This document shows positions 1-64,000 of a stretch of 64,000 bases of DNA, piece by piece; position 1 is the first letter of the stretch; the number at the start of each line of letters is the position of its first letter. The notes beneath the pieces were generated by a model. The model did not search any database, was not told the origin of the DNA, and saw only the letters and a list, made by a program, of their open reading frames with translations. This DNA is from an uncultured Gammaproteobacteria bacterium (GTDB taxonomy: Bacteria; Patescibacteriota; Patescibacteriia; Patescibacteriales; GWC2-42-12). The stretch spans positions 110,951-174,950 of the forward strand of contig CAZLKB010000003.1 of the NCBI GenBank assembly GCA_964560005.1, given 5' to 3'. Both the position numbers and the translations under genes were made by a program.

Positions 1-1191
1 GATCCCCTCTCCGTTAATATTTAAACCCGAGGGTGTCAGCCATTTAGCCACGGTAATTTTTACTGAAGAGCCGTCATTGAGCTCTTCCAGGGTTTGCACC
101 GAACCCTTGCCATAAGTTTTTTTACCCACGATGGTGGCCTTTTTATAATCCTTTAAAGCTCCGGAAACTATTTCCGAAGCCGAAGCGCTGCCCTGGTTGA
201 CCAGCACCACGGTCGGAAAATCTTTCAGCCTGGCGCGCCCGCGGTTTAAATATTCATTCTTTTTTTCCGGATTAAACTGTTCGGTTACGATCACCCCCTG
301 ATCAATCCATTCGCTGGCCACATCAATAGCGGTTTCCAGGTAGCCGCCCGGATTATTCCTTAAATCCAAAATAACGCCTTTAGGGCCCTGCGCCACGGCT
401 TTCATGGCCGCCTCTTTAAATAGATTGGCCGTATCGTCGTTAAAGTTGGTTATGGTAATGATAAATATTTTATCGTCGCGCATTTCAGTCCTTACGCTCT
501 TAACCACTATGGCGTCTCTGATAATTTTGAAATCTTTCGTCATGTCAAAACCGTCCCTGAAAATAGTCAGAGTTACTTCGGTGCCCTTGGGACCGCGAAT
601 TAAACTGACCGCCTCATCGGTGGATAAACCGGCCGTTGATTGGCCGTTGATGGCATAAATTTTATCGCCCGATTTAAGCCCGGCTTTCTCGGCCGGCATA
701 TCGGCTAAGGGCGCGACGATGGTGATAATATCATTCTTTTTGCCGATTTCAGCGCCAATGCCTTCAAAGGTGCCGGCTAAATCATCGGAAAATTCCTTAG
801 CCAGCTTCGGCTCCATAAAGACGGTATAGGGATCTCCGGTTGACTCAACCAAGCCTTTAAGCGCGCCATAGAACATCTGCTTATCGTTCAGCAAATTCCT
901 GTCAACATATTCTTCTTTAAGCAAGTCCCAAACCTCCCAGAACAAATTGAAATCCACATCTTGAGTCAGCTTATTGGCCGGAGCGGTGATATACTTATTA
1001 TAGACTTTACCCGCATAATCAGCCTGTTTCAGGCTGGCTGATTTTATAAACTCATTTTTCTGAGCCAGCATCATGCCGCCGGCGAAGGCGGCCGACAGTA
1101 AAATCAGGCTTAATAAAACAACGCCTAAGATTTTAATTTTACGGCGTTTTTTTATTACCGGTCCACCTACTGCTGATGTAAAATTTTCCAT
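1..1191 (-). CDS. S41-family C-terminal processing peptidase (Ctp/Prc-like), C-terminus cut by window edge
   Basis: Own minus-strand translation from ATG at 1191-1189. It reads MENFTSAVGGPVIKKRRKIKILGVVLL (membrane anchor), a PDZ-like AEKAGLKSGDKIYAINGQS, then LDLRNNPGGYL, VLVNQGSASASEIVSGAL and TYGKGSVQT (S41 Ser/Lys region). Absent from the ORF track because it runs off the edge. Confidence 0.85.
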   Translation of the reverse strand, partial: MENFTSAVGGPVIKKRRKIKILGVVLLSLILLSAAFAGGMMLAQKNEFIKSASLKQADYAGKVYNKYITAPANKLTQDVDFNLFWEVWDLLKEEYVDRNLLNDKQMFYGALKGLVESTGDPYTVFMEPKLAKEFSDDLAGTFEGIGAEIGKKNDIITIVAPLADMPAEKAGLKSGDKIYAINGQSTAGLSTDEAVSLIRGPKGTEVTLTIFRDGFDMTKDFKIIRDAIVVKSVRTEMRDDKIFIITITNFNDDTANLFKEAAMKAVAQGPKGVILDLRNNPGGYLETAIDVASEWIDQGVIVTEQFNPEKKNEYLNRGRARLKDFPTVVLVNQGSASASEIVSGALKDYKKATIVGKKTYGKGSVQTLEELNDGSSVKITVAKWLTPSGLNINGEGI

Positions 1192-1324
1192 AAAAAAATA
1201 ACAGCTAATATTTATTCTTTAATCTTACCATAAGTAAATCTATTTTGCCAAATCTTGCGGTTGAGCGCTCGACAGGCCTTGAAAAAATGCTTTATTTAAG
1301 CTATGATATAGCCATAAATACAAA

Positions 1325-1470
1325 AATTCAAAATCCTAAATCCTAAATTCTAAACTCTAAACAAAATCAAAAATTCTTAATTCAAATGATCCAAACAAAA
1401 TTCGACACATTTGTATTTAATTTTTAATTTGAAATTTGTTTAGAATTTAGATATTAGATATTAGAATTTA
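1325..1470. repeat. AT-rich inverted-repeat spacer element (ctaaat heptamer dialect)
   Basis: Left arm aaatcctaaatcctaaattctaaactctaaacaaa (1330-1364) is complementary to right arm tttgtttagaatttagatattagatattagaattt (1435-1469). It lies between the divergent ctp and murA starts. Confidence 0.7.
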
Positions 1471-1478
1471 ATAAATTT

Positions 1479-2777
1479 ATGTCAAATTTTATTATTAACG
1501 GCGGCAAAAAACTCCATGGCACGATTAAAACCAATTCGGCTAAAAATTCGGCCGTGGCTATTCTTTGCGCCCTGCCGATGATCAAAGGAAGAACCGTTCT
1601 GTTAGATATGCCCAGAATTGAAGAAGTCAACCGGATTATTGAAATATTAACCTCCATCGGCTTAAAGATTACCTGGCTGGCTAACCATAAACTTCAAATA
1701 ATCAATCCGGGTAAAATTTCTTTACATTCTATAAACCGCGAAGCTTATGAAAAAACCAGATCGGCGATTCTTCTACTTGGGTCCTTGTCATCAATCTTTA
1801 AAAAATTTATTCTGCCGAAAACCGGCGGATGCAAATTAGGCAAACGAACGGTTAATCCGCACTTCATTGCCTTGGCGCACCTAGGCATTTTCGTCAAAAA
1901 AATTAATAACAGCTTTTATATTAACAACCGCCGCGCCAAGAGCGCGCAATTTACCATGTATGAGTCCGGCGATACGGCCACCGAAAATGCCATCCTGGCC
2001 TCAATTTTGCTGCCAGGCAAGACGGAAATAAATTTAGCTTCAGCCAACTACATGGTGCAGGATTTATGCTATTTTTTAGTTAAAGCCGGCGCTAAAATCA
2101 GCGGTATCGGCACGACTAAACTTACAATCACTGGCGTAAAAAAACTTAAGCCGGTTATATACCCGATCATGCCTGACCCGATAGAATCAATGGCCTTTAT
2201 CTCTATCGCCATTACTACCGGCTCAAAAATGAAAATTACCAATTGCCCCATAGAATTCTTAAGCCTGGAACTGGAAAAACTCAGAGTGATGGGGCAAATC
2301 ATGAAAATAAGCAAACCGTATAAATCAGCCAACGGCCGATTTATTTTAATAAATCTAGAAATATCACCGTCTGAATTATATGCTCTTTCGGATAAGATTT
2401 ATGGACGGCCTTTCCCCGGCTTAAACATAGATAATTTACCCTTATTCCTGCCGATTTTAACTAAAGCTAAGGGCGCAACCTTAGTTCACGATTGGATTTA
2501 TGAAAATCGAGCCATCTACTATACTGAGTTGGAAAAGCTGGGAGCTAACATTATGCTTCATGACCCGCACCGCGTTACTGTCACCGGGCCGACTAAGTTA
2601 AAATCCGCGGAAATTATCTGCCCGCCGGCCTTAAGGCCGGCCATAAATCTGCTAATCTGCATGCTGGCGGCTGAAGGTAAATCAATTCTTCATAACTCAT
2701 ATTCAATTGACCGCGGTTACGAAAATATCTGCGAACGGCTTAATAAATTAGGCGCCGACATCAAACGGGTTGATTAA
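1479..2777 (+). CDS. murA: UDP-N-acetylglucosamine 1-carboxyvinyltransferase
   Basis: 432-aa ORF. The N-terminus IINGGKKLHGTIKTNSAKNSAVAILCA is typical of the MurA/EPSP-synthase fold. KTGGCKLGKRTVNPH aligns with the catalytic Cys loop of MurA. Confidence 0.85.
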   Translation: MSNFIINGGKKLHGTIKTNSAKNSAVAILCALPMIKGRTVLLDMPRIEEVNRIIEILTSIGLKITWLANHKLQIINPGKISLHSINREAYEKTRSAILLLGSLSSIFKKFILPKTGGCKLGKRTVNPHFIALAHLGIFVKKINNSFYINNRRAKSAQFTMYESGDTATENAILASILLPGKTEINLASANYMVQDLCYFLVKAGAKISGIGTTKLTITGVKKLKPVIYPIMPDPIESMAFISIAITTGSKMKITNCPIEFLSLELEKLRVMGQIMKISKPYKSANGRFILINLEISPSELYALSDKIYGRPFPGLNIDNLPLFLPILTKAKGATLVHDWIYENRAIYYTELEKLGANIMLHDPHRVTVTGPTKLKSAEIICPPALRPAINLLICMLAAEGKSILHNSYSIDRGYENICERLNKLGADIKRVD

Positions 2778-2786
2778 GTTTTTTCT

Positions 2787-2894
2787 GTCATTGCGGGCTT
2801 GACCCGCAATCCACCCCGCACTTTGCGGGGCGGCTCGTCCGCCTCGGCTTCGCCTTTAGGCGAGACGGGCCTTCGGCTTTAAGGCCGGAATGAC
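2787..2894. repeat. cluster of GC-rich hairpins (REP/BIME-like)
   Basis: Consecutive hairpins attgcggg-cttga-cccgcaat, ccccgca-ctt-tgcgggg and ggcctt-cggcttt-aaggcc, flanked by gtcattgcgg and ccggaatgac. The internal segment tccgcctcggcttcgcctttaggcgagacgggcc recurs inside eno (40842-40901, opposite strand). Confidence 0.7.
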
Positions 2895-2903
2895 AAAAAT
2901 TTT

Positions 2904-4235
2904 ATGACTCTAAAAGTCAGAAGAATACTTAGCCTGATATTTATAATTTTCTTTTTAACTATCGCCCCGGTTATTATACTCTACGCCGCCGGCTACAAGC
3001 TGAAAAGAAACGGTTTTGCCATAGAACGAACCGGCATATTTATTATTGAAAGCAGTCCTAAGGGCGCAAAAATATTGATTAACGGCAAGTCCCAAAAAAC
3101 GCTGACTAGCTCCTTGTTCAATCAAAATAATTTTGTAACTACACCGGCAAAAATAAAGAATCTTCTGCCCGGAGAATATGATCTTTCGCTGGAACTTGAT
3201 GGCTACTCAAGCTGGCAAAAAAAATTAAATATCAATCCCGGATCATCCACTTACGCAAAAAATATTTATTTATTTAAAAAAAATCTGCCGGTCCAAATAG
3301 CTTCTGCTGAAATTCAAGCTATTAGCTTTTCCCCGGATAAAAATCAGGCGGTAACTATATCCGCCAGCCAGCTTACTTTATATAATCTGAAAAACGAAAC
3401 GGCAAAATCCATTAACCAAAGTAATCTTAAAGGACAACACATAACCTGGCCGTTAGACGGCCGAATGCTGGTAGTTGATAATTATCTTTACGATACCTCC
3501 GCTTTTAACTCTATAATTGACTTAAACAAATTAACTCCGGGAAGTTTCAAGTATAAATGGAGTAATAATATTTTATTTTACCAAGATAAAACATCGGTTT
3601 ACCAGCTTAACGACGCGAATTTGCCCAAAAAAATAATTAATAATATAGATTTTAGCGATTATCTCATAAAGGACAAATTTTTATACTTAATTAATCAATC
3701 CAAGTCAGCCACCAGCCTAAAAACCATTAATCTGGCGTCAAGCAAACAAATTAAAGATATCAGCCTGCCGTCCGCCAATTATTCCTTTATCAACCCGGAG
3801 CAAACCCTAATTAATCTGCTTGATAATGACCATAAAATCCTCTACCTGATTAACCCGCTGGTTGATTATTACCCCTTGGTAGAGATTATTAATAATATTA
3901 AAACCACCGCTTGGTACGATAATAATAATTTGCTTTATACTAATGATTTTGAAATTTGGCTATACAGCTTAGAATCAAGGCAAAAAACTTTAATTACCAG
4001 AATTAGCGATTCCATTAACAGCGCCTTAATGCACCCGAATAAAAATTATATTATCTATTCCACCGATCAAACTATTAATACGATTGAACTGGATGAAAGA
4101 GAAAAAAGGAACACTACCGAATTGGTAAAATTTGACTCAATTAAAACCTTAGCCTTAAATACCTCGGGCGATATCCTTTATTTCTTCGGGCAAATCGGCA
4201 ACACGAAAGGATTATATAAATTATTAATCCAATAG
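2904..4235 (+). CDS. membrane-anchored PEGA-domain protein with beta-rich C-terminal region
   Basis: 443-aa ORF with an N-terminal TM helix. PEGA-like segment SSPKGAKILINGKSQ...PGEYDLSLELDGYSSWQKKLNINPGSS. Confidence 0.6.
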   Translation: MTLKVRRILSLIFIIFFLTIAPVIILYAAGYKLKRNGFAIERTGIFIIESSPKGAKILINGKSQKTLTSSLFNQNNFVTTPAKIKNLLPGEYDLSLELDGYSSWQKKLNINPGSSTYAKNIYLFKKNLPVQIASAEIQAISFSPDKNQAVTISASQLTLYNLKNETAKSINQSNLKGQHITWPLDGRMLVVDNYLYDTSAFNSIIDLNKLTPGSFKYKWSNNILFYQDKTSVYQLNDANLPKKIINNIDFSDYLIKDKFLYLINQSKSATSLKTINLASSKQIKDISLPSANYSFINPEQTLINLLDNDHKILYLINPLVDYYPLVEIINNIKTTAWYDNNNLLYTNDFEIWLYSLESRQKTLITRISDSINSALMHPNKNYIIYSTDQTINTIELDEREKRNTTELVKFDSIKTLALNTSGDILYFFGQIGNTKGLYKLLIQ

Positions 4236-4243
4236 CCCCCTCT

Positions 4244-4277
4244 AAAAAAGAGCCGTCATTATGGCGGCTCTTTTTTT
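4244..4277. terminator. bidirectional intrinsic terminator between convergent genes
   Basis: Stem gagccg (4250-4255) pairs with cggctc (4265-4270). It is preceded by an A-run and followed by a T-run (4271-4277). Confidence 0.6.
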
Positions 4278-4282
4278 GTTTT

Positions 4283-4312
4283 TCCGCCAGAGGCGGATCC
4301 GCCTTTGGCGGA
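4283..4312. repeat. 30-nt GC-rich double-hairpin element, intergenic copy
   Basis: tccgccagaggcgga + tccgcctttggcgga, two tandem 15-nt hairpins. Same unit as at 8169, 15403, 23913, 49791, 55874 and 56267. Confidence 0.85.
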
Positions 4313-4319
4313 CTTGTTT

Positions 4320-5225
4320 TTACCTTAACTGCCAAATCCATTTGTCTAATAAATCTCTGTCTGACTTATTAATCAAATAAATATTGTCGCTATCGCCTCT
4401 TTTAGCGTAATATAGCTCATCTTTTGCCGAACCAATCATTAAAACATTATCAACTCCCTCGCCTGAGGCTTCTATAATTATTAAGTGCTTGTCCAGGCCG
4501 GTATTGGCGAAGGTCTGCTCGGGAATTTCCGCGGCTTTTAGATTAGTCATAATTTCCAATAACGGACCGATTTTTTCTTGATTTACCGCGAATTTTTCCG
4601 GCAATATGCCGCTCCATTTATCATCTTTAAATTCAACCGTGAATTCACGATTCGGATATTGAAATCTGATTTTGTTGATTTTCTCTTTAGCGGTGGAAAA
4701 AATCATTAAATCCCGCCACTCCGGCTGATTGAAAGAACCGGACAAATCGGCTTTAACTGAATAGGTAGCGGAAGACCCGGCCGTCGCAATATAAGTGCTA
4801 TCATAATCGCTGGCTCGACTGCCAATAATAAAGTCTACAACCGGCTGGCCGTCCTGATAAACCTTTACCGTTAAGCCGGCTTCTGTTTTAAACTCGCTTT
4901 TTCTCTCCGGATTATTGCTGACCAATTCAACTTCCGAGGCGGCCGCTTGTTTTAGGCTCTCTAAGGCGCCTGCTATTAGGCTTGGTTCAACATAAAAATC
5001 TTTAGTGTTATTGTATCTCCATTTTTCATTTTGTTTAGATAAAACGAGAGTGTTATCGCCGGAAACTACTTCAAGCTTATCAACTTTAGCGGCGTCGATT
5101 TTGGCAAAAATATTTTTCGGTTTGCCGAAATTATTTTGCCACTCTTTTAAAGGACCATGATAAAGATAAGCCAGGGCAATCAAAGCAATTAGCACCGCAC
5201 CCAAAATTAGAGTCTTTTTATTCAT
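4320..5225 (-). CDS. DUF4340-like protein (accessory to GldG-type ABC system)
   Basis: 301-aa ORF with an N-terminal TM helix. It is the last gene of the co-directional ABC ATPase, ABC-2 permease and GldG-like cluster, the usual context of DUF4340. Confidence 0.6.
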   Translation of the reverse strand: MNKKTLILGAVLIALIALAYLYHGPLKEWQNNFGKPKNIFAKIDAAKVDKLEVVSGDNTLVLSKQNEKWRYNNTKDFYVEPSLIAGALESLKQAAASEVELVSNNPERKSEFKTEAGLTVKVYQDGQPVVDFIIGSRASDYDSTYIATAGSSATYSVKADLSGSFNQPEWRDLMIFSTAKEKINKIRFQYPNREFTVEFKDDKWSGILPEKFAVNQEKIGPLLEIMTNLKAAEIPEQTFANTGLDKHLIIIEASGEGVDNVLMIGSAKDELYYAKRGDSDNIYLINKSDRDLLDKWIWQLR

Positions 5226-5376
5226 AAGTGATAATTTTAATTTTTAATTTTTAATTTTCAAACAATTTTTAATGTTTTAATTTTCAATTACTTGTATCAC
5301 CTCGCTTAGCGAGAGCGTAAAAATTTAATAATTGATCATTCATTGGAAATTGAAAATTGAAAATTGAAAATTTATT
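5226..5376. repeat. AT-rich inverted-repeat spacer element (gaaaatt dialect) with central GC hairpin
   Basis: Left arm aattttaatttttaatttttaattttcaaacaat and right arm cattggaaattgaaaattgaaaattgaaaatt, with central ctcgcttagcgag. It fills the gap between the gldG-like stop and the DUF4340 start. Confidence 0.75.
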
Positions 5377-6900
5377 TTATATCTGATCCACAAACTTAGT
5401 CCTTCTTCTGAAAAAATATCTTATCAAGCCGAACAGCACAACCAGCGCGGTCAGGCCGAAGACATTGGCATACCTGATCGTAGCTTTCATGGATTCAGTT
5501 ACTTCCTTAAGCGGCCTCTCGGTCACGCCTTTGGAGCGGATAGTGATTAGGTCATTACCCAAGCTTAAGCTATCCACTACATTCTGGAAAAAGACTAAAT
5601 TGTCCGGATAATTTCTTAAAAAGTTGTCAGTTATGAAATCACTATCGCCGACTAAGACGATTCGGCCGGCGGAAGTGTTCGGATTATTATAAACGCTATT
5701 GAATTTTCCGGATAAGGACACGGCTAAATCATATTTCCCTTTGGCGCCATTCTTAATTTCCGCCTGTGGAGACAAATTAAAATTATCCGCCACTAGCATA
5801 GCTCGATCAGAAGTTCTGGCCAGATATGATATGGTTATATCCTTCATTTTGTCAGGCGACAAATCAATTGATGACGCCCATGGCAAAACCAAACTCTCTA
5901 ATTTAGCAACCGCTATATTATTTTGATCAAAGCCGGCCTTTATAACTTTGGGCCAATAAGGGTAATTGGTTGAAAAAGTGACGAAACCCTGGCTAAAAGA
6001 TGCCATGCCGTTGTTTACATCTAAGATTAAATTATTATTCAGCTTAAGCCCATAGCCGGCTAAAATTTTATTTAAACCGGTATCATTCTTGGCCGCCTGC
6101 AGTCCCTGCTCCACAGTCACGCCGTTAGCCAGAATTATTAAAGAACCGCCTTTCATTAAAAAAGCATCAATTGCTTTTAATTCTTCGTCCTTAAAGGCCT
6201 CTTTCGGGCCAATAATAATTAATGTGTCCATGTTCTCAGGAATCTTTTTCTCGGCAGTATAATTGACCGCGGAAACATTGTAGATTTCGCTTAGTTTTTG
6301 AAAAATCGCGGTTATATCGTTTTGCGTGTCGGCCGAGCCATTGCCCTGCCAAAAACCGATGCTGGCTAGCTTATCATCAGTAACTTTTTTAATGGCCGAG
6401 GTAATCTGATATTCAAAATCACGCGTGTCCTGTATGACCGGTATGGCCTGAGTTTTGTCGCCGTATTTAACCACCAAGCCTAAATAACCGTTGATGACTT
6501 GATATTTGTCTTTTTCCAGAACATTAAATTGCAGTTGCGGAATTCCGGCCAGATACAGTTCCTGTTGCGTCGCCTGATCGTCTTTTGGATCAATAAATTC
6601 AACTTTAACCTTGCCGCCGGAATAATTGGAGTATTCTTCCAGGATATCCCCCACTTCTTGCCTTAAATTTAAATACTGCGATGGCAAATTAGCCGAAAAA
6701 TAAGCTTTAATATTAACCACATCCTTTAAATCAGCCACTGTCTTCTTGCTGACGCCGGAAATTGAATAATCTTTATTCTGGGTTAAATCAAAACGGTAAA
6801 AGATATTATAGGAAAAAAAGTTAAGCACGGCTAAAATGCCGATAACGATAATTATCAGAGCGGAGGAATTAGTTTTGTTCAAAAATTGGTGTAATTTCAT
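5377..6900 (-). CDS. GldG-like ABC-transporter auxiliary component
   Basis: 507-aa ORF with N- and C-terminal TM helices flanking a large exported domain. It sits next to ABC-2 permease and ATPase genes. The architecture matches the ABC_transp_aux/GldG family. Confidence 0.7.
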   Translation of the reverse strand: MKLHQFLNKTNSSALIIIVIGILAVLNFFSYNIFYRFDLTQNKDYSISGVSKKTVADLKDVVNIKAYFSANLPSQYLNLRQEVGDILEEYSNYSGGKVKVEFIDPKDDQATQQELYLAGIPQLQFNVLEKDKYQVINGYLGLVVKYGDKTQAIPVIQDTRDFEYQITSAIKKVTDDKLASIGFWQGNGSADTQNDITAIFQKLSEIYNVSAVNYTAEKKIPENMDTLIIIGPKEAFKDEELKAIDAFLMKGGSLIILANGVTVEQGLQAAKNDTGLNKILAGYGLKLNNNLILDVNNGMASFSQGFVTFSTNYPYWPKVIKAGFDQNNIAVAKLESLVLPWASSIDLSPDKMKDITISYLARTSDRAMLVADNFNLSPQAEIKNGAKGKYDLAVSLSGKFNSVYNNPNTSAGRIVLVGDSDFITDNFLRNYPDNLVFFQNVVDSLSLGNDLITIRSKGVTERPLKEVTESMKATIRYANVFGLTALVVLFGLIRYFFRRRTKFVDQI

Positions 6901-6906
6901 GGCAAT

Positions 6907-7332
6907 TTAATTATTATTTTTTTCTGATGAATCAGAATTAGACGAAGATTTTCTGGACTGCTCTTCTTGAAGCTGCGATAACCGGTGCCTGCCACTTTTT
7001 AAATCCATTTCGGTATCAGCGTTAGCACAATAAATACTAAATCTAACTATTTTCTTTTCAAGCTCGGCCAACCATCGAGCTTTCTTGGAAATAATATCGA
7101 CTTTTAACGCCTTCTTTACTATTTCTATGACTTCTATTAGACTGGCAGCCATCAGATCACTTTCCCTTAAACCGTTAAGAAATTCATCGTCGTTTAGGTC
7201 TAATATAGCCGCGACAGACATGGCTATCTTTCTATCATATGGAGTTATGAACGGATCAATCAACTCAGCTTGATTATTAATATAATTAGCCTCATTGCCA
7301 CGATTGAAATTTTCAAAAAGGTTTTCTGACAT
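6907..7332 (-). CDS. hypothetical acidic/serine-rich protein
   Basis: ORF trimmed to the first ATG (MSENLFENF). The track start at 7359 is a TTG inside the spacer repeat. No recognisable motif. Confidence 0.45.
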   Translation of the reverse strand: MSENLFENFNRGNEANYINNQAELIDPFITPYDRKIAMSVAAILDLNDDEFLNGLRESDLMAASLIEVIEIVKKALKVDIISKKARWLAELEKKIVRFSIYCANADTEMDLKSGRHRLSQLQEEQSRKSSSNSDSSEKNNN

Positions 7333-7398
7333 ATTTATTATTACATTTTTTATTTTCAACTGTCATTTTTAACTTTGAGATTTACATTTTACATTTTC
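7333..7398. repeat. AT-rich post-stop module (aaaatgtaaa dialect)
   Basis: caactgtcatttttaactttgagatttacattttacatttt abuts the permease stop codon. Near-identical strings occur at 28661-28715, 47262-47300 and 49441-49494. Confidence 0.75.
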
Positions 7399-8133
7399 TC
7401 ACTTCCACGACCTTCTCTCAATCACCCTTACATTCAGCCACAAAAACAAAAATATAAAAGAAAAATAATAAATTATATCCTTGGTGTCAATCACGCCTTT
7501 GGCAATATTGTTAAAATGACTGCCTAGGCCTAAAAATTTCATAACCGGGACGAGCAAGGCTGGCGAACTGGCTAAAACGAAATCAGCGCCGATTATGAAA
7601 GCGAAAAAACAAGCCACCAGGCCTAAAATAAAAGCGATAATTTGATTCTTCGTTAAGCTGGAAATAAATAAGCCTAAAGCTAAATACGAACCGCCCAAAA
7701 ATAAGGCGCCTAAATAGCTTCCGATCACCGGCCCTTTATCCAGATTGCCCAGCCAGGCGATGCTTAAGGGCATGGTAAGCGAAAGCAGCAAACTGAAAAA
7801 TAAAAAGGTTAAAGCGCTGAAAAATTTAGCTAATACCACTTGCCAATCGGTTAAGGGCAAAGTCAATAAAAATTCAATCGTGCCGCTTTTCTTTTCTTCG
7901 GCCCAAAGCCTCATAGTAATAGCCGGCGCTAAAAATAAAAAAATCCAGGGCAAAAGCGAAAAATAATTTCTCATTGAGGCTTGGCCAACCAGGAAAAAAG
8001 AGTTAAAAAACAGCCAATTGCCGACGATTAAAAACACACCGATAAAAATATAAGCAATCGGAGAATTAAAGTAGGACATTAATTCTTTTTTAAATAATAT
8101 GTAGATGGTTTTTAGATACTGTGGTTTTGACAT
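7399..8133 (-). CDS. ABC-2 type transporter permease (GldF-like)
   Basis: Six predicted TM helices. Trimmed to ATG (MSKPQYLK), because the track start is a TTG inside the gaaaatt repeat. Adjacent to the ABC ATPase. Confidence 0.75.
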   Translation of the reverse strand: MSKPQYLKTIYILFKKELMSYFNSPIAYIFIGVFLIVGNWLFFNSFFLVGQASMRNYFSLLPWIFLFLAPAITMRLWAEEKKSGTIEFLLTLPLTDWQVVLAKFFSALTFLFFSLLLSLTMPLSIAWLGNLDKGPVIGSYLGALFLGGSYLALGLFISSLTKNQIIAFILGLVACFFAFIIGADFVLASSPALLVPVMKFLGLGSHFNNIAKGVIDTKDIIYYFSFIFLFLWLNVRVIERRSWK

Positions 8134-8168
8134 AATTAAATAATTTTCAATTCTCAATTTTCAATTTT

Positions 8169-8198
8169 TCCGCCCAAGGCGGATCAGCCTCGGGCTGA
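8169..8198. repeat. 30-nt GC-rich double-hairpin element, intergenic copy
   Basis: tccgcccaaggcgga + tcagcctcgggctga. The arms differ from other copies but stay self-complementary. Confidence 0.8.
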
Positions 8199-8384
8199 CA
8201 AACAATGACCAATAAATCAATGACCAATTTTCAAAACAAGGCACAATCTTGCTCATTGAAAATTTAATCATTAAAAATTGTTTAAAAATTACTTGCCTAC
8301 CGGCAGACGGGAATTTAAAATTATTAAATTAAACATTTTGCATTTTGAACTGTCATTTTTCATTTTGATCTTTTCATTTTACAT

Positions 8385-9314
8385 TTACTTCGTCAGTTCC
8401 CTGAATACATTCTCCAGGCTGGCGCTCTTCCTGCTGAATTCCAAAATGCTCCAATTATTTTTCATCACCGTCATAGATAAATATTCCCTTAAATCCACGC
8501 CGGCTTTGGGCTCGATTTCATAGCCGTAAATGTCTTCGGCCTCCTTGTCTTTAACCTCAACATTCGCCACATTCTCCATTTCTTTAAGCTGTTTAATAAT
8601 TTCCGCCTGCGGTCCTTTAATTTTAACATAAATCATTTCTACTCCGCCGAGCTGGCTAGATAATTCTTTGGGGCTGCCTTGCCCGACAATCTTTCCTTGA
8701 TTGATAATTATTACCCGGTCGCATGTGGCGCTGACCTCGCTTAGAATATGAGTAGAAAATATTACGGTTTTCTCCCGGCCGATTTCTTTGATTAAATCTC
8801 TAATTTCTACAATCTGATTCGGATCCAGTCCGGTAGTCGGCTCGTCCAAAATTAAAATATCCGGCTGGTGCATGATCGCTTGGGCTAAACCAACGCGCTG
8901 GCGAAAACCTTTAGACAATTCATCAATCGGCTGGCGCAATACCTTGGTCAAACCGCAAATTGAAACCACCCTGCCGATTCTTTCTTTAATAGTATTTTTT
9001 TCCAACGAACGAATTTCGGCAATAAATTTAAGATATTCAAACACCCTCATATCTTCATAAAGCGGCACGGTTTCAGGTAAATAGCCGATTTTTTTTCTGG
9101 TAGCTAAAGAATTGGCGGCTACATCTACGCCGTCAATCAAAATTTGGCCTGAAGTCAATGGCCAAAAAGAAGTAATAATCTTCATGGTGGTGGTCTTACC
9201 GGCTCCGTTCGGACCTAAAAAGCCTAAAATTTCACCTTTCTTTACCGAAAAGCTGATATCATTTAAAACTAAGCGATCGCCGAATTTTTTTGTTAAATTT
9301 TTTATCTCTATCAT
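8385..9314 (-). CDS. ABC transporter ATP-binding protein (GldA-like)
   Basis: Walker A GPNGAGKTT, signature LSKGFRQR, Walker B ILILDEPTTGLD. Confidence 0.9.
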   Translation of the reverse strand: MIEIKNLTKKFGDRLVLNDISFSVKKGEILGFLGPNGAGKTTTMKIITSFWPLTSGQILIDGVDVAANSLATRKKIGYLPETVPLYEDMRVFEYLKFIAEIRSLEKNTIKERIGRVVSICGLTKVLRQPIDELSKGFRQRVGLAQAIMHQPDILILDEPTTGLDPNQIVEIRDLIKEIGREKTVIFSTHILSEVSATCDRVIIINQGKIVGQGSPKELSSQLGGVEMIYVKIKGPQAEIIKQLKEMENVANVEVKDKEAEDIYGYEIEPKAGVDLREYLSMTVMKNNWSILEFSRKSASLENVFRELTK

Positions 9315-9407
9315 ATAAAAGCGAATTTACTGCAAATTAAATCAAATTGAGCGAATTTATCGAATTTAAGGACGATAAATTCGCTTATAATTAGTGTCTA
9401 ATTCGTA

Positions 9408-10523
9408 TTATCTAAACTCATCCAAAACCGCTATTAAGATTTTAATTTTCCCATCCCGGAAAACTCTTAAACCGATTTTATCGCCTGGTTTATATTTTTG
9501 GATAACCGATAACAAAGTGTTTTTTTCTTGTAACTTTATGCCATTGATTTCCATAATGATATCACCTGCTCTTAACCCAGCTTTTTCGCCCGGCGAACCC
9601 GCCAGCACCGAAGGCGTGCCGATATCGCTAACCGAAATCCAGGCACCGCTAATTTTGGCTAATTTATACTGTTCGGCGATTGCCGGGGTAAGCATAATAT
9701 ACCTAACGCCAAGCCTTGGCCTGACGATTCGCCCGATTTCCCTAACCGACTTTATTACCGGCTTAGCGTCATTTACCGGGATGGCGAAACCGACCGATGA
9801 GCCGGACTGATCAATAGCCACATTAATACCCACGATATTACCCTCTAAATCAACCAACGGACCACCGGAATTTCCTAAATTAATATTTGCATCGGTCTGT
9901 AGCACATTATCTAAAGTTTCAGCTGAATTACCGTTTTGGTCTGAAGCTTCAATACTTCTGCCCAACCCGCTGATTATGCCCTTGGTAGCGCTATTTTGAT
10001 ACCGCCCTAAAGTATTGCCAATGGCAATAACTGAAGTTCCGATCTGCAGTTTATCGCTGTCGCCCAGCTGGACATAGGGTAAATTTTTATCAAAAATCTT
10101 TAAAACCGCCAAATCATTTATCGGGTCCTTGCCGATTAACTGGGCATAATATTGTTTGCCTGACCCTAAAATAATCTTGTATTCGGCGGTTTTTTCACTG
10201 CCTACTCCGATCACATGTTTATTGGTTAAAATCAGGCCGTCGGCCGAGATCAGAAAACCGGTTCCCGAACCTTTTTGCACCTTGCTAATTTCTTGGGACT
10301 GCTGGCCGGAACCTAAATTGACAATTGTTGTGCTCAGCTGATCAACAACAATAATGCTAACCACGGCCGGCATGACTTTATTAATCGCCCTGATGGTGGC
10401 TTCCTGATCGTCCAGGCGCAGGCTATCGGCAATAACTCCAGTCAAATTGGGCGAATAAAAATTTATAAACAACCCGCCGCTTAAACCGATTAAAAAAAAT
10501 ATAATTATCAAATATTTTTTCAT
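9408..10523 (-). CDS. HtrA/DegP-family serine protease with C-terminal PDZ domain
   Basis: Intact catalytic triad context: LILTNKHV (His), NDLAVLKI (Asp), NLGNSGGPL (Ser). PDZ segment GSPGEKAGLRAGDIIMEINGIKL. Confidence 0.9.
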   Translation of the reverse strand: MKKYLIIIFFLIGLSGGLFINFYSPNLTGVIADSLRLDDQEATIRAINKVMPAVVSIIVVDQLSTTIVNLGSGQQSQEISKVQKGSGTGFLISADGLILTNKHVIGVGSEKTAEYKIILGSGKQYYAQLIGKDPINDLAVLKIFDKNLPYVQLGDSDKLQIGTSVIAIGNTLGRYQNSATKGIISGLGRSIEASDQNGNSAETLDNVLQTDANINLGNSGGPLVDLEGNIVGINVAIDQSGSSVGFAIPVNDAKPVIKSVREIGRIVRPRLGVRYIMLTPAIAEQYKLAKISGAWISVSDIGTPSVLAGSPGEKAGLRAGDIIMEINGIKLQEKNTLLSVIQKYKPGDKIGLRVFRDGKIKILIAVLDEFR

Positions 10524-10539
10524 TTTTTATGATAAACAA

Positions 10540-10824
10540 TTAATTAATCTTATCTTCAATATTACCGTGATGGCCTAATGGGTAAACAGGGCGATTATGC
10601 CTAGAGTGGGGTTTGCCAGCTGAACCGGTTTGGTCTGTTTTACGATCTTCAGGCTCATAATTTTCATCTCTGCTATAATCACCATTTAAAACCTTATGAC
10701 TAAAACCTCGCCTAATATTTTTAGTTGGCAATTTATTAATTCCTTGACCTTCGGTTTCTGATTGCTCTGTTTTCGCCTTATCGGGAGTAAATAAATCTAA
10801 TTGTTCTTCCATTTTATTTGGCAT
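10540..10824 (-). CDS. hypothetical small hydrophilic protein
   Basis: 94-aa ATG-initiated ORF with a low-complexity charged sequence and no motif. Confidence 0.35.
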   Translation of the reverse strand: MPNKMEEQLDLFTPDKAKTEQSETEGQGINKLPTKNIRRGFSHKVLNGDYSRDENYEPEDRKTDQTGSAGKPHSRHNRPVYPLGHHGNIEDKIN

Positions 10825-10954
10825 ATAAATAAATTATTACTTTCTATATTATAACTCAAAGAAAAATACCTGACAACTTTACAAAAGTCAAATAATATTT
10901 TATTATAGTAATAGTCCCGATTTTTCGGGATTTTGCTTAGTTTATTATTATTAT

Positions 10955-11025
10955 TCGGGGATCGTCCAATGGTAAGACAGCGGCCTTTGGAGCCGCTAAT
11001 CATGGTTCGAATCCATGTCCCCGAA
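10955..11025 (+). tRNA. tRNA-Gln (anticodon UUG)
   Basis: Acceptor TCGGGGA/TCCCCGA (U1:A72). Anticodon arm GCGGC-CTTTGGA-GCCGC. T arm CATGG-TTCGAAT-CCATG. CCA is not encoded. Confidence 0.9.
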
Positions 11026-11111
11026 CAATGAAAAGACAATTTTATTAACGGGGTGAAAGTCCATACCCCTTAGTCATCTAATCTTTTTTCTTATTTAAGC
11101 CTGATTTGTTT

Positions 11112-11630
11112 ATGTATCAAAGTTTTATATCTATTGGTTTAAGTTTTATATATTTACTTTTATTTCTTTTATTGCCCTGGTTCTTTTATAACACCAGGGC
11201 AAAACCGAACGCCAAATCCATTGCCTCGCTTATAATTATAGCTTTAGTAAGCCTGCTAAGCTATTTTATCGCTTTAAACATACCGAATGAATGGCTGGGC
11301 AATAGAATTCAACATATTTTCGGCGGAGGCTTTCTTTCATTTTTAATTTGCTTTTTCGTCGTTAAAGACGCCGGATTAAGGCTTACTAAATTTCAATTTT
11401 TTATATTCAGCTACCTGATAGTTACAATACTCGGCGTAGGTAACGAGTTAATTGAATTTTTCTTACAAAGTTATTTTGATTTTACCTTCGCTAGAACCGT
11501 GGACGATACCTGGTTAGATTTAACGAGCAACGCTATCGGCGCGCTGATTGCCGCCGCGATTTTTATTCCTTTGATAAAAGCTGACCGCGCTGAACCAAAC
11601 CGCCGAAGCAAGAAGCCGGCAAAAACCTAA
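11112..11630 (+). CDS. hypothetical polytopic membrane protein
   Basis: About 5 TM helices with a basic C-terminal tail. ATG at 11112 (the track start at 11106 is TTG). Confidence 0.5.
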   Translation: MYQSFISIGLSFIYLLLFLLLPWFFYNTRAKPNAKSIASLIIIALVSLLSYFIALNIPNEWLGNRIQHIFGGGFLSFLICFFVVKDAGLRLTKFQFFIFSYLIVTILGVGNELIEFFLQSYFDFTFARTVDDTWLDLTSNAIGALIAAAIFIPLIKADRAEPNRRSKKPAKT

Positions 11631-11745
11631 AAAAATAAAATAAAAATTTCTCTCTAAAGAATTGCGTTGGCGTTAATAAATACAGATCAATAATTAATCA
11701 ATTATCCACCCCGACACCCTGGGTGTTTTTTTATTTAGCCGGAAA

Positions 11746-11754
11746 TGCTATAAT
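11746..11754 (+). promoter_or_regulatory. extended -10 promoter element (TGcTATAAT) 13 nt upstream of the ATPase ATG
   Basis: tgctataat at 11746-11754 with no good -35. The spacing implies a very short (about 6 nt) leader and no Shine-Dalgarno sequence. Confidence 0.45.
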
Positions 11755-11766
11755 TATTAAATATTT

Positions 11767-14337
11767 ATGCTCACCGATAAAGAAATTAAAAACTTGAAGG
11801 GGCTATCGCAAAGCCAAGCCGAAGCGCTCCTTAAAGACGAAGGCTTTAACGAATTGCCGGGGGAAAGAAGCAAAAAAATCTGGCGTATTTTTTTAGATGT
11901 GCTTAAAGAGCCGATGCTCTTACTCTTGGTTGCTTGTACGATTATTTATTTTGTCTTGGCCGATATTAGAGAAGCTCTGATCTTATGCTTCTCTATCTTC
12001 GCGGTGATCGGCATAACCATTCACCAGGAAAACAAAACGGAAAAAGCTTTAAACGCCTTACGCAATCTTGCCAGTCCGCGCGCCCTGGTTATTAGAGACG
12101 GCCTAAAAAAAATTATTGCCGGCCGAGATGTCGTCAGGGGGGACTATGTATTTTTAAACGAAGGCGACCGGGTGCCGGCCGATGGAATAATTTTGTGGAC
12201 TTTAAATCTATCCATTGACGAGTCAATTTTAACCGGCGAATCAATGGCGGTGCAAAAATCTTCGGGCAAGGCCGATCTGGAGGTTGGCCACCCGTCTTCC
12301 AACGACTCGCCATTCGCTTTCTCGGGTTCACTGGTTACCAGCGGCCAGGGTATATTACTGGTTAAAAGAACCGGCGTAGAAACCGAGATGGGAAAAATAG
12401 GCAGAATGCTTAACATCATAAAAGAAGAAAGCACGCCTCTGCAAAAAGAAATAAAAAAAATTATAAAAATCGTTTCGGTAATCGGCCTGATTTTATGTCT
12501 GGCCGTTGTAATTTTTTATATTTTAAGAATCGGCGGCCTGATTGATGGTTTCTTGGCCGGCATCACCCTGGCTATGTCAATCTTACCCGAAGAACTGCCG
12601 GTGATGATGGTTATCTTTTTATCTTTAGGCGCTTGGCGTATTTCAAAAAAACAAGTTTTAGCCAGGAATATGAGCGCGGTAGAAACTCTAGGCTCGACTT
12701 CCGTGTTATGCGTGGATAAAACCGGCACCCTGACTCAAAACAAGATGCAGGTAGAGAAAATTTTTACCCTAACTCAGGCTAACAAGAATTCTTTCAAGGG
12801 CGGTTTCTTTAACCTGAACGAAAAAAATAATTTTGAAAATTCCAATTCAGCCTTGAAAAAAATGGCGGAATTCGGCTGTTTGTCATGCAAAAAACTGACT
12901 TTTGACCCCATGGATATAGCCATAAAGCAGTTCAGCGCTGATAATACAAATCAAAAAACCATAGAACAAAATTATGAATTTTTACGCGAATACCCGCTAT
13001 CTCATAAATTGCTGGCCGTGGCTAATGTTTGGAAAAATAAAGACGGTGAAATCATCATCGCCACCAAGGGCGCGCCCGAAGCAATCGCCGAACTATGCCA
13101 TTTTACCGATAAACAAAATAAAGAATTCATGAAAGTGGTTAAATCGCTGGCTTTGGAAAATTTTAGAATCTTGGGTCTTGCTAAAGCGCAATATCAAGAT
13201 GATAATCTGCCGCGAGAAATGCATGATTTTAATTTTGAATTTCTGGGCTTGTTCGGCCTGGCGGATCCGATTCGCTCTTCCGTCCTCCCGGCCATAAAAG
13301 AATGCTATGACGCCGGCATTAAAATTATTATGATCACCGGCGACTATCCGGAAACGGCAAAAAATATCGCCAAGCAAATCGGTTTAAAAAATCCGGACGA
13401 AACAATCACCGGCGAGCAATTTGACATGATTAGTAACGAGGAGTTGCTTAGACGGTTAAAAACTGTCGCGGTATTTTCACGCATGGTGCCGACGCAAAAA
13501 TTAAGAATAGTTGACGCGCTTAAAAAAACCGGGGAAATCGTGGCTATGACGGGCGACGGAGTTAACGATGCACCGGCTTTAAAATCAGCTCATATCGGCA
13601 TCGCTATGGGCGAGAGAGGCACGGATGTATCCAGAGAAGCCTCGGATATTGTGCTGTTAAATGATAATTTTTCCTCCTTGGTCAGCGGTATAAAGGTGGG
13701 CCGCGCAATTTTTGATAATTTAAAAAAAGCCATCGCCTATATCTTATCAATTCATATTCCGATAGCCGGGATCGCTCTACTGCCGATTATATTTAAATGG
13801 CCGCTGGTCTTATATCCAATCCATGTGGTATTTTTGGAGTTTATTATTGATCCGGCTTGTTCAATTCTATTTGAAGCCGAACCGGCAGAAAAAAATGTAA
13901 TGAAGCGACCGCCCCGCGGTAAGAATGAATCGCTTTTAAACAGGCGCTTGCTCGGTTTAAGCCTAACCCAAGGTTTTATTATTTTATTGGCGGTTATTAC
14001 TGCTTTCGCGCTGGCTACGGCTATGGGTAGAAACCCCGGCCAAATCAGAGCCCTTGCATTTACAACTTTAATTTTTGCTAACATTTTATTAATCTTATCT
14101 AATCGTTCCTGGACGCAAACAATTCCCCAAACCTTGCTTAAAAAAAACCCGGCGGCTTGGTGGATTATGGGCGGAGCTCTGGCTTTTTTGCTATTTATCA
14201 ATTACCAGCCCGATTTAAGCAGTATCTTTAGATTTTCTCCCCTAGGCATGTTCGATCTCGGTATCGCTTTTACCCTCAGCCTATTAACAGTCGCCTGGCA
14301 TGAAGTTTACAAACTCGTAAAACAAATAAGGCTATGA
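11767..14337 (+). CDS. cation-transporting P-type ATPase (P2-type, Ca2+/Mg2+-like)
   Basis: Phosphorylation motif CVDKTGTLTQN, TGES, hinge MTGDGVNDAPALK, PEELP in TM4 and an N-terminal Cation_ATPase_N-like segment. Confidence 0.9.
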   Translation: MLTDKEIKNLKGLSQSQAEALLKDEGFNELPGERSKKIWRIFLDVLKEPMLLLLVACTIIYFVLADIREALILCFSIFAVIGITIHQENKTEKALNALRNLASPRALVIRDGLKKIIAGRDVVRGDYVFLNEGDRVPADGIILWTLNLSIDESILTGESMAVQKSSGKADLEVGHPSSNDSPFAFSGSLVTSGQGILLVKRTGVETEMGKIGRMLNIIKEESTPLQKEIKKIIKIVSVIGLILCLAVVIFYILRIGGLIDGFLAGITLAMSILPEELPVMMVIFLSLGAWRISKKQVLARNMSAVETLGSTSVLCVDKTGTLTQNKMQVEKIFTLTQANKNSFKGGFFNLNEKNNFENSNSALKKMAEFGCLSCKKLTFDPMDIAIKQFSADNTNQKTIEQNYEFLREYPLSHKLLAVANVWKNKDGEIIIATKGAPEAIAELCHFTDKQNKEFMKVVKSLALENFRILGLAKAQYQDDNLPREMHDFNFEFLGLFGLADPIRSSVLPAIKECYDAGIKIIMITGDYPETAKNIAKQIGLKNPDETITGEQFDMISNEELLRRLKTVAVFSRMVPTQKLRIVDALKKTGEIVAMTGDGVNDAPALKSAHIGIAMGERGTDVSREASDIVLLNDNFSSLVSGIKVGRAIFDNLKKAIAYILSIHIPIAGIALLPIIFKWPLVLYPIHVVFLEFIIDPACSILFEAEPAEKNVMKRPPRGKNESLLNRRLLGLSLTQGFIILLAVITAFALATAMGRNPGQIRALAFTTLIFANILLILSNRSWTQTIPQTLLKKNPAAWWIMGGALAFLLFINYQPDLSSIFRFSPLGMFDLGIAFTLSLLTVAWHEVYKLVKQIRL

Positions 14338-14380
14338 GCCGTGTCACTAAAAGACAAATTGAAAGCTTAGGAGTCAACTA

Positions 14381-14407
14381 AAAAACAGGCGTTAAAAACC
14401 TGTTTTT
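14381..14407. terminator. bidirectional intrinsic terminator between ATPase (+) and ftsX (-)
   Basis: aaaaacagg-cgttaaaa-cctgttttt, with stem aacagg/cctgtt flanked by an A-run and a T-run. Confidence 0.65.
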
Positions 14408-14436
14408 ATATACCAACCTCTTTCCCTTTCATTTGA

Positions 14437-15351
14437 TCAAACCTTGGAATACTTCCCTACAGCTACCAGGCTGGCTAAAAAATTAACCAAAGTTACGGCT
14501 AAAAATTCCAAACCGAAAATAGCGAAAAAATTATTATTATAATATTCTAAAATATTAACCTCAAAACCGGCAAAGAAACTGGCTAAATACGGCTGAGAAA
14601 AGCTTAATAGAGGATATAGTATGGTTATAATAGCCGCTACCCCTATCAGCGCATAAATTATACCGGAGATTAAATAAGGCGCACGGATGAACCAGGTAGA
14701 CGCTCCCACCAATTTCATAATGCCGATCTCTCGCCTATGGGTATAAATCGCCACCCGCACGGTGTTATAGACGACCAAGATGGTTATCAATACAAATATC
14801 AGACTGATAAATAACCCGATCTCGCTGGCCTTTTCGGTTAGACTGTTAATCTTTGTCAGCATGGCTTTATGGTCGTCAAAATTCCTGGATTCAATAATCT
14901 GATCATCAAACTTATTCAAGCTGGCAATCAAGCTTTCATAATCATCAACATCTTTAGGTTTAATCACTAAGCTCGGCGATAAGGGGTTATTGCCTAATTC
15001 CAATAAGGCTTGCAGTATTTCTTGATTATTCTGATGCTTATCTCTGAAGTCCTCAATCGCGGCCTGCTGAGAGGTATAAACCACTTCTTTAACAGAATCA
15101 ATTTCTCCGATTTTATTTTTCAAAGCTAAAATTTTGCTCTCCTCGGTATTTGATTTTAAATATAAACTGATATCTACCTTTTCCTTGACCGCGCTAATGG
15201 CGGTTGAACCTAATACTTTTACCACCAATAATATATTTACCGATAATAAAGCTAGAATAATAATAATCAGGGTGATGATAGAAAGCCAGATATTGCGAAA
15301 TATATCCTGCAGGCTGAATTTTATCACTCTAAAAAAAGATAGTAAAAACAT
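14437..15351 (-). CDS. ftsX: cell-division ABC permease-like protein FtsX
   Basis: FtsX topology (TM1, large extracytoplasmic loop, three C-terminal TM helices), directly downstream of ftsE. Trimmed to MFLLSFF, because the track N-terminus SAKGGSASGGKIENCLSPDGGKLKI is a read-through of the repeat element. Confidence 0.85.
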   Translation of the reverse strand: MFLLSFFRVIKFSLQDIFRNIWLSIITLIIIILALLSVNILLVVKVLGSTAISAVKEKVDISLYLKSNTEESKILALKNKIGEIDSVKEVVYTSQQAAIEDFRDKHQNNQEILQALLELGNNPLSPSLVIKPKDVDDYESLIASLNKFDDQIIESRNFDDHKAMLTKINSLTEKASEIGLFISLIFVLITILVVYNTVRVAIYTHRREIGIMKLVGASTWFIRAPYLISGIIYALIGVAAIITILYPLLSFSQPYLASFFAGFEVNILEYYNNNFFAIFGLEFLAVTLVNFLASLVAVGKYSKV

Positions 15352-15354
15352 ATG

Positions 15355-15450
15355 GTTAATTTTCAATTTTCCCCCATCCGGGGACAAGCAATTCTCAATT
15401 TTTCCGCCAGAGGCAGATCCGCCTTTGGCGGACAATAAATTTTCAATGCA
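15355..15450. repeat. composite spacer element: ccccatccgggg hairpin + gaaaatt words + 30-nt double hairpin (15403-15432)
   Basis: The reverse complement matches 23883-23994 inside the GT4 gene at >90% identity by eye over about 75 nt (…ggcggaaaaattga[g/a]aattgcttgtccccggatgggggaaaattgaaaatt). Confidence 0.85.
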
Positions 15451-15551
15451 TTAATTTTCAAATAAACGCATCTTTTCTGCGCCTGTTTGAAAATTTAAAC
15501 ATTATATCATTGCAAATTGTTTGAAAATTGTAAATTGTAAATTGAAAATTT

Positions 15552-16232
15552 TTATAGGATATACTTGCCCACCGCCTGATCGCCGACAATCAAGCCATTT
15601 TCAATAGTGATCACTCTTTTCCTCAACTTATTCACCACATCTCGATTATGAGTCACTAAGAGAACCGTGGTGCCGAATTTATTTATTTTTTGCAGAATTT
15701 CAATAATTTCATCGGCATTGATAGAATCCAGATTGCCGGTCGGTTCATCGGCTAAAAAAATCTTGGGCCGATGGACCAGGGCTCGGGCAATAACGGCGCG
15801 CTGCTGTTCGCCGCCGGATACTTCCAGCGGATAGCGATGCATTTTATTTTCCAACCCGACGATTTTTAAAACTTGCGGCACGATGTTATTAATTTTACTT
15901 TGCGGATCGCCGCAAACCTGCAAGGCAAAGCAAACATTTTCAAAGATAGTCTTGCGATGAAGCAATTTAAAATCCTGAAAAACCACGCCGATTTGCCGGC
16001 GCAAAACTGGAATTTCCGACTGACCGATATCGGTAATATCCCAGCCGCCAACGATGATTTTCCCCTGGTTGGGTTTTTCCTCGCCGATTAAAATTTTAAC
16101 CAGGGTGGTTTTACCAGTACCCGACTGCCCGACAATGGAAACAAACTCGCCTGGCTTAATATGCAAATTAACTTTATATAAAGCCTTGATATCCGGCGGG
16201 TATATTTTTGTGATATTTTCAAGTCTGATCAT
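15552..16232 (-). CDS. ftsE: cell-division ATP-binding protein FtsE
   Basis: Walker A GQSGTGKTT, signature VSGGEQQR, Walker B IFLADEPTGNLD. Located upstream of ftsX. Confidence 0.9.
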   Translation of the reverse strand: MIRLENITKIYPPDIKALYKVNLHIKPGEFVSIVGQSGTGKTTLVKILIGEEKPNQGKIIVGGWDITDIGQSEIPVLRRQIGVVFQDFKLLHRKTIFENVCFALQVCGDPQSKINNIVPQVLKIVGLENKMHRYPLEVSGGEQQRAVIARALVHRPKIFLADEPTGNLDSINADEIIEILQKINKFGTTVLLVTHNRDVVNKLRKRVITIENGLIVGDQAVGKYIL

Positions 16233-16244
16233 AATCGTTTTTTA

Positions 16245-17849
16245 CTATCGCTTAATCATTTTAAGCCCGTATTTTAAAAGCTCCTCGGTTTCGGCAAAAC
16301 TTTTATCCCGGCTGGAAGTTCCCATGGTTACCGCGATAACTTGCCTGCCCTGCTTATCCGCCGCTCTGGCCATTAAGCAATATAGCGCTTCGTCAAGATA
16401 ACCGGTTTTAGATCCGGTAATATTTAAACCACTGACTTCTAAAAGTTTGTCGGTATTGGTTATGGTGTGAGCTTTTTTAGTGTTATGAGTGGTAAATTTA
16501 TACTTAAACATGGTACTGGCCTTTTGAATAATCGGATGAATATAAACCTCTTTACTTATTATAGCATAATCAAGCGCTGAGCTCACATTGCCGGGCGCCA
16601 AGCCAGTCGGTTCAATAAAATGTGTTGAAGACGCGCCCAAATTAGCCACCATACTATTCATTTTATTTATAAATTCCTGGCGCGCCAAACCACTGGAGCG
16701 CACCAGAGTCTCAATCGCATTATTGGCCGAGCCAACCAAGGCCGCATACAGCAAATCCTCAATGGTTAAGCTATCGCCGTCGTTCAATTTCAATCTGGCC
16801 GATTCCCATTTTTTAACATATTGATAATTATACTCTTCATCCTTAAGGCTATAAGTTACGATTTTATTTAGACTCGGCCGAGTATCTAAAAACACTTTTA
16901 TGGCTACCAGCTTGGTCAGACTGGCTAAGGGCCTAGTGCTAGTGGCATTTTTTTGCCATAGAACCTCTCCGGTCTGTTCGTTAATTAAAACGGCCGATTT
17001 AGAAGTTACCGCCGGTTCTTTTTTCGCTCCCTGATCGCTTAAACCGAATAATCTTTCTCCTTTGGCGCCCAGGGAAATCAGTTCAACCCTGACCCGAATA
17101 GTCCCCTGCGCTACACTGGCGATTTTACTAAAAGCGGTTTTTTCCAAATCAACCACCCGGTCAGGATGCAATTTTCTTTCCGGTCCGAAATCGTTTACTA
17201 TTACATCCACGGATTTCCCGTTATCCAAATTATAAACTCTCAACTTTGAGCCTTTAGGAAAATCCGGCGAAGCGGTAAAATTACCCTTTTTATAGCTATA
17301 CCAGCTGGCCTTACCGACTACCAGGGCGTTTGGGTTGGAAAAAACGGCTAAACGGGCGAAACTAAAGGGTATTTCACATCTAACGGATTTTTGATTATTA
17401 ATTTCCTTGCAATTTAAAGGGCGCCAAGCTGAGTAATTCTTGTCATAAAAATAAATTTGTTTCAAAAAATTGGAATCTTGATTATGCTTAATTTCAACCA
17501 ATAGCGGTTTTTTGCCATCATAAGCTGATTTATTAACAATCTCATACTGATATATATCGCTTAACTTCTCTAATTGCCACGGTAAATCCATTACTTCGTT
17601 GATTTTCCTTATTTCCACGCCGGTGGCATCTTTTAATAAGCCCTTAGGTAAAACCAGGCTGACTAAACCGCTTAGGGCTTTGATGGTATAACCTTTGCCG
17701 GCGGTGGCTTTATTAATATTAATGAAAAAGGAATTTTCCGACTGCGCTTCCGGCTCGGCCGCATAAATAAAATTACCGGCTATCAAGGCCAGCAGTAAGA
17801 TTAAAAAAAATGTTGCTAATTTTGCCACTATTTGACTTTGTCTTAGCAT
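16245..17849 (-). CDS. fusion protein: RlpA-like double-psi beta-barrel domain + S11 D-alanyl-D-alanine carboxypeptidase
   Basis: RlpA-like segment ASWYSYKKGNFTASPDFPKGSKLRVYNLDNGKSVDVIVNDFGP. PBP5-type motifs SLTK (SxxK), SAN (SxN) and KTG, plus a signal anchor. Confidence 0.75.
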   Translation of the reverse strand: MLRQSQIVAKLATFFLILLLALIAGNFIYAAEPEAQSENSFFININKATAGKGYTIKALSGLVSLVLPKGLLKDATGVEIRKINEVMDLPWQLEKLSDIYQYEIVNKSAYDGKKPLLVEIKHNQDSNFLKQIYFYDKNYSAWRPLNCKEINNQKSVRCEIPFSFARLAVFSNPNALVVGKASWYSYKKGNFTASPDFPKGSKLRVYNLDNGKSVDVIVNDFGPERKLHPDRVVDLEKTAFSKIASVAQGTIRVRVELISLGAKGERLFGLSDQGAKKEPAVTSKSAVLINEQTGEVLWQKNATSTRPLASLTKLVAIKVFLDTRPSLNKIVTYSLKDEEYNYQYVKKWESARLKLNDGDSLTIEDLLYAALVGSANNAIETLVRSSGLARQEFINKMNSMVANLGASSTHFIEPTGLAPGNVSSALDYAIISKEVYIHPIIQKASTMFKYKFTTHNTKKAHTITNTDKLLEVSGLNITGSKTGYLDEALYCLMARAADKQGRQVIAVTMGTSSRDKSFAETEELLKYGLKMIKR

Positions 17850-18010
17850 ACATATATAATTATAGCATACTTAATACAAAATTTTCAATTTTCAATTTTT
17901 AAACAATTTACAATTAACTAATGATTAAATTTTCAAACAAAGACCTTATTTATTGTATTGAAAATTGATCATTAAAAAATGTAAAGTGTAAATCTCAAAT
18001 TGAAAATTAT
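17850..18010. repeat. AT-rich inverted-repeat spacer element (gaaaatt dialect)
   Basis: aaaattttcaattttcaatttttaaacaatt ... cattaaaaaatgtaaagtgtaaatctcaaattgaaaatt. Confidence 0.65.
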
Positions 18011-18014
18011 TAAG

Positions 18015-18088
18015 GCGGGATTAGTACAATGGTAGTACATCTGCTTCCCAAGCAGGAAACGCGAGTCCGATTCTCGTATCCCGCTCCA
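18015..18088 (+). tRNA. tRNA-Gly (anticodon CCC), CCA encoded
   Basis: Acceptor GCGGGAT/ATCCCGC with discriminator U. Anticodon arm TCTGC-TTCCCAA-GCAGG. T arm GCGAG-TCCGATT-CTCGT. Confidence 0.9.
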
Positions 18089-18118
18089 AAATCAAAATAT
18101 TTTATACTGAAAAAACTT

Positions 18119-18127
18119 TGGTATAAT
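18119..18127 (+). promoter_or_regulatory. extended -10 promoter element (TGgTATAAT) for the DUF218 / NIF3-insert pair
   Basis: tggtataat at 18119-18127, about 55 nt upstream of the ATG at 18183. Confidence 0.4.
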
Positions 18128-18182
18128 AATTAACCGCTGTCATTCGGCAATCACACCGGGAGAATACAGCGCATCAAGAAAT

Positions 18183-18902
18183 ATGCGAGAAAATAAATTA
18201 CTAGGGTTTGAAAAGCCAAAAAAAATTGAGCAATACAGAGAAATGGTAGGCAATTCAGAAGCTATCTTTGTTTTATCGGCGAGCGCCAGAAAAATAGATA
18301 AGGACGAACATACAACATATCGAGCTGATTCTTACAGCAACTTAGATAATCATGGTTCCATGGGTGGCGGACACTCGCGCGTCATCGCGGCTGCTGAAAT
18401 TGCGCAGTATATTCCGGATGTAAAAATCATAACCACCAGTTACGATTACGAAGATGAGCCAACCCTTGCTAAAACTTACGCGCGCGATCTTGAAGGACTG
18501 GGGGTGCCGAAAGAAAGAATTGAGCTGGAAGAGCGTTCCACAAACACATTAACCGAACTTCTTGAAATGGTTAAAAAGGCCAGAGAACGCGGTTGGAAAA
18601 AAGTAGCAATACTTACCGGTGAAATTCATCTTGCAAGAGTTCAGGCAATGTGGAATCATTTAGAAGAATTGGCAAAAAGACTTCATGCAACGGATGAAAG
18701 ATTCTTCGCATCCTGGGATCACTTTAAAAAAGGAGCGGATTTAGATATTCACCTATTATCGGCCGAAAAAGTATTGCCGTTGCGAGATAGTCGATACAAT
18801 AAAATAATAGAAGCAATGAGAAATTCAGATTCATACAGAAGAACTGCTGAAGCAGAAGAAAAAGGAGTCAAACAAATTGAAGACGGAACATATGGTAAAT
18901 AA
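18183..18902 (+). CDS. DUF218/YdcF-like protein
   Basis: The pattern GGGHSRVIAAAEI ... ERSTNTLTELLEMVK ... ILTGEIHLARV resembles the YdcF/ElyC (DUF218) core (GG..R, S.nT.eN, vTs..H..R). Confidence 0.55.
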   Translation: MRENKLLGFEKPKKIEQYREMVGNSEAIFVLSASARKIDKDEHTTYRADSYSNLDNHGSMGGGHSRVIAAAEIAQYIPDVKIITTSYDYEDEPTLAKTYARDLEGLGVPKERIELEERSTNTLTELLEMVKKARERGWKKVAILTGEIHLARVQAMWNHLEELAKRLHATDERFFASWDHFKKGADLDIHLLSAEKVLPLRDSRYNKIIEAMRNSDSYRRTAEAEEKGVKQIEDGTYGK

Positions 18903-18911
18903 TTAAATCCT

Positions 18912-19244
18912 ATGTTAAAAGAATCTGATTATGTAAAAATCCGTATTGCCGTTCCGATAGAATCTGCGGCCGATATCCGCCGGGTTCTGGGCCAAACCGG
19001 CGCTGGCATCCAGGGAAACTACGAATATTGCAGTAGCTCGGTAAAGCAAACCGGCCGCTTTATACCCGGAACCGGCGCCAAACCCGCTCTTGGCCAAATC
19101 GGCAGATTGGAGGAAGTTGAAGAAGAATTAGTTGAAACTATCTGCCGAAAAAATCTGGTTGAAAAAGTCATTCTAGAAATAAAAAAAGCCCATCCTTACG
19201 AGGAACCGGCTATTGATATTATACCCAGATATGATATAGTTTAA
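18912..19244 (+). CDS. stand-alone NIF3-insert (PII-like) domain protein
   Basis: IRIAVPIESAADIRRVLGQTGAGIQGNYEYCSSSVKQTGRFIPGTGAKPALGQIGRLEEVEE...AHPYEEPAIDIIP closely follows the insert domain of NIF3/YqfO proteins as I remember it (VP..h...v..al..aGAG.iGnY..C........G.F.P......P.iG..G....veE...E.....HPYEEpayd). Confidence 0.6.
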   Translation: MLKESDYVKIRIAVPIESAADIRRVLGQTGAGIQGNYEYCSSSVKQTGRFIPGTGAKPALGQIGRLEEVEEELVETICRKNLVEKVILEIKKAHPYEEPAIDIIPRYDIV

Positions 19245-19250
19245 AATTAC

Positions 19251-19323
19251 GCCGATGTAGCTCAGCTGGTAGAGCAATGGTATCGTAAACCATAGGTCGT
19301 CGGTTCGATCCCGACCATCGGCT
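19251..19323 (+). tRNA. tRNA-Thr (anticodon CGU)
   Basis: Acceptor GCCGATG/CATCGGC. Anticodon arm ATGGT-ATCGTAA-ACCAT. T arm GTCGG-TTCGATC-CCGAC. Confidence 0.9.
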
Positions 19324-19331
19324 CAATTAAT

Positions 19332-19362
19332 AAAATCAGCCTATATTTAGCGCTGATTTTTA
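19332..19362. terminator. hairpin terminator between tRNA-Thr (+) and convergent minus-strand gene
   Basis: aaatcagc ... gctgattttt, with stem aatcagc/gctgatt followed by a T-run. Confidence 0.5.
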
Positions 19363-19369
19363 TTTATTG

Positions 19370-20929
19370 CTAATTGGCTAAGATAAATACTTTAATTTCC
19401 GCGGTTTTTTCGCTTAAATATTGTTCTAAAGTTTTTGCCCTAATAAAAATATAATTCACCCCGATTTGGTTAGCCTTATCATCAATTCTCTGAATAATAT
19501 AATAACCATCGGCTCGGGGTATTATGCCGCTGGTTTGGCTGATAGTTAAATTAAAAACGCTGGGGCCGAATTTTTCCGCTGCCGCCTCTCGGTTAAAATA
19601 AATCCCGCCGCTATATTCGTCCGCATATTTACTTAAATTTTCAATGGCGTTTTGATCTTGCAAAAATTCATTGATTTTGTTTATCCTGGACCAACCGACT
19701 TGATTAAAATCTTTGTCTAAAACAAATTTTATGGCCAAATAATTAGATGAAACCTCGCCTGACATGCCGTATTTTTTCTTTATATTATTTATTACCTCCC
19801 ATTCAGTTAAATATTTATTTCTCTCGCCCAAGCTTAAAGCTAAGTAACTTTTATCTTGAATTCTCTTAAAATCGCTATAGCTGATTATGCCCCGGCTGGT
19901 TATCACCGCCGGTACGGGTAAATATTGGGCTGCTTTTCTAATAAAAATATTATCCGCCTTAAACCTTAATACCGCGAAGCAAAAAACTATATAAAAAATA
20001 GACAGGCAGATTATCAAAAGCGATATTAGAAAAATAATATTCCGTTTAATTATAGCGTAAAAAACGCTTGCCTTAAAATTAAAATTCCGCTTAAATTTTC
20101 TAAAAATCTTTTGCCGTCTGATTTTTTTCTTCTCCCGAGCCACTTGTTTTGCCAAGCTAGCTTCTTGTTTTTCTCTTTCGATCTCCTGCTGACGCTTAAT
20201 TTTCTCTAAGCGCGAGTTTTCCTTAATTTTCCTTTTCTCCGCTTTCTCAAGTTCTGCCAGCTTTATTTTCTCAGCCAATTTTTTAGCTTCTTCAACCTGT
20301 TTTCTAGCTTCAACTTCGCGTTTGGCTTTATCAATAATCTCTTTTTTCTTCAGTTCTTCTCGCTTAATCGCTTCCGTCTGCTCGCGGCGTTTTTTTTCAA
20401 CTAACTCTCTTTTTTGTTTCTCAATTTCCGCCTGCTTGATTTCTGCCTGCTTGATTCTTGCTTTTTCTTGATCAATTTTATCTTGCTTGGCTTTTTCCTC
20501 CCGATCTTTACGATCCTGTTCAGCTTGTTCTTGATTTTTCTTAAACTGCTTTTCTTCTTCCTTGATTTTCCGCCTGGCCTCTTCCTGCCGTTTTATGGCT
20601 TGTCGAAGCCTATTAGCTTCCTCAACATCAATCTTCCCCGACTTTGCTTCCGCCGCCTTGGCGGCGGCTCGGCCATCGGAAAGATTGGGGAAAAACTCAA
20701 CTTTCGCTGATGATTTCTTCGGACTCGCCTTGCCTCTGCCGTTAATCCTGTTAATCGTATTTAAATTTATGCCGTCAACGCTTTTTGATGAAGCCGCGCT
20801 TAAGGCGGAACTCTTGAGTTGATTAACTTCGGGGGCATCTTCTTCGCCGATATAATTAAGAACGATTTTACGGTATTTTTTTATGTCGTCCGAATTTAAT
20901 TTTTTAATACCATCCAAACTTTTTACCAT
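19370..20929 (-). CDS. bitopic membrane protein: E/K-rich coiled-coil N-terminal half, one TM, SurA/PpiC-like C-terminal domain (tentative)
   Basis: 519-aa ORF with about 200 aa of KE-rich repeats (KQAEIKQAEIEKQKRELVEKKRRE) and the TM helix IIFLISLLIICLSIFYIVFCFAVL. The function of the C-terminal domain is uncertain. Confidence 0.5.
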   Translation of the reverse strand: MVKSLDGIKKLNSDDIKKYRKIVLNYIGEEDAPEVNQLKSSALSAASSKSVDGINLNTINRINGRGKASPKKSSAKVEFFPNLSDGRAAAKAAEAKSGKIDVEEANRLRQAIKRQEEARRKIKEEEKQFKKNQEQAEQDRKDREEKAKQDKIDQEKARIKQAEIKQAEIEKQKRELVEKKRREQTEAIKREELKKKEIIDKAKREVEARKQVEEAKKLAEKIKLAELEKAEKRKIKENSRLEKIKRQQEIEREKQEASLAKQVAREKKKIRRQKIFRKFKRNFNFKASVFYAIIKRNIIFLISLLIICLSIFYIVFCFAVLRFKADNIFIRKAAQYLPVPAVITSRGIISYSDFKRIQDKSYLALSLGERNKYLTEWEVINNIKKKYGMSGEVSSNYLAIKFVLDKDFNQVGWSRINKINEFLQDQNAIENLSKYADEYSGGIYFNREAAAEKFGPSVFNLTISQTSGIIPRADGYYIIQRIDDKANQIGVNYIFIRAKTLEQYLSEKTAEIKVFILAN

Positions 20930-20944
20930 ATATTTATCTAATAG

Positions 20945-21382
20945 TTACATTCTAAAAAAATAATTCAGCCATTTTTTGGGATTAGAAAATTCTTTAACCG
21001 GTTCCGCTTTTTTATAACCGGGAATGTCATAAATTTGATTATAATCGGAAGAACTGGCTAAGCTCAAGCCGCTATCAACGGTTTTAATTATCGTTAATTC
21101 TTCGCCTGATTTTTTTAAATTTAAATTCAGCCTGGCTTGCTCTTCGGCGAATTGATCAGAATCCAAATAAGCGACGATTTTTTTTAAATCTTGGCTTTTA
21201 TTTTGCAATGAGGCGATTTCTTTTTTAAAATTGCTTATTTCCTGATTGATCTTATACTGTTTAACCGCGCTTTTCGCGTAAGGGAAGCCTATTAAAACAA
21301 TAATAATTAAACCAACCAGGCTTAAGAACGCTTGATTAAAAAATATTTTTTGCAGGCTATTTTTTTTGCCTTGATTAAGCAT
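20945..21382 (-). CDS. FtsB/DivIC-like septum formation initiator
   Basis: Single TM followed by the coiled coil EIASLQNKSQDLKKIVAYLDSDQFAEEQARLNLNLKKSGEELTII. Trimmed to ATG (MLNQGKK), because the track start is TTG. Confidence 0.6.
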   Translation of the reverse strand: MLNQGKKNSLQKIFFNQAFLSLVGLIIIVLIGFPYAKSAVKQYKINQEISNFKKEIASLQNKSQDLKKIVAYLDSDQFAEEQARLNLNLKKSGEELTIIKTVDSGLSLASSSDYNQIYDIPGYKKAEPVKEFSNPKKWLNYFFRM

Positions 21383-21390
21383 ATGAGATT

Positions 21391-21561
21391 CTACAATATA
21401 ATTATTATACCAATAATCAGCCAAAATATCAAAAGATAATTTAAATTAAAGTAGGCTAAAATAATACCCGGCCAAATCATTTCCAGACAGGCAAAAATAA
21501 AAATTGCCCCGGTTATGGCATAAAACAATTCAAATAAAAATTGCTTGATAAATATTCTCAT
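21391..21561 (-). CDS. possible small membrane protein
   Basis: MRIFIKQFLFELFYAITGAIFIFACLEMIWPGIILAYF... with two hydrophobic helices. The track N-terminus (IRSEKINKFSQNS) is a read-through of the repeat at 21608-21768. Confidence 0.3.
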   Translation of the reverse strand: MRIFIKQFLFELFYAITGAIFIFACLEMIWPGIILAYFNLNYLLIFWLIIGIIIIL

Positions 21562-21607
21562 AAAACTAATTACGGATTTTAAACTATCGTGAATTATGTT
21601 ATTTATA

Positions 21608-21768
21608 GTCGCGGAGTTTTGGCTAAATTTATTTATTTTTTCACTACGGATCAAATTCTTTATGTGCTGGCCGGTCAGTCCTCGCCCCGTTAAATCACTT
21701 TGTGAGGCGAAGCCTATTTAACGGGGCGAGCTTCAAAAATAAATAAATTTTGCCAAAACAAAAATTAT
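21608..21768. repeat. MITE-like inverted-repeat element, family B copy 1
   Basis: Terminal arms gttttggctaaatttatttatttttt / aaaaataaataaattttgccaaaac. The core ggactgaccggccagcacataaagaatttgatccg (reverse strand) is about 90% identical to the copy at 44816-44953. The central GC hairpin ctcgccccgttaaat...atttaacggggcgag is copy-specific. Confidence 0.75.
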
Positions 21769-21796
21769 TAACTAGCGTAGTCCATAAACTATTATA

Positions 21797-23275
21797 TTAT
21801 TTACCGAAAAGGTTATTGATTTTTTTCCATAGGCCGGTGCCGGATAAATCAATTTTAATTTCTTTGATAAGAACCGCGCCTTGATTCTCTTCTTCAGCCT
21901 TAAGGCCGGGGACGGAAATTAAAAATTGATATTTGCCATTTTCTTGATAACCCTTGGTCAGATCAAAATCGGCGGTAACCGTCGTCCATCGGCCGGATTC
22001 ATTGGAAGCTCTATAATTAGTTAAAACATAATTTATTCTCTCCCGATCAATCTCGGTGGTCTTATCTATATTTTTAAATCTCGGGTCAAACAGGCCGGCT
22101 TGGTTAAGGCCAAAAACGCCATCGCCGGAAATAATTATATCATCCTTGGCTAGTTCAATTTTCACCCAATTAAATAGCTGTATGTTTTCCCGGCTATTTT
22201 TGCCTTCGACCAAATCAGATTCATCGGCATTAAGCTGATCGTCGAGCTTTAAAGAAAATTGCTTAAAAGTGCCATTAAGATTAATTTCATCATCGCCTAC
22301 TTTAATTTTTCCTAAACTGGCGGGATTAACGGTTTGAGCGCTGACTAATCGGCTGTTGGTAAAAAAAACTGAATTCGTTTTATTTCCGCTGTTTAGCCAA
22401 AATTTATTTATCAAAGCGAATTGGCTTTGCGAGGTGGTTATAGTCTTGGTGACTATATCATCATTAGCGATAAAACTTATCCGATAAACGCCTTCCGCTA
22501 AATCCGGTACCCTAAAATCAACCCGGCGCTCCGGACTCGCCGCGGCGTCATCCGCTATATGCTTAGCGTAAATTAAACCTGCGGAAGAATAAACTTTGAT
22601 ATCAACCGGATCATTATCTTTATTTATATTTAAATCAATAAAATCAAAGATATAGCCAAGGTCTTCATTTTTTATATAAGTATAGAATTGATAAGAACCT
22701 CGGAAACTATAATCGATCAACCGTGTTTCAGCTGTAGGCGCATACTGCTTGAGTAAAAATTGATCGTTTAAACTATAATCATACAAAGCGATTTCATTCC
22801 TCGGCGGCGGATTGTCTAAAAATTCTTCAATCGTCATATATTTTTTATCCCGCTGAATCAGCCTGGCGCCAGTCGAGCCATAAACAACCGGCCAGACTAG
22901 AGCCAGCTGATCAATAATTTTGTTTTGGAGCGGTTTTAAATCGTAGCCCCAGGCAATTTTATCGTTAAGCAAGCCGATTTCCATAACCGGAAAATCCGTC
23001 GTGTTTTTAAACTTTATGGTAACTTTCGCCCGCTCAAATCTTCTCGGCGTCGTTAAAGAAAAATAAACCGGGTCGCCTTTGATTTCAGCCGAGCCTTGGC
23101 TGGTTATTACTCTGGCTTCCGGCGATAGCTTGCCGATAAAAAAATTCGGCTTTTCAAAGTTATTAATATAGCTAATATTACCCGTTGGCGCTATTCTCAT
23201 ATACCCAAACCAACCAATTATTACCGCTAATATCAGCCATAAAAATATTCTTATTTTTTTAATAATTTTTTGCAT
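21797..23275 (-). CDS. hypothetical exported protein (N-terminal anchor), next to glycosyltransferase genes
   Basis: 492-aa ORF trimmed to ATG (MQKIIKK), because the track start is GTG. No motif recognised. Confidence 0.5.
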   Translation of the reverse strand: MQKIIKKIRIFLWLILAVIIGWFGYMRIAPTGNISYINNFEKPNFFIGKLSPEARVITSQGSAEIKGDPVYFSLTTPRRFERAKVTIKFKNTTDFPVMEIGLLNDKIAWGYDLKPLQNKIIDQLALVWPVVYGSTGARLIQRDKKYMTIEEFLDNPPPRNEIALYDYSLNDQFLLKQYAPTAETRLIDYSFRGSYQFYTYIKNEDLGYIFDFIDLNINKDNDPVDIKVYSSAGLIYAKHIADDAAASPERRVDFRVPDLAEGVYRISFIANDDIVTKTITTSQSQFALINKFWLNSGNKTNSVFFTNSRLVSAQTVNPASLGKIKVGDDEINLNGTFKQFSLKLDDQLNADESDLVEGKNSRENIQLFNWVKIELAKDDIIISGDGVFGLNQAGLFDPRFKNIDKTTEIDRERINYVLTNYRASNESGRWTTVTADFDLTKGYQENGKYQFLISVPGLKAEEENQGAVLIKEIKIDLSGTGLWKKINNLFGK

Positions 23276-23276
23276 T

Positions 23277-24539
23277 TTATATAATTCTAGAAGCACCGCT
23301 GAATAGTTTCAAGTATTCTTTGGCGGTTTTCTCCCAGCTAAATTTTTTCGCCTGCGCTAGACCGCGCGCGATTAATTTATTTCTCAAATTATTATCAGTT
23401 AAAATTTCGGCCATAGCACGAGCCAAGTCATTAATATTATAAGGGTCAACCATTATTGCGGCGTCGCCCGCGACTTCAGGCAAACTGGAGGAGAAGCTGG
23501 CGATTACCGGCAAGCCGCTGGCCATGGCTTCCAGTGGCGGAAAGCCAAAGCCTTCATAAAAGGAAGGGTAAACAAACACGCTCGCCAAATTATATAAATA
23601 AACTTTGTCCTCGCCGTCCACATAGTTTAAAAATTTTATATCATTTTTAAATTCCGACCGCTCCCATTCTTTATAAATGCTTTTGCTTTTCCACCCCCTG
23701 TTCCCGGCGATGACCAACTTTATATTTCTTAATTCTAAATTCTGACTTCTGACTTCATTATAGGCTCTAATTATTCCGTCCACGTTCTTCCGCGGCTCAA
23801 CCGTGCCAAGATAAAGTATAAATTTGTTCGGTAAATTATATTTATTTTTTACTTCCATCAAATTTCGTTCATCAGTATTTTGTTTGAAAATTTGAGAATT
23901 GTGATTTGTTTTTCCGCCATAGGCGGATCCGCCTATGGCGGAAAAATTGAAAATTGCTTGTCCCCGGATGGGGGAAAATTGAAAATTGATTTTCCTGTAT
24001 TCCTCCCCTACCCCCGCGTAGATTACTTTTATGTTACTTTCATTCACTCCGCACAGCTCGACAATATCCCGTTTAGTATTTTCGCTCACTGCCACTATAG
24101 TATTGAAACGCCTAACTAATTTTTTCACATTTACCATGCTATGCCAAAAATTCTTGCGCGCGGAAAAAAATTCTGGATACCTTAAAAATGATAGGTCATG
24201 AACCGCAATTAAGCTCCTAGCGCCCCCCGACATGCCGATAAAATTAATATGAGGCATGAAAAATACATCAACGCCCAGCGCTTGATCTATTTTCGGATAA
24301 TTAAAAAACTTAAAATACAAGTAATTTAATAATTTATTGGGGTAATTATATTTGACTAATTTAACATTATCGGCTGGAAATCGCGGGATACTCAGACAAT
24401 CGCCAAAACAATTATAAAACAGCCGGTATTGGTTATTATTATCCAGCCTTATAATCTCCCTGATTAAATTCAACGCATATTCGGACACGCCGCTATATTG
24501 CGCGTCCATCAGAGTTCGTATGTCAATGCCTATTTTCAT
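23277..24539 (-). CDS. GT4-family glycosyltransferase carrying an in-frame repeat-element insertion
   Basis: N-terminal MKIGIDIRTL and C-terminal GT4 core ILYLGTVEPRKN ... PSFYEGFGFPPLEAMASGLPVI. It also has about 34 extra residues encoded by the repeat at 23883-23994. Confidence 0.8.
   Translation of the reverse strand: MKIGIDIRTLMDAQYSGVSEYALNLIREIIRLDNNNQYRLFYNCFGDCLSIPRFPADNVKLVKYNYPNKLLNYLYFKFFNYPKIDQALGVDVFFMPHINFIGMSGGARSLIAVHDLSFLRYPEFFSARKNFWHSMVNVKKLVRRFNTIVAVSENTKRDIVELCGVNESNIKVIYAGVGEEYRKINFQFSPIRGQAIFNFSAIGGSAYGGKTNHNSQIFKQNTDERNLMEVKNKYNLPNKFILYLGTVEPRKNVDGIIRAYNEVRSQNLELRNIKLVIAGNRGWKSKSIYKEWERSEFKNDIKFLNYVDGEDKVYLYNLASVFVYPSFYEGFGFPPLEAMASGLPVIASFSSSLPEVAGDAAIMVDPYNINDLARAMAEILTDNNLRNKLIARGLAQAKKFSWEKTAKEYLKLFSGASRII
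23883..23994. repeat. composite spacer element inserted inside GT4 CDS (contains 30-nt double hairpin 23913-23942)
   Basis: tttccgccataggcggatccgcctatggcggaaaaattgaaaattgcttgtccccggatgggggaaaattgaaaatt is the reverse complement of the ftsX-upstream element at 15355-15450. Confidence 0.85.
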
Positions 24540-24558
24540 AATAAACGCATATTGATAG

Positions 24559-25671
24559 CTACCCGTTTCCCGAATTAAACTTCTCCCACTCCCAATCTAT
24601 AAACTCCGTAATTTCCTTCTTGAACCTCTCGGTGCTGAACTCTTCCGCATGCTGTTTAATTTTATGCGGATCAAACTTTGAGTCATCAAAATTTGAAATT
24701 GCCTGCGCTAAACTATCGGGAGTTTGCTCGTTAAAAAATGTGCCGGTTACACCTTGAGCTACAGTTTCCTTAGCCCCTCCAGAACGAAAAGCTATCACCG
24801 GCCGGCCCGAAGCCATGGACTCCACCGCCGTGATGCCGAAATCCTCTTCTTGGGGGTTAATAAAGGCTAAGCACCGGCCATAGAGTTCGGCTTTAGTTTG
24901 ATCATCCACTCGGCCTAAAAATTCAATATTATCGTGCCCTCGCGCCATATTTTTAAGACGCTCCAAATCCACGCCATCTCCAAAAATCTTTAATTTCTTA
25001 TTTATCCGTTTAAACGCTTCCACGACAATATCAACTCTTTTGTACGGGGCTAAACGGCCGCCGATTAAAAAGTAATCGCCCAGCGAGTCGGCAATTTTAA
25101 ACTTTTCCGTTTCTACCGGCGGATAAATCACTGTTGATTCTCTGCGGTAGTATTTATTAATCCTGCCGGCCACGAAATGAGAGTTGGCGATATATTGGTC
25201 TACTCTGTCCGCAGCCAGCTTATCCCACATGCGGATATAATTTAAAACCAAAGAAATAACTTTCTTAAAATATTTATTGTATTTTAATTCCTCAATATAT
25301 TGGTGAGTATCGCTCCAGAGATAGCGCGTCGGCGTATGGCAATAACAAATATGCAAAGCATGACTGGAAGTGATTACGCCCTTGGCGAATGAGCTGGAAT
25401 CGGAAATGATTAAATCATAATCATTTAAATTGAAAAATTCCACGGCCATGGGCATAAACGGCATATACCACTGGTAGTGCGAGATGCCGCCGGGAAGCTT
25501 TTGAATAATTGAAGTATTTATCCGGCGATGCCGATAATATTTATCAGCGTTCTTCTTTTCGTAAAGCAGGGTGTAAATCGGCGCGTTCGGAAATATATCA
25601 GCCAGGACTTTTAAGACCCTCTCCGCTCCCCCGTCTTGAGCCAGGTGATCGTGAATTAAAGCTGCTTTCAT
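24559..25671 (-). CDS. GT4-family glycosyltransferase
   Basis: MKAALIHDHLAQDGGAERV start and EDFGITAVESMASGRPVIAF (the E-x7-E region). Trimmed from the track start, which reads into the spacer repeat. Confidence 0.8.
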   Translation of the reverse strand: MKAALIHDHLAQDGGAERVLKVLADIFPNAPIYTLLYEKKNADKYYRHRRINTSIIQKLPGGISHYQWYMPFMPMAVEFFNLNDYDLIISDSSSFAKGVITSSHALHICYCHTPTRYLWSDTHQYIEELKYNKYFKKVISLVLNYIRMWDKLAADRVDQYIANSHFVAGRINKYYRRESTVIYPPVETEKFKIADSLGDYFLIGGRLAPYKRVDIVVEAFKRINKKLKIFGDGVDLERLKNMARGHDNIEFLGRVDDQTKAELYGRCLAFINPQEEDFGITAVESMASGRPVIAFRSGGAKETVAQGVTGTFFNEQTPDSLAQAISNFDDSKFDPHKIKQHAEEFSTERFKKEITEFIDWEWEKFNSGNG

Positions 25672-25868
25672 AGTATAAATGTAAAGTGTAAAAATCAAAA
25701 TGTAAAATGACAATTAAAAATGCAAAATGTCAATATTTATTATTTTCCCCACCCTCGGGAAACGAGGTGGGACAAAAAATTTTGAATTGTCACGCCCAGT
25801 GAAATTCGCTTTGCGATTATTTCACGGAGTCAATTTTTAACTTTGACTTTTACATTTTCAACTCTTTA

Positions 25869-27290
25869 TCATTCTGCTTTTCTTCTCCTGATTATCGCCA
25901 GCGGCGTTCTAAATATGATGGATAAGTCTAAAAGAATCGACCAATTTTCAATATAATAGCTGTCCAATTTAACCTCGTCTTCAAAGCTTAAATCGCTTCT
26001 GCCGGAAATTTGCGCCAGTCCGGTAATGCCGGGTTTAACCGTTAAAACTTTAGTATGGCGGCGCTCATATTTGGCGACTTCTCTGGGCTGGTGCGGCCTG
26101 GGCCCGACTAGGCTCATATTACCCAGCAATACATTGATAAATTGCGGCAATTCATCAATACTCCAGCGCCTGATAAATTTACCCACGCTGGTCAATCTAG
26201 GATCGCCGGCGATTTTATATACCGGCCCGGCCTTGGTATTTTTTTCTTCAATTAATTTTTTTTCGAACTCTAAGGCCTGATCTTGGCCGTAGTCATCGCC
26301 GACGCAATACTGGCAGACCATAGACCTGAATTTAAATAATTTAAAAACGCCGTTCTTAGACACCCGGTCGTTTTTATATATTACCGGCCCGCGTGAATTT
26401 AACTTAATTATGAGCATAGTGACAATAAAAACCGGTGAAAAAAGTATTATTAAGAATAAAGAACCGATTATATCAAGCAGCCTTTTTATTATCTTGCCCC
26501 AGCCGTCCAGCGGAGTTTTTTTTACCGAGACAATCGGAATGCCGGCGATTTCGGCAACTTCCGTTTTTAAAACTTTGGCGCCGAGCAGATCGGCCGCGTA
26601 CTGAAAGGTAATATGATTTTCATCGGCAAAATCAAACAGCCGAAGCACCTCGGCTTTGCTTAAATTAGGATCGCTTTGCATAATTTCATCAACCCCGTTT
26701 GACTTTAAAAAATCGGAAAAATCCTTTTCTGATTCCAGATTAAAATTATTAAATCGTTTGATGATTTTATAACCGGAATTTTTTCGGCTGGAAAACTCGT
26801 GGATTAAAATATCGGCGGTCTTGCTGTTGCCGACCAAGACTATATTATGAACGCCGATGCCATAATTCAATAAAATTCTTTGAATGGATCTGATAATGAT
26901 ACGAGCCGCGCTAATATAGAATATCGCGATCAGCCAGCCGGCTAAGACTATAAAACGAGAGGAAAAAAGTTCTCTAAAAACAAAAATTAAAACTACAATC
27001 AGCATTAAGCCGGTTGAACAAGCCAATATCACCCGATAAATCTCAATGCTTAAACTGCGCGATCCTTTGATGCTGTACAGCCCGGCTAAAGCAAAAATAA
27101 TCAGCCAGGCAGCGGCGATGAGCAATAAAATTTGAAAATACTCGCTAAAAGGCAGGCTGAAAATCACCGGCCTGATTTCAGCCGCCAGGCTGGTAAACCT
27201 AAGATAATAAGCCGAGGTGCCGGCTAAAATTATCATTAAAAAATCCAGCGGTACGAGTAAAAAGGAAAAAAGAAGTTCTGATTTCTTCAT
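25869..27290 (-). CDS. undecaprenyl-phosphate sugar phosphotransferase (WbaP/EpsL-type initiating transferase)
   Basis: Four N-terminal TM helices plus the C-terminal bacterial sugar transferase domain: RGPVIYKNDRVSKNGVFKLFKFRSM, DELPQFINVLLGNMSLVGPRP, KPGITGLAQ. Confidence 0.85.
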   Translation of the reverse strand: MKKSELLFSFLLVPLDFLMIILAGTSAYYLRFTSLAAEIRPVIFSLPFSEYFQILLLIAAAWLIIFALAGLYSIKGSRSLSIEIYRVILACSTGLMLIVVLIFVFRELFSSRFIVLAGWLIAIFYISAARIIIRSIQRILLNYGIGVHNIVLVGNSKTADILIHEFSSRKNSGYKIIKRFNNFNLESEKDFSDFLKSNGVDEIMQSDPNLSKAEVLRLFDFADENHITFQYAADLLGAKVLKTEVAEIAGIPIVSVKKTPLDGWGKIIKRLLDIIGSLFLIILFSPVFIVTMLIIKLNSRGPVIYKNDRVSKNGVFKLFKFRSMVCQYCVGDDYGQDQALEFEKKLIEEKNTKAGPVYKIAGDPRLTSVGKFIRRWSIDELPQFINVLLGNMSLVGPRPHQPREVAKYERRHTKVLTVKPGITGLAQISGRSDLSFEDEVKLDSYYIENWSILLDLSIIFRTPLAIIRRRKAE

Positions 27291-27412
27291 ATTAAAGCCA
27301 ATTAAATGCTAATGAAAAACGAATTAAAGCGAATTTATTGATCTGGTTTATGAACTCATTCGTTTTAATTCGTTTTAATTCGCGGCTAATTCGTTTTTAT
27401 ATTTAACTAATC

Positions 27413-27975
27413 TCAGGGCAAGCTATAAGCCGGATTCTGTTCCGCCAATTGGCGGAGATGATCATCTATCTAGCCATGATGTTGCCATCATGGTCAAGCG
27501 AGCCACTTTTCGTTACACCGTAAAAACGGCGTAGTTTGCTCTTGCTCCAGGTAGGGTTTGCCGCGTCTCTCTGTCGCCAGAGGACGAATCCTGTAATTTA
27601 AGTTAATCGGATATCCTTTATAACCCAAATTTCAGAATACTTTTCACCTTTCACCGCTGCTGCGCAGCAGAAATCCCAATAGCCAAGAGCCAACATCCAA
27701 ACAAATTTCAAATTCAAATTGCCGAAATATAAAATTAATTTATATTTGAGTATAGAAATTTGGAATTTATTTGGACATTGGAAATTGAAAATTGGTCATT
27801 CCGCTGCGGAGCAGCGGTTAGTATTGTCTCTGTGGCACTTTCCCTGCTCCGCTATAAACGGAGCGGTGGATATTATCCATTACCATTTTCCAGCGCATAA
27901 TGCGCTTTTAGAGTCCGGACTTTCCTCGCCGATTAAAATAAAATTTTAACCGGTGTAATCATCCGCTTACCCTGA
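27413..27975 (-). ncRNA. rnpB: RNase P RNA (bacterial type A) with greatly expanded AT-rich P12 region
   Basis: On the minus strand, CR-I is GAGGAAAGTCCGGACTC (rc of 27911-27927), CR-V is ACAGAATCCGGCTTATAG (rc of 27423-27440) and P1 is agggtaagc/gcttgccct. GTGCCACAGAGACAA and GGTGAAAGGTGAAAAG resemble the E. coli M1 P10/11-J11/12 strings. Confidence 0.85.
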
Positions 27976-28059
27976 TATTAGCGAAATATAAAGAACAAAC
28001 TATAAAAAAATATTACCATTAAATAGAGTAAATGTCAAACTTTTTTAATTTGTTACTTG

Positions 28060-28133
28060 TGGACACAGCAGGACTCGGACCTGCGACCTTTCCGATGTGA
28101 ACGGAACGCTCTAACCAACTGAGCTATGTGTCC
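28060..28133 (-). tRNA. tRNA-Val (anticodon CAC)
   Basis: Acceptor GGACACA/TGTGTCC. Anticodon arm TTCCG-TTCACAT-CGGAA. T arm GCAGG-TCCGAGT-CCTGC (C at position 55 is unusual). Confidence 0.85.
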
Positions 28134-28138
28134 TAAAT

Positions 28139-28552
28139 TTATTTTCCGGCTTTATCCAAGGCTAGATTAACCAATTTGTCGGCCAGCTCGTTTTTCTCCC
28201 GGCGGATATGTTTAAAAACTATTTTTTTAAAACCCAATGTCAAATTATATACCAAAACAAATAAAGGAGCAAGGTCTTTATCTTTAACCCGGTATTCGCG
28301 ATTCAATTGCTTCACCACCAGCTCGCTATCTAAAAAAACCTCAGCTTCTTTAGCGCCCAGCTCTTTCGCCTTAGTTAAACCCGCCAGCAAGGCCTTGTAC
28401 TCTGCCTGATTATTGGTTGTTTCACCGATACATTGGGAAATTTCCGCGACCGCGTTCCCCTCTTCGTCTAAAATAACCGCACCGATTCCGGCCGGTCCCG
28501 GGTTGCCGCGCGAACCGCCGTCGGTGAAAATTGTAAGTTTTTCGTATTTCAT
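28139..28552 (-). CDS. rnhA: ribonuclease HI
   Basis: MKYEKLTIFTDGGSRGNPGPAGIGAVI ... NNQAEYKALLAGL ... DSELVVKQL ... REKNELADKL carries the DEDD-type RNase H motifs. The N-terminal track extension is a read-through of GC hairpins. Confidence 0.85.
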   Translation of the reverse strand: MKYEKLTIFTDGGSRGNPGPAGIGAVILDEEGNAVAEISQCIGETTNNQAEYKALLAGLTKAKELGAKEAEVFLDSELVVKQLNREYRVKDKDLAPLFVLVYNLTLGFKKIVFKHIRREKNELADKLVNLALDKAGK

Positions 28553-28591
28553 AAATATAAAATGTAAAGTGTAAATCTCAAAATGGAAAAT

Positions 28592-28640
28592 GCTAGCTCC
28601 GCTAGCACCCCGCAGATGCGGGGTCATTGCAGAGCAATGA
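28592..28640. repeat. three tandem GC-rich hairpins
   Basis: gctagc-tcc-gctagc, ccccgca-ga-tgcgggg and tcattgc-aga-gcaatga. The last two are related to the hairpins at 2787-2830. Confidence 0.7.
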
Positions 28641-28715
28641 CAATGTAAAATTAAAAATTTCAAATTTTATCATTTTACATTTTCAACTGTCATTTTTAAC
28701 TTTGATATTTACATT

Positions 28716-30440
28716 TTAAACTTTTTTCATGTCCACAATCTTCATCTGAACCGAGCGCCGACCGTTAAACTCATTAAATTCTAAATAATAAACCAAATCA
28801 ACCTGATCGCCGATTTTAAAATCTTTATAATTTTCAGCTTGGTTAAAGGCGACCGCCCAAAGTTGCCCGAACCTAAACTTTATATGCTGGGCGGCAGCCC
28901 CCATGCTGGTTTTGTCCATTATAACCGTAGCCCGGCTTAAAAATTTCGGCTTTTCGTTTTCCTCGCCGTATGGTTCGAATTTTTCTAAAGTGCCAACCAG
29001 CTTATCATTAATATCTGATAAAGTAATTTCCGCCTCAATTAAAATTTTCGGTTGAAGCTCTACTCCGCTTAAGGCCTCCGAGGCGATTTTTTTTATTTTT
29101 TTCGTAAACTCGGCTAAATCTGCTTGGCTTTTTACCGTGAACCCGCAAGCGGCCGCGTGACCGCCAAATTTTTTTAAATGACTGCCTAATTTCTCAACCG
29201 CCCTAATTACATTAAATTCTTCTATGCTTCTGCCGGAGCCTTTAATTTCTCCGCCAAACTGGGTAATCACTAAACACGGGCGATAATATTCTTCGCAAAG
29301 CCTCCCGGCTACCAAGCCCATCACGCCTTCGGGCCAAGGCTCCGCTCCGGGCTCGGATAAACTGGGGCAAACCATAACCAGAATCTTATCATCAAGCATG
29401 TTTGCTTCTACCATTTTCTTGGCTGACGAAAATATTTCTTCGGTAATCTTCTGCCTGGCCTGATTTTTTTTATTAAGTTTCTCCGCGATTTCTCCGGCTT
29501 CGGTTCTATCTTTGGTAATTAATAATTTATAAGCCGTGTTGGCGTGATCCATTCTACCGGCCGAATTTAAACGCGGCGCAATCTGCCAGCCGATCTGCCA
29601 AGCTTTGACGGCTTTATCGCTATTAGCGTTAATTTTAGCGGCTTTAATCAATTCGTTAATGCCCAGCCTCTTGCCCTGATTAATGATTTCTATCCCCCGG
29701 CTGGCTAAAATTCGATTTTCTCCGACCAAATCAACCATATCGGCCACCGTGCCTATCGCGACTAAATCCAAAATTTTTTCCTCCAGCCTAACCTTTAAAT
29801 TATCGGCTAATTTCGCGGATCCTATCAGGGCTTTGGCTAACTTATAAGCCACGCCGACTCCGGCTAAAAACTTAAACGGATAACTGCCGGCTTTAGGATT
29901 AATGGTTAAACAATCCGGCCAATCGCTCTTCTCCGCCGGAGCCTCGTGATGATCGGTAATAATTATTTCCAGCCCCAAGCTTTTCGCGTATTCAACTTCC
30001 CGCTTGTTGCGAATGCCATTGTCAACCGTGACAATCAATTTAACCCCGTTTTTAGCCAACTCGTCAATCGCTTTTTTATTAAGGCCATAGCCCTCGCTGA
30101 CTCTAGCCGGAATATAAACGCTGGTCTTGGCTTTAAAAATATTTAATATCTCCACCAGCACGGCCGCGGAGGTTACCCCGTCGGCGTCATAATCCCCGTA
30201 AATAACGATTAAGTTTTGCGCTTTAATGTGTTTAATAATTAAAGACACAGCCGCCTTCATATCAGTAAATAAATATGGATCAAGCAAGTCGGCCATATCA
30301 GGCTGTAAAAACGATTCTATATCTTTTTTACAAGTTAAGCCACGATTAAAAAGCAGCTGCTGTATAATTCCGCCAAATTCAGCATTTTGTTTTGCAAAAT
30401 CAGCTGAAACTACGGGTTTTAACTGCCATTTATTTTGCAT
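28716..30440 (-). CDS. recJ: single-stranded-DNA-specific exonuclease RecJ
   Basis: DHH motifs GDYDADGVTS, TVDNG, ITDHH and the DHHA1 motif GGHAAACG. Trimmed to ATG (MQNKWQLK). Confidence 0.9.
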   Translation of the reverse strand: MQNKWQLKPVVSADFAKQNAEFGGIIQQLLFNRGLTCKKDIESFLQPDMADLLDPYLFTDMKAAVSLIIKHIKAQNLIVIYGDYDADGVTSAAVLVEILNIFKAKTSVYIPARVSEGYGLNKKAIDELAKNGVKLIVTVDNGIRNKREVEYAKSLGLEIIITDHHEAPAEKSDWPDCLTINPKAGSYPFKFLAGVGVAYKLAKALIGSAKLADNLKVRLEEKILDLVAIGTVADMVDLVGENRILASRGIEIINQGKRLGINELIKAAKINANSDKAVKAWQIGWQIAPRLNSAGRMDHANTAYKLLITKDRTEAGEIAEKLNKKNQARQKITEEIFSSAKKMVEANMLDDKILVMVCPSLSEPGAEPWPEGVMGLVAGRLCEEYYRPCLVITQFGGEIKGSGRSIEEFNVIRAVEKLGSHLKKFGGHAAACGFTVKSQADLAEFTKKIKKIASEALSGVELQPKILIEAEITLSDINDKLVGTLEKFEPYGEENEKPKFLSRATVIMDKTSMGAAAQHIKFRFGQLWAVAFNQAENYKDFKIGDQVDLVYYLEFNEFNGRRSVQMKIVDMKKV

Positions 30441-30454
30441 AATAATTATTCCCA

Positions 30455-30528
30455 CAAATCTACAAATCTGCTACGAATATTACAAATATATTCGTAATAT
30501 TCGTTGTGAATTCGTAGATTTGTGGGGT
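30455..30528. repeat. AT-rich inverted-repeat spacer element (caaatctaca dialect)
   Basis: cccacaaatctacaaatctgctacgaatattac pairs with gtaatattcgttgtgaattcgtagatttgtgggg. Same dialect as 57027-57150. Confidence 0.8.
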
Positions 30529-30624
30529 CTAAAAAAACACGCCAACAGTCCAAGCCAGCATGGAAAAAATTACCATAATGCTGATGATTGTCCAAAGCAC
30601 TTTTTGTAATGCTTTCTTTTTCAT
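30529..30624 (-). CDS. possible 31-aa single-TM micropeptide
   Basis: Own translation: ATG at 30624-30622, MKKKALQKVLWTIISIMVIFSMLAWTVGVFF, stop at 30531-30529. It is below the ORF-track length cut-off and has no supporting homology. Confidence 0.3.
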   Translation of the reverse strand: MKKKALQKVLWTIISIMVIFSMLAWTVGVFF

Positions 30625-30662
30625 ATACTCAATGTTGAAATTATATTAAACATTTACGCAAG

Positions 30663-30807
30663 TTGTCTGGCATATTAAATTTATTTTATGCGAATACAAA
30701 ATTGTATTATTTTTTCTTAAAATTATCCAGACCAAATATATAATAATTTTAAGAAAAAATACACAAATTTTGTCGCGAGCGAAAAATAAATTTAATATGC
30801 CAGACAA
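30663..30807. repeat. long inverted-repeat element, family C copy 1
   Basis: Arms of about 65 nt: ttgtctggcatattaaatttattttatgcgaatacaaaattgtattattttttcttaaaatta versus taattttaagaaaaaatacacaaattttgtcgcgagcgaaaaataaatttaatatgccagacaa. About 85% complementary. Confidence 0.8.
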
Positions 30808-30813
30808 TTTTGT

Positions 30814-32592
30814 TTAACGTTTTAACAACTTTACAAAAGTGTCTGAAGGAATTTCCACGCTGCCCCGGCCATGAGCCTCCATTTTCTTCTTGCCTTTTTT
30901 CTGCTTCTCCAGTAATTTCTTTTTTCGGGATACATCGCCGCCATACAGCTTGGCTATAACATCCTTCTTCATGGCGGATATTCTTTCGGCCGCGATAATC
31001 TTGCCGCCGATGGCCGCCTGGAGCTTAACCACGAACATCTGCTTGGGCAAAGTTTCTTTTAGGGTTACTACCACTTCTTTGCCGCGCCTAAAGGCTTCGT
31101 CGCGATAAACGATCATGGCCAGCGCCTCAATCGCGTCCTCGGCTACAATGATATCCATTTTTACCACATCAGTTTTTTTATAGCCGATCAAGTCATAATT
31201 AATTGAGGCATAGCCGGAGCTGGCACTCTTTATTTTATCATAAAAATCGGTCAGGATGGCGGCTAGAGGGATTTCATAATGCAAAACCACCCTGGTCTCG
31301 TCAATATACTCGGTATTTTTATAAGTCCCTCGTTTTTCTTGGACTAAATTTAAAATCGGACCGATATATTCTTTGGGTGCGACGATATCCAGGCTTACCC
31401 AAGGTTCTTCAATCTTTTCTATCTCGGAAGGATCGGGCAATTTTTGCGGACTGCGGATGATTGATTCCTCGCCGTTTTTTTTAAATACTTTATAAGCGAC
31501 GCTGGGAACGGTTATGATTAAATTCAGATTATATTCCCTTTTTAACCGTTCTTGAAAAATTTCCAAATGTAAAAGGCCCAGAAAGCCGCACCTTAAGCCA
31601 AAGCCTAGAGCCTCGGAGCTCTCCGGCTCGTACATCAAAGCCGCGTCGTTAAGCTTCAACTTAGCCACCGCCTCCCTTAACTCGGCGAATTCATTGCCTT
31701 CGCGAGGGAAAATCCCGGCGAAAACCATGGGCTTGACTTCATTATAGCCTCTTAACGGTTTAGTTTCATCGGCGAATTTTTGAAGCGCTACCGTATCCCC
31801 GACCCGGCACTCGCTGACATCTCTAAAACCGGTTATGACATAGCCGATTTCTCCGGTTTTTAATTCTCCGGTTGACTTATATTCGGGCTTGAAAACTCCG
31901 GCGTCTAAAGCCTCGCTTTTCGCCTTGGTTGCCATTAATATTATTTTATCGCCCTTTCTAACCGAGCCATCAAAAACTCTGACAAAAGCCACCACGCCGC
32001 GATATTCATCATAAGTTGAATCAAAAATCAGAGCTCTTAAAGAGGCTTTATTCCTCTCTATCGGCGCGGCCACGCGGTCAATTACCGCTTTCAATACCTC
32101 GGCCACGCCCTGGCCGGTTTTGCCCGAAGCCAAAATAATTTCTTCCGGCTTGCAGCCCAGCAATTGAAGTATTTCTTTCTTGGTTTTTTCAACATTGGCA
32201 GCCGGTAAATCAATTTTATTTATCACCGGGATAATGGTTAAATTCTGCTCTAAGGCCAAATATAAATTAGCCATGGTCTGCGCCTGGATGCCCTGGGTCG
32301 CGTCCACCAATAAAATCGCCCCTTCAACCGCGGCTAAACTGCGGGAAACTTCATAAGTAAAATCAACATGGCCGGGAGTATCAATCAGATTTAAACTATA
32401 GCCCTGATACTCCATCCTGACCGGCTGCAGTTTTATGGTAATGCCTCTTTCCCGCTCCAAATCCATCTGGTCCAGCACCTGATCCCTCATTTTTCTTTTT
32501 TCTATGGTGCCTGTTAATTCCAGCATGCGGTCGGCCATGGTAGACTTGCCGTGGTCAATGTGGGCGATGATGCAAAAGTTGCGTATCTTCAT
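30814..32592 (-). CDS. lepA: translation elongation factor 4
   Basis: MKIRNFCIIAHIDHGKSTMADRMLE, DTPGHVDF, NKIDL and the LepA-specific C-terminal domain. Confidence 0.95.
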   Translation of the reverse strand: MKIRNFCIIAHIDHGKSTMADRMLELTGTIEKRKMRDQVLDQMDLERERGITIKLQPVRMEYQGYSLNLIDTPGHVDFTYEVSRSLAAVEGAILLVDATQGIQAQTMANLYLALEQNLTIIPVINKIDLPAANVEKTKKEILQLLGCKPEEIILASGKTGQGVAEVLKAVIDRVAAPIERNKASLRALIFDSTYDEYRGVVAFVRVFDGSVRKGDKIILMATKAKSEALDAGVFKPEYKSTGELKTGEIGYVITGFRDVSECRVGDTVALQKFADETKPLRGYNEVKPMVFAGIFPREGNEFAELREAVAKLKLNDAALMYEPESSEALGFGLRCGFLGLLHLEIFQERLKREYNLNLIITVPSVAYKVFKKNGEESIIRSPQKLPDPSEIEKIEEPWVSLDIVAPKEYIGPILNLVQEKRGTYKNTEYIDETRVVLHYEIPLAAILTDFYDKIKSASSGYASINYDLIGYKKTDVVKMDIIVAEDAIEALAMIVYRDEAFRRGKEVVVTLKETLPKQMFVVKLQAAIGGKIIAAERISAMKKDVIAKLYGGDVSRKKKLLEKQKKGKKKMEAHGRGSVEIPSDTFVKLLKR

Positions 32593-32649
32593 AAAGATTA
32601 TCCAAATTTAGGCAAAGACAGGTTCAAAACCTGTCCCGATTACCTCTAT

Positions 32650-32678
32650 ATCCTACTAATTTTTTAGTCTTTGGTCAA
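32650..32678 (-). promoter_or_regulatory. candidate sigma70-type promoter for lepA
   Basis: On the minus strand: TTGACC (rc of 32673-32678), a 17-nt spacer, then TAGGAT (rc of 32650-32655). It is followed by the leader hairpin gacaggttttgaacctgtc. Confidence 0.35.
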
Positions 32679-32809
32679 ATTATATTAGTATTTAAATTAT
32701 GATTTAATTTTGATTTCTCAAAAAAAATAGTCCCGATGCGTGAATAGCAAAGGGACATATGGGTTAAAAAACTAATTTTAACCAGCGAAGCCGACCCGGG
32801 CTTCAGCGG

Positions 32810-33307
32810 TCAAGGCTTCACGAAGACCGCCGGAAACTTAACACAATAGCTCCAAAAGCTGTCCGGGTTCGTCTTGCGAATACGTAGAATTCGCTCGCGA
32901 ACACGGTTCTTACGAATGCGCTCGTAGACATGAATTGCCCAGAGCTGGCCGTGGCTGGTGAAAGTCGCGGCAAGATTCGGCAGCTCATCAAGAGCGTTGG
33001 CATAACTGATGGTGACCAGCGGATCAGCCATGCCGAGAGTGAGGCCGGTGGGAAGACCTTTTCTAAACTGACGAATGGCTCGCTCCAGCTCATGATTCCG
33101 GACTTTACGGCCTAGGTTAACTGCGCGGACTTCCCGCATTGATTGCCCGACATTATTAAGCGGAATTTCCTCGGGATTTAAATCAATGTATTTATGGTCG
33201 AATCTGCCGCTGGCAATCGCCCGGCCAACCGCGTGTTTGCCATAATCAACCAATACGAAGATTTGATCAGCGTCTGCCTGAAACGCTGATTCTAATACCA
33301 TAATCAT
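32810..33307 (-). CDS. hypothetical protein, compositionally foreign (GC-rich orphan)
   Basis: 165-aa ATG ORF that is visibly more GC-rich (about 50% by eye) with different codon choice (CGC, CTG, GAG) than its neighbours. It contains the string GRKVRNHE (R-x4-H). No family recognised. Confidence 0.55.
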   Translation of the reverse strand: MIMVLESAFQADADQIFVLVDYGKHAVGRAIASGRFDHKYIDLNPEEIPLNNVGQSMREVRAVNLGRKVRNHELERAIRQFRKGLPTGLTLGMADPLVTISYANALDELPNLAATFTSHGQLWAIHVYERIRKNRVRERILRIRKTNPDSFWSYCVKFPAVFVKP

Positions 33308-33514
33308 TTTCTAATCCTTTCTGTTGTTTTTCTGCAATGCAATTATTGCAGCTTCTAATTTCGTGTGCTAACGGACTTAAAAGCCGCAATAATTGCCGAC
33401 CTACGAGCAAAATTTAAAGGTGCAATCTTAACATTACTGTATACCACAAAATTTAATTTATGTCCAGCCGGCTAATTTTTAAATCAAAAATCTAAAATCA
33501 TAAATTGAAAATTC

Positions 33515-35155
33515 CTAGATTCCCCTGGCTTCTCCTTGATCCGGCGCAGTAATTTTTTTAGACTGTAGGCGGCGCTTTAAGGACGACCAAAAATTAAACA
33601 GTTCTTCACTGCGCAAAATGTAACAGACCAAGAGATAAATTAAAATTCCGGAAATACCGGCGATCAAGCCTTGAGTTAACACTCCCCAAAGCCTGGTCAT
33701 ATCTATGTTGGCGCCGATAATTAATTTTACACCCTGAACGGCCGCGCCGGCCGCTAAAGCGGCTAAGGAAAATTTTACGATTGAAACCAAAATTTTTCCT
33801 TCATCTATCCGGCCGATTTCAAAATTCAGCCAAAGCCAAAGCAAAATTAAATTCATGATGCTGGCCAAAGAAAAAGCTAATGCCAGCCCGGCCACGCCCA
33901 TTTTTCCGGACAGCCAGACTGATAAAAAGATATTAAGGAGCGCCGCGGCCAGGCCGATGAGAAACGGGGTTTTAGAATCATGGCGGGCATAAAAGGCGCG
34001 GACCAGCAAGGGAGTTAAGGCTTGAGCAAAAAGCGACAGGCAAAAAAAGCCTAAAGTATTAATAGTTAAAATGGTATCTTGCCAGTCAAACTGGCCGGTG
34101 CCCAAAATTACCCTGATAATCTGCGCGCGCAGGGCTAAGAGAATGATGGTGGCGGGAATGATAAAAAATAATATTTGCCTGACGGTCACCGAAATATCTT
34201 TAACTAAATTTTTTTTGTCAAAAGCCGCGGACGACATAGCCGGAAAGGCGGCAATCGCGAAGGAAATTCCAAAAATTCCCACCGGGAATGACTGCAAGTT
34301 ATTCGCCAGATTAAAAACCGAAAGCGAGCCGCTGGCCAGGGTTGAGGCGATAATGGTGATCACCAATAAATTAAGCTGCGAGATGGCCAAGCTCATGGTT
34401 CGCGGCACCATCATCAGCCAAATTTTTATGACTTTGGGGCTTTTAAGGTTAAAACTGAATTTATATTTAAAGCCAAGCTGGATCATGGCCGGAAACTGCA
34501 CCAGCATATGAGCTAAAGCGCCCAGGCAAACGCCCCAGGCTAAGCCGTAAATTCCCCAAATTGGCACCAGATATATAGCGCCGACAATGATGCCGATATT
34601 ATAAAAAATCGGCGATAATGAATAGACGAAAAATCTTCTAAACGATTGCAAGACGCCGCCGAAAACGCTGGAAATACCTAAAAAAATCGGCGACAAAAAC
34701 ATGATTCTTGACAGGCTAACGGTCAAAGCTAATTTCTCCGGGTCAAACCCGGGAGTAACCAATTTCATGATTTGCGGAGCGAAAATAACGCCCAAGCCGC
34801 ATAAAATCAACAGCCCAACACCCAAAATATTCAAGATATTACTGGTTAATTCCCAGGCCTCGATATGATCATCGCCGAACAGAGAACGAACTTTTTGAAG
34901 CGGTCCTTTAACCAAAGAGGTAAAAATCGGAATAAAGCCGGCCGACAGCGCTCCCAGTATCAGCAAATTAAAAATTAAATCCGGAATTCGAAACGCCGCG
35001 TAGTAAATATCCAGGCTATCGCCGGCGCCGAACTGGCCGGCTAAAATTCTGTCGCGAAATATGCCTAAAAAACGGCTCACCAGAGATGAACCGCCGACCA
35101 GTATCGCGGCCATGGTAATACTGTTTATTTCGCCGTTAAATAAGCGCTTAATCAT
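33515..35155 (-). CDS. murJ: lipid II flippase MurJ
   Basis: 546 aa and about 14 TM helices. N-terminus SSLVSRFLGIFRDRILAGQFGAGDSLDIYYAAFRIPDLIFNLL is typical of MurJ/MviN. Confidence 0.9.
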   Translation of the reverse strand: MIKRLFNGEINSITMAAILVGGSSLVSRFLGIFRDRILAGQFGAGDSLDIYYAAFRIPDLIFNLLILGALSAGFIPIFTSLVKGPLQKVRSLFGDDHIEAWELTSNILNILGVGLLILCGLGVIFAPQIMKLVTPGFDPEKLALTVSLSRIMFLSPIFLGISSVFGGVLQSFRRFFVYSLSPIFYNIGIIVGAIYLVPIWGIYGLAWGVCLGALAHMLVQFPAMIQLGFKYKFSFNLKSPKVIKIWLMMVPRTMSLAISQLNLLVITIIASTLASGSLSVFNLANNLQSFPVGIFGISFAIAAFPAMSSAAFDKKNLVKDISVTVRQILFFIIPATIILLALRAQIIRVILGTGQFDWQDTILTINTLGFFCLSLFAQALTPLLVRAFYARHDSKTPFLIGLAAALLNIFLSVWLSGKMGVAGLALAFSLASIMNLILLWLWLNFEIGRIDEGKILVSIVKFSLAALAAGAAVQGVKLIIGANIDMTRLWGVLTQGLIAGISGILIYLLVCYILRSEELFNFWSSLKRRLQSKKITAPDQGEARGI

Positions 35156-35371
35156 GGTAAAATGTAAAATTAAAATCTCAAAATGAAAAATGACAATGAA
35201 AAGTGTAAAATTTTAATTTCTAATATCTAATCAATAACCAGTTTTTAATGTCTAATTATCAAAAATTAGAAATTGGTCATTGGGATTTGACCCGCCTCGC
35301 GTCGACGAGCGACAGCGAGTCGAGGCGGGTTAGGTCAATTAGGAATAAGAGTAATCAGACATTTTGCATTT

Positions 35372-36451
35372 TTAACTGTCATTTTTCATTTTGAGATTTA
35401 CATTTTTCATTAAAAGTTCTTTCACTTCTCTGGCAATCATCAGCTCCTCATCGGTCTTTATCGCCAGCATGGGCAACGAGCCTAAGCATTTGATTTTTTT
35501 CATGACTTGATTTCGCGTCACCGGATTACCCGAGCCGATACTGCCGGTAAAAATTATCGCTTCCGCCTTGCCTTCAAGACCGACCCAATAGGCGCCAATA
35601 TATTTAACCAGGCGATTAATAGCTAAATCAAAAGCCGACTTCGCCTCCTGATCGCCCAGCGAGGCGCTGGCCAGAAGTTCTTGATAATCGGTCAAGCCGG
35701 TTAAGCCTTTTATTCCGGAATTTTTATTTAATAAATTATAAAGCTGATCCACTTTAGCCTGGTTTACTTCTCCGGGTAGATTTTTTAAAAGTTTAAATAT
35801 TATCCCCGGATCCAAATCTCCGGATCTGGTTATCATCACTAGTCCCTCCAGCGGCGTAAAGCCCATAGAAGTATCAATCGGCTTGCCGTTTTTTACGGCG
35901 GTAATGGACCAGCCGCCGCCTAAGTGGCAGCTAATCAAGCTTATCTTATTAATCTTCTTTTTTAACAGTCTGGCGGCCTCGGCCATAACGAATTCATGGG
36001 AAATACCGTGAAAACCGTAGCGATGAATATTATATTGCTCGGTGATCTCGCGAGGCAAGGCGTAAAATTTCGCCGTATCCGGCAAATCGTGAAAAAAAGC
36101 CGTATCAAAAACCGCGACCTGTTGCGCCTGCGGTAAATAGCTAATCGCCGCTTTTATGCCGGCTAAATTATAAGGGTTATGCAGCGGAGCCAGATCGTTC
36201 AACCGTTCCAATTCAATCAAATTGCTGTCATTGATTAACAAGGGTTTAAAAAACTTATTACCGCCATGAACCACCCTATGGCCGACTGCCGCCAGATCTC
36301 TTAAATCTCCGATTTCCCTTAAAACCAATTTTATCGCCGTAAAATGATCTTTTACATTTTTAATCTGGCCCTGCTTAATTTCTTTTTCATCATGGCTAAA
36401 TAATTTATATTTAACCGAAGTAGAACCGGAATTTAGAGATAAAATAGACAT
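35372..36451 (-). CDS. ackA: acetate kinase (compact form)
   Basis: ILSLNSGSTSVKYKLF, HRVVHGG, FDTAFFHDLP, YGFHGISH, SCHLGGGWS, TSMGFTPLEGLVMITRSGDLDP, IFTGSIGSGN. The last 12 codons (MKNVNLKMKNDS) read into the spacer repeat. Confidence 0.85.
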   Translation of the reverse strand: MSILSLNSGSTSVKYKLFSHDEKEIKQGQIKNVKDHFTAIKLVLREIGDLRDLAAVGHRVVHGGNKFFKPLLINDSNLIELERLNDLAPLHNPYNLAGIKAAISYLPQAQQVAVFDTAFFHDLPDTAKFYALPREITEQYNIHRYGFHGISHEFVMAEAARLLKKKINKISLISCHLGGGWSITAVKNGKPIDTSMGFTPLEGLVMITRSGDLDPGIIFKLLKNLPGEVNQAKVDQLYNLLNKNSGIKGLTGLTDYQELLASASLGDQEAKSAFDLAINRLVKYIGAYWVGLEGKAEAIIFTGSIGSGNPVTRNQVMKKIKCLGSLPMLAIKTDEELMIAREVKELLMKNVNLKMKNDS

Positions 36452-36564
36452 AGTAAGTTTAAAATGTAAAAATCAAAATTAAAAATTATGGAGTGAAAAT
36501 TTTTTTAAAAATTTTCACGGAGTAATTTTACAATAATTTTACATTTTGAGATTTTCATTTTTAA

Positions 36565-38154
36565 CTATATTAAACTCCGTCCGGTCATTTCCGCCGGTTT
36601 ATCCAAGCCCATTACTTTTAGAATCGTCGGCGCCACATCAGATAAGATGCCTTGAGGCTGAACCAGACTTAAATCTCCGCCAGGCGCGTCACCCAGCGAC
36701 AAGCTCTTGCCTTCATAAGATTTACCAATAATAATAAACGGCACCGGATTAGCCGAGTGCTCTTTATCTATCATGCCGGTTTGCATATTAAACAGGCCTT
36801 CGGCATTGCCATGATCCGCGGTAATAAATAACATGCCGGACTTGCTTAAAACGGATTTCACGATTCTGCCAAGGCATTTATCCACCGTTTCCACGGCCTT
36901 AACCGTGGCTTTTAAGTTGCCGGTGTGGCCGACCATATCGGCATTGGCGAAATTTATCAAAATGAAATCGTAACTATCCTTTCCAACCGCCTCAACTACT
37001 TTATCCGTAATCGATAGAGCCGACATTTCCGGCTGAATATCATAGCTGGAAACCGCCGGGGATGAAATTAATATATGGTCTTCGCCTTTAGACTTTTCTT
37101 CACGGCCGCCGTTAAAAAAATAAGTCACATGGGCGTATTTTTCCGTTTCCGCGATTCTTAACTGCTTTAATCCGGCCTTAGCCAGAACCTCTCCTAAGGT
37201 ACTCCGTAAAATTTCTGCCGGAAAGACTATCTCCATGGGCAAGCTGGCTTCATATTCGGCAAAACCGGCGAAATATATATTCAAATATTTTTCTCTCTTA
37301 AATTTTTCAAAACCGGGCAGAACTAAGGCCTTGGTCAGCTGGCGCGCCCGGTCAGGGCGATAATTAAAAAATATAACCGCGTCGCCGTCTTCTATTTTAG
37401 CTATGGGTTCTTTATCTTCGGTGATTACCGTCGGCATGAATTCCTCGTCATAAATTTTTTTCTTATAGCTGTCTAAAATCGCTTTCTTTACGGACTCATT
37501 TTTTTCTCCCAAGCCTCGCACCATCACATCATACGACTTAGCCGTCCTGTCCCAATGATTGTCCCGATCCATGGCGTAAAATCTTCCGTGAAGCGAAGCG
37601 ATTTTCCCATCGGTGCCTTCCAAAGATTTTTCAATTTCTTGAATAAAATTCAAGCCGGAATTAAAAGGCGTGTCCCGGCCGTCTAAAATCGCGTGGATAA
37701 AAAAATTCTTCACTTTATTATCCTGAGCCAGGTTAATCAGCGCTTGAAGATGCTCCAGTGAAGAATGAACGCTGCCCGAAGAAACCAAACCGATAAAATG
37801 CAGCTTTGAATTGTTATTTTTTACCCGCTCAATCGCTTTCAGCAAAACTTTATTCTTATAAAAACTTCGGTCGGCTATCGCTTTATTAATTCTGGGTAGG
37901 TTTTGATAGAGAATTCTCCCCAATCCCAAATTGAGGTGGCCGACTTCGCTATTGCCCGATTCGCCCCAAGGCAAACCCACGCCTTCGCCCGAAGCCACTA
38001 GAGTAGCTGAAGGATATTTGGTTAAATAACCGTTGATATTCGGCGTATTCGCCTGGCTGATGGCATTGCCGGAATAGGGAGTGGTTATACCCCAGCCGTC
38101 AAGCACTATCAACACCACGGGCTTAGGACGGGTTGATTGTTGTTGATCTGCCAT
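36565..38154 (-). CDS. gpmI: 2,3-bisphosphoglycerate-independent phosphoglycerate mutase, paralogue 1
   Basis: LIVLDGWG, GNSEVGHLNLG (catalytic Ser), FANADMVGHTGN, TADHGNAE. Confidence 0.9.
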   Translation of the reverse strand: MADQQQSTRPKPVVLIVLDGWGITTPYSGNAISQANTPNINGYLTKYPSATLVASGEGVGLPWGESGNSEVGHLNLGLGRILYQNLPRINKAIADRSFYKNKVLLKAIERVKNNNSKLHFIGLVSSGSVHSSLEHLQALINLAQDNKVKNFFIHAILDGRDTPFNSGLNFIQEIEKSLEGTDGKIASLHGRFYAMDRDNHWDRTAKSYDVMVRGLGEKNESVKKAILDSYKKKIYDEEFMPTVITEDKEPIAKIEDGDAVIFFNYRPDRARQLTKALVLPGFEKFKREKYLNIYFAGFAEYEASLPMEIVFPAEILRSTLGEVLAKAGLKQLRIAETEKYAHVTYFFNGGREEKSKGEDHILISSPAVSSYDIQPEMSALSITDKVVEAVGKDSYDFILINFANADMVGHTGNLKATVKAVETVDKCLGRIVKSVLSKSGMLFITADHGNAEGLFNMQTGMIDKEHSANPVPFIIIGKSYEGKSLSLGDAPGGDLSLVQPQGILSDVAPTILKVMGLDKPAEMTGRSLI

Positions 38155-38283
38155 AATAAAATAAATTTTTAATTTTTAATTTTATAAATAATACTAAAAT
38201 TTTTAATATAAAAATTAAGATATTAAAAATTATTTACAATATTAAAAATTATTTACAAAATTAAAAATTATAAAAATTAAAAA
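38155..38283. repeat. AT-rich inverted-repeat spacer element (aaaatta dialect)
   Basis: aatttttaatttttaattttataaataat pairs with attatttacaaaattaaaaattataaaaattaaaaatt. It lies between the two gpmI paralogues. Confidence 0.75.
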
Positions 38284-39867
38284 TTATTTTATTAAGCTCT
38301 TTCCAGTCATCTCCGCCGGCTTTTTAATATTTAATAATTCCAGTATGGTCGGCGCGATATCACCCAAGACTCCATTGCTTCTCAATTTAGTTTTTTTATC
38401 AATTCTATTATTTATTAAAATAAAAGGCACCGGATTGGTTGAATGTTCGGTATTGATTTCGCCGGTTTTTAAATTAATCATCTCTTCAATATTGCCATGA
38501 TCAGCCGTCACTAAAATCGTGCCGTTAACGCTTAGATAAGCCTTAACTATTTCTCCTAAATACTTATCAACTTCGTGGCAGCTTTTTACCCCGGCAGCCA
38601 GGTTACCCGTATGGCTTATCATGTCCGGCGCGGCAAAATTCAAAACGGTAAATTCGTAATTATGCTTGCCTAGATTTTTTATAACCTCCCTGGCCAATTT
38701 CTCCGAGCTCATGGCCGGAGTTATATCATATGATTTTACATCCGGTGAAGGAATCACCAGCCTGGCTTCCCGGGCGACCGGATCGGCATAGCCACCGTTA
38801 AAAAAATAAGTCACATGAGCGTATTTTTCCGTTTCGGCCAGATAGAGCTGTTTTAAATTCATTAACTGCATTGGCAGCGTCTGTTTTATATCTACGCTTG
38901 GGTAAGCGGTTAAAATATTATCTAAATCCGGCCCGAAATCAGTCATGGCCACGAATAATAAATCTTTCAAATTCTTCTTTCTGATAAAAGAGCCGGGGTT
39001 TAATTTATTGAAATCTTTCTGTACAAAAACCTTGGCGAATTGTCTGGCCCGATCAGACCTTAAATTAAAAAAAATAACGCTGTCGCCGCTGCCGATCCTG
39101 GGCAAAGGCTTGCCGTTCCTAGTTATAATATAGGGCTCAATAAATTCATCGCTCAAGCCCCGGTTATAGCTTTCGGTGATAGCGGCTTGGGCGCTTTCCG
39201 CTTTCCTGCCGATGCCGCTGGTTAATGCTTCATAGGCCTGTTCGGTTCTGGCCCAAGCCTTCTTCCTGTCCATGGCGTAGAATCTGCCGATGATGCTAGC
39301 AATGGCTTCGCCGTTCTTAAAAACTTTTTGAATATCATCAACTAATTTTAAAGCGGCATATTGAGGCGAATCGCGGCCATCGGTAAATAAATGCAAATAG
39401 ACTTCCTTTATTTTATTTATTTTTACGAAAGACAATAAAGCCAGCAGGTGATCCGGATCGCTATGCGCGCTCATACCGTTGGAGATCATGCCCATTAGAT
39501 GAAGCCTGGATTTATTTTTGTTGACATGGCGGATAGCTTCTCGGAAACTCGTATTTTTAAAAAATGTGCCTTCGTTGATGCTTTTTGATATTTTAACCAC
39601 ATCCTGCTCAACGATTCTGCCGGCGCCGATATTCATATGCCCGGCTTCGGAGTTGCCGGCTTGCAACGGCGGCAAACCGACCTCTTTGCCGGAAGCGCTA
39701 AGAATTGTATTGGGATATTTTTTGATCAGTCCGTCCATGGTCGGGGTCTTGGCTAAAGAGACGGCATTGCCCTGGCTCGGTTTGGCTATGCCCCAACCGT
39801 CAAGGATAACTAGAATCATGGGTAGATTATTCTTCAATGATTTATACTCATTTCCATGTTTTATCAT
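38284..39867 (-). CDS. gpmI: 2,3-bisphosphoglycerate-independent phosphoglycerate mutase, paralogue 2
   Basis: LVILDGWG, GNSEAGHMNIG, FAAPDMISHTGN, TADHGNIE. Roughly half the residues are identical to paralogue 1 by eye. Confidence 0.9.
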   Translation of the reverse strand: MIKHGNEYKSLKNNLPMILVILDGWGIAKPSQGNAVSLAKTPTMDGLIKKYPNTILSASGKEVGLPPLQAGNSEAGHMNIGAGRIVEQDVVKISKSINEGTFFKNTSFREAIRHVNKNKSRLHLMGMISNGMSAHSDPDHLLALLSFVKINKIKEVYLHLFTDGRDSPQYAALKLVDDIQKVFKNGEAIASIIGRFYAMDRKKAWARTEQAYEALTSGIGRKAESAQAAITESYNRGLSDEFIEPYIITRNGKPLPRIGSGDSVIFFNLRSDRARQFAKVFVQKDFNKLNPGSFIRKKNLKDLLFVAMTDFGPDLDNILTAYPSVDIKQTLPMQLMNLKQLYLAETEKYAHVTYFFNGGYADPVAREARLVIPSPDVKSYDITPAMSSEKLAREVIKNLGKHNYEFTVLNFAAPDMISHTGNLAAGVKSCHEVDKYLGEIVKAYLSVNGTILVTADHGNIEEMINLKTGEINTEHSTNPVPFILINNRIDKKTKLRSNGVLGDIAPTILELLNIKKPAEMTGKSLIK

Positions 39868-40013
39868 AATTACACAAAATTTTCAATTTTTAATTTTTAA
39901 TTTCTAAACAATGATTCAATGTCTAAATTTTTAAACCGAATTAGATAGACATTTGAAAATTGAAAATTAATTCATTGAAAATTGTTTAAAAATTGAGAAT
40001 TGAAAATTGAAAA
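39868..40013. repeat. AT-rich inverted-repeat spacer element (gaaaatt dialect, conserved core)
   Basis: aatttctaaacaatgattcaatgtctaaattttt ... cattgaaaattaattcattgaaaattgtttaaaaattgagaattgaaaattgaaaatt. Near-identical cores occur at 42138-42280 and 58150-58313. Confidence 0.85.
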
Positions 40014-41321
40014 TTATTTTATATTTTCCTCAATCTCCATTAATCTATTATATTTCGCCAATCTCTCGCCTCTGGATAAGGAGCCGGCCTTGATATAATC
40101 GGCTTGAACCGCCACGGCCAAGTCGGCGATAAAGTCGTCCGTGGTTTCTCCGGAACGATGCGAAATAATGATTTTATAGTTATGCCTTTGAGCCAGCTTA
40201 ATGCAAGCGATAGTTTCCGATAAGGTACCGACTTGATTGGGTTTTATTAAAATAGCGTTGGCGGAGTTTTCTTTTAAGCCTCGCCTTAAGCGCTCAACAT
40301 TGGTAACGAATAAATCATCTCCTACCAGCATTAATCTGTCACCCAGCTCCTTATTTAATTTTTGCCAGCCGGCCCAATCGTCTTCAGCCAAAGGATCTTC
40401 AATGAAAATAATCGGGTATCTTCTAAACCATTCGGCATATAGACCGGACAAGGTGCCGGCCGTGAAGCTGGCCTGATCCAGCTTAAAGATATACTTGCCG
40501 TCTGCTTTATTATAAAGCTGGGACGAACCGACATCTATGCCCAAATTAACCTCTTCGCCCGGTTTATAGTTTGATTTAATAATCGCCGTCATGATTAATT
40601 CTATGGCCTGGATGCTGGAGGTCATATCGGGCGCGTAGCCGCCCTCACTGCCAACATCAGTATCGTATCCGGCCCGCTTCAAGATAACGCCCAAAGTATG
40701 AAAAATCTCCGCGCCCATCCTTACTTGTTCGCTTAGACTGGTATTCTTGGTAGGAATTATCATAAATTCCTGAAAATCCAAATTAGTGTCAGCGTGTTTT
40801 CCGCCGTTAAAAATATTAAAACAAGGAGTAGGTAATTTTACCCCCTTTAACAAAGGCCCGTCTCGCTTGGCGGGAGCCGAGGCGGAGGGTGAGGGGGATT
40901 TAAAGGCAAATTTATCGGCGATATATTCATAAAGCTCTTCATTGTTTGCTAAGGCGCCGGCGCGAGCGCAAGCTAGCGACACGGACAGAACCGCATTAGC
41001 GCCTAACTTGCTCTTATTCTTGGTGCCGTCCAGTTTAATCATCAATTCATCTATCTTTTCTTGTTTACCAATATCAAAACCCGCCAGCTTCGGCGCGATT
41101 TTCTTTTCAACATTTTTTACGGCATTTAATACTCCCAGACCGCCATATCTTTTTTTGTCCCCGTCGCGCAATTCTAAAGCTTCATGTACGCCGGTGGACG
41201 CCCCCGACGGCACGCCGGCCTTTGTCCACAAACCATTGTCCAGCATCACTTTAGCTTCAACCGTGGGGTTGCCTCGCGAATCTAAAATTTCGCGAGCTGA
41301 AATTTTTTTAATTTTAGGCAT
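40014..41321 (-). CDS. eno: enolase, with about 20-aa GC-hairpin-derived insertion
   Basis: MPKIKKISAREILDSRGNPTVEA, FNIFNGGKHAD, SHRSGETTD, IKAGSLSRGERLAKYN. Confidence 0.95.
   Translation of the reverse strand: MPKIKKISAREILDSRGNPTVEAKVMLDNGLWTKAGVPSGASTGVHEALELRDGDKKRYGGLGVLNAVKNVEKKIAPKLAGFDIGKQEKIDELMIKLDGTKNKSKLGANAVLSVSLACARAGALANNEELYEYIADKFAFKSPSPSASAPAKRDGPLLKGVKLPTPCFNIFNGGKHADTNLDFQEFMIIPTKNTSLSEQVRMGAEIFHTLGVILKRAGYDTDVGSEGGYAPDMTSSIQAIELIMTAIIKSNYKPGEEVNLGIDVGSSQLYNKADGKYIFKLDQASFTAGTLSGLYAEWFRRYPIIFIEDPLAEDDWAGWQKLNKELGDRLMLVGDDLFVTNVERLRRGLKENSANAILIKPNQVGTLSETIACIKLAQRHNYKIIISHRSGETTDDFIADLAVAVQADYIKAGSLSRGERLAKYNRLMEIEENIK
40842..40901. repeat. GC-rich hairpin repeat inside eno CDS
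   Basis: The minus-strand sequence tccgcctcggctcccgccaagcgagacgggcc matches the intergenic tccgcctcggcttcgcctttaggcgagacgggcc at 2842-2875. It encodes KSPSPSASAPAKRDGPLLKG. Confidence 0.7.
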
Positions 41322-41378
41322 AAAAAATTATGTCATAGCGAAAAGCAACGACAAGTTTAATAATTCATTATAAGCCGG

Positions 41379-42137
41379 CTACAAAATTTCGTATTCAACC
41401 GTGGCGATTATTATGATTTCATTGCTGCCGGCTTCAATAGCCGGAGAAACCCCGCCGGCCGAGACTGATTTTTCCATCAACCGATAATTATCATAATATG
41501 GGGTTGGCGGCTGGGTAGCTGATTCGCTGAAAGAAATTATATTCCCCAGCTTGACGCCCACGACTTTCGCTAAAGCGTCGGCTTTTTCCTTGGCTTGCTT
41601 AATGGCCATTTCCCTGGCCTGCTGTTTTAATATTTCCGGCTGATCAATTTCAAACGACAAATTGCCAATCTGATTCATGCCAATCTGCCCGGCCGCGTCT
41701 AAAATTTGACTGACCTTATCCAAGTCTCTAACCTTGATGCTTAAATCCTGGCTAACCGTATAGCCTTTTAAAATTTGGCGGCCGCTGGTCCAATCATACT
41801 GCGGCGAGATGGAATAATTTAAAGTTTTAATATCCAGCGGATCAATTTTAAAATCTTTTTTTAATTTTTCCACCATGCCGTTCATCTTGGTGGTATTGTC
41901 GGTTTGCGCCGCGGCCACGGTATTTTTTAATATGGAATAGCCCAGTTGGATTTTCGCCACATCGGGAACAGCGGTTACTTTGCCTTCTCCCGCCATACTA
42001 ATAGAGTGCGGAGTTTTTGGGCTAACTCCAATATAATCATGCGCTTTAACCGCATTCCAGCTTAAAAGAGCCAAATAAATTGAGCCCAGCGTTAAAAAAA
42101 CACCGATAAAGATTGTCACGATTTTGTTTGGAATCAT
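41379..42137 (-). CDS. SIMPL-domain (DUF541) periplasmic protein
   Basis: N-terminal anchor, GEGKVTAVPDVAKIQLGYS and C-terminal IEAGSNEIIIIATVEYEI, typical of the SIMPL/26-kDa periplasmic immunogenic protein family. Trimmed to ATG. Confidence 0.7.
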   Translation of the reverse strand: MIPNKIVTIFIGVFLTLGSIYLALLSWNAVKAHDYIGVSPKTPHSISMAGEGKVTAVPDVAKIQLGYSILKNTVAAAQTDNTTKMNGMVEKLKKDFKIDPLDIKTLNYSISPQYDWTSGRQILKGYTVSQDLSIKVRDLDKVSQILDAAGQIGMNQIGNLSFEIDQPEILKQQAREMAIKQAKEKADALAKVVGVKLGNIISFSESATQPPTPYYDNYRLMEKSVSAGGVSPAIEAGSNEIIIIATVEYEIL

Positions 42138-42280
42138 AAAATTAATTTTCAATTTTCAATTTCTAATTTCTAAACAATGATTTAATGTCTTAATTTTCAA
42201 ACAATGCTATTTTCATCATTGAAAATTAATTCATTGAAAATTGTTTGAAAATTGAAAATTATAAATTGAAAATTTTATTA
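42138..42280. repeat. AT-rich inverted-repeat spacer element (gaaaatt dialect, conserved core)
   Basis: aatttctaaacaatgatttaatgtcttaattttcaaaca ... cattgaaaattaattcattgaaaattgtttgaaaattgaaaatt. Confidence 0.85.
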
Positions 42281-42325
42281 TTTAAAATATTAAAATTTTA
42301 TAAGATACTTTATCTATGTTTTCCA

Positions 42326-43477
42326 CTATTTCACAATCCCCTTAAGCCCGGGCATGGGCTCGCCGCCCAAGAAAGCCAGCATGGCGCCGCCACCGGTAGA
42401 AACCCAATCAATAAAATTTTCCATTTTCGTAAGCTTCACCGCCTCAATAGTTTCTCCGCCGCCAACAACGCCGAAAGCCTGGCCGGTGGAACGAGCGGCG
42501 ACCAGTCGGGCAACGGATAAAGTGCCGTGCTTAAAATGTTCGTTTTCAAAATAACCCAACGGGCCGTTCCAAATAAGAGTGTTAGCCTGCTTAATATAGT
42601 GCGCGAACAACCTAACGGTTTTAGGGCCGATATCTAAAATTATATCATTTTTTTCCACTCGGGATACCGTTTTAACCCAAACCCGGCCGCCTTTTATTTT
42701 CTTAGCTACGACAACATCAACCGGCAAAATAATGTTCCGATGCCGCTTAATTAAGCCGGCCGCCAGGCTGACGCTATTTTTATCGGCTAAAGATTTTCCG
42801 ATTTTATAACCATGAGCGGCGATAAAATTATTCGCCAAGGCGCCGCCGATTAAAACCCGGTACGATTTTTTCGCTAAGCTGTTTAATAAAACAATCTTAG
42901 TCCCTATCTTAGCGCCGCCGATAATTGAAATTAAGGGCTGCTTCGGCTTTAAAACTTTTTCTAAATTTAAAATCTCTTTTTCCAGGAGAAGGCCGGCGTA
43001 ACCGGGTAAATATTTTTTAATCGCTTGAACCGTAGCATGATTGCGGTGGCAGACGGCGAAGGCGTCGTTAACATAAATATCAGCCAGTTCGGCCAGGTTT
43101 CTGGCGAATCTTTTATCATTTTTTTCTTCGCCTTGGTTTAATCGCAAATTATCTAAAAGTATGATCCGTCCGTCTTTTTGATTAACCGACTCTATAACCT
43201 TCTCATTTAAACCGCCTGGTATGAATATGACTTTCTCGCCCAATAGCTCCGATAATCTCTTGGCTATCGGTTTGGCCGTGGCTTTTTCGTCAGTCAGATG
43301 GCTGGCTATGATTAACCGGCAATTATGCCTTAATAAATAACGAATCGTCGGCAAGGTCATGACAATTTTATATTCATCCTTGATTTCCCTGCTCTTAATG
43401 GGTACATTAAAATCAACGCGTAAAAAGACGGTTTTAGAGGTTAAATTCTTTATTTGTCTAATGGATTTAACTACCAT
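42326..43477 (-). CDS. pgk: phosphoglycerate kinase
   Basis: FLRVDFNVP, IIGGAKIGTKI, WNGPLGYFE, GGGETI. Start set at the ATG (MVVKSIRQ) that lies 13 nt downstream of an extended -10 element. Confidence 0.9.
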   Translation of the reverse strand: MVVKSIRQIKNLTSKTVFLRVDFNVPIKSREIKDEYKIVMTLPTIRYLLRHNCRLIIASHLTDEKATAKPIAKRLSELLGEKVIFIPGGLNEKVIESVNQKDGRIILLDNLRLNQGEEKNDKRFARNLAELADIYVNDAFAVCHRNHATVQAIKKYLPGYAGLLLEKEILNLEKVLKPKQPLISIIGGAKIGTKIVLLNSLAKKSYRVLIGGALANNFIAAHGYKIGKSLADKNSVSLAAGLIKRHRNIILPVDVVVAKKIKGGRVWVKTVSRVEKNDIILDIGPKTVRLFAHYIKQANTLIWNGPLGYFENEHFKHGTLSVARLVAARSTGQAFGVVGGGETIEAVKLTKMENFIDWVSTGGGAMLAFLGGEPMPGLKGIVK

Positions 43478-43490
43478 AAAGGTTGTTATT

Positions 43491-43499
43491 ATTATAACA
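43491..43499 (-). promoter_or_regulatory. extended -10 element (TGtTATAAT) just upstream of pgk ATG
   Basis: The reverse complement of attataaca (43491-43499) is tgttataat. The spacing leaves only about a 6-7 nt leader and no Shine-Dalgarno sequence. Confidence 0.4.
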
Positions 43500-43585
43500 T
43501 AAACCGTTAAAAACAAAAACCCATCCGACCAATTCGGCCAAACAGGTTATATTGTTTGATATCGAAAGCTTAAATTAAAGTTTTT

Positions 43586-44761
43586 TCATTTCAAGTCCCC
43601 TAAAATTATTCTAACCTCTTTTTCTACTCCATCGCGTAAAATTATTAAATTTATCGTTTCACCGCTTAAATGATCCTGGATAATATTCGTTAAGTCATGA
43701 TCTTTATCTAAAGCGGTTCCGTCAACGGAAACAATAATATCGCCCTCGCGCAAACCGGCTTTTTCGGCCGGACTGTTTTTCTTAACCGCCAAAACATTAT
43801 CCGCCTTATAAATAATCGCGCCTTTTTGCCAATAAATATTTTGACCGTTAACCTCAATTAAATCCGATAAATCAATATAACTAACGCCTAGGCTGGGCCG
43901 GCCGGCCGTCTGATTCTTAAATAGGCTTTTTATCACTCCGGTTAGATGGCTAAAAGGTTCAACCTCCCCCTTATCGTTGACCAACCCTAAAGCATCTCCG
44001 GCTAAATTAAAAATTATTGAACCTTTAAATTCCACGGGCAATTTTTCATTTAACGCCAGCTTCTCCGAAAAACTGTCGCTTGATTTTACTAGTCCCGCAG
44101 ATTGGCTGAAACCGGCCACCGAGGAAACCGAGTTTAAGCCCAGCCAGTTGACGGCTACCGCCAGACTGCCGTCTTTAACCGCTTGGCTTTCCGCGAATTT
44201 TCTCACCTTTAGATCTTTGGCCTGAACATGAATAAAATTAAAGGCTGTCAAATTATCGGCTACCGCCTTGTCTATCTCTAAAATTTTTTTATCTTTAGTA
44301 ATAACCACATAATCTTTATAATTTTTAACTAAGGCCAGGCTAGTCACTATCCAGCCGTCCGAGGTTAAAATAAACCCCTGCCCGCTCGACTCGTTCAATT
44401 TATAAAAATTTTCTATACGAAAAACCTTGTTTGGCGCGGCTGATTTTTGCTGGTCATCTTTAAGAACGATCTTTTTATAAATACCGACTAAGCTATCGCC
44501 CACTGAACCGATAATCTCATCAACTTTCGCGTCCTGCTGAACAATCACATTTTTGGCGTTGGCTATCACCAAGCCTTGGTCTAAATATTTTCCTTTGGAA
44601 AAATCCAAATCTCCGGAAAGCGGCCAGCCGAATAAAGGGTCAATAAAATAAGACCTGGCAATGATCGCTCCGACCAGGCCGCTGCCTAAACCAAAAATAC
44701 AAACCACTAATATTATGGCCACTAAATTATGTTTTTTAAAAAATTCTTTAAAACGCTTCAT
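43586..44761 (-). CDS. HtrA-like protein with PDZ domain but degenerate catalytic triad (probable pseudoprotease)
   Basis: GQGFILTSDGWIVTSLALV replaces G.GF....G.I.TN.HV (no His). FNLAGDALGLV replaces GNSGGPL (no Ser). The PDZ segment SPAEKAGLREGDIIVSVDG is intact. Confidence 0.7.
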   Translation of the reverse strand: MKRFKEFFKKHNLVAIILVVCIFGLGSGLVGAIIARSYFIDPLFGWPLSGDLDFSKGKYLDQGLVIANAKNVIVQQDAKVDEIIGSVGDSLVGIYKKIVLKDDQQKSAAPNKVFRIENFYKLNESSGQGFILTSDGWIVTSLALVKNYKDYVVITKDKKILEIDKAVADNLTAFNFIHVQAKDLKVRKFAESQAVKDGSLAVAVNWLGLNSVSSVAGFSQSAGLVKSSDSFSEKLALNEKLPVEFKGSIIFNLAGDALGLVNDKGEVEPFSHLTGVIKSLFKNQTAGRPSLGVSYIDLSDLIEVNGQNIYWQKGAIIYKADNVLAVKKNSPAEKAGLREGDIIVSVDGTALDKDHDLTNIIQDHLSGETINLIILRDGVEKEVRIILGDLK

Positions 44762-44815
44762 AGATTGCTGATTTTTTATTTTAGTAAATTTATTGCTATG
44801 AATTGTTGCTGCTAT

Positions 44816-44953
44816 TGATTTTTGTTTTGGCTAAATTGATTTATTTTTGAAGCGAGGCTTCGTCGTGAGCTCAGCCGAACGGACTGACCGGCTGGCACAT
44901 AAAGAATTTGATCCGCAGCGAAAAAATAAATCAATTTAGCCAAAACTCTACGA
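44816..44953. repeat. MITE-like inverted-repeat element, family B copy 2
   Basis: gttttggctaaattgatttatttttgaagc ... ggactgaccggctggcacataaagaatttgatccgcagcgaaaaaataaatcaatttagccaaaac. It is in the opposite orientation to copy 1 (21608-21768). Confidence 0.75.
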
Positions 44954-44979
44954 CTGCAATTTGCGCAATCCATAAATTA

Positions 44980-45741
44980 CTATATCCACTTAGCGGTTAA
45001 TAAAACCGCCAATAAACTGATTGATCCCAATATTAAATACATTTTTACCTTGGCCGCGTCGAGTTTATCCAGCAAATGATTTTTTACCAGTCCGATAATC
45101 ACATAATAGCAGATCGCCAGAGTCAAACCGGAAATATTGTAGTTAAAGGGCAAGAATGAAATGGACCAAAATAATTCAACCAATATCAAACAGCTGATTA
45201 AAATACAGAGCAAGCCGGACCTCAGTTCTATTTTATTCACCCAAATTATCTGGTAGACCAATAAAATATCCGCTAATATTATGATCGGCACCAGCCAGGA
45301 AATCGGCAAATCAATAAATGACTGCAAGCCATAGATAGCGGCCGTCAGTAGAAAAAAGGCCGACCAATTGATATAAGCGGAAATATTTTCTATACTGAAG
45401 ACTTCATAAACCGCGGGGTTAAGCAAGTAATAATAAACTTGTCTTAAATATAAATACAAAAATACGACATTAAAAGCAAGCAGCAACTGGATGATAAGCT
45501 TATTGCTTATAAAAACCGAGTAAGCTATCACCGCTGTTGAAAAAACGGCCGGTAAAATCAAGTAATTCCACCAGCTCTTATCAATCGTGCTGGCTCTGCT
45601 GAATTGCCAGACGGCGAAAAAAATCAATAAATTAATCAAAACCGCGGCTACATAAATCAATTTCGGGGAAAAAAAATATATTTCCTCAAATAAAAAAATC
45701 AACAAAGGTATTAACGGGGTTAAAAAACGATTAAATTTCAT
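44980..45741 (-). CDS. hypothetical polytopic membrane protein
   Basis: 253 aa and about 8 hydrophobic helices. No motif. Confidence 0.5.
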   Translation of the reverse strand: MKFNRFLTPLIPLLIFLFEEIYFFSPKLIYVAAVLINLLIFFAVWQFSRASTIDKSWWNYLILPAVFSTAVIAYSVFISNKLIIQLLLAFNVVFLYLYLRQVYYYLLNPAVYEVFSIENISAYINWSAFFLLTAAIYGLQSFIDLPISWLVPIIILADILLVYQIIWVNKIELRSGLLCILISCLILVELFWSISFLPFNYNISGLTLAICYYVIIGLVKNHLLDKLDAAKVKMYLILGSISLLAVLLTAKWI

Positions 45742-45752
45742 TTCAGTAAAAA

Positions 45753-46178
45753 TTAGTTATTCAGCCAACTATAATCAGTTTTTAATTGCGCCATCATTTT
45801 TTGGCTTATGGTTTTCTCTCGATCGTCATTATCGGCCAGATATTTCTCCATTCTATCTAAAGCTAAAATAAAATCCAAGTGCAAATTCTTAAATTGCGCC
45901 GGCAAGCCTTTAACGCCCAGCAGCTTGTTTTTTAATTCCGCGATTTTCTCCAAGGTAAAATTATCGTCTGCAACCGATTTTTCATAGGCTAGGAAAATTT
46001 CTTTTACTTTTGCCTGATAGCTCGCCGCCGACAAAACAACATTTTCATTTTTAACCGTTTCAACCGGCCGGCCGGGGCTAACAATTTTTTTTCCTGATTC
46101 GGCGGTTGCTATTAAAACTAATACTAATACTAATAAAACCGCTGAAAGAATAATCAAAATGATATTTTTTTTGGACAT
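45753..46178 (-). CDS. hypothetical membrane-anchored protein
   Basis: 141 aa with an N-terminal TM helix and a helical ectodomain. Confidence 0.45.
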   Translation of the reverse strand: MSKKNIILIILSAVLLVLVLVLIATAESGKKIVSPGRPVETVKNENVVLSAASYQAKVKEIFLAYEKSVADDNFTLEKIAELKNKLLGVKGLPAQFKNLHLDFILALDRMEKYLADNDDREKTISQKMMAQLKTDYSWLNN

Positions 46179-46187
46179 ATTGTTCGT

Positions 46188-46517
46188 CTATACATCAAAT
46201 TTTTTAGCTTCCATTTCCAGCCAATTATTAATGGCTTCATCCCATTTATAGGCTTTAAACTTGTGGCTCTTCTCGTCCGGACTGTAGACATATTCCACTA
46301 CGGTTTCGGCGCCAAGGCGGTTGGAATACTTGGTTTTTTTATCTAGAACAGCCGGCCTGGTGGTAAACTCCAATTTCATCCGGCCTAACGGTCCGATAAA
46401 AATTATATGCTCAACCTCAATGCCTCCGGCCTCGTCAAGATGCGATGTTTTATTCTCTTCAACCTTATAATTATCTTTAATATTCCCAACAAGTTGTTGC
46501 CATTTTTCAGGAAGCAT
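46188..46517 (-). CDS. hypothetical protein
   Basis: 109-aa ATG ORF, co-directional and tightly spaced with its neighbours. Confidence 0.45.
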   Translation of the reverse strand: MLPEKWQQLVGNIKDNYKVEENKTSHLDEAGGIEVEHIIFIGPLGRMKLEFTTRPAVLDKKTKYSNRLGAETVVEYVYSPDEKSHKFKAYKWDEAINNWLEMEAKKFDV

Positions 46518-46583
46518 GTAGTTTGAATAATGAATTATGTTAGCATTATAACATAAAAACCTGTTAAATTACAAATGAATTTC

Positions 46584-47171
46584 TCAGTTGCGGGATTTGC
46601 TGAATTCACAGCCGCAATAATTCTGCCGGTATAGCCCGAGCTCTCGGGAAATGGCGGAGGATTTTTTAAAGCCGTCCTGCTTTTTAAAATCTTTATTTAT
46701 AAACTTAAGGCCAGGTCGCGCGGCCGCTCGCTCGCCGATTTTATTTATGGCTCCAGCGTCTTTATGCGGACTAGTGGTCAGGGTGGTGGTTAAATAACCG
46801 CAGTTTAATTTTTTCGCCATATCCGCGGCCGCGTCCAATCTGAATTTATAGCAGATCAGGCAGCGCTCGCCTCGCTCCGGATCGTTTTCGCGGCCGCGAA
46901 CCGCTTCCAGCCACTTTTCATGATCATAATCACCCTTGATTATCGCCAAATTAAATTGCTCGGCAATCTTCTCCGCCTCCGCCAGTCGTTTTTCATATTC
47001 TTCCATGGGCCAAATATTGGGATTATAAAAAAACAGCATTACTTCATAATCCTGTTTTAATAGCTGGCTGACATAGACTCCGCAACCGACGCAGCAGATG
47101 TGGAGCAACAATTTAGATTTTTTACTACATTCTCCTTCAGGCAAAGCTATGGATTGCTTGGCGTAATTCAT
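46584..47171 (-). CDS. queH: epoxyqueuosine reductase QueH (DUF208)
   Basis: LLLHICCVGCGVY, FFYNPNIWPMEEYEKR, CLICYKFRL and the C-terminal YRQNYCGCEF cysteine pattern. Confidence 0.8.
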   Translation of the reverse strand: MNYAKQSIALPEGECSKKSKLLLHICCVGCGVYVSQLLKQDYEVMLFFYNPNIWPMEEYEKRLAEAEKIAEQFNLAIIKGDYDHEKWLEAVRGRENDPERGERCLICYKFRLDAAADMAKKLNCGYLTTTLTTSPHKDAGAINKIGERAAARPGLKFINKDFKKQDGFKKSSAISRELGLYRQNYCGCEFSKSRN

Positions 47172-47300
47172 GGAATAAATTTAAAATTAAAATCTCAAAA
47201 TGTAAAATGACAATGTAAAATCTAAAATTGAACTCAAAAGGCTTATTTATAACTTTGCATTTTAAATTGTCATTTTTAACTTTGAGATTTACATTTTACA
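47172..47300. repeat. AT-rich inverted-repeat spacer element (aaaatgtaaa dialect)
   Basis: aaatctcaaaatgtaaaatgacaatgtaaaatc pairs with gcattttaaattgtcatttttaactttgagatttacattttacatt. Confidence 0.8.
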
Positions 47301-48509
47301 TTATTTTAGATACTTTTTTCCCTTTAATTTCTCCGGCAAGTACTCCTGCTTTTCTTTGTAATCATAATCCGGGCTGTATTTATAATCCTTGCCGTAGCCC
47401 AAGTTTTTCATTAATTTTGTCGGCGCATTTCTAATATGGAGCGGCACCGGCAGGTTGCCGTACTCGCGCACATCGGCAGCCGCTTGATTATAAGCGGTGT
47501 ACAAAGCGTTGGACTTCTGGCATTTGGCCATATAGACAACGGCCTGGGCTAAAATCACATTGCATTCGGGTAAACCGATGAAATGGCAAGCCTCGTAGGC
47601 GGCCACGGCCTGCTCTAAGGCGCGCGAATTAGCCAAGCCGATATCTTCCGAGGCGAACCGCACCAGCCGGCGCGCGATGTAGAGCGGATCTTCGCCCGCT
47701 TCGGTCATGCGCGCCAGCCAATACAAAGCCGCGTCCGGGTCGGAACCGCGCATGGCTTTATGCAGAGCGGAAATAATATTATAGTGCTCTTCCCCGTCTT
47801 TATCGTAAAATAAATAAGATTTTTGAAAAGCTTCCTTGATGACATTGATAGAAATATTACTGTTCATTGAGGCGGCGTATTCTAAAACATTAAGAGCCGT
47901 ACGGGCGTCGCCGTTGGATAGTTGAGCCAGCATTTTTACGGCATCTTCGCTTAGGTTAATTTCCATTTTGCCCAAACCCTTATCTTTATCTTTAACCGCT
48001 CTTCCAATTATAGTTTCCAGCTGCGCTTCGCCTAATTGCTTTAAAACGAAAACGCGGCATCTTGATAACAACGCTCCGCGCACTTCAAAGCTCGGGTTCT
48101 CCGTGGTGGCGCCGATTAAAATTATGGTTCCGCGTTCAACGTGGGGCAGCAAAGCGTCTTGCTGGGCCTTATTCCAGCGGTGGATCTCATCAATAAACAA
48201 AATGGTTTTTTTGTCTTCAATGGCATTCTCCTTCGCTTTCTTAATGACTTCCTTTAAATCTTTTAAGCCGCTGGTAACGGCGCTAAATTGTAAAAATTCA
48301 GATTTGGTCAAACGGGCAATTATATGAGCCAAAGTGGTTTTGCCGCTCCCCGGCGGACCCCAAAAAATCATTGAAGGCAAATTATCGCTCTCTATCGCCT
48401 GCCTTAGTAATTTCCCCTGCCCGATAATTTCATCTTGCCCCAATAAATCTTTCAGCGTTTCCGGCCGTATTCTATCGGCTAAAGGCGAAGTTTTATTATA
48501 AAACACCAT
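47301..48509 (-). CDS. rarA: replication-associated recombination protein A (AAA+ ATPase)
   Basis: LADRIRPETLKDLLGQDEIIG, FWGPPGSGKTTLA, LFIDEIHRWNKAQQDALLPHVE, MRGSDPDAALYWLARM. Confidence 0.9.
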   Translation of the reverse strand: MVFYNKTSPLADRIRPETLKDLLGQDEIIGQGKLLRQAIESDNLPSMIFWGPPGSGKTTLAHIIARLTKSEFLQFSAVTSGLKDLKEVIKKAKENAIEDKKTILFIDEIHRWNKAQQDALLPHVERGTIILIGATTENPSFEVRGALLSRCRVFVLKQLGEAQLETIIGRAVKDKDKGLGKMEINLSEDAVKMLAQLSNGDARTALNVLEYAASMNSNISINVIKEAFQKSYLFYDKDGEEHYNIISALHKAMRGSDPDAALYWLARMTEAGEDPLYIARRLVRFASEDIGLANSRALEQAVAAYEACHFIGLPECNVILAQAVVYMAKCQKSNALYTAYNQAAADVREYGNLPVPLHIRNAPTKLMKNLGYGKDYKYSPDYDYKEKQEYLPEKLKGKKYLK

Positions 48510-48684
48510 ATTTATAAATTATAAATCCTAATCGTGCTACTGGATTTGGTTTTGAGCGCACGCTAAAATATCAATTTTTAAATTTTGTAATTTTTAATTT
48601 TTAAATAATTTTTAATACCTTAATTTTTAATAAAATTATTTCTTAAGATATTTGGATATTATAAAATTAAAAATTGCAAAATTT

Positions 48685-49392
48685 TTACGCCCCAAACCGC
48701 CTCTTTCTTTCCGCATACTCTCTTAAAATAATTTCTACATCCACCTCTTCAAAATCAGGCCAATATTTTTTTATAAAAAATAGCTCGCTATAAACCGACT
48801 GCCAAGCCAGAAAGCCGGAAAGCCTTTGCTCGCCCGAGGTGCGCACCACTATATCCGGGTCGGCCAGGTCGCCATTATACAAATATTTTTTTATCATGCC
48901 CTCGTGCACCTGCTCCAACTCAACTTTATTCTTTATCATTTTCCGCACCGCGTCCACTATTTCGGCCCGGCCGCCATAATTTAAGCAAATATTTACCGTG
49001 CCATTTCTGTTATTTTTTGTTTCGGCGATAATCTCCGCGCATTTAGCCGGCAAATCTCCGGGCAATTCTTCAGTCCGTCCGCTGATTAAAACTTTATAAC
49101 CTTGCTTTTTAGCCTGCTCCCGCAAGCTAGACTCAACGGCATGTAATAATAATTTCATTAAATAATTAACTTCATCTTGCTGCCGATTCCAGTTTTCAAC
49201 CGAGAAAGCGTAGAACGATACAATGCTTACCCCGCGAGAAAAAAACCATTCCGGAGTTGATTTTAACTTTTCATAGCCTTTCTGGTGGCCTTCAAAAGTC
49301 GGCAGGTTTCTTTCGCGCGCCCAGCGCCGATTGCCATCCATAATAATGCCGACATGAACAGGAATATTTTGTTGTGTTTTTTTATCAGGCAT
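48685..49392 (-). CDS. uppS: isoprenyl transferase (undecaprenyl-diphosphate synthase)
   Basis: HVGIIMDGNRRWA, FSVENWNR, RTSGEQRLSGFLAWQ. Confidence 0.9.
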   Translation of the reverse strand: MPDKKTQQNIPVHVGIIMDGNRRWARERNLPTFEGHQKGYEKLKSTPEWFFSRGVSIVSFYAFSVENWNRQQDEVNYLMKLLLHAVESSLREQAKKQGYKVLISGRTEELPGDLPAKCAEIIAETKNNRNGTVNICLNYGGRAEIVDAVRKMIKNKVELEQVHEGMIKKYLYNGDLADPDIVVRTSGEQRLSGFLAWQSVYSELFFIKKYWPDFEEVDVEIILREYAERKRRFGA

Positions 49393-49494
49393 AAAAAAAT
49401 AAAAATGAAAAAATAAAAATGTAATTTGTAGTTAAAAAACTGATAATTTTACATTTTTAACTGTCATTTTCAACTTTGAGATTTACATTTTACA

Positions 49495-49770
49495 TTATTT
49501 AACTATCTTCACCAATTTTAACCTCTCGCCGGCTCCACTGATTATTTTAATGTTACTTTTGCTAACGCTAAATTCCCGCGCTAAAAATTTTATTAGCTCT
49601 GAATTAGCTTTGCCCCGAATCGCCGGCGCCGCTATGTCTATCTTAATTATTTCCCCGTCATCATCCTTTAGGATTTGCTTGACTTTATCGGTAACCGAAC
49701 CAGGCCGGGCCTTTATCCTTAAATAAACTTCGCCGTCCTGATTAAACTGCTTGAGAAATTGGCTTAACAT
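49495..49770 (-). CDS. DUF167 (YggU-like) protein
   Basis: LRIKARPGS ... GKANSELIKFLAREFSVSKSNIKIISGAGERLKLVKI matches the DUF167 pattern. Confidence 0.75.
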   Translation of the reverse strand: MLSQFLKQFNQDGEVYLRIKARPGSVTDKVKQILKDDDGEIIKIDIAAPAIRGKANSELIKFLAREFSVSKSNIKIISGAGERLKLVKIVK

Positions 49771-49772
49771 GG

Positions 49773-49834
49773 TCGGGATACTGGGAATTGCCAGCCCGAG
49801 GCTGGTCCGCCTTGGGCGGAAACCCAGTCTACAC
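49773..49834 (-). pseudogene. duplicated 3-prime fragment of tRNA-Pro interrupted in the T loop by the 30-nt double-hairpin element
   Basis: tcgggatactgggaattg (18 nt) and aacccagtctacac (14 nt) are identical to 49879-49910 of the intact tRNA-Pro. They are separated by ccagcccgaggctggtccgccttgggcgga (49791-49820). No 5-prime half is present. Confidence 0.8.
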
Positions 49835-49878
49835 TCGCCGTTACACGGTTAAACTGACATCCTAATTAATATTACATG

Positions 49879-49949
49879 TCGGGATACTGGGAATTGAACC
49901 CAGTCTACACGCACCCGAAGCGTGTGTACTACCGGTATACGATATCCCG
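49879..49949 (-). tRNA. tRNA-Pro (anticodon CGG)
   Basis: Acceptor CGGGATA/TATCCCG. Anticodon arm CACGC-TTCGGGT-GCGTG. T arm CTGGG-TTCAATT-CCCAG. Confidence 0.9.
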
Positions 49950-49956
49950 TGATTTA

Positions 49957-50301
49957 CTATTTTTGAACCTTAAAAATGTTATTTAAAACATAGCTGACTA
50001 TTGATAAAATAATGCTGAACAGCATCGCTATCCAAAATCCGTTCACCGAAAAACCTTTAATCACCGAAGCGGCTAATAAAATAAGCAAAGCGTTAATGAC
50101 AAAAGTAAACAACCCTAAGGTTAGAATATTGATAGGCAGGGTTATTAAAATTAAAACCGGTTTAACCAAAACATTAATAATTCCCAAAAACAAGGCCAGC
50201 CACAAAGCCGTCCAAAAACCGGCTACCACGACGCCGGGTATTAAATACGAGCTGATCATAATCGCCAGGACCATGATGAGCCACCTGATAATCAATGGCA
50301 T
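49957..50301 (-). CDS. phage-holin-4 / DUF360 (YvlD-like) small membrane protein
   Basis: 114 aa with four TM helices: VLAIMISSYLIPGVVVAGFWTALWLALFLGIINVLVKPVLILITLPINILTLGLFTFVINA. Confidence 0.65.
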   Translation of the reverse strand: MPLIIRWLIMVLAIMISSYLIPGVVVAGFWTALWLALFLGIINVLVKPVLILITLPINILTLGLFTFVINALLILLAASVIKGFSVNGFWIAMLFSIILSIVSYVLNNIFKVQK

Positions 50302-50322
50302 AATATTTTCATTTAATAATTA

Positions 50323-50396
50323 TGGTGGACTTAGCGGGAGTCGAACCCGCGTCTCGGCAATGCGAATGCCGCGTACTACCACTATACTATAAGCCC
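50323..50396 (-). tRNA. tRNA-Ala (anticodon CGC), CCA encoded
   Basis: Acceptor GGGCTTA/TAAGTCC with the G3:U70 identity pair. Anticodon arm CGGCA-TTCGCAT-TGCCG. T arm GCGGG-TTCGACT-CCCGC. Confidence 0.9.
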
Positions 50397-50421
50397 ATGT
50401 TGATTTACAAATTATGATTTA

Positions 50422-51258
50422 CTATTGATTTTCTAAGGTTGAACTGGCTGATTCATCTTCCGAAGCTGGCGCGACGCCGGACGGCAATTCCGGACCGACG
50501 ACCTTAGCTTCATCTCCGGCTTCCGCGCTTACTAGCTCTACGCCGTTTACCGTAACATCCTGCAGCGGATGGTCGTCTCCGTTCACCTCGACATTTTCAA
50601 TCTTTTCCACCGCTTCCATGCCCTCGGCCACATAGCCGAAATTAGTATGCTTGCCGTCCAGCCAGGGCGTCGAATCTTTAGTTACGATAAAAAATTGCGA
50701 GCCATTGGTATTGGCTCCGGAATTGGCCATGGCCAAGCTGCCTTTAACCAATTTGTGCTGATTAATTTCATCCTGAAATTGATAGCCCGGACCGCCTTGG
50801 CCGTCGTTAGATGGATCGTCGTCTTTGCTTAACGGATCGCCGCCCTGAATCATGAAATCTTTAATCACCCGGTGAAATTTCGTGCCGTTATAAAATCCAG
50901 CCTTGGCTAAATTTAAAAAATTATTAACCGTGATGGGCGATTCTTGAGCGTAAAATTTAACAATAATATCGCCAAAATTGGTTTTAATAATAGCGCTGTC
51001 GAATTGCGCAGCCAGATTCTCCAACTGCTTTTGGCCGCTATCCGGCGCCGGAGCCGTTTCGGCCGGCGCTTCTGTCCCTCCGGTAGGTTTTACATTCGGC
51101 TTTAAGCCGTTTTTTATGGCTGTCATTCTACCTATTATATCCGCTTCGTTGAAATTGTCCATAGTCTTGGGCGCGCTGGTCTCGTCTATGCTCACCGGAC
51201 TTTCCGAACAAGCGGTTAAGGTTAGCGATAAAATAATTAATAGAATAATTCTTTTCAT
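50422..51258 (-). CDS. cyclophilin-type peptidyl-prolyl isomerase, lipoprotein
   Basis: Lipobox LTLTAC. FHRVIKDFMIQGGDP and GSLAMANSGANTNGSQFFIV. Confidence 0.9.
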   Translation of the reverse strand: MKRIILLIILSLTLTACSESPVSIDETSAPKTMDNFNEADIIGRMTAIKNGLKPNVKPTGGTEAPAETAPAPDSGQKQLENLAAQFDSAIIKTNFGDIIVKFYAQESPITVNNFLNLAKAGFYNGTKFHRVIKDFMIQGGDPLSKDDDPSNDGQGGPGYQFQDEINQHKLVKGSLAMANSGANTNGSQFFIVTKDSTPWLDGKHTNFGYVAEGMEAVEKIENVEVNGDDHPLQDVTVNGVELVSAEAGDEAKVVGPELPSGVAPASEDESASSTLENQ

Positions 51259-51302
51259 ATTTTTATTCTCAATTTCTTCAATTTCAGTATACCCATAAAA
51301 AT

Positions 51303-52052
51303 TTAAATGCTTTTTGAAATATTCGCCACTTTAACATCTCCATAATAATTCGAGGAAAAAATCAAATAGATCATCTCCAATTGATTGATAATCGCTTTAA
51401 TCAGCACTTCGGTCTGCCCGGCAATTTTTATTCTTGGAATCAGGCAGCAAATTTTGATTTTTAAATCATTTCGGTCGGAACAAAAAATTATAAATGACTC
51501 TAAATTAAAATTATTGATTAAATCGTGATTGCTGATCCGGCTCGTCAAAGCGGCCGCGCCTTGGCGGCAATGGCAATGCTCGCTCAAGGTTTTGAAATCG
51601 TCCAAGTTAATTATTTTAAATAAAACCCAATCTACGGCAACAATGCTTAAAATCTTTTCCGAAAAATATCTGAAAATTTTCTTTAATTCATTCTTGCTCT
51701 CCGGATATTTTTTAAAACCGCTGAAAATGGCTTTGATTTCCTGAATCTGAATATTAACTTGGCCGATATGCTTAAAGGCCTCTTCCAGCCGTTCTTCCAA
51801 AGTCAAGCGGCGAGAGTTTAAATTCTTTAACTCTTCTTCATTCTTTTTAATTTCTTTTTTGTATAGAAGATAGATAAAATAACCCAAGCCGAAAAGTAAA
51901 GCGCTCAAAATTATCTCTAAAATTTCCTCGTGCTCGTGGCTTAAGTCCGGTAAGTTTTTCTCCAATATTAAAGGGTGGAGAATAATCACGCCAATCATTA
52001 TCACGAAGGATAAAATATATAAATTTTTTAACGCCAATATGCCTTTTTGCAT
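51303..52052 (-). CDS. hypothetical membrane protein with coiled-coil linker
   Basis: Two N-terminal TM helices, a coiled coil (EELKNLNSRRLTLEERLEEAFKHIGQVNIQIQEI), then a Cys-containing C-terminal domain. Sensor-like but with no kinase motifs. Confidence 0.45.
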   Translation of the reverse strand: MQKGILALKNLYILSFVIMIGVIILHPLILEKNLPDLSHEHEEILEIILSALLFGLGYFIYLLYKKEIKKNEEELKNLNSRRLTLEERLEEAFKHIGQVNIQIQEIKAIFSGFKKYPESKNELKKIFRYFSEKILSIVAVDWVLFKIINLDDFKTLSEHCHCRQGAAALTSRISNHDLINNFNLESFIIFCSDRNDLKIKICCLIPRIKIAGQTEVLIKAIINQLEMIYLIFSSNYYGDVKVANISKSI

Positions 52053-52055
52053 ATA

Positions 52056-53504
52056 TTATTTAACATAAAATTCTTTTTTTATTTCTTCATCGTCCTCCAT
52101 CTTTTTCTCTTCTATTTTCTCTTTAGCTCGTTCTCTTAATTCTTTTAAGTCCATCTTATTAAGTGCAGCGCTCCGCGCCGCCAAATATTCCTGATTGTTC
52201 AATTTCTGATCTTCAATTACTTCGGATAGTAAGACATCTAAAATCGCTCCGATTTTCGGCCCGGGTTCAATTTTCAACAATTTCATTAAATTATCGCCGT
52301 TGATTTTTAACATTTTAACCGAAACCGCGTCATGCCTGACTTTCTCCATCATATACTCCAAGTGCCTTAGCTTATACGGCTTAGCCTTGGGCACGCCCGA
52401 ACCCAGCCGGTCGGCAATGCGCAAATCAATCAGGTCGGCCAAATTTTCTTCACCCACCTTTCTAATCAAGCGGCGAACCGAGCTTTCCGTCACCTCGCCG
52501 ACATTATAATAAAACATATGGTTCTTGATCAGGTTAGTTACTTTTTCAATGTCGTCATTAGAAAACTTCAGCCTGGACATAATTTTGCCGGTCACCCTGG
52601 CTCCCATTAAATCATGGTTATAAAAAGTAACATCGCCTTTAATAATCCTCTTGGTTTGCGGCTTGGCGATATCGTGAAGCAATGACGCCAGCTTAACCTG
52701 CCATTTTTTATTGGGCGTATGTTTTAAAGATAAAACGCTGTGGTTAAAAACCGTGTAAATATGATGCCGATTTTGATCCACGCCCACGCCCCGCTCCAGC
52801 TCCGGGATAATATATTGAAGCAGCTTAAATTCATGAAGCATCATGATGCCTTCATAAGCTTTGTCTGATTCCAATATTTTAATGAGTTCATCGCGGATCC
52901 GTTCGCCGGAAACGAATTTAATGCCGCCGGCCATTTTAATAATGCCCCGTTCGGTTTTAGGCTCAAGGGAAAAATTTAACTGGCAAGCCAATCTGACCGC
53001 CCGCATCATGCGCAAAGCATCTTCTTTAAACCTGTCTTCCGGCTCGCCCACCGCCCGAATAATCCGTTTTTTCAAGTCTTTTTTTCCGCCGAACAAATCG
53101 GTTATCTCCGGGGCCTGCCCTGAGCGAAGCCGAAGGGCCATGGCATTAACCGTAAAATCTCTGCGGCTCAAATCTTTTTCCAGACTGTCTTCAAATTTAA
53201 TTTCATCCGGATGCCGCCGATCGCTATAACCCTGCTCCGAGCGATAAGTCGTTACTTCTACCACATCTTCAATCTCCCCGTTTTCAAGTTTTATCGGTAC
53301 TAAAACCGTGCCGAAAATATTTTCATATTTTCCGTCCGTAAAAATTTCTAAAATTTTTTCCGGCCGTGCATTAGTAGTTATGTCCCAATCCTTAGGTGCC
53401 TTTGCCATTAATAAATCACGCACGCAGCCGCCCACGATATAGGCTTCAAATCCTGCTTGGTCCAGTTTCTCCAAAATATTTTTTACATAATCGGGAATTT
53501 TCAT
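52056..53504 (-). CDS. cca: CCA-adding enzyme (class II tRNA nucleotidyltransferase with HD domain)
   Basis: AYIVGGCVRDLLM, DWDITT, RDFTVNAMA and the HD region LLHDIAKP. Confidence 0.9.
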   Translation of the reverse strand: MKIPDYVKNILEKLDQAGFEAYIVGGCVRDLLMAKAPKDWDITTNARPEKILEIFTDGKYENIFGTVLVPIKLENGEIEDVVEVTTYRSEQGYSDRRHPDEIKFEDSLEKDLSRRDFTVNAMALRLRSGQAPEITDLFGGKKDLKKRIIRAVGEPEDRFKEDALRMMRAVRLACQLNFSLEPKTERGIIKMAGGIKFVSGERIRDELIKILESDKAYEGIMMLHEFKLLQYIIPELERGVGVDQNRHHIYTVFNHSVLSLKHTPNKKWQVKLASLLHDIAKPQTKRIIKGDVTFYNHDLMGARVTGKIMSRLKFSNDDIEKVTNLIKNHMFYYNVGEVTESSVRRLIRKVGEENLADLIDLRIADRLGSGVPKAKPYKLRHLEYMMEKVRHDAVSVKMLKINGDNLMKLLKIEPGPKIGAILDVLLSEVIEDQKLNNQEYLAARSAALNKMDLKELRERAKEKIEEKKMEDDEEIKKEFYVK

Positions 53505-53634
53505 AAAACAAAATAAGCACTATTATTAGCCTTTAATATTATCACAATTATAGCTAAAATATACAATAGAATAGTACAAAAGTCAAAAAAACAGGCTATC
53601 AATCCTGTAATATTATTTTAACAATGAAATTATA

Positions 53635-54057
53635 TCAATAAATCTTTCCTGATTTAAAATTCTTAATCATAATTTCCGTGGCCTCCAGCATCTTATCCGG
53701 CAGATTTTCCAAACTAAACCAACACCATTCTTTAAACTTATCCGGTTCCATTAACCTTGGCTCTCCTCGGTAATTTTCTGATTTAAAACAAGCTACAATA
53801 AAATACTTTCCATCGATTTTTATATAACGTTTTTCTTCAACCACGGAAATTAGTTTCAAATCATAAACCTCCAAACCGGTCTCTTCCTTAGTTTCCCTTA
53901 CGGCTGCCTCCAACAAGCTCTCTCCAAACTCCACGCTACCGCCCGGACAGCACCACTCACCGGCGACGGGAGCCATTCGCGAGCCCATCAGCACCTCGCC
54001 ATTTTTATTTTGAATCATCACGCCCACGCCGACCTTGGGAAGTTTTTTTTCCGACAT
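53635..54057 (-). CDS. NUDIX hydrolase
   Basis: Nudix box GGSVEFGESLLEAAVRETKEETGL. Confidence 0.9.
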   Translation of the reverse strand: MSEKKLPKVGVGVMIQNKNGEVLMGSRMAPVAGEWCCPGGSVEFGESLLEAAVRETKEETGLEVYDLKLISVVEEKRYIKIDGKYFIVACFKSENYRGEPRLMEPDKFKEWCWFSLENLPDKMLEATEIMIKNFKSGKIY

Positions 54058-54058
54058 A

Positions 54059-54592
54059 TTAAAGCCTCTTTAACCACTTTAAAATTGCGAAAGCGATCAT
54101 ACCGCCCAAGACGGCTGTGGCCAATTGCGGCCAGCTCATCATCTGCGCCACCGCCGCGGCCAGCTCCTTTTTTATCAGTAATTTCGTTATCCAGCTTACG
54201 CTTAAAAATAAAAAGGCAAATTTCAAAACTGCGCCGATTATAATTCCCAGCCAATAACCCTTACTGCTGTCTTTCGCTTGAATGTAAAACCAATCAACGG
54301 CTAAGACAAAAATCGCATTGCCGATCATGATAAAGGGCACGACCGGCGCCAAAACCGCGGGTAGAAGCCCGCCGGACAAGGCCATCAAACTGGGAATCAG
54401 ACAGATAACCAGAGCGCTCCTGATGCCGACCAAGAATAATGCCAAAATGAAAATCGCGTTGATAACCGGACCAGTGATCCATTGTAGATGGATAAAAAAC
54501 GGCAGAATCGCGGCAGTCCCGGCTAAGGCGATAAACTGGGTTAGCGCCTGGACGTTAACATTCTCTAAAGTTTGGTCTTTGATAATTTCCAT
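54059..54592 (-). CDS. polytopic membrane protein, ECF-transporter S-component-like (tentative)
   Basis: 177 aa and 5-6 TM helices. WITGPVINAIFILALFLVG and VPFIMIGNAIFVL resemble ECF S-component strings. The assignment is weak. Confidence 0.4.
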   Translation of the reverse strand: MEIIKDQTLENVNVQALTQFIALAGTAAILPFFIHLQWITGPVINAIFILALFLVGIRSALVICLIPSLMALSGGLLPAVLAPVVPFIMIGNAIFVLAVDWFYIQAKDSSKGYWLGIIIGAVLKFAFLFLSVSWITKLLIKKELAAAVAQMMSWPQLATAVLGGMIAFAILKWLKRL

Positions 54593-54647
54593 AGTTTTAT
54601 TAATGATTATTAATTGTTTACATACTTGCCAGGCAAAGGATATTTAG

Positions 54648-54917
54648 CTATTTCGTCATTACATTCACCTTGGCCACCAGACCATAAAGTTCGTCCAACT
54701 TCTTGGTTAAATCCATTATCTCCTCTGCCGTGCCTTTCACCGCTAAGGCAATCAGGCCGGTGCAGCTTTTTATGCAAGCCGGTTGAACATTAACCCCTAG
54801 CCGGGAGATAATTAAATGACCCGAATCGGTTAACAACTGATTCATTTTTCCGGCGTTGGTCTGCCGATCTTCTACTAAGATTGAAATTACCGCTAAATGA
54901 ATTTTTTGGTTTGTCAT
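54648..54917 (-). CDS. TM1266-like small ACT/NikR-C-like protein (putative iron-only hydrogenase system regulator)
   Basis: 89 aa. The pattern IAVISILVEDRQ...N.LL...G..IISRLGV......IALAVKG...EI..LT.KL....GV..K follows the TM1266 family as I remember it. Immediately downstream of hydA. Confidence 0.5.
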   Translation of the reverse strand: MTNQKIHLAVISILVEDRQTNAGKMNQLLTDSGHLIISRLGVNVQPACIKSCTGLIALAVKGTAEEIMDLTKKLDELYGLVAKVNVMTK

Positions 54918-54927
54918 ATATTTGTTA

Positions 54928-55110
54928 GCTGTCGGCAGGATGTTGATTTTGAGCGGCTCCTCAGTGCCTGCCTCGGCGCTAATAAGGCAAACAGGGTGAA
55001 ATTGTATTGTTTTTGCAGGAAATTATTTAATTTTCATTTTACCACTGAATAATTTCCTGCAAAAATACACAAATTTCGTCTAAGTGAAAAAGCAACATCC
55101 TGCCGACAGC
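54928..55110. repeat. long inverted-repeat element, family C copy 2
   Basis: Outer arms gctgtcggcaggatgttg / caacatcctgccgacagc and inner arms aaattgtattgtttttgcaggaaattatt / aataatttcctgcaaaaatacacaaattt. It shares the aaaaatacacaaattt core with 30663-30807. The left arm carries an extra GC-rich insert of about 50 nt. Confidence 0.75.
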
Positions 55111-55141
55111 GCCTAAGACGATTTAATGATATTTTTAGTTA

Positions 55142-56992
55142 TTAACTTCTCTTCTTATAAGTCGTATGTAAAACTTGATGCTCTAATTTGCCCTTTTCTT
55201 TTAGCCAACTTAAGGCTAGAATCGCCTCTTTATTTTCATGCGCCCGCCTTATTTTATTGCCTGAATCAATTTTATACAGCGCGGCCAATCTTTTTTTCCT
55301 AATCTCCGCCGTGGTGGGAATCGGCTGGCCGCCGCCGCCGATACAGCCGTCCGGGCAGGCCATAACTTCAATATAGTCAAAATCTTTTAAATTGTCCAAA
55401 ATCGGCTGGATGTTGCCGATACCGTTCACCACCGCTACTCTGATTTTTTTATCCCCCATCATTAATTCGGCTTTTTTTACCCCGTTGAGCCCCCGGACAT
55501 CTTCAAACTCAATTCTGGTATTGCAAAACTTATTATTTAATTTTTCCGCTTTTTTTAAATCTCGGCAAACCGTGCCTTGCGCGGTCTCCATCAAATATTC
55601 GGCCGTCCTTAGGGCTGATTCCATAACCCCGCCGGTAGCGCCGTAAATCGCCGCCGCCCCGCTGGACTCTCCGAGAGGGTTATCGGCGGGCAGAGATTTT
55701 AGGCCGGTAAAATTTATTCTATTTTTTTTAATCAGCCAGGCCAGTTCGCGGGTGGTAATTACCTGATCAATCGGTAAAATTCCTTTTATCTTAAGCTCTT
55801 TGCGGCCGGCTTCAAATTTCTTGGCGGTACAGGGCATAACGGACACTACGGTTATGTTCTTCGGATTAAAATTTCGGCCCAAGGCCGATCCGCCTTGGGC
55901 GGACATTTTCTCGGCCCAATAAGTTTTGATAATACCGGCGCTATGCACCTGGGGGCTCTTAGCGGTTGTCATGTTGGGAATTAAATCAGGCCGAAAAAAC
56001 TCCACATACTTTATCCAAGCCGGACAGCAGGAAGTAAACATGGGCAAACCCTGACCGCTCTTTATCCTCTCTAGGAGCTCCTCAGCTTCAACGATAGTAG
56101 TGATGTCAGCGCCAAAATTTACGTCAAAAACATAATTAAAGCCTAACTTTTTCAAAGCCGCCACTACCTGGCCGGTCATCACCTTGCCGGCGGGAACGCC
56201 GAATTCTTCGCCGATGCTAACCCTGATTGAAGGCGCGAATTGCGCTACGACAATTTTACCATCTTTTCGGCCCGAGGCCGATCCGCCTCGGGCGGATAAA
56301 GCTTTTTCTACCAGCTCCCAATCGGAGTGCTCCTGCGCCGCGCCCACCGGGCAATGAACGGCGCATTGGCCGCAATAGATACAGTCGGTTTTTTTCTTAC
56401 TCTTATCACGAAAAGAAAAAACGCTTTTCTCCGTAACCGGCACCACTTCCTGCTCGGTCCCCTTGCCTCTAAGCTCCAAAAAATTTATCTTCTGCAAACT
56501 TGAACATGCTTCTATGCAATTGCGGCAATCAATGCATTGGCTGCCGTCAATCTCCACGGCGTTGGCGAATTTATAAACCTTTCTCTTGCCCTTGCGATCT
56601 TTAAATCTGGTAATTTCTATCTTATATTTATCGGCTAATTCCAATAGTTTACAATTTACCCGCCAAATGCAGGTCGGGCATCTTTCAATATGTTCGGCGA
56701 AAATTAACTCTATATTTAAATTGCGCGATCTTTTTACCCGCTCGGTGTCGGTCTTAATAACCATGCCATCTTCAACTACGGTATTACAAGATGTTACCAG
56801 CTTAGCCGGTCCTGAATTAGCCGCGGAAGAAACTTCAACGACGCAAACCCGGCAATTGGCTTTAACCGAAAGGTCAGGGTGAAAGCAAAGGCTGGGCAGA
56901 TCAATTCCGTGATCCCTGGCCGCTTTCATTATGGTCGTACCCTGATTACAGACGATTTCTTTGCCGTCTATATTAATTTTTATTTTTTTCAT
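55142..56992 (-). CDS. hydA: [FeFe]-hydrogenase catalytic subunit (CpI-like M3 architecture)
   Basis: N-terminal 2Fe-2S ferredoxin-like domain, HIERCPTCIWRVNC, two CxxCxxCxxxCP motifs, and H-cluster motifs FTSCCPAW, MPCTAKKFE and EVMACPDGCIGGGGQP. Confidence 0.9.
   Translation of the reverse strand: MKKIKINIDGKEIVCNQGTTIMKAARDHGIDLPSLCFHPDLSVKANCRVCVVEVSSAANSGPAKLVTSCNTVVEDGMVIKTDTERVKRSRNLNIELIFAEHIERCPTCIWRVNCKLLELADKYKIEITRFKDRKGKRKVYKFANAVEIDGSQCIDCRNCIEACSSLQKINFLELRGKGTEQEVVPVTEKSVFSFRDKSKKKTDCIYCGQCAVHCPVGAAQEHSDWELVEKALSARGGSASGRKDGKIVVAQFAPSIRVSIGEEFGVPAGKVMTGQVVAALKKLGFNYVFDVNFGADITTIVEAEELLERIKSGQGLPMFTSCCPAWIKYVEFFRPDLIPNMTTAKSPQVHSAGIIKTYWAEKMSAQGGSALGRNFNPKNITVVSVMPCTAKKFEAGRKELKIKGILPIDQVITTRELAWLIKKNRINFTGLKSLPADNPLGESSGAAAIYGATGGVMESALRTAEYLMETAQGTVCRDLKKAEKLNNKFCNTRIEFEDVRGLNGVKKAELMMGDKKIRVAVVNGIGNIQPILDNLKDFDYIEVMACPDGCIGGGGQPIPTTAEIRKKRLAALYKIDSGNKIRRAHENKEAILALSWLKEKGKLEHQVLHTTYKKRS
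55874..55903. repeat. 30-nt GC-rich double-hairpin element inside hydA CDS
   Basis: tcggcccaaggccga + tccgccttgggcgga, translated in frame as SAQGGSALGR. Confidence 0.85.
56267..56296. repeat. 30-nt GC-rich double-hairpin element inside hydA CDS
   Basis: tcggcccgaggccga + tccgcctcgggcgga, translated in frame as SARGGSASGR. Confidence 0.85.
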
Positions 56993-57026
56993 ATTCTAAC
57001 AAGTTTTATATTTCTAAAATGTAATT

Positions 57027-57150
57027 CACCCACAAATCTACAAATCAACTACAAATATTACTAATTAATAAATATAAATTCCGTTAATTAATATTTAAAT
57101 ATTGTAAATAAATATTTGTATTATTCGTAGCTAATTTGTAGATTTGTGGG
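57027..57150. repeat. AT-rich inverted-repeat spacer element (caaatctaca dialect)
   Basis: cacccacaaatctacaaatcaactacaaatattac pairs with gtattattcgtagctaatttgtagatttgtgggt. It lies between the nuoF-like stop and the hydA start. Confidence 0.8.
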
Positions 57151-58149
57151 TTACTCCATTTCCGGCCAGACATTCTTAATAAAGCTTTTTATCGGTATGG
57201 CGACCGAGCCGCCTAAAGCGCAAATCGAAGTATCGGTTAAGTTGTCCAATAAATTATTAAATAAAACCCAATCGGTTTTCTCGGCGGTAAAAACTTCCTT
57301 AAGCCTAAGCGTGCCCTCGCGGCAGGGCGTGCACTGCCCGCAAGTTTCGCCCGAAAAAAAATCCAGCCAATGATTGATCAGGTCTTTACAATTATTTTTA
57401 GCCAGGCTGTAGACCGTGATTGATCCGGCGCCTAAAGCCGGCCGTTTTAACTGCCGGCTATTCAAAGCTTCACCCGACATATCTCCGCCTGCCACAACGA
57501 AAAAAGGAAATTTCGGATAATTTTTAGTTTCTTTAAGAACTTTTTCAATGGTAAAACCAGCCGGCAATTCAAAGACTCCTTCGTTCGGGCAGTCGCCCGC
57601 AATATCAAAAAATCTGTCATTTTTAAATTGGCCGGAGTTCACCAGGCTGACATTATAAAAAGTCTCTACATTATTTACAATAGTGGGAAACCCCCAAAGG
57701 CCGCGAGTTACCGGAAAAGGCGGCCTTAGTCTGGGTTCAATTCTACGGCCTTCAATCGCGTTTAAAGCCGCGCTTTCTTCTCCTCCTATATATCCCGCGT
57801 TTAAAGGCTTGACGAAAATTTCTATAGCCGAATCTTTTAACAAAGCGGCTATCTTTTTACTATATTTTTTATTATAAGCATAATTCAAAAATATATAACC
57901 TTTTACAGCGCACCTGTTCTTGGCTAAAAAATCAATGGCGATTTTCATACCATTAATCACTTTATCCGCGTGATGCTCTAAAATATAGCAATCTTTTACC
58001 AGGCCGGGCTCGCCTTCGGCCGCGTTGCAGACTACACATTTCTTTTCCGTGCAACACTGACAGACCGATTCCCACTTTTTTGCCACGGGAAAACCGGCGC
58101 CGCCGCGCCCAACCAAACCGGCTTGTTTAATTTTTTCTAGGATATCCAT
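57151..58149 (-). CDS. NuoF-like NAD(P)H-binding flavoprotein (hydrogenase diaphorase-type subunit, minimal form)
   Basis: GLVGRGGAGFPVAKKW, NAAEGEPG, GYIGGEESAALNAIEG, PPFPVTRGLWGFPTIVNNVETF, ETCGQCTPCREGT...ICALG (N3 4Fe-4S). No NuoE-like or ferredoxin extension domains. Trimmed to ATG. Confidence 0.8.
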   Translation of the reverse strand: MDILEKIKQAGLVGRGGAGFPVAKKWESVCQCCTEKKCVVCNAAEGEPGLVKDCYILEHHADKVINGMKIAIDFLAKNRCAVKGYIFLNYAYNKKYSKKIAALLKDSAIEIFVKPLNAGYIGGEESAALNAIEGRRIEPRLRPPFPVTRGLWGFPTIVNNVETFYNVSLVNSGQFKNDRFFDIAGDCPNEGVFELPAGFTIEKVLKETKNYPKFPFFVVAGGDMSGEALNSRQLKRPALGAGSITVYSLAKNNCKDLINHWLDFFSGETCGQCTPCREGTLRLKEVFTAEKTDWVLFNNLLDNLTDTSICALGGSVAIPIKSFIKNVWPEME

Positions 58150-58313
58150 AAAATAAATTTCCAATTTCTAATTTTCAATTTCTAAACAATGACTTAATGT
58201 CTAAATTTTCAAACATAATTATTTGGCGTTTTCAAATTGAAAATTCTGTCATTGAAAATTGTTTGAAAATTGAGAATTGAGAATTGAAAATTCTAGAGAC
58301 TTTCAATTATTTA
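58150..58313. repeat. AT-rich inverted-repeat spacer element (gaaaatt dialect, conserved core)
   Basis: aatttctaaacaatgacttaatgtctaaattttcaaaca ... gtcattgaaaattgtttgaaaattgagaattgagaattgaaaatt. Confidence 0.85.
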
Positions 58314-59345
58314 CTAGATCAACCGATTCTTCCCAATATACTCGCACAAATCCGCCAGTCGGCAGGAATAGCCCCATTCATTATCATACCAAGCGATCAC
58401 TTTTAACAGGTCGCCGCCGATTACTTTAGTTAACGGCAGGTCCACGATGGCGCTGGCCGGATGGCCGATAAAATCGGATGACACTAGCGGTTCTTCGGTA
58501 ACCGCCACAAAGCTCTTATAAGCTCCGGCCGCGGCTTTTTTAAAAATCTCGTTGACGGCTTCAGCGCTAGTCGGCTTTTCAGTCAGGTAGACGGTATCGC
58601 ACAAAGATACCACCGGAGTGGGCACGCGCAAAGCCAGGCCGTCGAATTTGCCATTAAGCTCCGGCATAGTTTTAGTAACAGCCTTGGCCGCGCCGGTTGT
58701 GGTAGGAACAATGTTTAAAGCCGCTGCGCGCGCCCGGCGCAAATCCTTATGCGGCCCATCTACCAAATTTTGGTCGGCCGTATAGGAATGAGTGGTGGAC
58801 ATAACGGCTTTTTTAACGCCAAAATTATCAGAAATTATTTTAGTGACCGGCGCCAAGCAATTGGTAGTGCAAGAAGCCATGGAAATAATCTTGTCGTTTT
58901 TATTTAAATCTTTCTCGTTAACCGACAAAACAATGGTTTTAATTTCCTCCCCCCTGACAAGGGGGGTTGGGGGGGTTAATTCTTTAGCCGGCGCGGACAG
59001 GATAACTTTTTTAGCGCCGGCTTCAAGGTGCTGTCCGGCTCCGGACGCGTCCAAGAATCGGCCGGTGCATTCCAAGACAACATCTACTTTCAGCTTGTTC
59101 CAGGGTAATTTAGCCGGTTCTTTCTCGGCCAAAACCAGATATTTCTTGCCGTCAACCATTAGATTTTTCTCATCAAAACCCACCTTTTTATCAAAATCAT
59201 AGCAACTATCGTGCTTTAACAGATGCGCCAAGGTCTTAGTGTCGGTTAAATCGTTTATGGCCACAATATTGACGCTCTTTTTACTTAATAATGCTTTAAA
59301 AGCGGCTCGGCCAATTCGGCCAAAGCCATTTATAGCGATATTCAT
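58314..59345 (-). CDS. gap: type I glyceraldehyde-3-phosphate dehydrogenase, with 12-aa hairpin-derived insertion
   Basis: MNIAINGFGRIGR, SCTTNCLAP, WYDNEWGYS. Confidence 0.95.
   Translation of the reverse strand: MNIAINGFGRIGRAAFKALLSKKSVNIVAINDLTDTKTLAHLLKHDSCYDFDKKVGFDEKNLMVDGKKYLVLAEKEPAKLPWNKLKVDVVLECTGRFLDASGAGQHLEAGAKKVILSAPAKELTPPTPLVRGEEIKTIVLSVNEKDLNKNDKIISMASCTTNCLAPVTKIISDNFGVKKAVMSTTHSYTADQNLVDGPHKDLRRARAAALNIVPTTTGAAKAVTKTMPELNGKFDGLALRVPTPVVSLCDTVYLTEKPTSAEAVNEIFKKAAAGAYKSFVAVTEEPLVSSDFIGHPASAIVDLPLTKVIGGDLLKVIAWYDNEWGYSCRLADLCEYIGKNRLI
58947..58982. repeat. G/C-homopolymer hairpin inside gap CDS
   Basis: cccccc-tgacaa-gggggg followed by ttggggggg. It encodes ELTPPTPLVRGE between SAPAK and EIKTIVLSVN. 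Confidence 0.6.
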
Positions 59346-59455
59346 AGATTTTCACTTAATAATTATGAAATTATTATATCATATTCTGAATAAAACAAAA
59401 AACGGCCATTAAAGCCGTTCTTACGCGGTTGTTTTAAGAAGCGCTTACTTTCCGA

Positions 59456-60343
59456 TTATGCGTTGCGCGATTTTTTTACCCTGTCCGGCCCTACCTCAAT
59501 CATCGTAGCCGCTTCGCCGTTATTTTCATAAATTTGCACGCCCACAGTCTGCTTTAAAATATGGTGAGCCACCACTCTCCCCCTCTTACCGTCAACTATA
59601 ACCTCGCTATAAAGCGGCGGCAATTTTTCGGCCAGCTTTTTATAACCGTTTTCTTCAAAAGACAAACAGCACATCAGCCGGCCGCAGATGCCGGAAATTC
59701 TTTCCGAACCGCGGTGGGCGCATTGCTGCAGTTCCGCCATCTCCGAAGTGATTGAATTAAGTTCTCCCAAAAACCGCCCGCAGCATAACGGCCGGCCGCA
59801 ATGGCCGAAGTCGCCGCAGTATCTGGCTTCGTCGCGAATGCCGATTTGCTGTAATCTGATGCTGCGGCCGAAATGCTTGGTCAAATCTTTGACCAAGTCC
59901 CTAAAATCCACCCTGGAATCGGCGATGAAAGGAAATGTGATTCTGGAATCGTCAAAAGAGTAATGCACCCCCACCAATTTCATGGCTAATTGATATTTTT
60001 CAATAACTTTTTTGCAATAGGAAAAATCTTCATCCAGCTGTTTAGCGTCGGGCAGTTTCTCGAAGTCGGCCGCTGCCGCTTTTCTAATGATTTTTTTTAT
60101 CCGGCCAGAACCGGTCTGCCCGCCAGCCGAAGCCGGCTGATCTGGGCTTAAAGAACCGGCTGATTCGGGCTTTTCTTCCGCTCCGTTCGGCGTCGGCAAA
60201 TCGATAAAGCCGACGACTTTGCCTAATTCCAAGCCTAATTCAGTCTTTACTATAACCTGATCGCCGACTTTTATCGTTAAATCAGCCGGGTCAAAATTAT
60301 ATTTTTTATCCCAAGAAGCGAATTGTACTTGAGCTATCTTCAT
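59456..60343 (-). CDS. PSP1-domain protein (YaaT/RicT-like)
   Basis: C-terminal PSP1 cysteine pattern GHCGRPLCCGRFL ... CGRLMCCLSFE. Confidence 0.8.
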   Translation of the reverse strand: MKIAQVQFASWDKKYNFDPADLTIKVGDQVIVKTELGLELGKVVGFIDLPTPNGAEEKPESAGSLSPDQPASAGGQTGSGRIKKIIRKAAAADFEKLPDAKQLDEDFSYCKKVIEKYQLAMKLVGVHYSFDDSRITFPFIADSRVDFRDLVKDLTKHFGRSIRLQQIGIRDEARYCGDFGHCGRPLCCGRFLGELNSITSEMAELQQCAHRGSERISGICGRLMCCLSFEENGYKKLAEKLPPLYSEVIVDGKRGRVVAHHILKQTVGVQIYENNGEAATMIEVGPDRVKKSRNA

Positions 60344-60487
60344 AGAGAAATTTCTAATTTTTAATTTCTAATTTTTAAATAATGCTTAAATTTCTAATTA
60401 TTAAAAATTAAAGCATTAAAAATTACTTATAAAATTATTTATCCTCCATAGCGCAAGCGAAGGGGGACAAAATTAAAAATTAAAAAT

Positions 60488-61285
60488 TTACAAACTATAT
60501 CTAATAAACTTCTCCACTTTCGCACCACCTAATATATCTTCAACGCGCTTTTCGTCATCCTTAATATATTCCTGCTTGACCAGGCAAATCTGTTCATAAA
60601 GCTTATTCAGTTTGCCTATGATAATCTTTTCAATCATATTTTCCGGCTTGCCCTGTTTTAGCAATTCTTCTCTATAAATATCTTTTTCTTTAGCTATTTT
60701 TTCCGCCGGTACATCTTCCGGCCTGACATATTCCGGGCTGGCGGCCGCGATTTGCATGGCGATTTCGTAAGCTAAATCTTTTTTTCCGGCTTGGTCTAAA
60801 GCGACGATCACGCCGATTTTACCGCCCAAGTGGGAATAACTGGCGATGGAGCCGCTGGTTTCTAACATATCATATCTTTTAAGATCCAATTTCTCGCCGA
60901 TGATTCCGCTTAAACTATCAAGTTCATCTTTAACCGTCCCTTGGCCAAAATCCAAAGACATTAACTGAGCCAAATCTTTCGGCTTATTTTCTTTGGCTAA
61001 ATTTATAACTTTATCCGCATAATCCTGAAACTTAGCGCTGCGCACCACAAAATCGGTTTCAGCGTTTATTTCTAGAATATAGCCGGTTTTATTATCCGCC
61101 GACACGGCCATCTTGACCACGCCTTCTTGGGTTTCACGCTCGCTTCTCTTCGCCGCCTTGACAATGCCTTTTTTCCTTAAAATTTCCATGGCTTTATCAA
61201 TATCGCCCTGAGCTTCGTCTAAAGCCTTCTTGCAATCAACCATGCCGGCGCCGGATTTTTCGCGTAATAATTTTATTTTTTCCAT
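60488..61285 (-). CDS. tsf: translation elongation factor Ts
   Basis: IKLLREKSGAGMVDCKKALDEAQGDIDKAMEILRKKG (UBA-like N-terminus) and the EF-Ts core. Confidence 0.95.
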   Translation of the reverse strand: MEKIKLLREKSGAGMVDCKKALDEAQGDIDKAMEILRKKGIVKAAKRSERETQEGVVKMAVSADNKTGYILEINAETDFVVRSAKFQDYADKVINLAKENKPKDLAQLMSLDFGQGTVKDELDSLSGIIGEKLDLKRYDMLETSGSIASYSHLGGKIGVIVALDQAGKKDLAYEIAMQIAAASPEYVRPEDVPAEKIAKEKDIYREELLKQGKPENMIEKIIIGKLNKLYEQICLVKQEYIKDDEKRVEDILGGAKVEKFIRYSL

Positions 61286-61406
61286 AATATTGTTAAGAAT
61301 TTTTAATTTTATAATTTTTGAATTTTTAAATAATATCTAATTTTTAATATTTAACATTATGATATTAAAAATTATTTACAAAATTAAAAATTAAAAATTT
61401 GTACTC

Positions 61407-62108
61407 TTATTGTTTATTCTCTTTAACCGCCGCCTTGCCTTCAAGCATCGCTTCCTTTACCAATCCCATTACCAGCTTAATGCCCTTGGTCGCGTCGTCA
61501 TTGGCCGGGATAATATATTTAACTCCGTCCGGGTTTACATTGGTATCGCAAACCGCCACCAACGGAATTTTTTTCTTTAAAGCTTCGGCAAAAGCGGTTT
61601 TCTCTTTTTTAATATCCCAAATAAAAATTATATCCGGGGTCTTGGTTAAGCTGACTAAGCCGCCGACATTGGTCTCCAGTTTGGCGATCTCGCGGTCGAA
61701 ATCAAGCCTCTCTTTCTTAGTATATTTATCCAGCTTGCCGCTATCTCTTTTCTCAATCAAATCTTTGAGTTTTCTGACTAAATTCCTAATTACGGCAAAG
61801 TTGGTTAACAAGCCGCCCAGCCATCTTTCCGAGACATAGGGCATATTGGTTTCTTCAGCGGTTTTTTTCAAAATCTTTTTGACTTGCATTTTAGTACCGA
61901 CCAGGAGGATTGATTTGCCTTCTTGGGCCTGTTTTTTTAAATACTCTAAAGCCGCTTCCAGCATTACCTGGGTTTTTCTCAAATCTATGATATGAATGCC
62001 TTTTCTTGAACCAAAAATAAAAGGCTCCATTTTCGGGTGCCATTTTGAAGTGCGATGCCCAAAGTGCATTCCGGCTTTAAGCAGCTCTTCGATTGAAGGT
62101 ATTTTCAT
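61407..62108 (-). CDS. rpsB: 30S ribosomal protein S2
   Basis: LLKAGMHFGHRTSKWHPKM, ERWLGGLLTNF. Trimmed to ATG (MKIPSIEEL), because the track start is GTG. Confidence 0.95.
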   Translation of the reverse strand: MKIPSIEELLKAGMHFGHRTSKWHPKMEPFIFGSRKGIHIIDLRKTQVMLEAALEYLKKQAQEGKSILLVGTKMQVKKILKKTAEETNMPYVSERWLGGLLTNFAVIRNLVRKLKDLIEKRDSGKLDKYTKKERLDFDREIAKLETNVGGLVSLTKTPDIIFIWDIKKEKTAFAEALKKKIPLVAVCDTNVNPDGVKYIIPANDDATKGIKLVMGLVKEAMLEGKAAVKENKQ

Positions 62109-62250
62109 ATTTTTCGCTTTCCTTTTCACCCCGCCTTGGCGGGGCTTAGCCTCTACTCCGAATCATCCCGCCTTAGCGGAACAAGGAAATTAAAGGAGTA
62201 TGAGAGATTTATTAATTACTTAAAAATAGCAGTGTCTGCTATTAAAATAG

Positions 62251-62277
62251 ATTATAATATTATTTCTAATCTGTCAA
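62251..62277 (-). promoter_or_regulatory. near-consensus sigma70 promoter for rpsB-tsf
   Basis: On the minus strand: TTGACA (rc of 62272-62277), a 15-nt spacer, then TATAAT (rc of 62251-62256). The leader of about 135 nt contains the GC hairpins agcagacactgct and ccccgccaaggcgggg. Confidence 0.5.
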
Positions 62278-62377
62278 CCTCGCCTAAAGGCGGGCGGATC
62301 TTGCTAAAATTTATTTTTTATGTTAGTGTGAAATCTATTGAATATAAGTTTGAAAATTTCATTAAGGAAAATGTGGT

Positions 62378-62454
62378 TGAGGGGTGGCGAAGTGGCTAAA
62401 CGCAACTGCCTTCGGAGCAGTTATTCGCTGGTTCGAATCCAGCCCCCTCGGCCA
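62378..62454 (+). tRNA. tRNA-Arg (anticodon UCG), CCA encoded
   Basis: Acceptor TGAGGGG/CCCCTCG (U1-G72 wobble). D arm GCG-AAGTGGCTAAA-CGC. Anticodon arm ACTGC-CTTCGGA-GCAGT. T arm GCTGG-TTCGAAT-CCAGC. Discriminator G followed by CCA. Confidence 0.8.
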
Positions 62455-62474
62455 ATCGATCTTTATAGATTTTA

Positions 62475-62826
62475 CGGCGGAGAATGTGGCCGCCCTCCTT
62501 TCGTGCATTGGAGAGGTGCGGTAGTCTCGGTCACGTTCTCCGCCGCCAATTTGGGTGCGCGCGTAGCTCAAAAGTAGAGCGTCGCCCTAACCCGGCGATA
62601 ATATGCCTGGTGCAACTCCGGCCGTGCGCACCATTCCCTTACGGCGGAAAGTTCGTAAAACTGTCCCTTTCTCTTCATAGGTGTTTTGAGACAGACGCAT
62701 TTTCCGCCGCCAATTTGGCCAAGAGGTTGCTCGATGATACGAGCGTTCAGTATCGCGGGCGGTTCCCAGCCGTCATGCAATATATTTAATGAATACGCGC
62801 AGGTTCAATTCCTGCCCTCTTGGCCG
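62475..62826 (+). ncRNA. array of four GC-rich acceptor-stem/tRNA-like modules (unassigned)
   Basis: Module a (62475-62548) is a 10-bp stem plus CCA. Module b (62557-62633) is a near-cloverleaf ending in ACCA. Module c (62642-62712) is a 9-bp stem plus CCA. Module d (62717-62826) is a 10-bp stem with D-like, anticodon-like (CCC) and canonical T arms. There is no credible ORF. Strand is inferred from T-loop polarity and the CCA ends. Confidence 0.55.
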
Positions 62827-62870
62827 ATAATTTTTGAAGTTTTAAAAAACTTCAACCCTAAAACAACTTT

Positions 62871-63074
62871 GGCGAGAGTGATTTGCAGACGCATTGTTTT
62901 TTATGCAACGGTGAAATTCCGTTGACGTGTCGCCCGCCGTCCCAAGCATACCTGCTCGGAATGAGAAGGACAACAGAGTCCGGAGCTAATGTAGGACAGC
63001 TCACCTGGCGCTAAGCGCTAGGGACAACCTGCTCGGGCACCATAAATAACAAGGAGCGCTGTTTCACTCTCGCC
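62871..63074 (+). ncRNA. unassigned structured RNA, about 204 nt, closed by an 11-bp helix
   Basis: ggcgagagtga (62871-62881) pairs perfectly with tcactctcgcc (63064-63074). Four internal hairpins, GC-rich, ORF-free. The strand is uncertain. Confidence 0.45.
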
Positions 63075-63158
63075 TCCTTAATATAATTTTCAAACTATAA
63101 TAATTCATCGCGAATTTATTCGTTAAATTCGTTTTAAATTCGTGTATTATTCGTTTTT

Positions 63159-63449
63159 ATGAAAAAAGACATCCACCCGAAATATTATCCGGAAGCCAAA
63201 GTAGTTTGCGCTTGCGGCAATGCTTTTACCACCGGCTCAACCCTAAAAGAGCTTAAGGTGGAAATCTGCTCGGCCTGCCATCCCTTCTATACCGGCAAAC
63301 AAAAGCTGATTGACAGCGCCCGCCGCGTAGAAAAATTCCAGGCTAAAATTGAAGCTAAAACCAAGAGCAAGCCCAAGCATAAGAGCAAGAAGGCCAAGCG
63401 CGTGGCCAAGACTAAGGCCAAGGCAGATAGAAAAACCGAAAAAAAGTAA
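63159..63449 (+). CDS. rpmE: 50S ribosomal protein L31 (Cys-containing type) with lysine-rich C-terminal tail
   Basis: [28 protein letters not shown] ... [13 protein letters not shown]. Confidence 0.95.
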
Positions 63450-63658
63450 CTACACCATTTTAAAGACGGCATTCTTTATAGTATGGCGAAATATTGCTAT
63501 ACTCTATAGAGAGAGCCGTTTTTATTTATAAAGTTTGGGCTAAGCTTATTAAATTTGCGAACAAATTGAATTTCTATAAAGTGGTTTGAAAATTAATTAA
63601 TTATATCATTGAAAATTAATTAAAAATTGAGAATTGAAAATTGAAAATTATTATTTTT

Positions 63659-64000
63659 ATGTATTCAAATATTAAACAAAAATTTAAAGACTTGGAAAGC
63701 CAGTTATCAGACCAGGCGATTATTTCCGACTTAAAAAAATTGAAAGAAATTTCCAAACAGCACAGTGACCTTAAAACCGTGGTTGAACTGATTTTAGAAT
63801 TGGAAAAAAAACAAACTCAACTGGCTCAGAGCGAAGAGATGATCAGGCAAGAATCCGATCAAGAATTATTGAAAATCGCCAAGGAAGAAACCACTGAATT
63901 AAAAAAACAAGTTGAAAAATTAACTAACGAGATCGAGACCGAACTCCACCCGGCCGACCCCAACGATAAAAAAAATATAATCATGGAAATCAGAGCCGGC
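63659..64000 (+). CDS. prfA: peptide chain release factor 1, N-terminal part (runs off window)
   Basis: Own translation from the ATG at 63659: MYSNIKQKFKDLESQLSDQAIISDLKKLKEISKQHSDLKTVVE ... HPADPNDKKNIIMEIRAG, which matches the RF1 pattern (LLPKDPNDxKNvilEIRAG). rpmE-prfA adjacency is common. Confidence 0.85.
   Translation, partial: MYSNIKQKFKDLESQLSDQAIISDLKKLKEISKQHSDLKTVVELILELEKKQTQLAQSEEMIRQESDQELLKIAKEETTELKKQVEKLTNEIETELHPADPNDKKNIIMEIRAG

Follow-up and report, generated by a model that had tools for sequence, protein, structure and literature searches.

What a 30-nt, GC-rich pair of hairpins is doing in seven places within 64 kb of bacterial DNA, inside genes as well as between them, is the question raised by the stretch analysed here, which we refer to throughout as the window. 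The earlier note on this DNA proposed a structure-dependent mobile micro-element able to survive inside genes, and we find that proposal supported by the fixed length of the unit, by the frame bias of its intragenic copies, by the recovery of empty sites, and by covariation of the hairpin arms.

The seven copies and their empty sites

Inspection of the window sequence places seven 30-mers at exactly the coordinates claimed for them, and the contexts attributed to them (three intergenic, one in a GT4 coding sequence, one in a tRNA-Pro fragment, and two in hydA) are correct. A degenerate pattern spanning all seven copies finds these 7 sites and no others on either strand of the window, and the number of matches expected from 100 dinucleotide-preserving shuffles of the window, whose G+C content is 40.6%, is 0.00. 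Each copy consists of two adjacent 15-nt units, and each unit is a 6-3-6 hairpin with a 6-nt arm, a 3-nt loop, and a second 6-nt arm. The arms vary (TCCGCC, TCAGCC, CCAGCC, and TCGGCC are all found), and the claim that the partner arm is always altered to match holds for every copy but the one at 15403, where a C faces an A (TCCGCC...GGCAGA). Since the two loops of a copy tend to mirror each other, the 30 bp come close to forming one continuous palindrome, as the copy at 23913 does perfectly. Neither a true single unit of the TCCGCC type nor a triple is present in the window, and we therefore regard the pair as the unit; a looser filter returns 5 single matches in the window, but these have other arms and look like chance.

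Copy 1 (4283..4312; TCCGCC-AGA-GGCGGA TCCGCC-TTT-GGCGGA; no strand is assigned to any of the seven) is intergenic, with convergent genes on either side, and lies directly past a terminator-like hairpin. Copy 2 (8169..8198; TCCGCC-CAA-GGCGGA TCAGCC-TCG-GGCTGA) is also intergenic, at the end of a CAATTTT heptamer array. Copy 3 (15403..15432), the one with the mismatched arm, is about 50 nt 5′ of the likely ftsX ATG, within a 109-nt composite repeat (15358..15466, plus strand) made up of heptamers, a CCCCATCCGGGG hairpin, and the double hairpin. A second copy of this composite repeat (23879..23987, minus strand) is inverted relative to the first, to which it is 86% complementary; it surrounds copy 4 and is translated in frame inside the GT4 glycosyltransferase gene (23277..24539, minus strand). 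Copy 4 itself (23913..23942) is in frame in the interdomain linker of that protein, nested in a heptamer-rich composite insertion, and reads SAIGGSAYGG. Copy 5 (49791..49820; CCAGCC-CGA-GGCTGG TCCGCC-TTG-GGCGGA) splits GGGTT / CAATTCCC in the T-loop of a duplicated 3′ fragment of tRNA-Pro, which extends from the variable region to the acceptor 3′ end (49770..49836, minus strand). Copies 6 (55874..55903) and 7 (56267..56296) are both in frame in the H-cluster domain of a group A [FeFe]-hydrogenase (HydA; 55142..56992, minus strand), the former at residues 364-373 as SAQGGSALGR (site 2) and the latter at residues 233-242 as SARGGSASGR (site 1).

An empty site for copy 5 is available within the window. 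An intact tRNA-Pro(CGG) gene (49878..49949, minus strand; T-loop GGGTTCAATTCCC) lies 60 nt from the fragment and reads GGGTT-CAATTCCC, and the fragment reads GGGTT-[30 nt]-CAATTCCC, an exact gain of 30 nt without target duplication. Of 20 positions in the left flank of the fragment, 17 agree with the flank of a copy from a metagenome-assembled genome (MAG; L022) of the Paceibacterota. The possibility that such copies are intron-like inserts in functional tRNAs was rejected: removing the insert in silico yields a predicted tRNA in L102 alone, and elsewhere the interrupted piece is a fragment adjoining an intact tRNA.

The protein-coding copies can be compared with homologues. The copy 6 insert is missing from 117 of 120 HydA homologues, among which the motif SAxGGSAxG[GR] occurs only in the window protein and in P0010, and in an alignment of 39 HydA homologues site 2 (AEKM/../KINPK) appears as an exact 10-residue gap in all save P0010 and P0008. 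At the nucleotide level the HydA insert reads GAGAAAATG/30-mer/AA; the DNA encoding P0010 has the same variant as copy 6 at the identical place, and that encoding P0008 has the element at site 2 with a further 21-nt element nested inside it. A nested copy is also held in L071. Site 1, where copy 7 lies, is an indel hotspot at which other homologues have unrelated inserts of 8-31 residues. In an AlphaFold2 model of the window HydA (mean pLDDT 71) both inserts are predicted to be coil, with pLDDT below 50, flanked by confident helices or strands. For GT4, the window protein alone among 120 homologues has the motif; homologue P0126 has the same heptamer-derived linker insert without the element, and the shortest homologues are without the entire linker insert of about 40 residues. 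The HydA and GT4 homologues identify the host as a member of the Patescibacteria (candidate phyla radiation), close to Falkowbacteria.

The presence/absence comparison suggested earlier thus yields empty sites both in the window (the intact tRNA-Pro) and among homologues (HydA and GT4), and the length, asserted to be fixed, is always 30 nt. As for target-site duplications, for which a check had also been proposed, there is none at any empty/filled pair, the difference being a gain of exactly 30 nt. What is inserted is a unit of exactly 30 bp; it may face either way, and the target site is not duplicated.

Target, hairpin structure, and reading frame

The anatomy of the element was computed from 126 genomic copies. 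The flanking base at position -2 is a T and that at +2 an A in 103 of these, and because the empty sites show that the flanking T and A bases belong to the target, the target can be written as about TTN/NAA (the slash marking the point of insertion); short, AT-rich, symmetric sites are preferred. This target explains the insertions in T-loops (GGTTC/GAATCC), D-loops, anticodon loops, heptamer arrays, and F/K codon junctions. Heptamer arrays run on in phase past the insert, for instance in L065 (GACTTTT), L099 (AAATCTT), and L010, and a heptamer context is found for 8% of copies as against 0.24% of background, an enrichment of about 34-fold.

The paired structure is evident at positions that the search pattern leaves free, since these pair nonetheless (1 with 15 as T-A or C-G, and 3 with 13 as C-G, A-T, or T-A), without any mismatch in 110 of 133 copies. 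Loop 1 has the form N-R-A, its third position being an A in 119 of the 126 copies, and loop 2 is T-Y-N, with a T at its first position in 120 of them, a signature that is identical on both strands. Loop-loop complementarity was considered as a selected feature and rejected, the mean number of Watson-Crick matches in the 126 copies being 1.58 where shuffles predict 1.58; only the outer loop positions are conserved. Covariation was assessed with 51 distinct elements from GIY-YIG loci (described below), for which pairing under the double-hairpin model is 99.2% and the cells changed on both sides number 109, compared with 33 ± 3.6 when shuffled (0 of 500 shuffles reach the observed value). Because a filter requiring hairpins supplied these sequences, the paired percentage is in part a product of how they were chosen, and what carries information is solely the range of arm pairs that occupy homologous positions. 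The double hairpin with covarying arms, as originally described, is borne out by these counts. A single long hairpin of 13 bp gains no support from covariation (27 vs 31), although copies with identical arms do fold in this way in silico. Predicted folding of the copies as single-stranded DNA gives -12.5 to -19.4 kcal/mol, with z from -4 to -8.8. No Rfam family is found at the element, a scan of the window at gathering thresholds returning only tRNAs and RNase P RNA. As a separate observation, the RNase P RNA in the window has a heptamer-rich insertion in which no double hairpin is involved.

Long open reading frames contain 43 of the 126 copies, and the frames in which these are read are far from evenly used: 36 are in the frame encoding SAxGG-SAxGG, 5 in the second, and 2 in the third (binomial p = 1.4e-11). 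The host proteins are unrelated to one another, and their orthologues are without the 10 residues. Inspection of the consensus shows that the other two frames are free of stops and that the favoured frame alone can hold one (when loop 1 is TAA or TGA); because the other frames are open, we infer that the bias reflects selection for a benign peptide rather than availability of an open frame. Nearly all copies that survive inside genes are read so as to give a flexible SAxGG-SAxGG loop, and they lie at linkers or in loops on the protein surface. The suggestion that the unit preserves reading frame, for which the distribution of frames had been proposed as a check, is therefore upheld across many genomes.

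Distribution, a linked GIY-YIG gene, and a possible mechanism

A scan of 185,579 species genomes identified at least 120 stretches bearing the element, from which three chance matches were dropped as carriers (two in Streptomyces, L075 and L120, and L082), these being in very GC-rich genomes and without proper hairpins. Among the matches listed, carriers belong to at least 10 phyla and are mostly Patescibacteria of many classes; the others are Omnitrophota, Kiritimatiellota, Verrucomicrobiota, Lentisphaerae, Planctomycetota, Ignavibacteriota, Bacteroidota, Zixibacteria, Firestonebacteria, uncultured Gammaproteobacteria, Bdellovibrionales, Thermodesulfobacteriota, Binatia, and Firmicutes. The element is common to many phyla, something that is invisible from the window alone. 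Many genomes have more than one copy and no nuclease cassette close by, and about 14 true copies are on IMG/VR viral contigs, near which no GIY-YIG gene was found. So wide a range of phyla, together with copies on viral contigs, leads us to infer that either the nuclease cassette or the element has spread horizontally. A cyanobacterial origin, which the heptamers had suggested by their likeness to the STRR and SDR repeats of Nostoc, was rejected for the window, where the relatives of the [FeFe]-hydrogenase are all Patescibacteria.

Carriers are nearly all metagenome-assembled genomes, although some are single-cell genomes or closed chromosomes of long-read MAGs. The copies are well inside long contigs, which many independent projects produced with many assemblers, and confinement to contig ends or an assembly artefact, which would have refuted the original proposal, can accordingly be excluded.

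Small GIY-YIG open reading frames were first noticed beside copies of the element that interrupt tRNA fragments. A tblastn search of 120 loci selected by the element found 8 GIY-YIG genes, 7 of which are within 250 nt of it. Six of the proteins were aligned (A1), and 80 metagenome loci were then fetched by protein similarity alone, these being the nearest relatives of six seeds that had themselves been found beside the element. A strict double hairpin is present in 45 of the 80 protein-selected loci, in about 40 cases 5-35 nt before the start codon, and a tandem GC-rich hairpin pair of any kind is present within 90 nt upstream in 54 of 78 loci as compared with 3 of 577 control windows. As a rule this upstream pair is the 30-mer element itself, inserted into a defunct 5′ piece of a tRNA gene. 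In most loci without it there are pairs of variant type, with arms that differ but still covary, or else, upstream of a sister clade of the gene, hairpins of a second family (N5-6 GC-TNA-GC N5-6).

The arrangement of these cassettes is regular. The GIY-YIG gene lies 1-16 nt upstream of an intact tRNA gene on the same strand, mostly tRNA-Ser but also tRNAs for Gln, Ile, Thr, Met, and Ala, and the hairpin pair sits in a truncated 5′ copy of the adjoining tRNA, homology to which stops 3-10 nt past the pair. The position of the pair (in the D-arm, 5-35 nt before the start codon) is kept across cassettes whose proteins are only about 45-50% identical. This master copy occupies the site GGCC/GAGTGG, unlike the TTN/NAA target of the orphans, as we term copies without a nuclease gene. 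The nuclease is 79-94 residues long and matches Pfam PF01541 at 7e-17; its profile matches are the UPF0213 structures PDB 1zg2 (7e-13) and 1ywl (5e-10), followed by SLX1 (1e-5). The GIY-YIG domain is closest to UPF0213 and SLX1, and has neither the Asn region of motif E nor a DNA-binding domain. Conserved positions include Y5, Y16, G18, R26, H30, and E62, which are compatible with an active enzyme, nuclease activity being inferred from sequence. The element, or variants of it with covaried arms, is a conserved upstream neighbour of this SLX1/UPF0213 gene, a linkage established within a single clade (to a limit of about 45% identity) rather than for UPF0213 proteins at large. The window contains no GIY-YIG gene (the best hmmsearch E-value in the 64 kb is 1.8), and its seven copies are therefore orphans.

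Our preferred reading, which we consider probable but by no means secure, is that the 30-mer is a non-autonomous, structure-dependent insertion element whose copying is driven by the linked GIY-YIG nuclease; the role of the nuclease is inferred, in that mobilisation has not been shown and there are no genome-level co-occurrence data. In such a scheme the two adjacent 6-bp GC-rich hairpins, with their 3-nt loops, would extrude and form the structure that is recognised. The nuclease, as a member of a structure-specific family, may then recognise the extruded hairpins or cut the targets, and by analogy with the part played by RAYT for REPINs it would drive copying of the element in trans. Against this reading stand the poor fit of the master-copy D-arm site to the orphan consensus and the absence of a GIY-YIG gene from the window despite its seven copies. 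To our knowledge GIY-YIG nucleases cut but do not ligate DNA, and we know of no copy-and-paste chemistry for them.

That last consideration also favours a different route of mobility, in which the element moves by way of, for example, an RNA or single-stranded-DNA intermediate together with host repair or replication enzymes, as has reportedly been proposed for the small dispersed repeats of cyanobacteria, and in which proximity to the GIY-YIG gene is secondary, the dead tRNA fragment being a favoured place to land, where insertion does no harm and loop-like targets abound. Orphans do show a strong preference for targets like tRNA loops and for tRNA fragments that are dispensable, even without a GIY-YIG gene in the vicinity (copy 5 of the window, L069, and L074), and the abundance of copies in a window without the gene is in keeping with such a route. 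It has difficulty, however, with the fixed placement of the pair in the D-arm just before the start codon, maintained with covarying arms among proteins of about 45-50% identity, and with a D-arm site that is not of the kind orphans choose; moreover, sister clades have different but equivalent hairpin pairs, which looks like co-evolution and not like repeated chance landing. We think this route unlikely.

The double hairpin might instead be mainly a functional cis-element of the cassette transcript, whether as a 5′-end stabiliser of the nuclease mRNA, with transcription from the promoter of the tRNA, a binding site for autoregulation, or a processing signal, with the dispersed copies as occasional by-products of recombination. 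Its conserved place in the 5′ leader, immediately ahead of the Shine-Dalgarno sequence and the start codon, its conserved pairing, and the stability of its stem-loops (about -12 to -19 kcal/mol, z -4 to -9) are all what such a role would lead one to expect, yet we judge it improbable, given seven orphans per 64 kb here, many multi-copy genomes without a nearby cassette, and exact insertions, facing either way, at a defined target, with coding regions and viral contigs among their locations; the symmetry of the two strands also fits a signal in DNA better than one in RNA. Scarcely tenable is the view that nothing biological is involved and that we have gathered chance matches, assembly or sequencing artefacts, or a peptide motif conserved by descent. 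The preponderance of metagenome-assembled genomes among carriers and the few chance matches in very GC-rich genomes (Streptomyces L075 and L120, and L082) lend it what support it has, but it is at odds with the lack of any match in shuffles of the window, the pairing of unconstrained positions without mismatch in most copies, the many projects and assemblers together with single-cell and closed long-read genomes in which copies lie far from contig ends, and host proteins that are unrelated and whose orthologues are without the 10 residues.

Returning to insertion driven by the linked nuclease, if the inferred link holds then the 30-mer would be among the smallest known mobile DNAs with an identifiable partner enzyme, and the first case known to us in which a dispersed repeat is linked to a GIY-YIG nuclease of the bare SLX1 type; it would also provide a testable function for part of the large, uncharacterised bacterial UPF0213/YhbQ family. 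A more ambitious claim can be made, although we offer it tentatively and think it somewhat more apt to fail than to stand: that the 30-bp double hairpin and the SLX1-like GIY-YIG gene of about 85 codons constitute an unrecognised class of bacterial mobile DNA (a 'nano-transposon'), needing in cis only two 15-nt hairpins, moved by a structure-specific nuclease and not by a transposase or recombinase, spread horizontally across more than 10 phyla and their phages, with its master copy at tRNA-Ser genes, and routinely adding 10-residue loops of Gly, Ser, and Ala to proteins of ultra-small bacteria. The element partly accounts for the puzzling length variation and low-complexity inserts of Patescibacteria proteins, as in HydA and GT4 here. 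The pattern N3GCC-N3-GGCN3, taken twice, is a marker for non-homologous 10-residue inserts in alignments and for broken tRNA genes in MAG annotation. Being common to Patescibacteria, Omnitrophota, PVC bacteria, Ignavibacteriota, Proteobacteria, and viral contigs, the 30-mer also offers a concise means of following horizontal exchange within the communities of groundwater and sediment.

Comparison with known systems

We found no published description of the element in the searchable literature, subscription journals being largely outside its scope. REP and REPIN sequences are short (20-40 bp), GC-rich, palindromic, non-autonomous repeats of Pseudomonas and Escherichia coli that are linked to RAYTs (PMC3116915, PMC3733652). 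The element resembles the REPIN-RAYT system in being an imperfect palindrome of that size with many copies (here 30 bp and 7 in 64 kb), in having a single-copy enzyme gene with master copies of the repeat adjoining it, and in a hairpin kept by compensatory changes. REPs have a conserved GTAG or CGTC tetranucleotide at one end (PMC3733652), whereas the element has no such tag, starting with TCCGCC, CCAGCC, or similar, and its flanks are the T-rich and A-rich halves of its target. RAYT is a Y1/HUH transposase of the IS200/IS605 type, but the gene linked to the element encodes an SLX1-like GIY-YIG nuclease of about 85 residues, and the hairpin pair is mostly on the 5′ side of that gene only, embedded in a tRNA fragment. 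Furthermore, REPs are extragenic and species-specific, whereas about one third of the copies of the element (43 of 126) are in long open reading frames, and one sequence family is common to many phyla.

The small dispersed repeats (SDRs) of heterocyst-forming cyanobacteria, reportedly described by Elhai et al. in 2008, are said to be 21-27 nt long, with hairpins kept by compensatory changes, and to occur within tandem heptamer repeats and as nested insertions in both coding and non-coding DNA. They are also said to be confined to one cyanobacterial subgroup, with no enzyme identified and an RNA intermediate suggested. The likeness encompasses the very small size, the compensated hairpins, the heptamer arrays, the nesting (L071), and the occupation of coding and non-coding DNA. 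The element differs in being a double hairpin fixed at 30 nt, a length beyond that reported for SDRs, in having a candidate nuclease, and in its occurrence in Patescibacteria and at least 9 other phyla; among the matches listed, the carriers are not cyanobacteria. The palindromic elements of Rickettsia (RPEs; reportedly described by Ogata et al. in 2000) are said to be 100-150 bp long, restricted to Rickettsia, and without a known dedicated enzyme. Like these, the element is a palindrome inserted in frame in coding genes and is also found in RNA genes and intergenic DNA, but it is 30 bp long, adds 10 residues, and spans phyla.

Double-hairpin or GC-rich hairpin elements have reportedly been described in mitochondria by Paquin et al. 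in 2000. These mitochondrial elements, the GC clusters of yeast, and the repetitive hairpin-forming elements of sponges are GC-rich hairpins in AT-rich genomes (PMC4478555, PMC2800124). Such elements, with their one or two GC-rich hairpins, presence/absence polymorphism, and location in intergenic and rRNA or tRNA regions and sometimes in coding DNA, are similar to ours; unlike it, they belong to organelles, are not of fixed length, and lack a nuclease gene linked to them.

On the side of the nuclease, free-standing GIY-YIG homing endonuclease genes are known, such as that for SegB of phage T4, which is in a tRNA gene cluster (PMC2330249), and the cassettes described here resemble it as selfish GIY-YIG genes lodged among tRNA genes. 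By this analogy, the architecture of a duplicated part of a tRNA beside an intact one would fit a homing-like spread. The Seg proteins and I-TevI, however, have a DNA-binding domain and belong to the HEase cluster, whereas here a bare catalytic domain of the Slx-1 cluster accompanies a dispersed hairpin repeat (PMC1564403). The protein's group is the 'Slx-1 cluster' of Dunin-Horkawicz et al. 2006, a paper that is silent on hairpins and on tRNA genes adjoining the nuclease genes (PMC1564403).

Two further kinds of small element can be set beside the 30-mer. MITEs have terminal inverted repeats and the target-site duplication of a DDE transposase, and the element differs from them in the lack of duplication at every empty/filled pair. 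Palindrome elements derived from IS200/IS605 (PATE) share with it both the absence of target duplication and the hairpins, but they insert 3′ of a fixed tetra- or pentanucleotide and have the Y1 transposase TnpA as partner, whereas the element has the symmetric target TTN/NAA and a GIY-YIG partner. The element thus works like REPIN-RAYT systems, SDRs, RPEs, and the mitochondrial double-hairpin and GC-cluster elements, yet it lacks defining features of the REPIN-RAYT, RPE, and organellar systems and, unlike SDRs as reported, is not confined to one clade.

Larger units and tRNA-like flanks

The double hairpin also occurs within a longer unit, a 109-nt composite repeat made up of heptamers, the CCCCATCCGGGG hairpin and the double hairpin itself, which is present as two inverted copies with 86% identity at window positions 15358-15466 and 23879-23987. 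One copy is upstream of ftsX and the other is translated in frame within the glycosyltransferase gene GT4; entire composites, too, thus move or are copied. Sequence next to the element may sometimes be carried along with it where that sequence is tRNA-like: copy 5, which lies in a duplicated 3′ fragment of tRNA-Pro, has on its left a 20-nt flank (CGGCGAGTGTAGACTGGGTT, window 49821-49840) that agrees at 17 of 20 positions with the sequence beside a copy of the element in L022, from a Paceibacterota MAG (7766-7785); the L022 copy lies where atpG ends, ahead of atpD.

Hairpins beside small GIY-YIG genes

At another locus, L103, a single GIY-YIG gene is flanked by two copies of the element (6491-6520 and 6818-6847), each within a fragment of tRNA-Ser (GGAAGGGTGGCC|..|GAGTGG) that recurs there as a direct repeat. 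These two 30-mers have opposite orientations, which means that either the element flips in place or there were independent insertions in both orientations. Small GIY-YIG genes of a sister clade adjoin tRNA-Tyr, His, Leu or Thr and are preceded by a different family of tandem hairpins, of the form N5-6 GC-TNA-GC N5-6 (for example GGGACGCTTAGCGTCCC), found within the 90 nt before the gene start in loci L190, L192, L195, L197, L198, L201, L202 and L211-L218.

Inserts in HydA relatives and RNase P RNA

Several families of micro-inserts seem to circulate in these genomes. The HydA loop that holds copy 7 contains other small inserts in the relatives P0004, P0037, P0078 and P0063/P0080, namely PQPPFVKGGE, PLPPFVKGG, one of 8 aa and one of 31 aa, and the first two of these likely represent a different hairpin. 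In P0008, a 21-nt element is nested within the double hairpin (2270-2300 of its locus, L122). In the window, the RNase P RNA (27410-27974, minus strand) scores 166.8 bits against Rfam RF00010 and has a length of 565 nt, compared with 367 nt for the model. At the tip of one helix it carries a self-complementary, heptamer-rich insert of about 170 nt, with a short GC hairpin (CGCUGC...GCAGCG) flanking it.

Intergenic repeats

Six intergenic regions of the window contain an AT-rich repeat of about 80 nt (CATTTTGCATTTTNAACTGTCATTTTTNANTTTGAGATTTACATTTTACATT; 7322-7401, 8312-8391, 28649-28728, 35338-35417, 47229-47308 and 49423-49502), possibly a module of promoters or UTRs. Tandem heptamer arrays (CAATTTT, AATTTTT or CAATTCT) are present in both orientations in nearly all of the intergenic regions, for example at 5227-5387, 8132-8168, 17868-17967, 39873-40020, 42132-42286, 58144-58297 and 63597-63654, and CAATTYTCAATTTT has 29 matches in the window against 0.57 expected. 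We also note that the hydA gene of the homologue P0010 (L121, 1690-1770) includes a heptamer-array sequence translated in frame, AAACTAGAAATTAGAAATTTGAAATTTGG, and coding regions beyond the window have therefore been invaded as well. The heptamer arrays of the window resemble the STRR repeats of cyanobacteria, but the host here is a Patescibacteria genome.

Follow-up and report, generated by a model that had tools for sequence, protein, structure and literature searches.

A composite hairpin repeat in the linker of a Falkowbacteria GT4 glycosyltransferase gene: evidence for probable stepwise nesting of palindromic modules

The window, i.e., the whole stretch of 64,000 nucleotides that was analysed, carries on its reverse strand an intact gene for a GT4 glycosyltransferase (Table 1). 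The encoded protein has two Rossmann-like domains, a linker between them, and an EX7E motif (FYEGFGFPPLEAM, E329..E337), and is thus a GT4 enzyme of GT-B fold. Pfam domains PF00534/PF13439 were assigned on the identical protein P0001, and every one of the orthologues (n = 120) belonged to Falkowbacteria/Patescibacteria. The AlphaFold2 model (mean pLDDT 81.7) comprised two domains, and its best structural matches in Foldseek were MshA, BshA, and WaaG, with PimA also matched (TM 0.6–0.77). A repeat element within the gene is read straight through by the 420-aa ORF according to the ORF listing. Its edges were set by alignment with orthologues whose site is empty (EEFRK|SADE, EEFRI|NVD), giving 37 residues in place of the approximately 34 residues at 23883–23994 that a first-pass annotation of the sequence had proposed. 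The in-frame position given there was retained, as was the placement exactly at the inter-domain linker: residues 187–218 had a pLDDT below 50 and lay between two confidently folded Rossmann halves.

Table 1 Coordinates of the host gene, the composite insert and its parts, and the copies of the double hairpin (DH) in the window
Feature	Position	Strand	Details
GT4 (GT-B fold) glycosyltransferase	23277..24539	-	intact ORF, 420 aa
Whole composite insert	23880..23990	-	37 codons/111 nt, I184-Q220, INFQFSPIRGQAIFNFSAIGGSAYGGKTNHNSQIFKQ
Peptide stretch of the GT4 insert			FSAIGGSAYGGK
Family signature in the insert	23952..23975	-	GC hairpin TCCCCCATCCGGGGA (23961-23975), then GGACAAGCAATT (23952-23963; last three hairpin bases overlap)
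DH in GT4	23913..23942	.	30 nt, TCCGCCATAGGCGGA + TCCGCCTATGGCGGA; encodes SAIGGSAYGG
3' heptamer-word tail of the scaffold	23880..23912	-	aaaacaaatcacaattctcaaattttcaaacaa; DNA-level conservation in GT4 orthologues (window, L004, L001, L145, L003)
Sister composite copy	15358..15466	+	ftsE-ftsX spacer; non-coding, antisense to ftsE/ftsX
Hairpin of the spacer copy	15370-15384
DH of the spacer copy	15403-15432		one stem mismatch
DH in [FeFe]-hydrogenase, first site	56267..56296	-	in frame, SARGGSASGR
DH in [FeFe]-hydrogenase, second site	55874..55903	-	SAQGGSALGR; gap vs PDB 8a6t
DH in tRNA-Pro 3'-half duplicate	49791..49820	.	T-loop position
Intergenic DH	4283..4312	.	between convergent genes
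Intergenic DH, unlike stems CCGCC/CAGCC	8169..8198	.	within heptamer scaffold

The insert contains a GC hairpin module (also written CCCCCATCCGGGG-GGACAAGC), a double hairpin (DH) of two 15-nt units with the design TCCGCC-nnn-GGCGGA, and a 3' tail of heptamer words. Together with its T5/A5 flanks (23909–23946), the DH of the gene is a perfect palindrome of 38 nt. The insert scored z = −6.4 in RNA fold energy, with only local hairpins and no folding from end to end. A permissive Rfam scan of 23800–24080 returned only sub-threshold matches to generic (miRNA-like) hairpins, and the Rfam scan of the window returned RNase P and tRNAs only.

A second, inverted copy of the composite lies in the ftsE-ftsX spacer, where the ftsE stop (15552) precedes it and a gap of 13 nt separates it from the ftsX ATG (15342, − strand) that follows. 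The inverted relation had been described for 23883–23994 and 15355–15450; alignment confirmed the inversion and moved its limits to 23879–23987 versus 15358–15466 (109 nt, 86% identity), no inverted repeat of the window being longer, with the likeness stopping 1–3 nt from the insert edges. A 75-nt core was 94.7% identical between the copies (blastn), in agreement with an earlier estimate by eye of more than 90% over about 75 nt; the further description of the copies as identical had to be dropped, with four differences in the core, three of these within the DH. The 34-mer TTGCTTGTCCCCGGATGGGGGAAAATTGAAAATT occurred exactly twice (0 expected, 100 shuffles) and the 28-nt DH core had three matches at ≤3 mismatches (0 expected), which rules out a coincidence of low complexity and places the similarity beyond shared gaaaatt words. 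The full composite was present in two copies only within the 64-kb window. As the first-pass annotation had it, a genuine composite repeat of spacer type sits in a GT-B enzyme and its counterpart next to ftsX is non-coding, all six frames of the latter being stopped; openness in several frames and on both strands was found for the GT4 copy (3/6 frames, two of them on the coding strand, the third on the + strand) and not for the ftsX-side copy (0/6).

Identity of the spacer copy as an intrinsic (rho-independent) terminator was rejected, as T-runs precede the DH, A-runs follow it, and no terminator was predicted in 15250–15650. Several weak sigma-70-like matches at this copy were not relied on, the repeat being A+T-rich. 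The ftsE-ftsX spacers of the sister genomes L001 and L003 consisted of 18 nt in one and 133 nt of unrelated sequence in the other, and the composite was found in neither. The spacer copy would therefore be a recent duplicate or gene-conversion partner rather than an obvious donor, and copying, if any, is as likely to have run from gene to spacer as from spacer to gene.

At least 10 extra residues were present at the linker site in 41 of the 119 other GT4 orthologues. The insert was aligned at the DNA level between the window, L004, L001, L145, and L003, along with the empty-site loci L143 and L144. Comparison with orthologues, put forward earlier as a way to identify the empty site, did reveal empty sites, yet it also revealed a homologous scaffold with the same junctions (aaattttcaattttc ... 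caaat.acaatt.tcaaatttt/ccaaac.aaat) in orthologues of ~73–77% identity (P0002, P0008, P0012, P0004), a level that holds outside the insert. Junction codons were identical among the insert-bearing orthologues. The linker inserts carried varying GC hairpins (CCCCCATCCGGGG, CCTGTACAAGGCAGG, CTGGTCGAGCCAGG, CCCGCCCTTGCAATGCAAGGCGGG, or none), and the DH was absent from the homologous insert of all four insert-bearing orthologues compared at the DNA level. In the 3' tail, the ftsX-side copy was less similar than the GT4 orthologues were to one another, and tail details other than the heptamer words (caaat[ct][ac]caatt[ct][ct]caaatttt) were common to the GT4 orthologues and not to other copies of the family. 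That other Falkowbacteria have a homologous scaffold here implies that occupancy of this site is old, and the absence of the DH from the four orthologues implies that the DH is a recent nested insertion. The recent event that had been suggested from the high identity thus applies to the nested 30-nt DH and to copying or homogenisation between the two loci, and not to the entry of the spacer element into the gene.

A recent one-step transposition of the whole composite, from the ftsX side or a similar spacer into an empty GT4 linker, would account for the near-identical core, for the similarity ending at the insert edges, and for the existence of orthologues with an empty site. It is, however, largely refuted by the DNA alignment of the orthologues, in which sequences only ~73–77% identical already have the scaffold and the GT4-specific 3' tail at the same junctions, and we regard it as very unlikely. 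The sister-genome spacers devoid of the element argue against it as well, as does the outcome of the search for a target-site duplication, an expectation of the first reading that was not borne out: the sole candidate was a low-complexity ATTTT at 23877–23881/23989–23993, whose start-to-start distance of 112 nt does not fit the 111-nt insert.

Filled and empty orthologues were interspersed in a simple neighbour-joining (NJ) tree, a pattern that calls for repeated precise loss of the insert or for repeated gain at a single hot spot. The linker might accordingly have been hit independently in one lineage after another, each time by the repeat family of the lineage concerned, the shared scaffold being the family consensus. 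Apart from the interspersion, such separate hits would be in keeping with the hairpin of each species matching its own multi-copy family, and with the repeated occupation of further sites in the hydrogenase and, in the orthologue alignment, in the GT4 protein besides the linker. The linker hairpin of P0008 equals a multi-copy hairpin of metagenome contigs from related samples (L129, L138), which indicates homogenisation within a lineage. We consider such recurrent hits unlikely, given the identical junction codons and the non-heptamer details of the tail, which are specific to the GT4 orthologues.

Beyond this gene, the hairpin followed by GGACAAGCAATT appears, from its occurrences, to be a family dispersed in Falkowbacteria spacers and in frame in many genes. 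The architecture CAATTTTC-[hairpin]-GGACAAGCAATTnTCAA was found at 18 metagenome loci, and the frame was open in 13 of 19 copies. Sequence on either side of the open-frame copies was protein-like (MurG-, CysRS-, RecG-, and radical-SAM-like as judged by eye), the family made use of three reading frames, and its stems covaried (CCTGC/GCAGG versus CCTGG/CCAGG). AATTTTC words are free of stops in every frame, whereas their reverse, GAAAATT, yields TGA in every frame within 21 nt, which explains why intragenic copies show this half of the spacer architecture, and this orientation, only. Modules identical to those of the insert were also observed in unrelated genes, spacers, RNase P RNA, and a tRNA fragment.

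The long-lasting occupation of one linker position across many species may also reflect a use of the insert by the host, either as a longer flexible hinge or through mRNA hairpins between the parts coding for the two domains, with effects on translational pausing or on the processing or stability of the mRNA. Occupation of the same linker in many species, stems kept by compensatory change, and the low RNA fold energy would agree with such a benefit. We nevertheless judge it quite unlikely, given that identical modules occur in settings as unrelated as those listed above, that many GT4 orthologues function without any insert, and that the inserts are predicted to be disordered and have no conservation at the protein level.

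Seven copies of the DH were counted in the 64 kb of the window versus none in ~190 kb of other Falkowbacteria loci. The first site in the [FeFe]-hydrogenase coincided with a gap against PDB 8a6t; it was empty in 59/59 displayed orthologues, none of 119 orthologues had the full SAxG[GR]SAxG[GR] there, and it is filled only in this genome. At the second hydrogenase site, the DH was complete in P0130, accompanied by an additional insert in P0128, and present as a partial remnant in P0162/P0179; the remaining displayed orthologues were empty, and L085 shared the filled site. The tRNA-Pro 3' half and the intact tRNA-Pro (49878–49949) make up another filled/empty pair. At this pair and at the first hydrogenase site exactly 30 nt were added, and no target duplication was found. 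The stretch 49770–49850 is a partial 3'-half duplicate of tRNA-Pro; its interpretation as a tRNA gene interrupted by the DH was rejected, as ARAGORN still found the intact tRNA-Pro only when the DH was deleted. The intergenic DH with unlike stems folded as two separate hairpins.

Matches to the DH pattern were found on at least 120 genome contigs labelled as ~15 phyla, compared to ~0.07 matches expected by chance according to our own calculation; the pattern fixed most stem bases and covers the family within those stems, and the phylum labels of many MAGs are those of the submitters and may be wrong, especially in TPA “Gammaproteobacteria” bins. The variable stem position was complementary within its own unit in 115 of the 121 instances listed (56.5 expected, p = 9e-31), and the loops were exactly complementary in only 15 of the 121. 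Where both stems are CCGCC, one long hairpin is thermodynamically favoured. A single long hairpin as the conserved form was ruled out by the covariation along with the copies having unlike stems; the conserved form consists of two hairpins, and the element is a double hairpin. The flank consensus among the matches listed was TTT|AAA, without GTAG. ORFs of at least 250 aa harboured 54 of the 125 listed instances, and the frame read as SAxGGSAxGG (SAxGG frame) was used in 41 of these 54 (p = 2e-10) and, in ORFs of at least 400 aa, in 29 of 33 DHs, again among the matches listed. By eye from the sequence, the host genes included those for RpoC, DnaE, tRNA synthetases, and UvrC. Every intragenic copy observed had a length of 3n and no stop in the host frame.

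A technical artefact as the source of the cross-phylum matches was rejected on the grounds of the compensatory loop and stem variation. It is further countered by the orthologous site in independent assemblies (window, L085), by very large contigs, and by one complete chromosome (L055, L065). As for the GT4 insert, the contig is metagenome-assembled and assemblers can be misled by repeats, so a repeat-induced MAG chimera, or a dead gene, was considered as well. Either is exceedingly improbable in view of the intact frame and flanking domains, the identity to orthologues outside the insert, the homologous inserts that occupy this site in assemblies made independently from other samples, and the DH in the same large contigs and complete chromosome record.

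We infer that the insert is translated and tolerated. It would remain untranslated if it were removed like an intron or skipped by the ribosome as in the mitochondrial “byp” elements of Magnusiomyces, which are reportedly comparable in size to the GC-rich hairpin elements seen here in genes. An intron-like fate might also be thought of in Patescibacteria, which PMC13011429 describes as rich in introns. Both fates appear highly improbable: a removed or skipped segment would be under no constraint of length, stop codons, or frame, so that the 3n length and stop-free host frame of all intragenic copies and the frame preference of the DH among the matches listed count against them. The Rfam scans likewise gave no match to an intron or ribozyme.

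The reading that we consider probable is that of a selfish-type, three-layer nested palindromic repeat at a permissive position within a functional gene, instead of functional GT4 sequence or the product of a one-step recent insertion. The first layer would be a scaffold of AATTTTC heptamer words, the second the short GC hairpin with the adjoining signature of the dispersed family, and the third the 30-nt DH, an independent mini-element whose units (T-CCGCC-nnn-GGCGG-A) stand in inverted relation. The DH would insert precisely and without target duplication, preferring T-rich/A-rich flanks of the TTT|AAA kind. It never shifts the frame because it measures exactly 10 codons, and in the frame TCC-GCC-nnn-GGC-GGA it would add Ser-Ala-x-Gly-Gly twice, presumably as a flexible loop. 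The scaffold would have entered the GT4 linker before several Falkowbacteria species diverged, and its hairpin module would have been turned over later; the DH would then have landed in the T-rich/A-rich tract of the scaffold in this lineage, and finally a copy of the composite would have reached the ftsE-ftsX spacer, or the two loci would have been homogenised. Spread may have proceeded via hairpin intermediates of single-stranded DNA, via gene conversion, or via both, under some putative trans-acting activity.

The DH may be termed mobile on the basis of its distribution and its presence/absence polymorphism; in the 64 kb covered, it came with no target duplication, no terminal inverted repeat, and no evident mobilising enzyme. 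In the literature searched, its sequence was met in cloning primers only, and nothing relevant was found on intragenic repeats of bacteria of the candidate phyla radiation (CPR), to which Falkowbacteria belong. We tentatively propose, as a possibility short of an expectation, that the DH (consensus TTT-TCCGCC-NRA-GGCGGA-TCCGCC-TYN-GGCGGA-AAA) is an undescribed, horizontally spreading mini-element of 10 codons that inserts precisely and without duplication in genomes from a large part of uncultivated bacterial diversity (CPR, Omnitrophota, Ignavibacteriota, the PVC group, Chloroflexota, and others), that it is tolerated as a harmless Ser-Ala-x-Gly-Gly loop even in genes that look essential by eye (rpoC, dnaE, tRNA-synthetase genes), and that Falkowbacteria have in addition their own modular system, similar to the Rickettsia palindromic elements (RPEs), that colonises protein linkers and variable RNA helices.

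If true, the minimal genomes of CPR bacteria would tolerate, and be continually reshaped by, tiny palindromic repeats that expand protein linkers and RNA helices, comparable to the situation in Rickettsia and some mitochondria. The 30-nt DH, having identical stems in genomes labelled as many phyla, would rank among the smallest insertion elements known and among those of widest distribution, and its precise, duplication-free insertion would point to a mechanism to which a comparison of DH-bearing and DH-free genomes could lead. Consequences would extend to gene calling, to the alignment of protein families, and to structure prediction in such lineages, as low-complexity loops (NFQFS..., PPFVKGG, SAxGGSAxGG) would be repeat-derived instead of functional motifs. 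Filled and empty sites in conserved genes could serve as markers with which to track strains and to date bursts of activity.

Several known systems resemble the composite or the DH in part. MITEs (Correia, ERIC, Nezha) are non-autonomous and multi-copy and sometimes give rise to intragenic in-frame fusions (PMC10969869). The composite and the DH would likewise be non-autonomous, and they are multi-copy and at times lie in frame within genes. The defining features of MITEs are, however, terminal inverted repeats, duplication of the target site, and a related autonomous IS, whereas the AATTTTC words have the same orientation at both ends of the composite, which do not pair with one another, and a target-site duplication is supported neither for the composite nor, at the tRNA-Pro pair and the first hydrogenase site, for the DH. 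REPs and REPINs, mobilised by RAYT (IS200/IS605-like Y1) transposases and evolving as families within genomes (PMC3116915), are likewise short imperfect palindromes, frequently arranged as inverted doublets; they leave no target duplication, and hairpins of single-stranded DNA are their presumed intermediates. REPs are extragenic, have a conserved 5' tetranucleotide of GTAG type, and occur in genomes that encode a cognate RAYT; the DH has TTT|AAA flanks, and more than two fifths of the listed instances (54/125) lie within ORFs of at least 250 aa. The small dispersed repeats of cyanobacteria are ~20–30 nt long, contain hairpins, and reportedly insert precisely into repeats, spacers, and genes. 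They are like the DH in size and precision of insertion and differ from it in sequence and host phylum.

The double-hairpin elements and GC clusters of mitochondria (Allomyces, yeast var1, sponges) are likewise short and G+C-rich, with two adjacent hairpins in an A+T-rich genome; they occupy spacers, variable regions of structural RNAs, and occasionally protein genes, and are patchy among close relatives. PMC2800124, citing Paquin et al. 2000, describes the Allomyces elements as lacking flanking duplications. They are organellar, whereas the DH occurs in free-living or episymbiotic bacteria labelled as many phyla, has a fixed design of 2 × 15 nt and a strong frame preference, and bears no sequence relation to them. 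RPEs are ~150 bp long and fall into ten families, with 44 insertions in R. conorii, nearly half of them in ORFs (PMC10969869). Description, folding, and host (Falkowbacteria, phylum Patescibacteria) set the composite apart from the RPE families: it is modular and nested and is palindromic only in its hairpin modules, not as a whole, and its 30-nt core is five times smaller and not confined to one genus. What the composite, its family, and the DH have in common with RPEs is dispersal in spacers and, unusually often, in frame in unrelated housekeeping genes, here in the GT4 linker, twice in the hydrogenase at gaps against PDB 8a6t, and in many other genes, with an added peptide that is compatible with the fold of the host protein.

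The 111-nt insert in the GT4 gene and the segment in the ftsE-ftsX spacer (the ftsX-side copy) form a genuine inverted repeat, as the first-pass annotation had proposed, on which alignment, blastn (75 nt, 94.7%) and a repeat search (109-nt arms, 86%; the longest inverted repeat of the window) concur. The similarity is not mere low complexity, as unique sequence lies within the repeat: the 34-mer TTGCTTGTCCCCGGATGGGGGAAAATTGAAAATT occurs exactly twice in the window and the 28-nt core of the 30-nt double hairpin (DH) three times, with 0 expected in shuffles for each. Compared with the empty sites of orthologues (GVGEEFRK/SADE in protein P0007, GVGEEFRI/NVD in P0003), the GT4 protein carries 37 additional residues, and the resemblance to the ftsX-side copy ceases no more than 1-3 nt from the insert boundaries, which marks the repeat as a self-contained unit, as opposed to an arbitrary piece of the gene. 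The sole direct repeat flanking the insert, ATTTT, is low-complexity and has a spacing of 112 nt, 1 nt off the insert length; the target-site duplication that had been suggested as worth looking for is thus unsupported. Within the 75-nt core, 1 of 45 positions differs in the scaffold (an array of AATTTTC heptamer words carrying a GC hairpin module) and 3 of 30 in the DH. The GT4 DH is a perfect 38-nt palindrome with loops ATA/TAT, and the ftsX-side DH has loops AGA/TTT, as at 4283; this excess of differences and the loop asymmetry may reflect DH-level conversion.

Based on Pfam matches (Glycos_transf_1, Glyco_transf_4), the EX7E motif, an AlphaFold2 model with two Rossmann halves (mean pLDDT 81.7) and its nearest solved folds (MshA, BshA, WaaG, PimA), the window protein, whose reading frame is uninterrupted across the element, is an intact GT4/GT-B enzyme. 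As pLDDT is below 50 at residues 187-218, between strand 170-172 and helix 213-233, the insert is a predicted disordered loop in the inter-domain linker, exactly where it had been placed from sequence. An identical protein (P0001) is encoded on a 266-kb NCBI contig, and the homologues bearing names were labelled Candidatus Falkowbacteria, Patescibacteria or unclassified MAGs. GT4 orthologues have two more hypervariable insertion hot spots beyond the linker (alignment columns ~62-90 and 186-222; after ...LKLD and after ...NFIGLS), in different Falkowbacteria, with inserts that look repeat-derived (SKSPQPPSKIPPTPFIKGELLKG, TPNPPQPLPQRV...).

Among 119 other GT4 orthologues, extra linker residues ranged from none to ~86 (at least 10 in 41/119) and were typically translated heptamer words (NFQFS, ITNDQ, KSQIPNP...). 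At the DNA level, the window was compared with four insert-bearing orthologue loci (L004, encoding P0002; L001, P0008; L145, P0012; L003, P0004) and two empty ones. In the alignment, the window and these four loci have identical junctions, a common 5' aaattttcaattttc and a common specific 3' tail, caaat[ct][ac]caatt[ct][ct]caaatttt/ccaaac[ta]aaat, and between these conserved ends a GC hairpin, which differs from species to species, is followed by GGACAAGCAATT. The DH was present in 0/4 of the linker inserts of L004, L001, L145 and L003, and the ftsE-ftsX spacers of L001 and L003 (syntenic through ftsE-ftsX) hold 18 nt or 133 nt of unrelated sequence. Because junctions and ends are common to proteins only ~73-77% identical, the GT4 scaffold is old, and because the DH is missing from the four orthologues and the element from both spacers, the DH and the ftsX-side copy are specific to the window lineage. 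The earlier proposal that the spacer element inserted recently into GT4 is therefore unsupported; the recent events would be the nested DH insertion and an exchange between the two loci. Filled and empty genes were intermixed in a simple NJ tree, by which precise losses or repeated gains at the linker hot spot must also have occurred.

A metagenome scan for the module (CAATTTTC-N10-20-GGACAAGCAATTnTCAA) recovered 19 copies spread over 18 loci; no copy appears to lie in a GT4 linker. The reading frame crosses the module into protein-like flanks in 13/19 copies (by eye MurG, a radical-SAM enzyme, cysteinyl-tRNA synthetase, a RecG-type helicase and an O-antigen-ligase-like membrane protein); the module is read in three different frames (NFQFSLVEPGQAIFNFQ, FSIFPGRARTSNFQF, SIFNFPCTRQDKQFSIF) and its stems covary (CCTGC/GCAGG, CCTGG/CCAGG, CCCGAA/TTCGGG). 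All open-frame intragenic copies lie on the CAATTTTC strand. As follows from the sequence itself, (AATTTTC)n is stop-free in every frame and (GAAAATT)n brings in a TGA within 21 nt in each. This accounts for the presence in genes of only one half, in one orientation, of the palindromic spacer structure, and for the stops that interrupt every frame of the ftsX-side copy, which is antisense to ftsE/ftsX. The linker hairpin of P0008 is the multi-copy hairpin of L129 and L138 (contigs from related metagenome samples), which is the signature of within-lineage homogenisation of the module, via bursts or gene conversion.

Most spacers contain a stereotyped structure of ~140 nt, in which AATTTTC-type word arrays are inverted around a short centre; TTGAAAATTG at no more than 1 mismatch had 93 matches in the window vs 22 expected. 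These structures may act as promoters or regulatory sites, or may represent the complete repeat, of which GT4 holds half. RNase P RNA (565 nt vs a 367-position model) contains a spacer-type heptamer-word palindrome of ~145-165 nt lengthening one helix tip (model positions 136/137), which we take to be P12, and a single TCCGCCAATTGGCGGA hairpin in place of an unpaired stretch close to the 3' end; the repeat system therefore colonises structural RNA genes too. A second spacer repeat family, with core ATTTTTAACTTTGAGATTTACATTTTACATT, lies near the start-proximal end of minus-strand ORFs. Two spacers 23 kb apart share an inverted repeat of ~75 nt (~92% identity; AGTCG..GAGTTTTGGCTAAATT.ATTTATTTTTTC.CT.CGGATCAAATTCTTTATGTGC..GCCGGTCAGTCC) unrelated to the heptamer/hairpin families, and another holds four adjacent unrelated GC-rich hairpins (ATTGCGGGCTTGACCCGCAAT, CCCCGCACTTTGCGGGG, GGCGGCTCGTCCGCC, TCGCCTTTAGGCGA).

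Coordinates of the repeats and their hosts in the window, with the hairpins of the GT4 linker
Feature	Position	Strand	Detail
GT4 gene	23277..24539	-	420 aa
GT4 insert	23880-23990		I184-Q220
Inverted arms	15358-15466 / 23879-23987		109 nt
ATTTT direct repeat	23877-81, 23989-93
DH (family D11)	4283		spacer
DH	8169		spacer
DH	15403		spacer (ftsX-side copy)
DH	23913		within GT4 insert
DH	49791		in duplicated 3' half of tRNA-Pro
DH, hydrogenase site 2	55874-55903	-	SAQGGSALGR; shared with a few Falkowbacteria
DH, hydrogenase site 1	56267-56296	-	SARGGSASGR; this genome only
[FeFe]-hydrogenase	55142-56992	-	616 aa
tRNA-Pro(CGG)	49878-49949	-
tRNA-Pro 3'-half duplicate	49770-49850		acceptor 3' strand and T arm
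~140-nt word-array structures	5227-5377, 15484-15550, 17868-18009, 39873-40020, 42132-42279, 58144-58297, 63560-63654		families D1, D2, D5, D9, D10
ATTTTTAACTTTGAGATTTACATTTTACATT family	7322-7412, 8312-8391, 25833-25880, 28649-28739, 35338-35428, 47229-47319, 49423-49513		families D4/D7
RNase P RNA	27410-27974	-
RNase P RNA palindrome	~27665-27810
RNase P RNA hairpin	27441-27456
GAPDH	58314-59345	-
GAPDH C6/G6 hairpin	58949-58966
Spacer inverted repeat	21608-21685 / 44881-44955
Hairpin cluster	2790-2863		between ORFs 1479-2777 and 2904-4235
Linker hairpin, window			CCCCCATCCGGGG
Linker hairpin, L004			CCTGTACAAGGCAGG
Linker hairpin, L001			CTGGTCGAGCCAGG and decayed second copy
Linker hairpin, L145			longer palindrome
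Linker hairpin, L003			none

The DH, made of two 15-nt units T-CCGCC-nnn-GGCGG-A (30 nt, 10 codons), is a separate nested mini-element with seven copies in the window, which together make up repeat family D11. Two are in frame in a HydA-like [FeFe]-hydrogenase, and both coincide with alignment gaps relative to solved HydA (8a6t). Site 1 was empty (VEKAL/KNKSK) in 59/59 orthologues displayed, and the full SAxG[GR]SAxG[GR] motif occurred there in 0/119 orthologues. Site 2 holds a full DH in P0130, a DH with a further insert in P0128 and a partial remnant in P0162 and P0179, and was empty in the remaining orthologues displayed; a further Falkowbacteria MAG contributes L085, whose DH shares the 3' flank of window site 2 and differs from the window copy at one place in a loop. 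Short duplications of a tRNA 3' half are a typical scar of integration. In the duplicate downstream of tRNA-Pro, ~90 nt from the intact gene, the DH occupies exactly the T-loop position, so that the intact T-loop (GGGAATTG/AACCCAG) and the fragment are an empty/filled pair inside the window, differing by exactly +30 nt with no duplication. With 12 DH units in the window vs 0 in ~190 kb of other Falkowbacteria loci, the distribution among relatives is patchy. Aligned with T. maritima GAPDH (1hdg), the window GAPDH shows 10 inserted residues (ELTPPTPLVR) that coincide with a C6/G6 hairpin, and modules of this type (PTPFIKGE, SPLPPFVKGG) occur at hot spots of GT4 and hydrogenase orthologues; they are a second family of in-frame palindromic mini-insertions.

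The DH is found well outside Falkowbacteria. The pattern TCNGCCNNNGGCNGATCCGCCNNNGGCGGA (22 specified bases) was searched in a species-representative genome collection of 596 Gb, where ~0.07 chance matches are expected by our calculation, and matched at least 120 loci. Among the matches listed, 53 loci had record titles of Patescibacteria classes and others were labelled Omnitrophota, Ignavibacteriota, Bacteroidota, Kiritimatiellae, Lentisphaerae, Verrucomicrobiota, Planctomycetales, Elusimicrobia, Zixibacteria, Chloroflexota, Deltaproteobacteria/Thermodesulfobacteriota, Bdellovibrionales, Firmicutes or 'Gammaproteobacteria', or were unlabelled, with the labels of some TPA bins possibly wrong. 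Several matches lie on large contigs with non-CPR genes (e.g., L055, a 1.63-Mb Ignavibacteriota contig), and in L034 a DH divides, by eye, a T9SS C-terminal-domain-like motif (NPF/SAGGRSAYGG/NPSTTIRF). A Streptomyces match had neither the usual flanks nor the usual loops and probably arose by chance. Over 121 instances, flanked by TTT (62/82/60%) and AAA (59/81/53%), the free stem position was complementary to its partner in 115 (56.5 expected, p=9e-31), and for the loops (NRA / TYN) exact complementarity was seen in just 15. What is conserved is thus a pair of independent hairpins, which is also how copies with unlike stems fold. Hosts identified by eye included RNA polymerase beta', DNA polymerase III alpha, aminoacyl-tRNA synthetases, PheT, UvrC and a type I restriction subunit. 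The DH was read as SAxGG-SAxG[GR] in 41/54 open stretches of at least 250 aa (p=2e-10), in 29/33 copies in those of at least 400 aa, and in 35/41 of the DHs stop-free in all six frames. Selection on a translated insert would be expected to give such a bias, which argues against removal of the segment at the RNA level or its bypass by the ribosome. In IMG/VR, the pattern was present in 12 stretches from 11 predicted viral contigs (L146-L157), mostly as a CAGCC/CCGCC variant with TGA in the SAxGG frame and in mostly non-coding context; these copies are a possible vehicle for horizontal spread, or the contigs may be misclassified host sequence.

The repeat noticed in the first-pass annotation is thus real, and its interpretation was partly right, with a layered history in place of a single recent insertion. 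Most likely, an ancient scaffold insertion into the permissive GT4 hinge would have been followed by turnover or homogenisation of its hairpin module, by lineage-specific insertion of the DH in a T-rich/A-rich tract (caatttt/DH/aaaacaaatc vs caattttcaatcaaatc in L004), and finally by a recent exchange, through copying or gene conversion, between the linker in GT4 and the spacer of ftsE-ftsX. Single-strand HUH/Y1, RAYT- or IS200-like systems insert hairpin DNA precisely and without duplication; we infer that the DH might have moved by such a system, for which no HUH/Y1, RAYT- or IS200-like gene was identified. REPINs have been described (PMC3116915).

No Rfam family matched, and no description of these elements in CPR bacteria or of the DH sequence was found in the literature, of which coverage was incomplete, so that an earlier description is possible. 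The hallmarks of REP sequences, an extragenic location and GTAG, are both absent here, and examination for the terminal inverted repeats and target duplication of a MITE found neither. In Rickettsia, palindromic elements (RPEs) are frequently inserted in frame in unrelated genes, where the fold tolerates them (PMC10969869). Mitochondrial double-hairpin elements, GC clusters and sponge hairpin elements are GC-rich double hairpins of AT-rich genomes that sit in spacers, in variable parts of rRNA and, at times, in protein genes; their distribution over related genomes is patchy, and those of Allomyces have no duplications at their flanks (PMC2800124). As a sequence relation to RPEs and to the mitochondrial elements is absent, membership in these families is not claimed. 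The GT4 insert belongs, as a nested member, to a modular repeat system of Falkowbacteria that is RPE-like, and its 30-nt core is a copy of a double-hairpin mini-element of very wide distribution, which resembles the mitochondrial, GC-cluster and sponge elements in behaviour and the RPEs in its frequent in-frame presence in unrelated genes, compatible with the fold.

Follow-up and report, generated by a model that had tools for sequence, protein, structure and literature searches.

AT-rich palindromes between the cistrons of a Falkowbacteria-like patescibacterial genome: a candidate family of mobile repeats

In a 64,000-nucleotide stretch of DNA from an uncultured patescibacterium (the window), the genes eno and gpmI are separated by an AT-rich inverted repeat that fills the space between the stop codon of one and the start codon of the other, and similar sequences lie at other junctions. 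Are these sequences built-in signals of the operons that contain them, or repeats that have settled there? The best named matches of the window enolase are 'Candidatus Falkowbacteria' and 'Patescibacteria group', and nearly all window genes lie on the minus strand. Pfam assignments place copy A (39878-40015, minus strand) between eno (40014-41321) and the gpmI that follows it (38284-39867), copy B (42144-42274, minus strand) between pgk and a SIMPL gene, and copy C (58156-58292, minus strand) between gap and a NuoF-like gene. Exact matches of a 33-nt left core lie at 39899-39931, 42165-42197, and 58177-58209, and those of a 24-nt right core at 39973, 42232, and 58250, none being expected for either in dinucleotide-preserving shuffles; the three copies are therefore where the preliminary description had put them. 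The long imperfect inverted repeat that it had seen in each copy is likewise borne out, as each forms an imperfect hairpin of approximately 50 bp that is foldable on either strand (-28 to -39 kcal/mol; z -3.7 to -7.5). For copy A, the fold energy is -28.1 kcal/mol in the sense orientation (z -4.4) and -39.3 kcal/mol in the antisense orientation (z -7.5), and for copy C, the z values of the two strands are -3.7 and -5.2. With a covariance model made from 21 full copies (R1), the minus-strand scores of copies A, B, and C are 99-110 bits (98.9, 105.8, and 109.9 bits, respectively), and their plus-strand scores are 70-77 bits (70.8 bits for copy A). Nonetheless, the term 'near-identical' is apt for the cores only, as the full-length identity among the three copies is 83-86%. 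The window copies are 84-88% identical to copies in other genomes and are thus no closer to one another, and no clustering of copies by genome was seen.

Five diverged members had also been proposed, and all five carry the right core with three or fewer mismatches, at 5251, 8269, 15508, 17892, and 63607 (0 expected); R1 scores the diverged window copies at 36-64 bits. The copy at 5233-5372, between the ABC_transp_aux and DUF4340 genes (Pfam), scores nearly equally in both orientations (63.7 bits plus, 58 bits minus), has its right-core variant at 5251-5274, and bears a small GC hairpin at its centre. The copy at 8183-8308 (minus strand, 36.5 bits, core variant 8269-8292) lies between the genes of an ABC ATPase and an ABC-2 permease; it adjoins a family B unit and holds a GC double hairpin within its 3' arm. 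Between ftsE and ftsX (Pfam), a copy at 15436-15551 (38.3 bits at 15415-15543, core variant 15508-15531) again has a GC hairpin at its centre. The copy at 17880-18008 (minus strand, 40.7 bits, z -4.5) separates tRNA-Gly from the start of a D-Ala-D-Ala carboxypeptidase gene, the two being oppositely oriented. Finally, a half element consisting of one arm, with a core variant at 63607-63630 and membership of direct-repeat families D2 and D5, lies downstream of rpmE (63560-63658). Diverged copies thus part genes of an ABC-transporter cluster and ftsE from ftsX and, together with the glycolysis genes identified by Pfam, they confirm that the elements are located inside what would normally be operons.

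The elements are 105-150 bp long, have a GC content of 12-25%, and contain no ORF. On the transcript strand, the 5' half comprises three or four AATTT-N-N heptamers (AATTTTC-type), followed by AAACAAT, TTTC, AATG, and AATTTTCAA, and leads to a variable centre that often carries a nested GC-rich hairpin. The 3' half mirrors this order, with TTGAAAATT, CATT, ATTGTTT, and approximately four N-N-AAATT heptamers (RAAAATT-type), after which the ATG follows within 0-14 nt; the two arms are 70-89% complementary. In copy A, the first AATTTTC heptamer overlaps the TAA stop codon of eno, and the ATG of gpmI lies 10 nt beyond the 3' arm, whereas copy B begins 51 nt past the pgk stop codon. The earlier statement that the right arm ends a few nucleotides before the next ATG is mistaken in its side: in window coordinates, with the genes on the minus strand, it is the left end that abuts the ATG.

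It had also been claimed that essentially every cistron is insulated by a hairpin, which is overstated: hairpins are very common at window junctions, yet they are not present at every cistron. Among 54 gene junctions, 25 have significant structure (z < -3), a count that takes in tRNA genes, classical terminators, and several unrelated palindrome families, and 13 are shorter than 50 nt. One of these other families is built of AAAATGT and AAATCTC units, another of AATTTTT units, and a further one of ACGAATT and ACAAAT units that recur every 8-11 nt; the palindrome in the rpsB/tsf spacer also belongs to another family. A Shine-Dalgarno sequence is indeed absent at the elements, as had been noted. 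However, an SD-like core (GGAG, GAGG, or AGGA) is present upstream of only 4 of 55 genes, so the missing Shine-Dalgarno sequence is a trait of the whole genome and is not peculiar to the elements. In several genes, a TGnTATAAT promoter lies 9-13 nt ahead of the ATG.

These features bear on the first of the roles proposed earlier, that of a terminator-plus-promoter cassette in which the hairpin would end the upstream transcript and the arm on the ATG side would hold a promoter for a leaderless mRNA. A consensus scan of 36000-45000 revealed no terminator-like site within copies A and B, the stems of which are almost all A-T. Its only sense-strand promoter match in these two copies lies in the 5' arm of copy B, and copy A has none. 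A sigma-70 promoter at a fixed place in all copies is therefore rejected. By comparison, the genuine terminators at the convergent junctions 4236-4319, 14338-14436, and 19245-19369 have GC-rich stems and T-runs, and the genuine promoters of the clade are near-consensus TGnTATAAT; both are quite unlike the elements. In favour of a cassette, this genome does contain near-leaderless genes in which a genuine TGnTATAAT lies 9-13 nt ahead of the ATG, a T-run often follows the 3' arm, and a weak promoter-like arrangement can be read in copy B (TTAGAA, 17 nt, GAAAAT, 7 nt, ATG) and, in a GGAAAT version, in copy C. Between the last heptamer and the ATG, a spacing of 7 nt is the commonest (6 of 18 copies, counted by hand), but this mode follows from the heptamer unit itself. 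Moreover, a palindrome would fire equally toward the upstream gene, and relatives express the same genes without the element. With classical terminators elsewhere, no terminator-like site in the scanned elements, and no consistent sense promoter, the cassette proposal is very improbable.

A role at the RNA level deserves closer consideration. At the Rfam gathering threshold, only tRNAs and RNase P were detected in the whole window, with no match to the elements, and a search of 39700-42400 at E values up to 1 yielded no element match either. Covariation was assessed on a hand-checked structure of 50 pairs in the 21-copy alignment, with shuffling done by swapping the 3' partners among sequences. 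Paired cells amounted to 88%, compared with 89.2% after shuffling; the covariation score was 0.055, compared with 0.075 in the shuffles, and 6 compensatory cells were observed where approximately 20 were expected. As covariation lies below the shuffled level, the pairing stems from a conserved palindromic consensus rather than from compensatory change. No bias of hairpin stability toward the mRNA strand was found (difference 0.3 +/- 6.6 kcal/mol; sense more stable in 10 of 19 copies). The lack of both covariation and strand bias leaves a structure-constrained RNA unsupported, and the results fit a duplex-symmetric DNA element. A TIGR-Tas array was also considered, as TIGR-Tas occurs in CPR. 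TIGR arrays consist of tandem units that are processed to 36-nt guide RNAs with two spacers each and lie next to a Nop-domain Tas gene (PMC12045711). Such an array is ruled out, as the elements lie singly at scattered sites and have a period of 7 nt, and no Nop-domain protein was identified by Pfam.

Nonetheless, it might be argued that the elements act as functional intercistronic hairpins. The AU stem of approximately 50 bp could be cut (e.g., by RNase III) or could shield the upstream mRNA, thereby setting the levels of individual cistrons, or it could couple translation, either because a terminating ribosome melts the stem and exposes the next start or because the folded stem joins stop and start. 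Such a function would be compatible with a mobile origin. It would agree with the position of most sense copies, in which 0-12 nt separate the stop codon from the stem and 0-14 nt separate the stem from the ATG, and with the lack of Shine-Dalgarno sequences genome-wide, given that compact relatives have spacers of approximately 5 nt or overlapping genes, which suggests coupling of internal cistrons. The window, L004, L040, L037, and L038 (L numbers denote the genomes and contigs compared) all retain a hairpin of some kind at the eno-gpmI junction, where the spacer is more conserved than coding DNA, and co-transcribed ERIC-type and similar repeats have been reported to affect mRNA stability (PMC3184786). 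However, covariation is absent, and mismatches at the variable heptamer positions are as frequent as expected by chance; the complement folds as well as the mRNA strand; the elements occur in both orientations, and one orthologous palindrome is inverted between genomes. In relatives, these junctions also function with a spacer of 0-25 nt, and 51 nt lie between the pgk stop codon and copy B. Lack of covariation, lack of an mRNA-strand preference, and presence in both orientations mean that the RNA-level roles named earlier (an RNase III site or the approach of stop to start) receive no positive support, and functional intercistronic hairpins are considered unlikely.

Orthologous sites could be compared across genomes. 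Six relatives keep the gene order PDZ, pgk, SIMPL, (pilin-like gene), eno, gpmI, gpmI, ackA, and murJ, and the relatives' enolases are 76-79% identical to that of the window. The pgk-SIMPL spacer measures 24, 20, 25, and 17 nt in L001, L004, L037, and L038, respectively, and lacks the element, whereas it measures 188 nt in the window; judging from these orthologous spacers, copy B is a gain specific to the window's lineage. The eno-gpmI spacer measures 146 nt in the window. The two genes overlap in L039, and a mini-palindrome of 44 nt lies between them in L040; the copy is eroded, at 75 nt, in both L037 and L038 and is 113 nt long, with a nested GC hairpin, in L004, and the 144-nt palindrome found there in L001 belongs to a different family. 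The spacer of L004 is that of L040 extended by one heptamer and by a block of 62 nt between direct repeats of TTAGAAATTG, which is the pattern that deletion between heptamers would produce. Conservation of element positions in related genomes, on which the preliminary description had made its proposals depend, is therefore partial: at eno-gpmI, some relatives have the site filled, others have an eroded copy, and one has none, while the pgk-SIMPL copy is absent from four. An R1 search of L001 and L037-L040 gave no match. Palindromes of other families behave similarly. Between the close relatives L037 and L038, whole palindromes of these families differ in four spacers; the empty spacers of L038 are 5-10 nt long, and in the two cleanly aligned cases, the insertion lies right at the stop codon. 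Furthermore, the gpmI2-ackA palindrome (another family) at 36452-36564 of the window is inverted relative to the genes when compared with its counterpart at 14551-14660 of L037.

Copies in other genomes extend this picture. The 23-nt core CATTRARTCATTGTTTAGAAATT was found at three loci in species-representative genomes, one in a Falkowbacteria MAG and two on separate contigs of another MAG, and a slightly looser core was found at 29 metagenome loci. Apart from one chance match within an ORF, two duplicates, and several half elements, the matched loci are nearly all full palindromes of the same design, and the neighbouring genes are unrelated from locus to locus. They amount to approximately 30 copies outside the window, in CPR genomes and metagenomes, and almost all of these occupy the interval from a stop codon to an ATG. 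The first heptamer typically lies 0-12 nt from the stop codon, the TAA often overlapping it, and the last heptamer lies 0-14 nt before the ATG; again, a T-run often follows the 3' arm. The core is on the sense strand at approximately 20 loci and on the antisense strand at approximately 8. R1 detects additional copies, not picked up by the core search (L024:12560, L006:166, and L013:1793), and the L013 copy is inverted relative to a neighbouring copy on the same contig. A copy in L010 was considered as an ortholog of copy C and ruled out, since the downstream genes are unrelated. Neither core had a match among viral contigs, and a literature search returned no description of such palindromic repeats in CPR.

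Taken together, the evidence fits invasive DNA better than built-in terminators, promoters, or structured RNA, and it points to a mobile repeat family, a reading that lies outside the earlier proposals. The elements would be best read as a new MITE/ERIC/RPE-like family of dispersed non-coding AT-rich palindromic repeats in Falkowbacteria-like Patescibacteria, to which we assign a probability of approximately 0.6. They are short and non-coding, have terminal inverted repeats, and occur as dispersed copies with presence and absence at orthologous sites, as MITEs do. The elements would spread by insertion and would come to rest in compact operons, whose AT-rich spacers are very short; insertion into such tiny spacers would explain the exact stop-to-ATG fit without any function. 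Once in place, they would be co-transcribed within the polycistronic mRNA, and a self-pairing AU-rich insert could persist there if downstream expression is not abolished in a host that initiates translation without Shine-Dalgarno sequences. Single copies might later erode through deletion between heptamers.

Several observations count against a mobile repeat. No consistent target-site duplication was found in the flanks of 22 copies, where AT-rich low-complexity ends could hide one of 1-2 nt, and the comparison of filled and empty spacers in L037 and L038 likewise revealed no recognisable target duplication. A domain search of the approximately 55 window proteins identified no transposase or integrase domain, and no longer element with the same ends was seen. 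Strict MITE membership is thus not established, there being no target duplication and no transposase among the window proteins, and we infer mobility solely from the distribution of the copies. The position-specific conservation of the elements, with spacers that are more conserved than coding DNA or fourfold sites, also speaks against simple invasive DNA.

This conservation is considerable. Across 21 copies, AATTT and AAATT are invariant in each heptamer, while the remaining two positions vary freely, independently between the arms, and are unpaired in roughly a third to half of the cells; at these variable positions, G never occurs in the 5' arm and C never occurs in the 3' arm. Even between genomes in which synonymous sites are saturated, copies remain 79-88% identical. 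The spacer common to L004 and L040 is identical at 44 of 44 nt, although the flanking coding DNA is approximately 80% identical and fourfold sites are 52% diverged, and in two spacers of L037 and L038, only 4 of 75 and 1 of 29 positions differ, compared with 19-33% at fourfold-degenerate sites. Such comparisons indicate purifying selection or gene conversion rather than neutral junk and would leave room for a sequence-specific function. AT-biased mutation may explain part of the conservation, yet the elements must also be subject to position-specific selection, to gene conversion, or to being seeded repeatedly by a conserved master copy. Since some remnants are more conserved than the flanking coding sequence, some copies have probably gained a role, for example as an intercistronic stem-loop, and a secondary role as a protein-binding array may also be considered.

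The same observations lend themselves to another explanation, in which the heptamer arrays are double-stranded DNA sites for a protein of the host or the element (a transposase, nucleoid protein, or regulator), so that the sequence of the arms and not their pairing would be under selection. This would account for AATTT or AAATT recurring unchanged every 7 bp on both arms, for the independence of the other two positions between arms, and for the exclusion of G from one arm and C from the other, which amounts to a duplex-symmetric constraint; the function would not depend on orientation, and conservation across genera is far above the neutral expectation. However, no candidate protein was identified, and as several palindrome families with other heptamers share this genome, several proteins would be needed. 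Furthermore, a period of 7 bp does not match the helical repeat of DNA, and the strong AT mutation bias may explain part of the invariance. Protein-binding arrays are thus improbable as the main explanation. Nonetheless, the retention of AATTT every 7 bp may point to an unknown binding protein.

Comparison with known repeat systems supports the placement of the elements among dispersed palindromic repeats and sets them apart from each described family. ERICs are found in Enterobacteriaceae or Vibrionaceae, occur in both orientations and in size variants that arise by internal insertions or deletions, and are unusually conserved between species. ERIC (IRU) sequences are imperfect palindromes of approximately 127 bp, intergenic and co-transcribed, with reported effects on mRNA stability, and the ERIC-type sequences of Photorhabdus and Xenorhabdus have TA-flanked termini and target duplications (PMC3184786). 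The present elements share with them size, palindromic form, an intergenic and presumably co-transcribed location, and both orientations, but differ in their low GC content (12-25%), heptamer-array arms, Patescibacteria host, and lack of visible TA flanks; no sequence kinship is expected, and the two are set apart by description. Correia elements are processed by RNase III and duplicate a TA target. In Neisseria, these elements (CREE) measure 104-157 bp, have terminal inverted repeats and many intergenic copies, vary in presence and absence between close strains, and contain functional promoters and an IHF-binding site (PMC3184786). Size, inverted repeats, dispersed intergenic copies, and presence/absence polymorphism are common to both, whereas neither a consistent promoter, a TA duplication, nor an IHF-binding site was found in the present elements. 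In REP/BIME sequences, including REPINs mobilised by RAYT, the stems are short (20-40 nt) and GC-rich, a tetranucleotide is conserved, and the host genome carries a RAYT gene; these sequences are extragenic palindromes inside operons, can stabilise upstream mRNA, and make no target-site duplications. The present elements are likewise extragenic palindromes in operons without a visible target duplication; however, they are approximately 130 nt long and AT-rich, and no Y1-transposase domain is present in the window. Rickettsia palindromic elements (RPE) insert in frame in protein genes and also in RNA genes, and in this respect they bear on two further sites in the window. They are palindromic repeats of 105-146 bp (PMC3184786).

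The first of these sites is the RNase P RNA gene (27410-27974), in which the P12 loop has approximately 170 extra nt relative to the Rfam alignment. An AT-rich hairpin at the tip of helix P12 (27672-27800, minus strand) has a 7-nt periodicity, is the longest inverted repeat of the window, and is detected by R1 at 36.0 bits (E 3.5e-4). The second is the gene of a GT4 glycosyltransferase (23277-24539), which from its sequence and translation carries an in-frame insert of AATTTTC heptamers and GC hairpins (23880-24000, minus strand) encoding approximately 43 residues exactly in the linker between the Pfam domains (residues 16-177 and 231-393). Homologues at approximately 70-77% identity have an insert of varying length or none, and several carry the peptide NFQFS, which is translated AATTTTCAATTTTC. 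Both modules are related to the intergenic element without being full copies of it. In partial resemblance to RPE, related heptamer and GC-hairpin modules lie in frame in a protein gene and at the tip of an RNA helix. Unlike RPE, the full AT-rich palindrome is only intergenic here, the repeated GAAAATT of its 3' arm giving TGA in every frame; the in-frame versions consist of direct AATTTTC units and GC hairpins only, and sequences and host are unrelated. Palindromic modules appear, from their locations, to occur where harm is small, i.e., in the gap between stop and ATG, at the tip of an RNA helix, and in a protein linker, which is how invasive repeats such as RPE behave.

Genomes of CPR bacteria are usually called small and streamlined, and here palindromes of several families fill many junctions of one lineage: they split textbook operons (ftsEX, rpsB-tsf, glycolysis, and the ABC transporter), lengthen the RNase P RNA, and add peptides to enzymes, whereas close relatives have spacers of 5-25 nt at the same junctions. 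This offers a natural test of how operons lacking Shine-Dalgarno sequences tolerate 130-nt hairpins between cistrons. A bolder thought, which we hold to be improbable, is that internal cistrons of this lineage, in which Shine-Dalgarno sequences are missing and near-leaderless mRNAs are used, depend on termination-reinitiation and that palindromes are kept, or are uniquely tolerated, because the stem sets the stop codon beside the downstream AUG. If this were true, a terminating ribosome could pass the base of a 130-nt insert and start again beyond it, in a bacterial version of ribosome shunting, and the fact that several unrelated palindrome families all span the distance from stop to start codon would be explained. 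On the practical side, the repeat family could be used as a marker to type strains and to follow genome dynamics among uncultured Patescibacteria, and it calls for caution with gene callers, as start codons are often mis-set within the elements, whereas the in-frame inserts are real. Lastly, the window also holds a small GC-rich double hairpin, CCGCCAGAGGCGGATCCGCCTTTGGCGGA, which is found within the Fe-hydrogenase ORF too.

The AT-rich palindromes, whose arms are built from AATTTTC heptamers, also have relatives inside genes. The gene for a GT4 glycosyltransferase (window 23277-24539, minus strand) is extended in frame by an insert of approximately 43 residues in the interdomain linker (window 23880-24000), and the DNA encoding it consists of AATTTTC heptamers and GC hairpins. 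Homologues either are insert-free or bear variable inserts at the linker site and at two other hotspots, and there is a recurrent peptide, NFQFS, which is the translated heptamer array. The RNase P RNA (window 27410-27974, minus strand) is 565 nt long compared with a model of 367 positions; the tip of its P12 helix carries an AT-rich hairpin of approximately 170 nt with a 7-nt periodicity, and the next helix after P12 includes 43 nt in place of the model's 7.

Comparison of orthologous spacers among relatives that share the pgk/SIMPL/eno/gpmI gene order revealed that intergenic spacers are better conserved than the coding sequence on either side. Between contigs L004 (11273-11385) and L040 (2342-2385), all 44 of 44 spacer positions are shared, whereas the coding sequence is approximately 80% identical; between L037 and L038, 4 of 75 spacer positions differ, compared with 19-33% at fourfold sites. 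In the spacer between the second gpmI copy and ackA, the same palindrome is found in the window (36452-36564) and in L037 (14551-14660), but its orientation with respect to the flanking genes is reversed between the two genomes, and the corresponding site in L038, a close relative, contains only 10 nt. The two gpmI (iPGM) paralogues themselves lie in tandem downstream of eno (window 36565-39867) and are kept in every relative examined.

Shine-Dalgarno sequences are nearly absent from the genome (4 of 55 genes across the whole window), and in several genes, among them pgk and the genes at 16245-17849 and 11767-14337, a TGnTATAAT motif lies just 9-13 nt before the ATG. This implies that the mRNAs are leaderless or have very short leaders.

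Further repeat families occur in the window. The second, AAAATGTAAAATGTAAATCTCAAAGTTAAAAATGACAG, likewise has a 7-nt periodicity and contains repeated ATG-TAA start-stop units; its copies are single or form inverted pairs (7360-7398, 8312-8391, 28664-28715, 35338-35417, 47172-47300, and 49393-49494). The third, a palindrome family, combines AATTTTT and AAAAATT units, with GC content down to 3-8% (38155-38283, 48510-48684, 60344-60487, and 61286-61406), and its sites include the gap between the gpmI paralogues and that between rpsB and tsf. The fourth, also palindromic, comprises ACGAATT and ACAAAT units (9315-9407, 27300-27391, 30451-30526, 56993-57150, and 63109-63158), and such stretches may be intrinsically curved because their 8-11 nt unit spacing approximates the DNA helical repeat. 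Spacers in both the window (2778-2903) and its relatives (L001:11288-11431 and L037:646-766) also share a GC-richer palindrome family that starts with GTCATTGCGAG or GTCATTGCGGG; its presence or absence differs between L037 and L038.

A GC-rich double hairpin of approximately 38 nt, CCGCCNNNGGCGG-A-TCCGCCNNNGGCGGA, is found in spacers, nested within AT-rich palindromes, and twice (55866-55903 and 56259-56296) in the coding sequence of the Fe-hydrogenase (55142-56992), where the Pfam match covers approximately 64 extra residues; further window sites are at 4275, 8161, 15395, 23905, and 49783. Downstream of tRNA-Pro, at 49771-49877, lies an apparent duplicate of a tRNA 3' half, GTGTAGACTGGGTT...AATTCCCAGTATCCCGACC, with this GC double hairpin inserted at the expected T-loop position.
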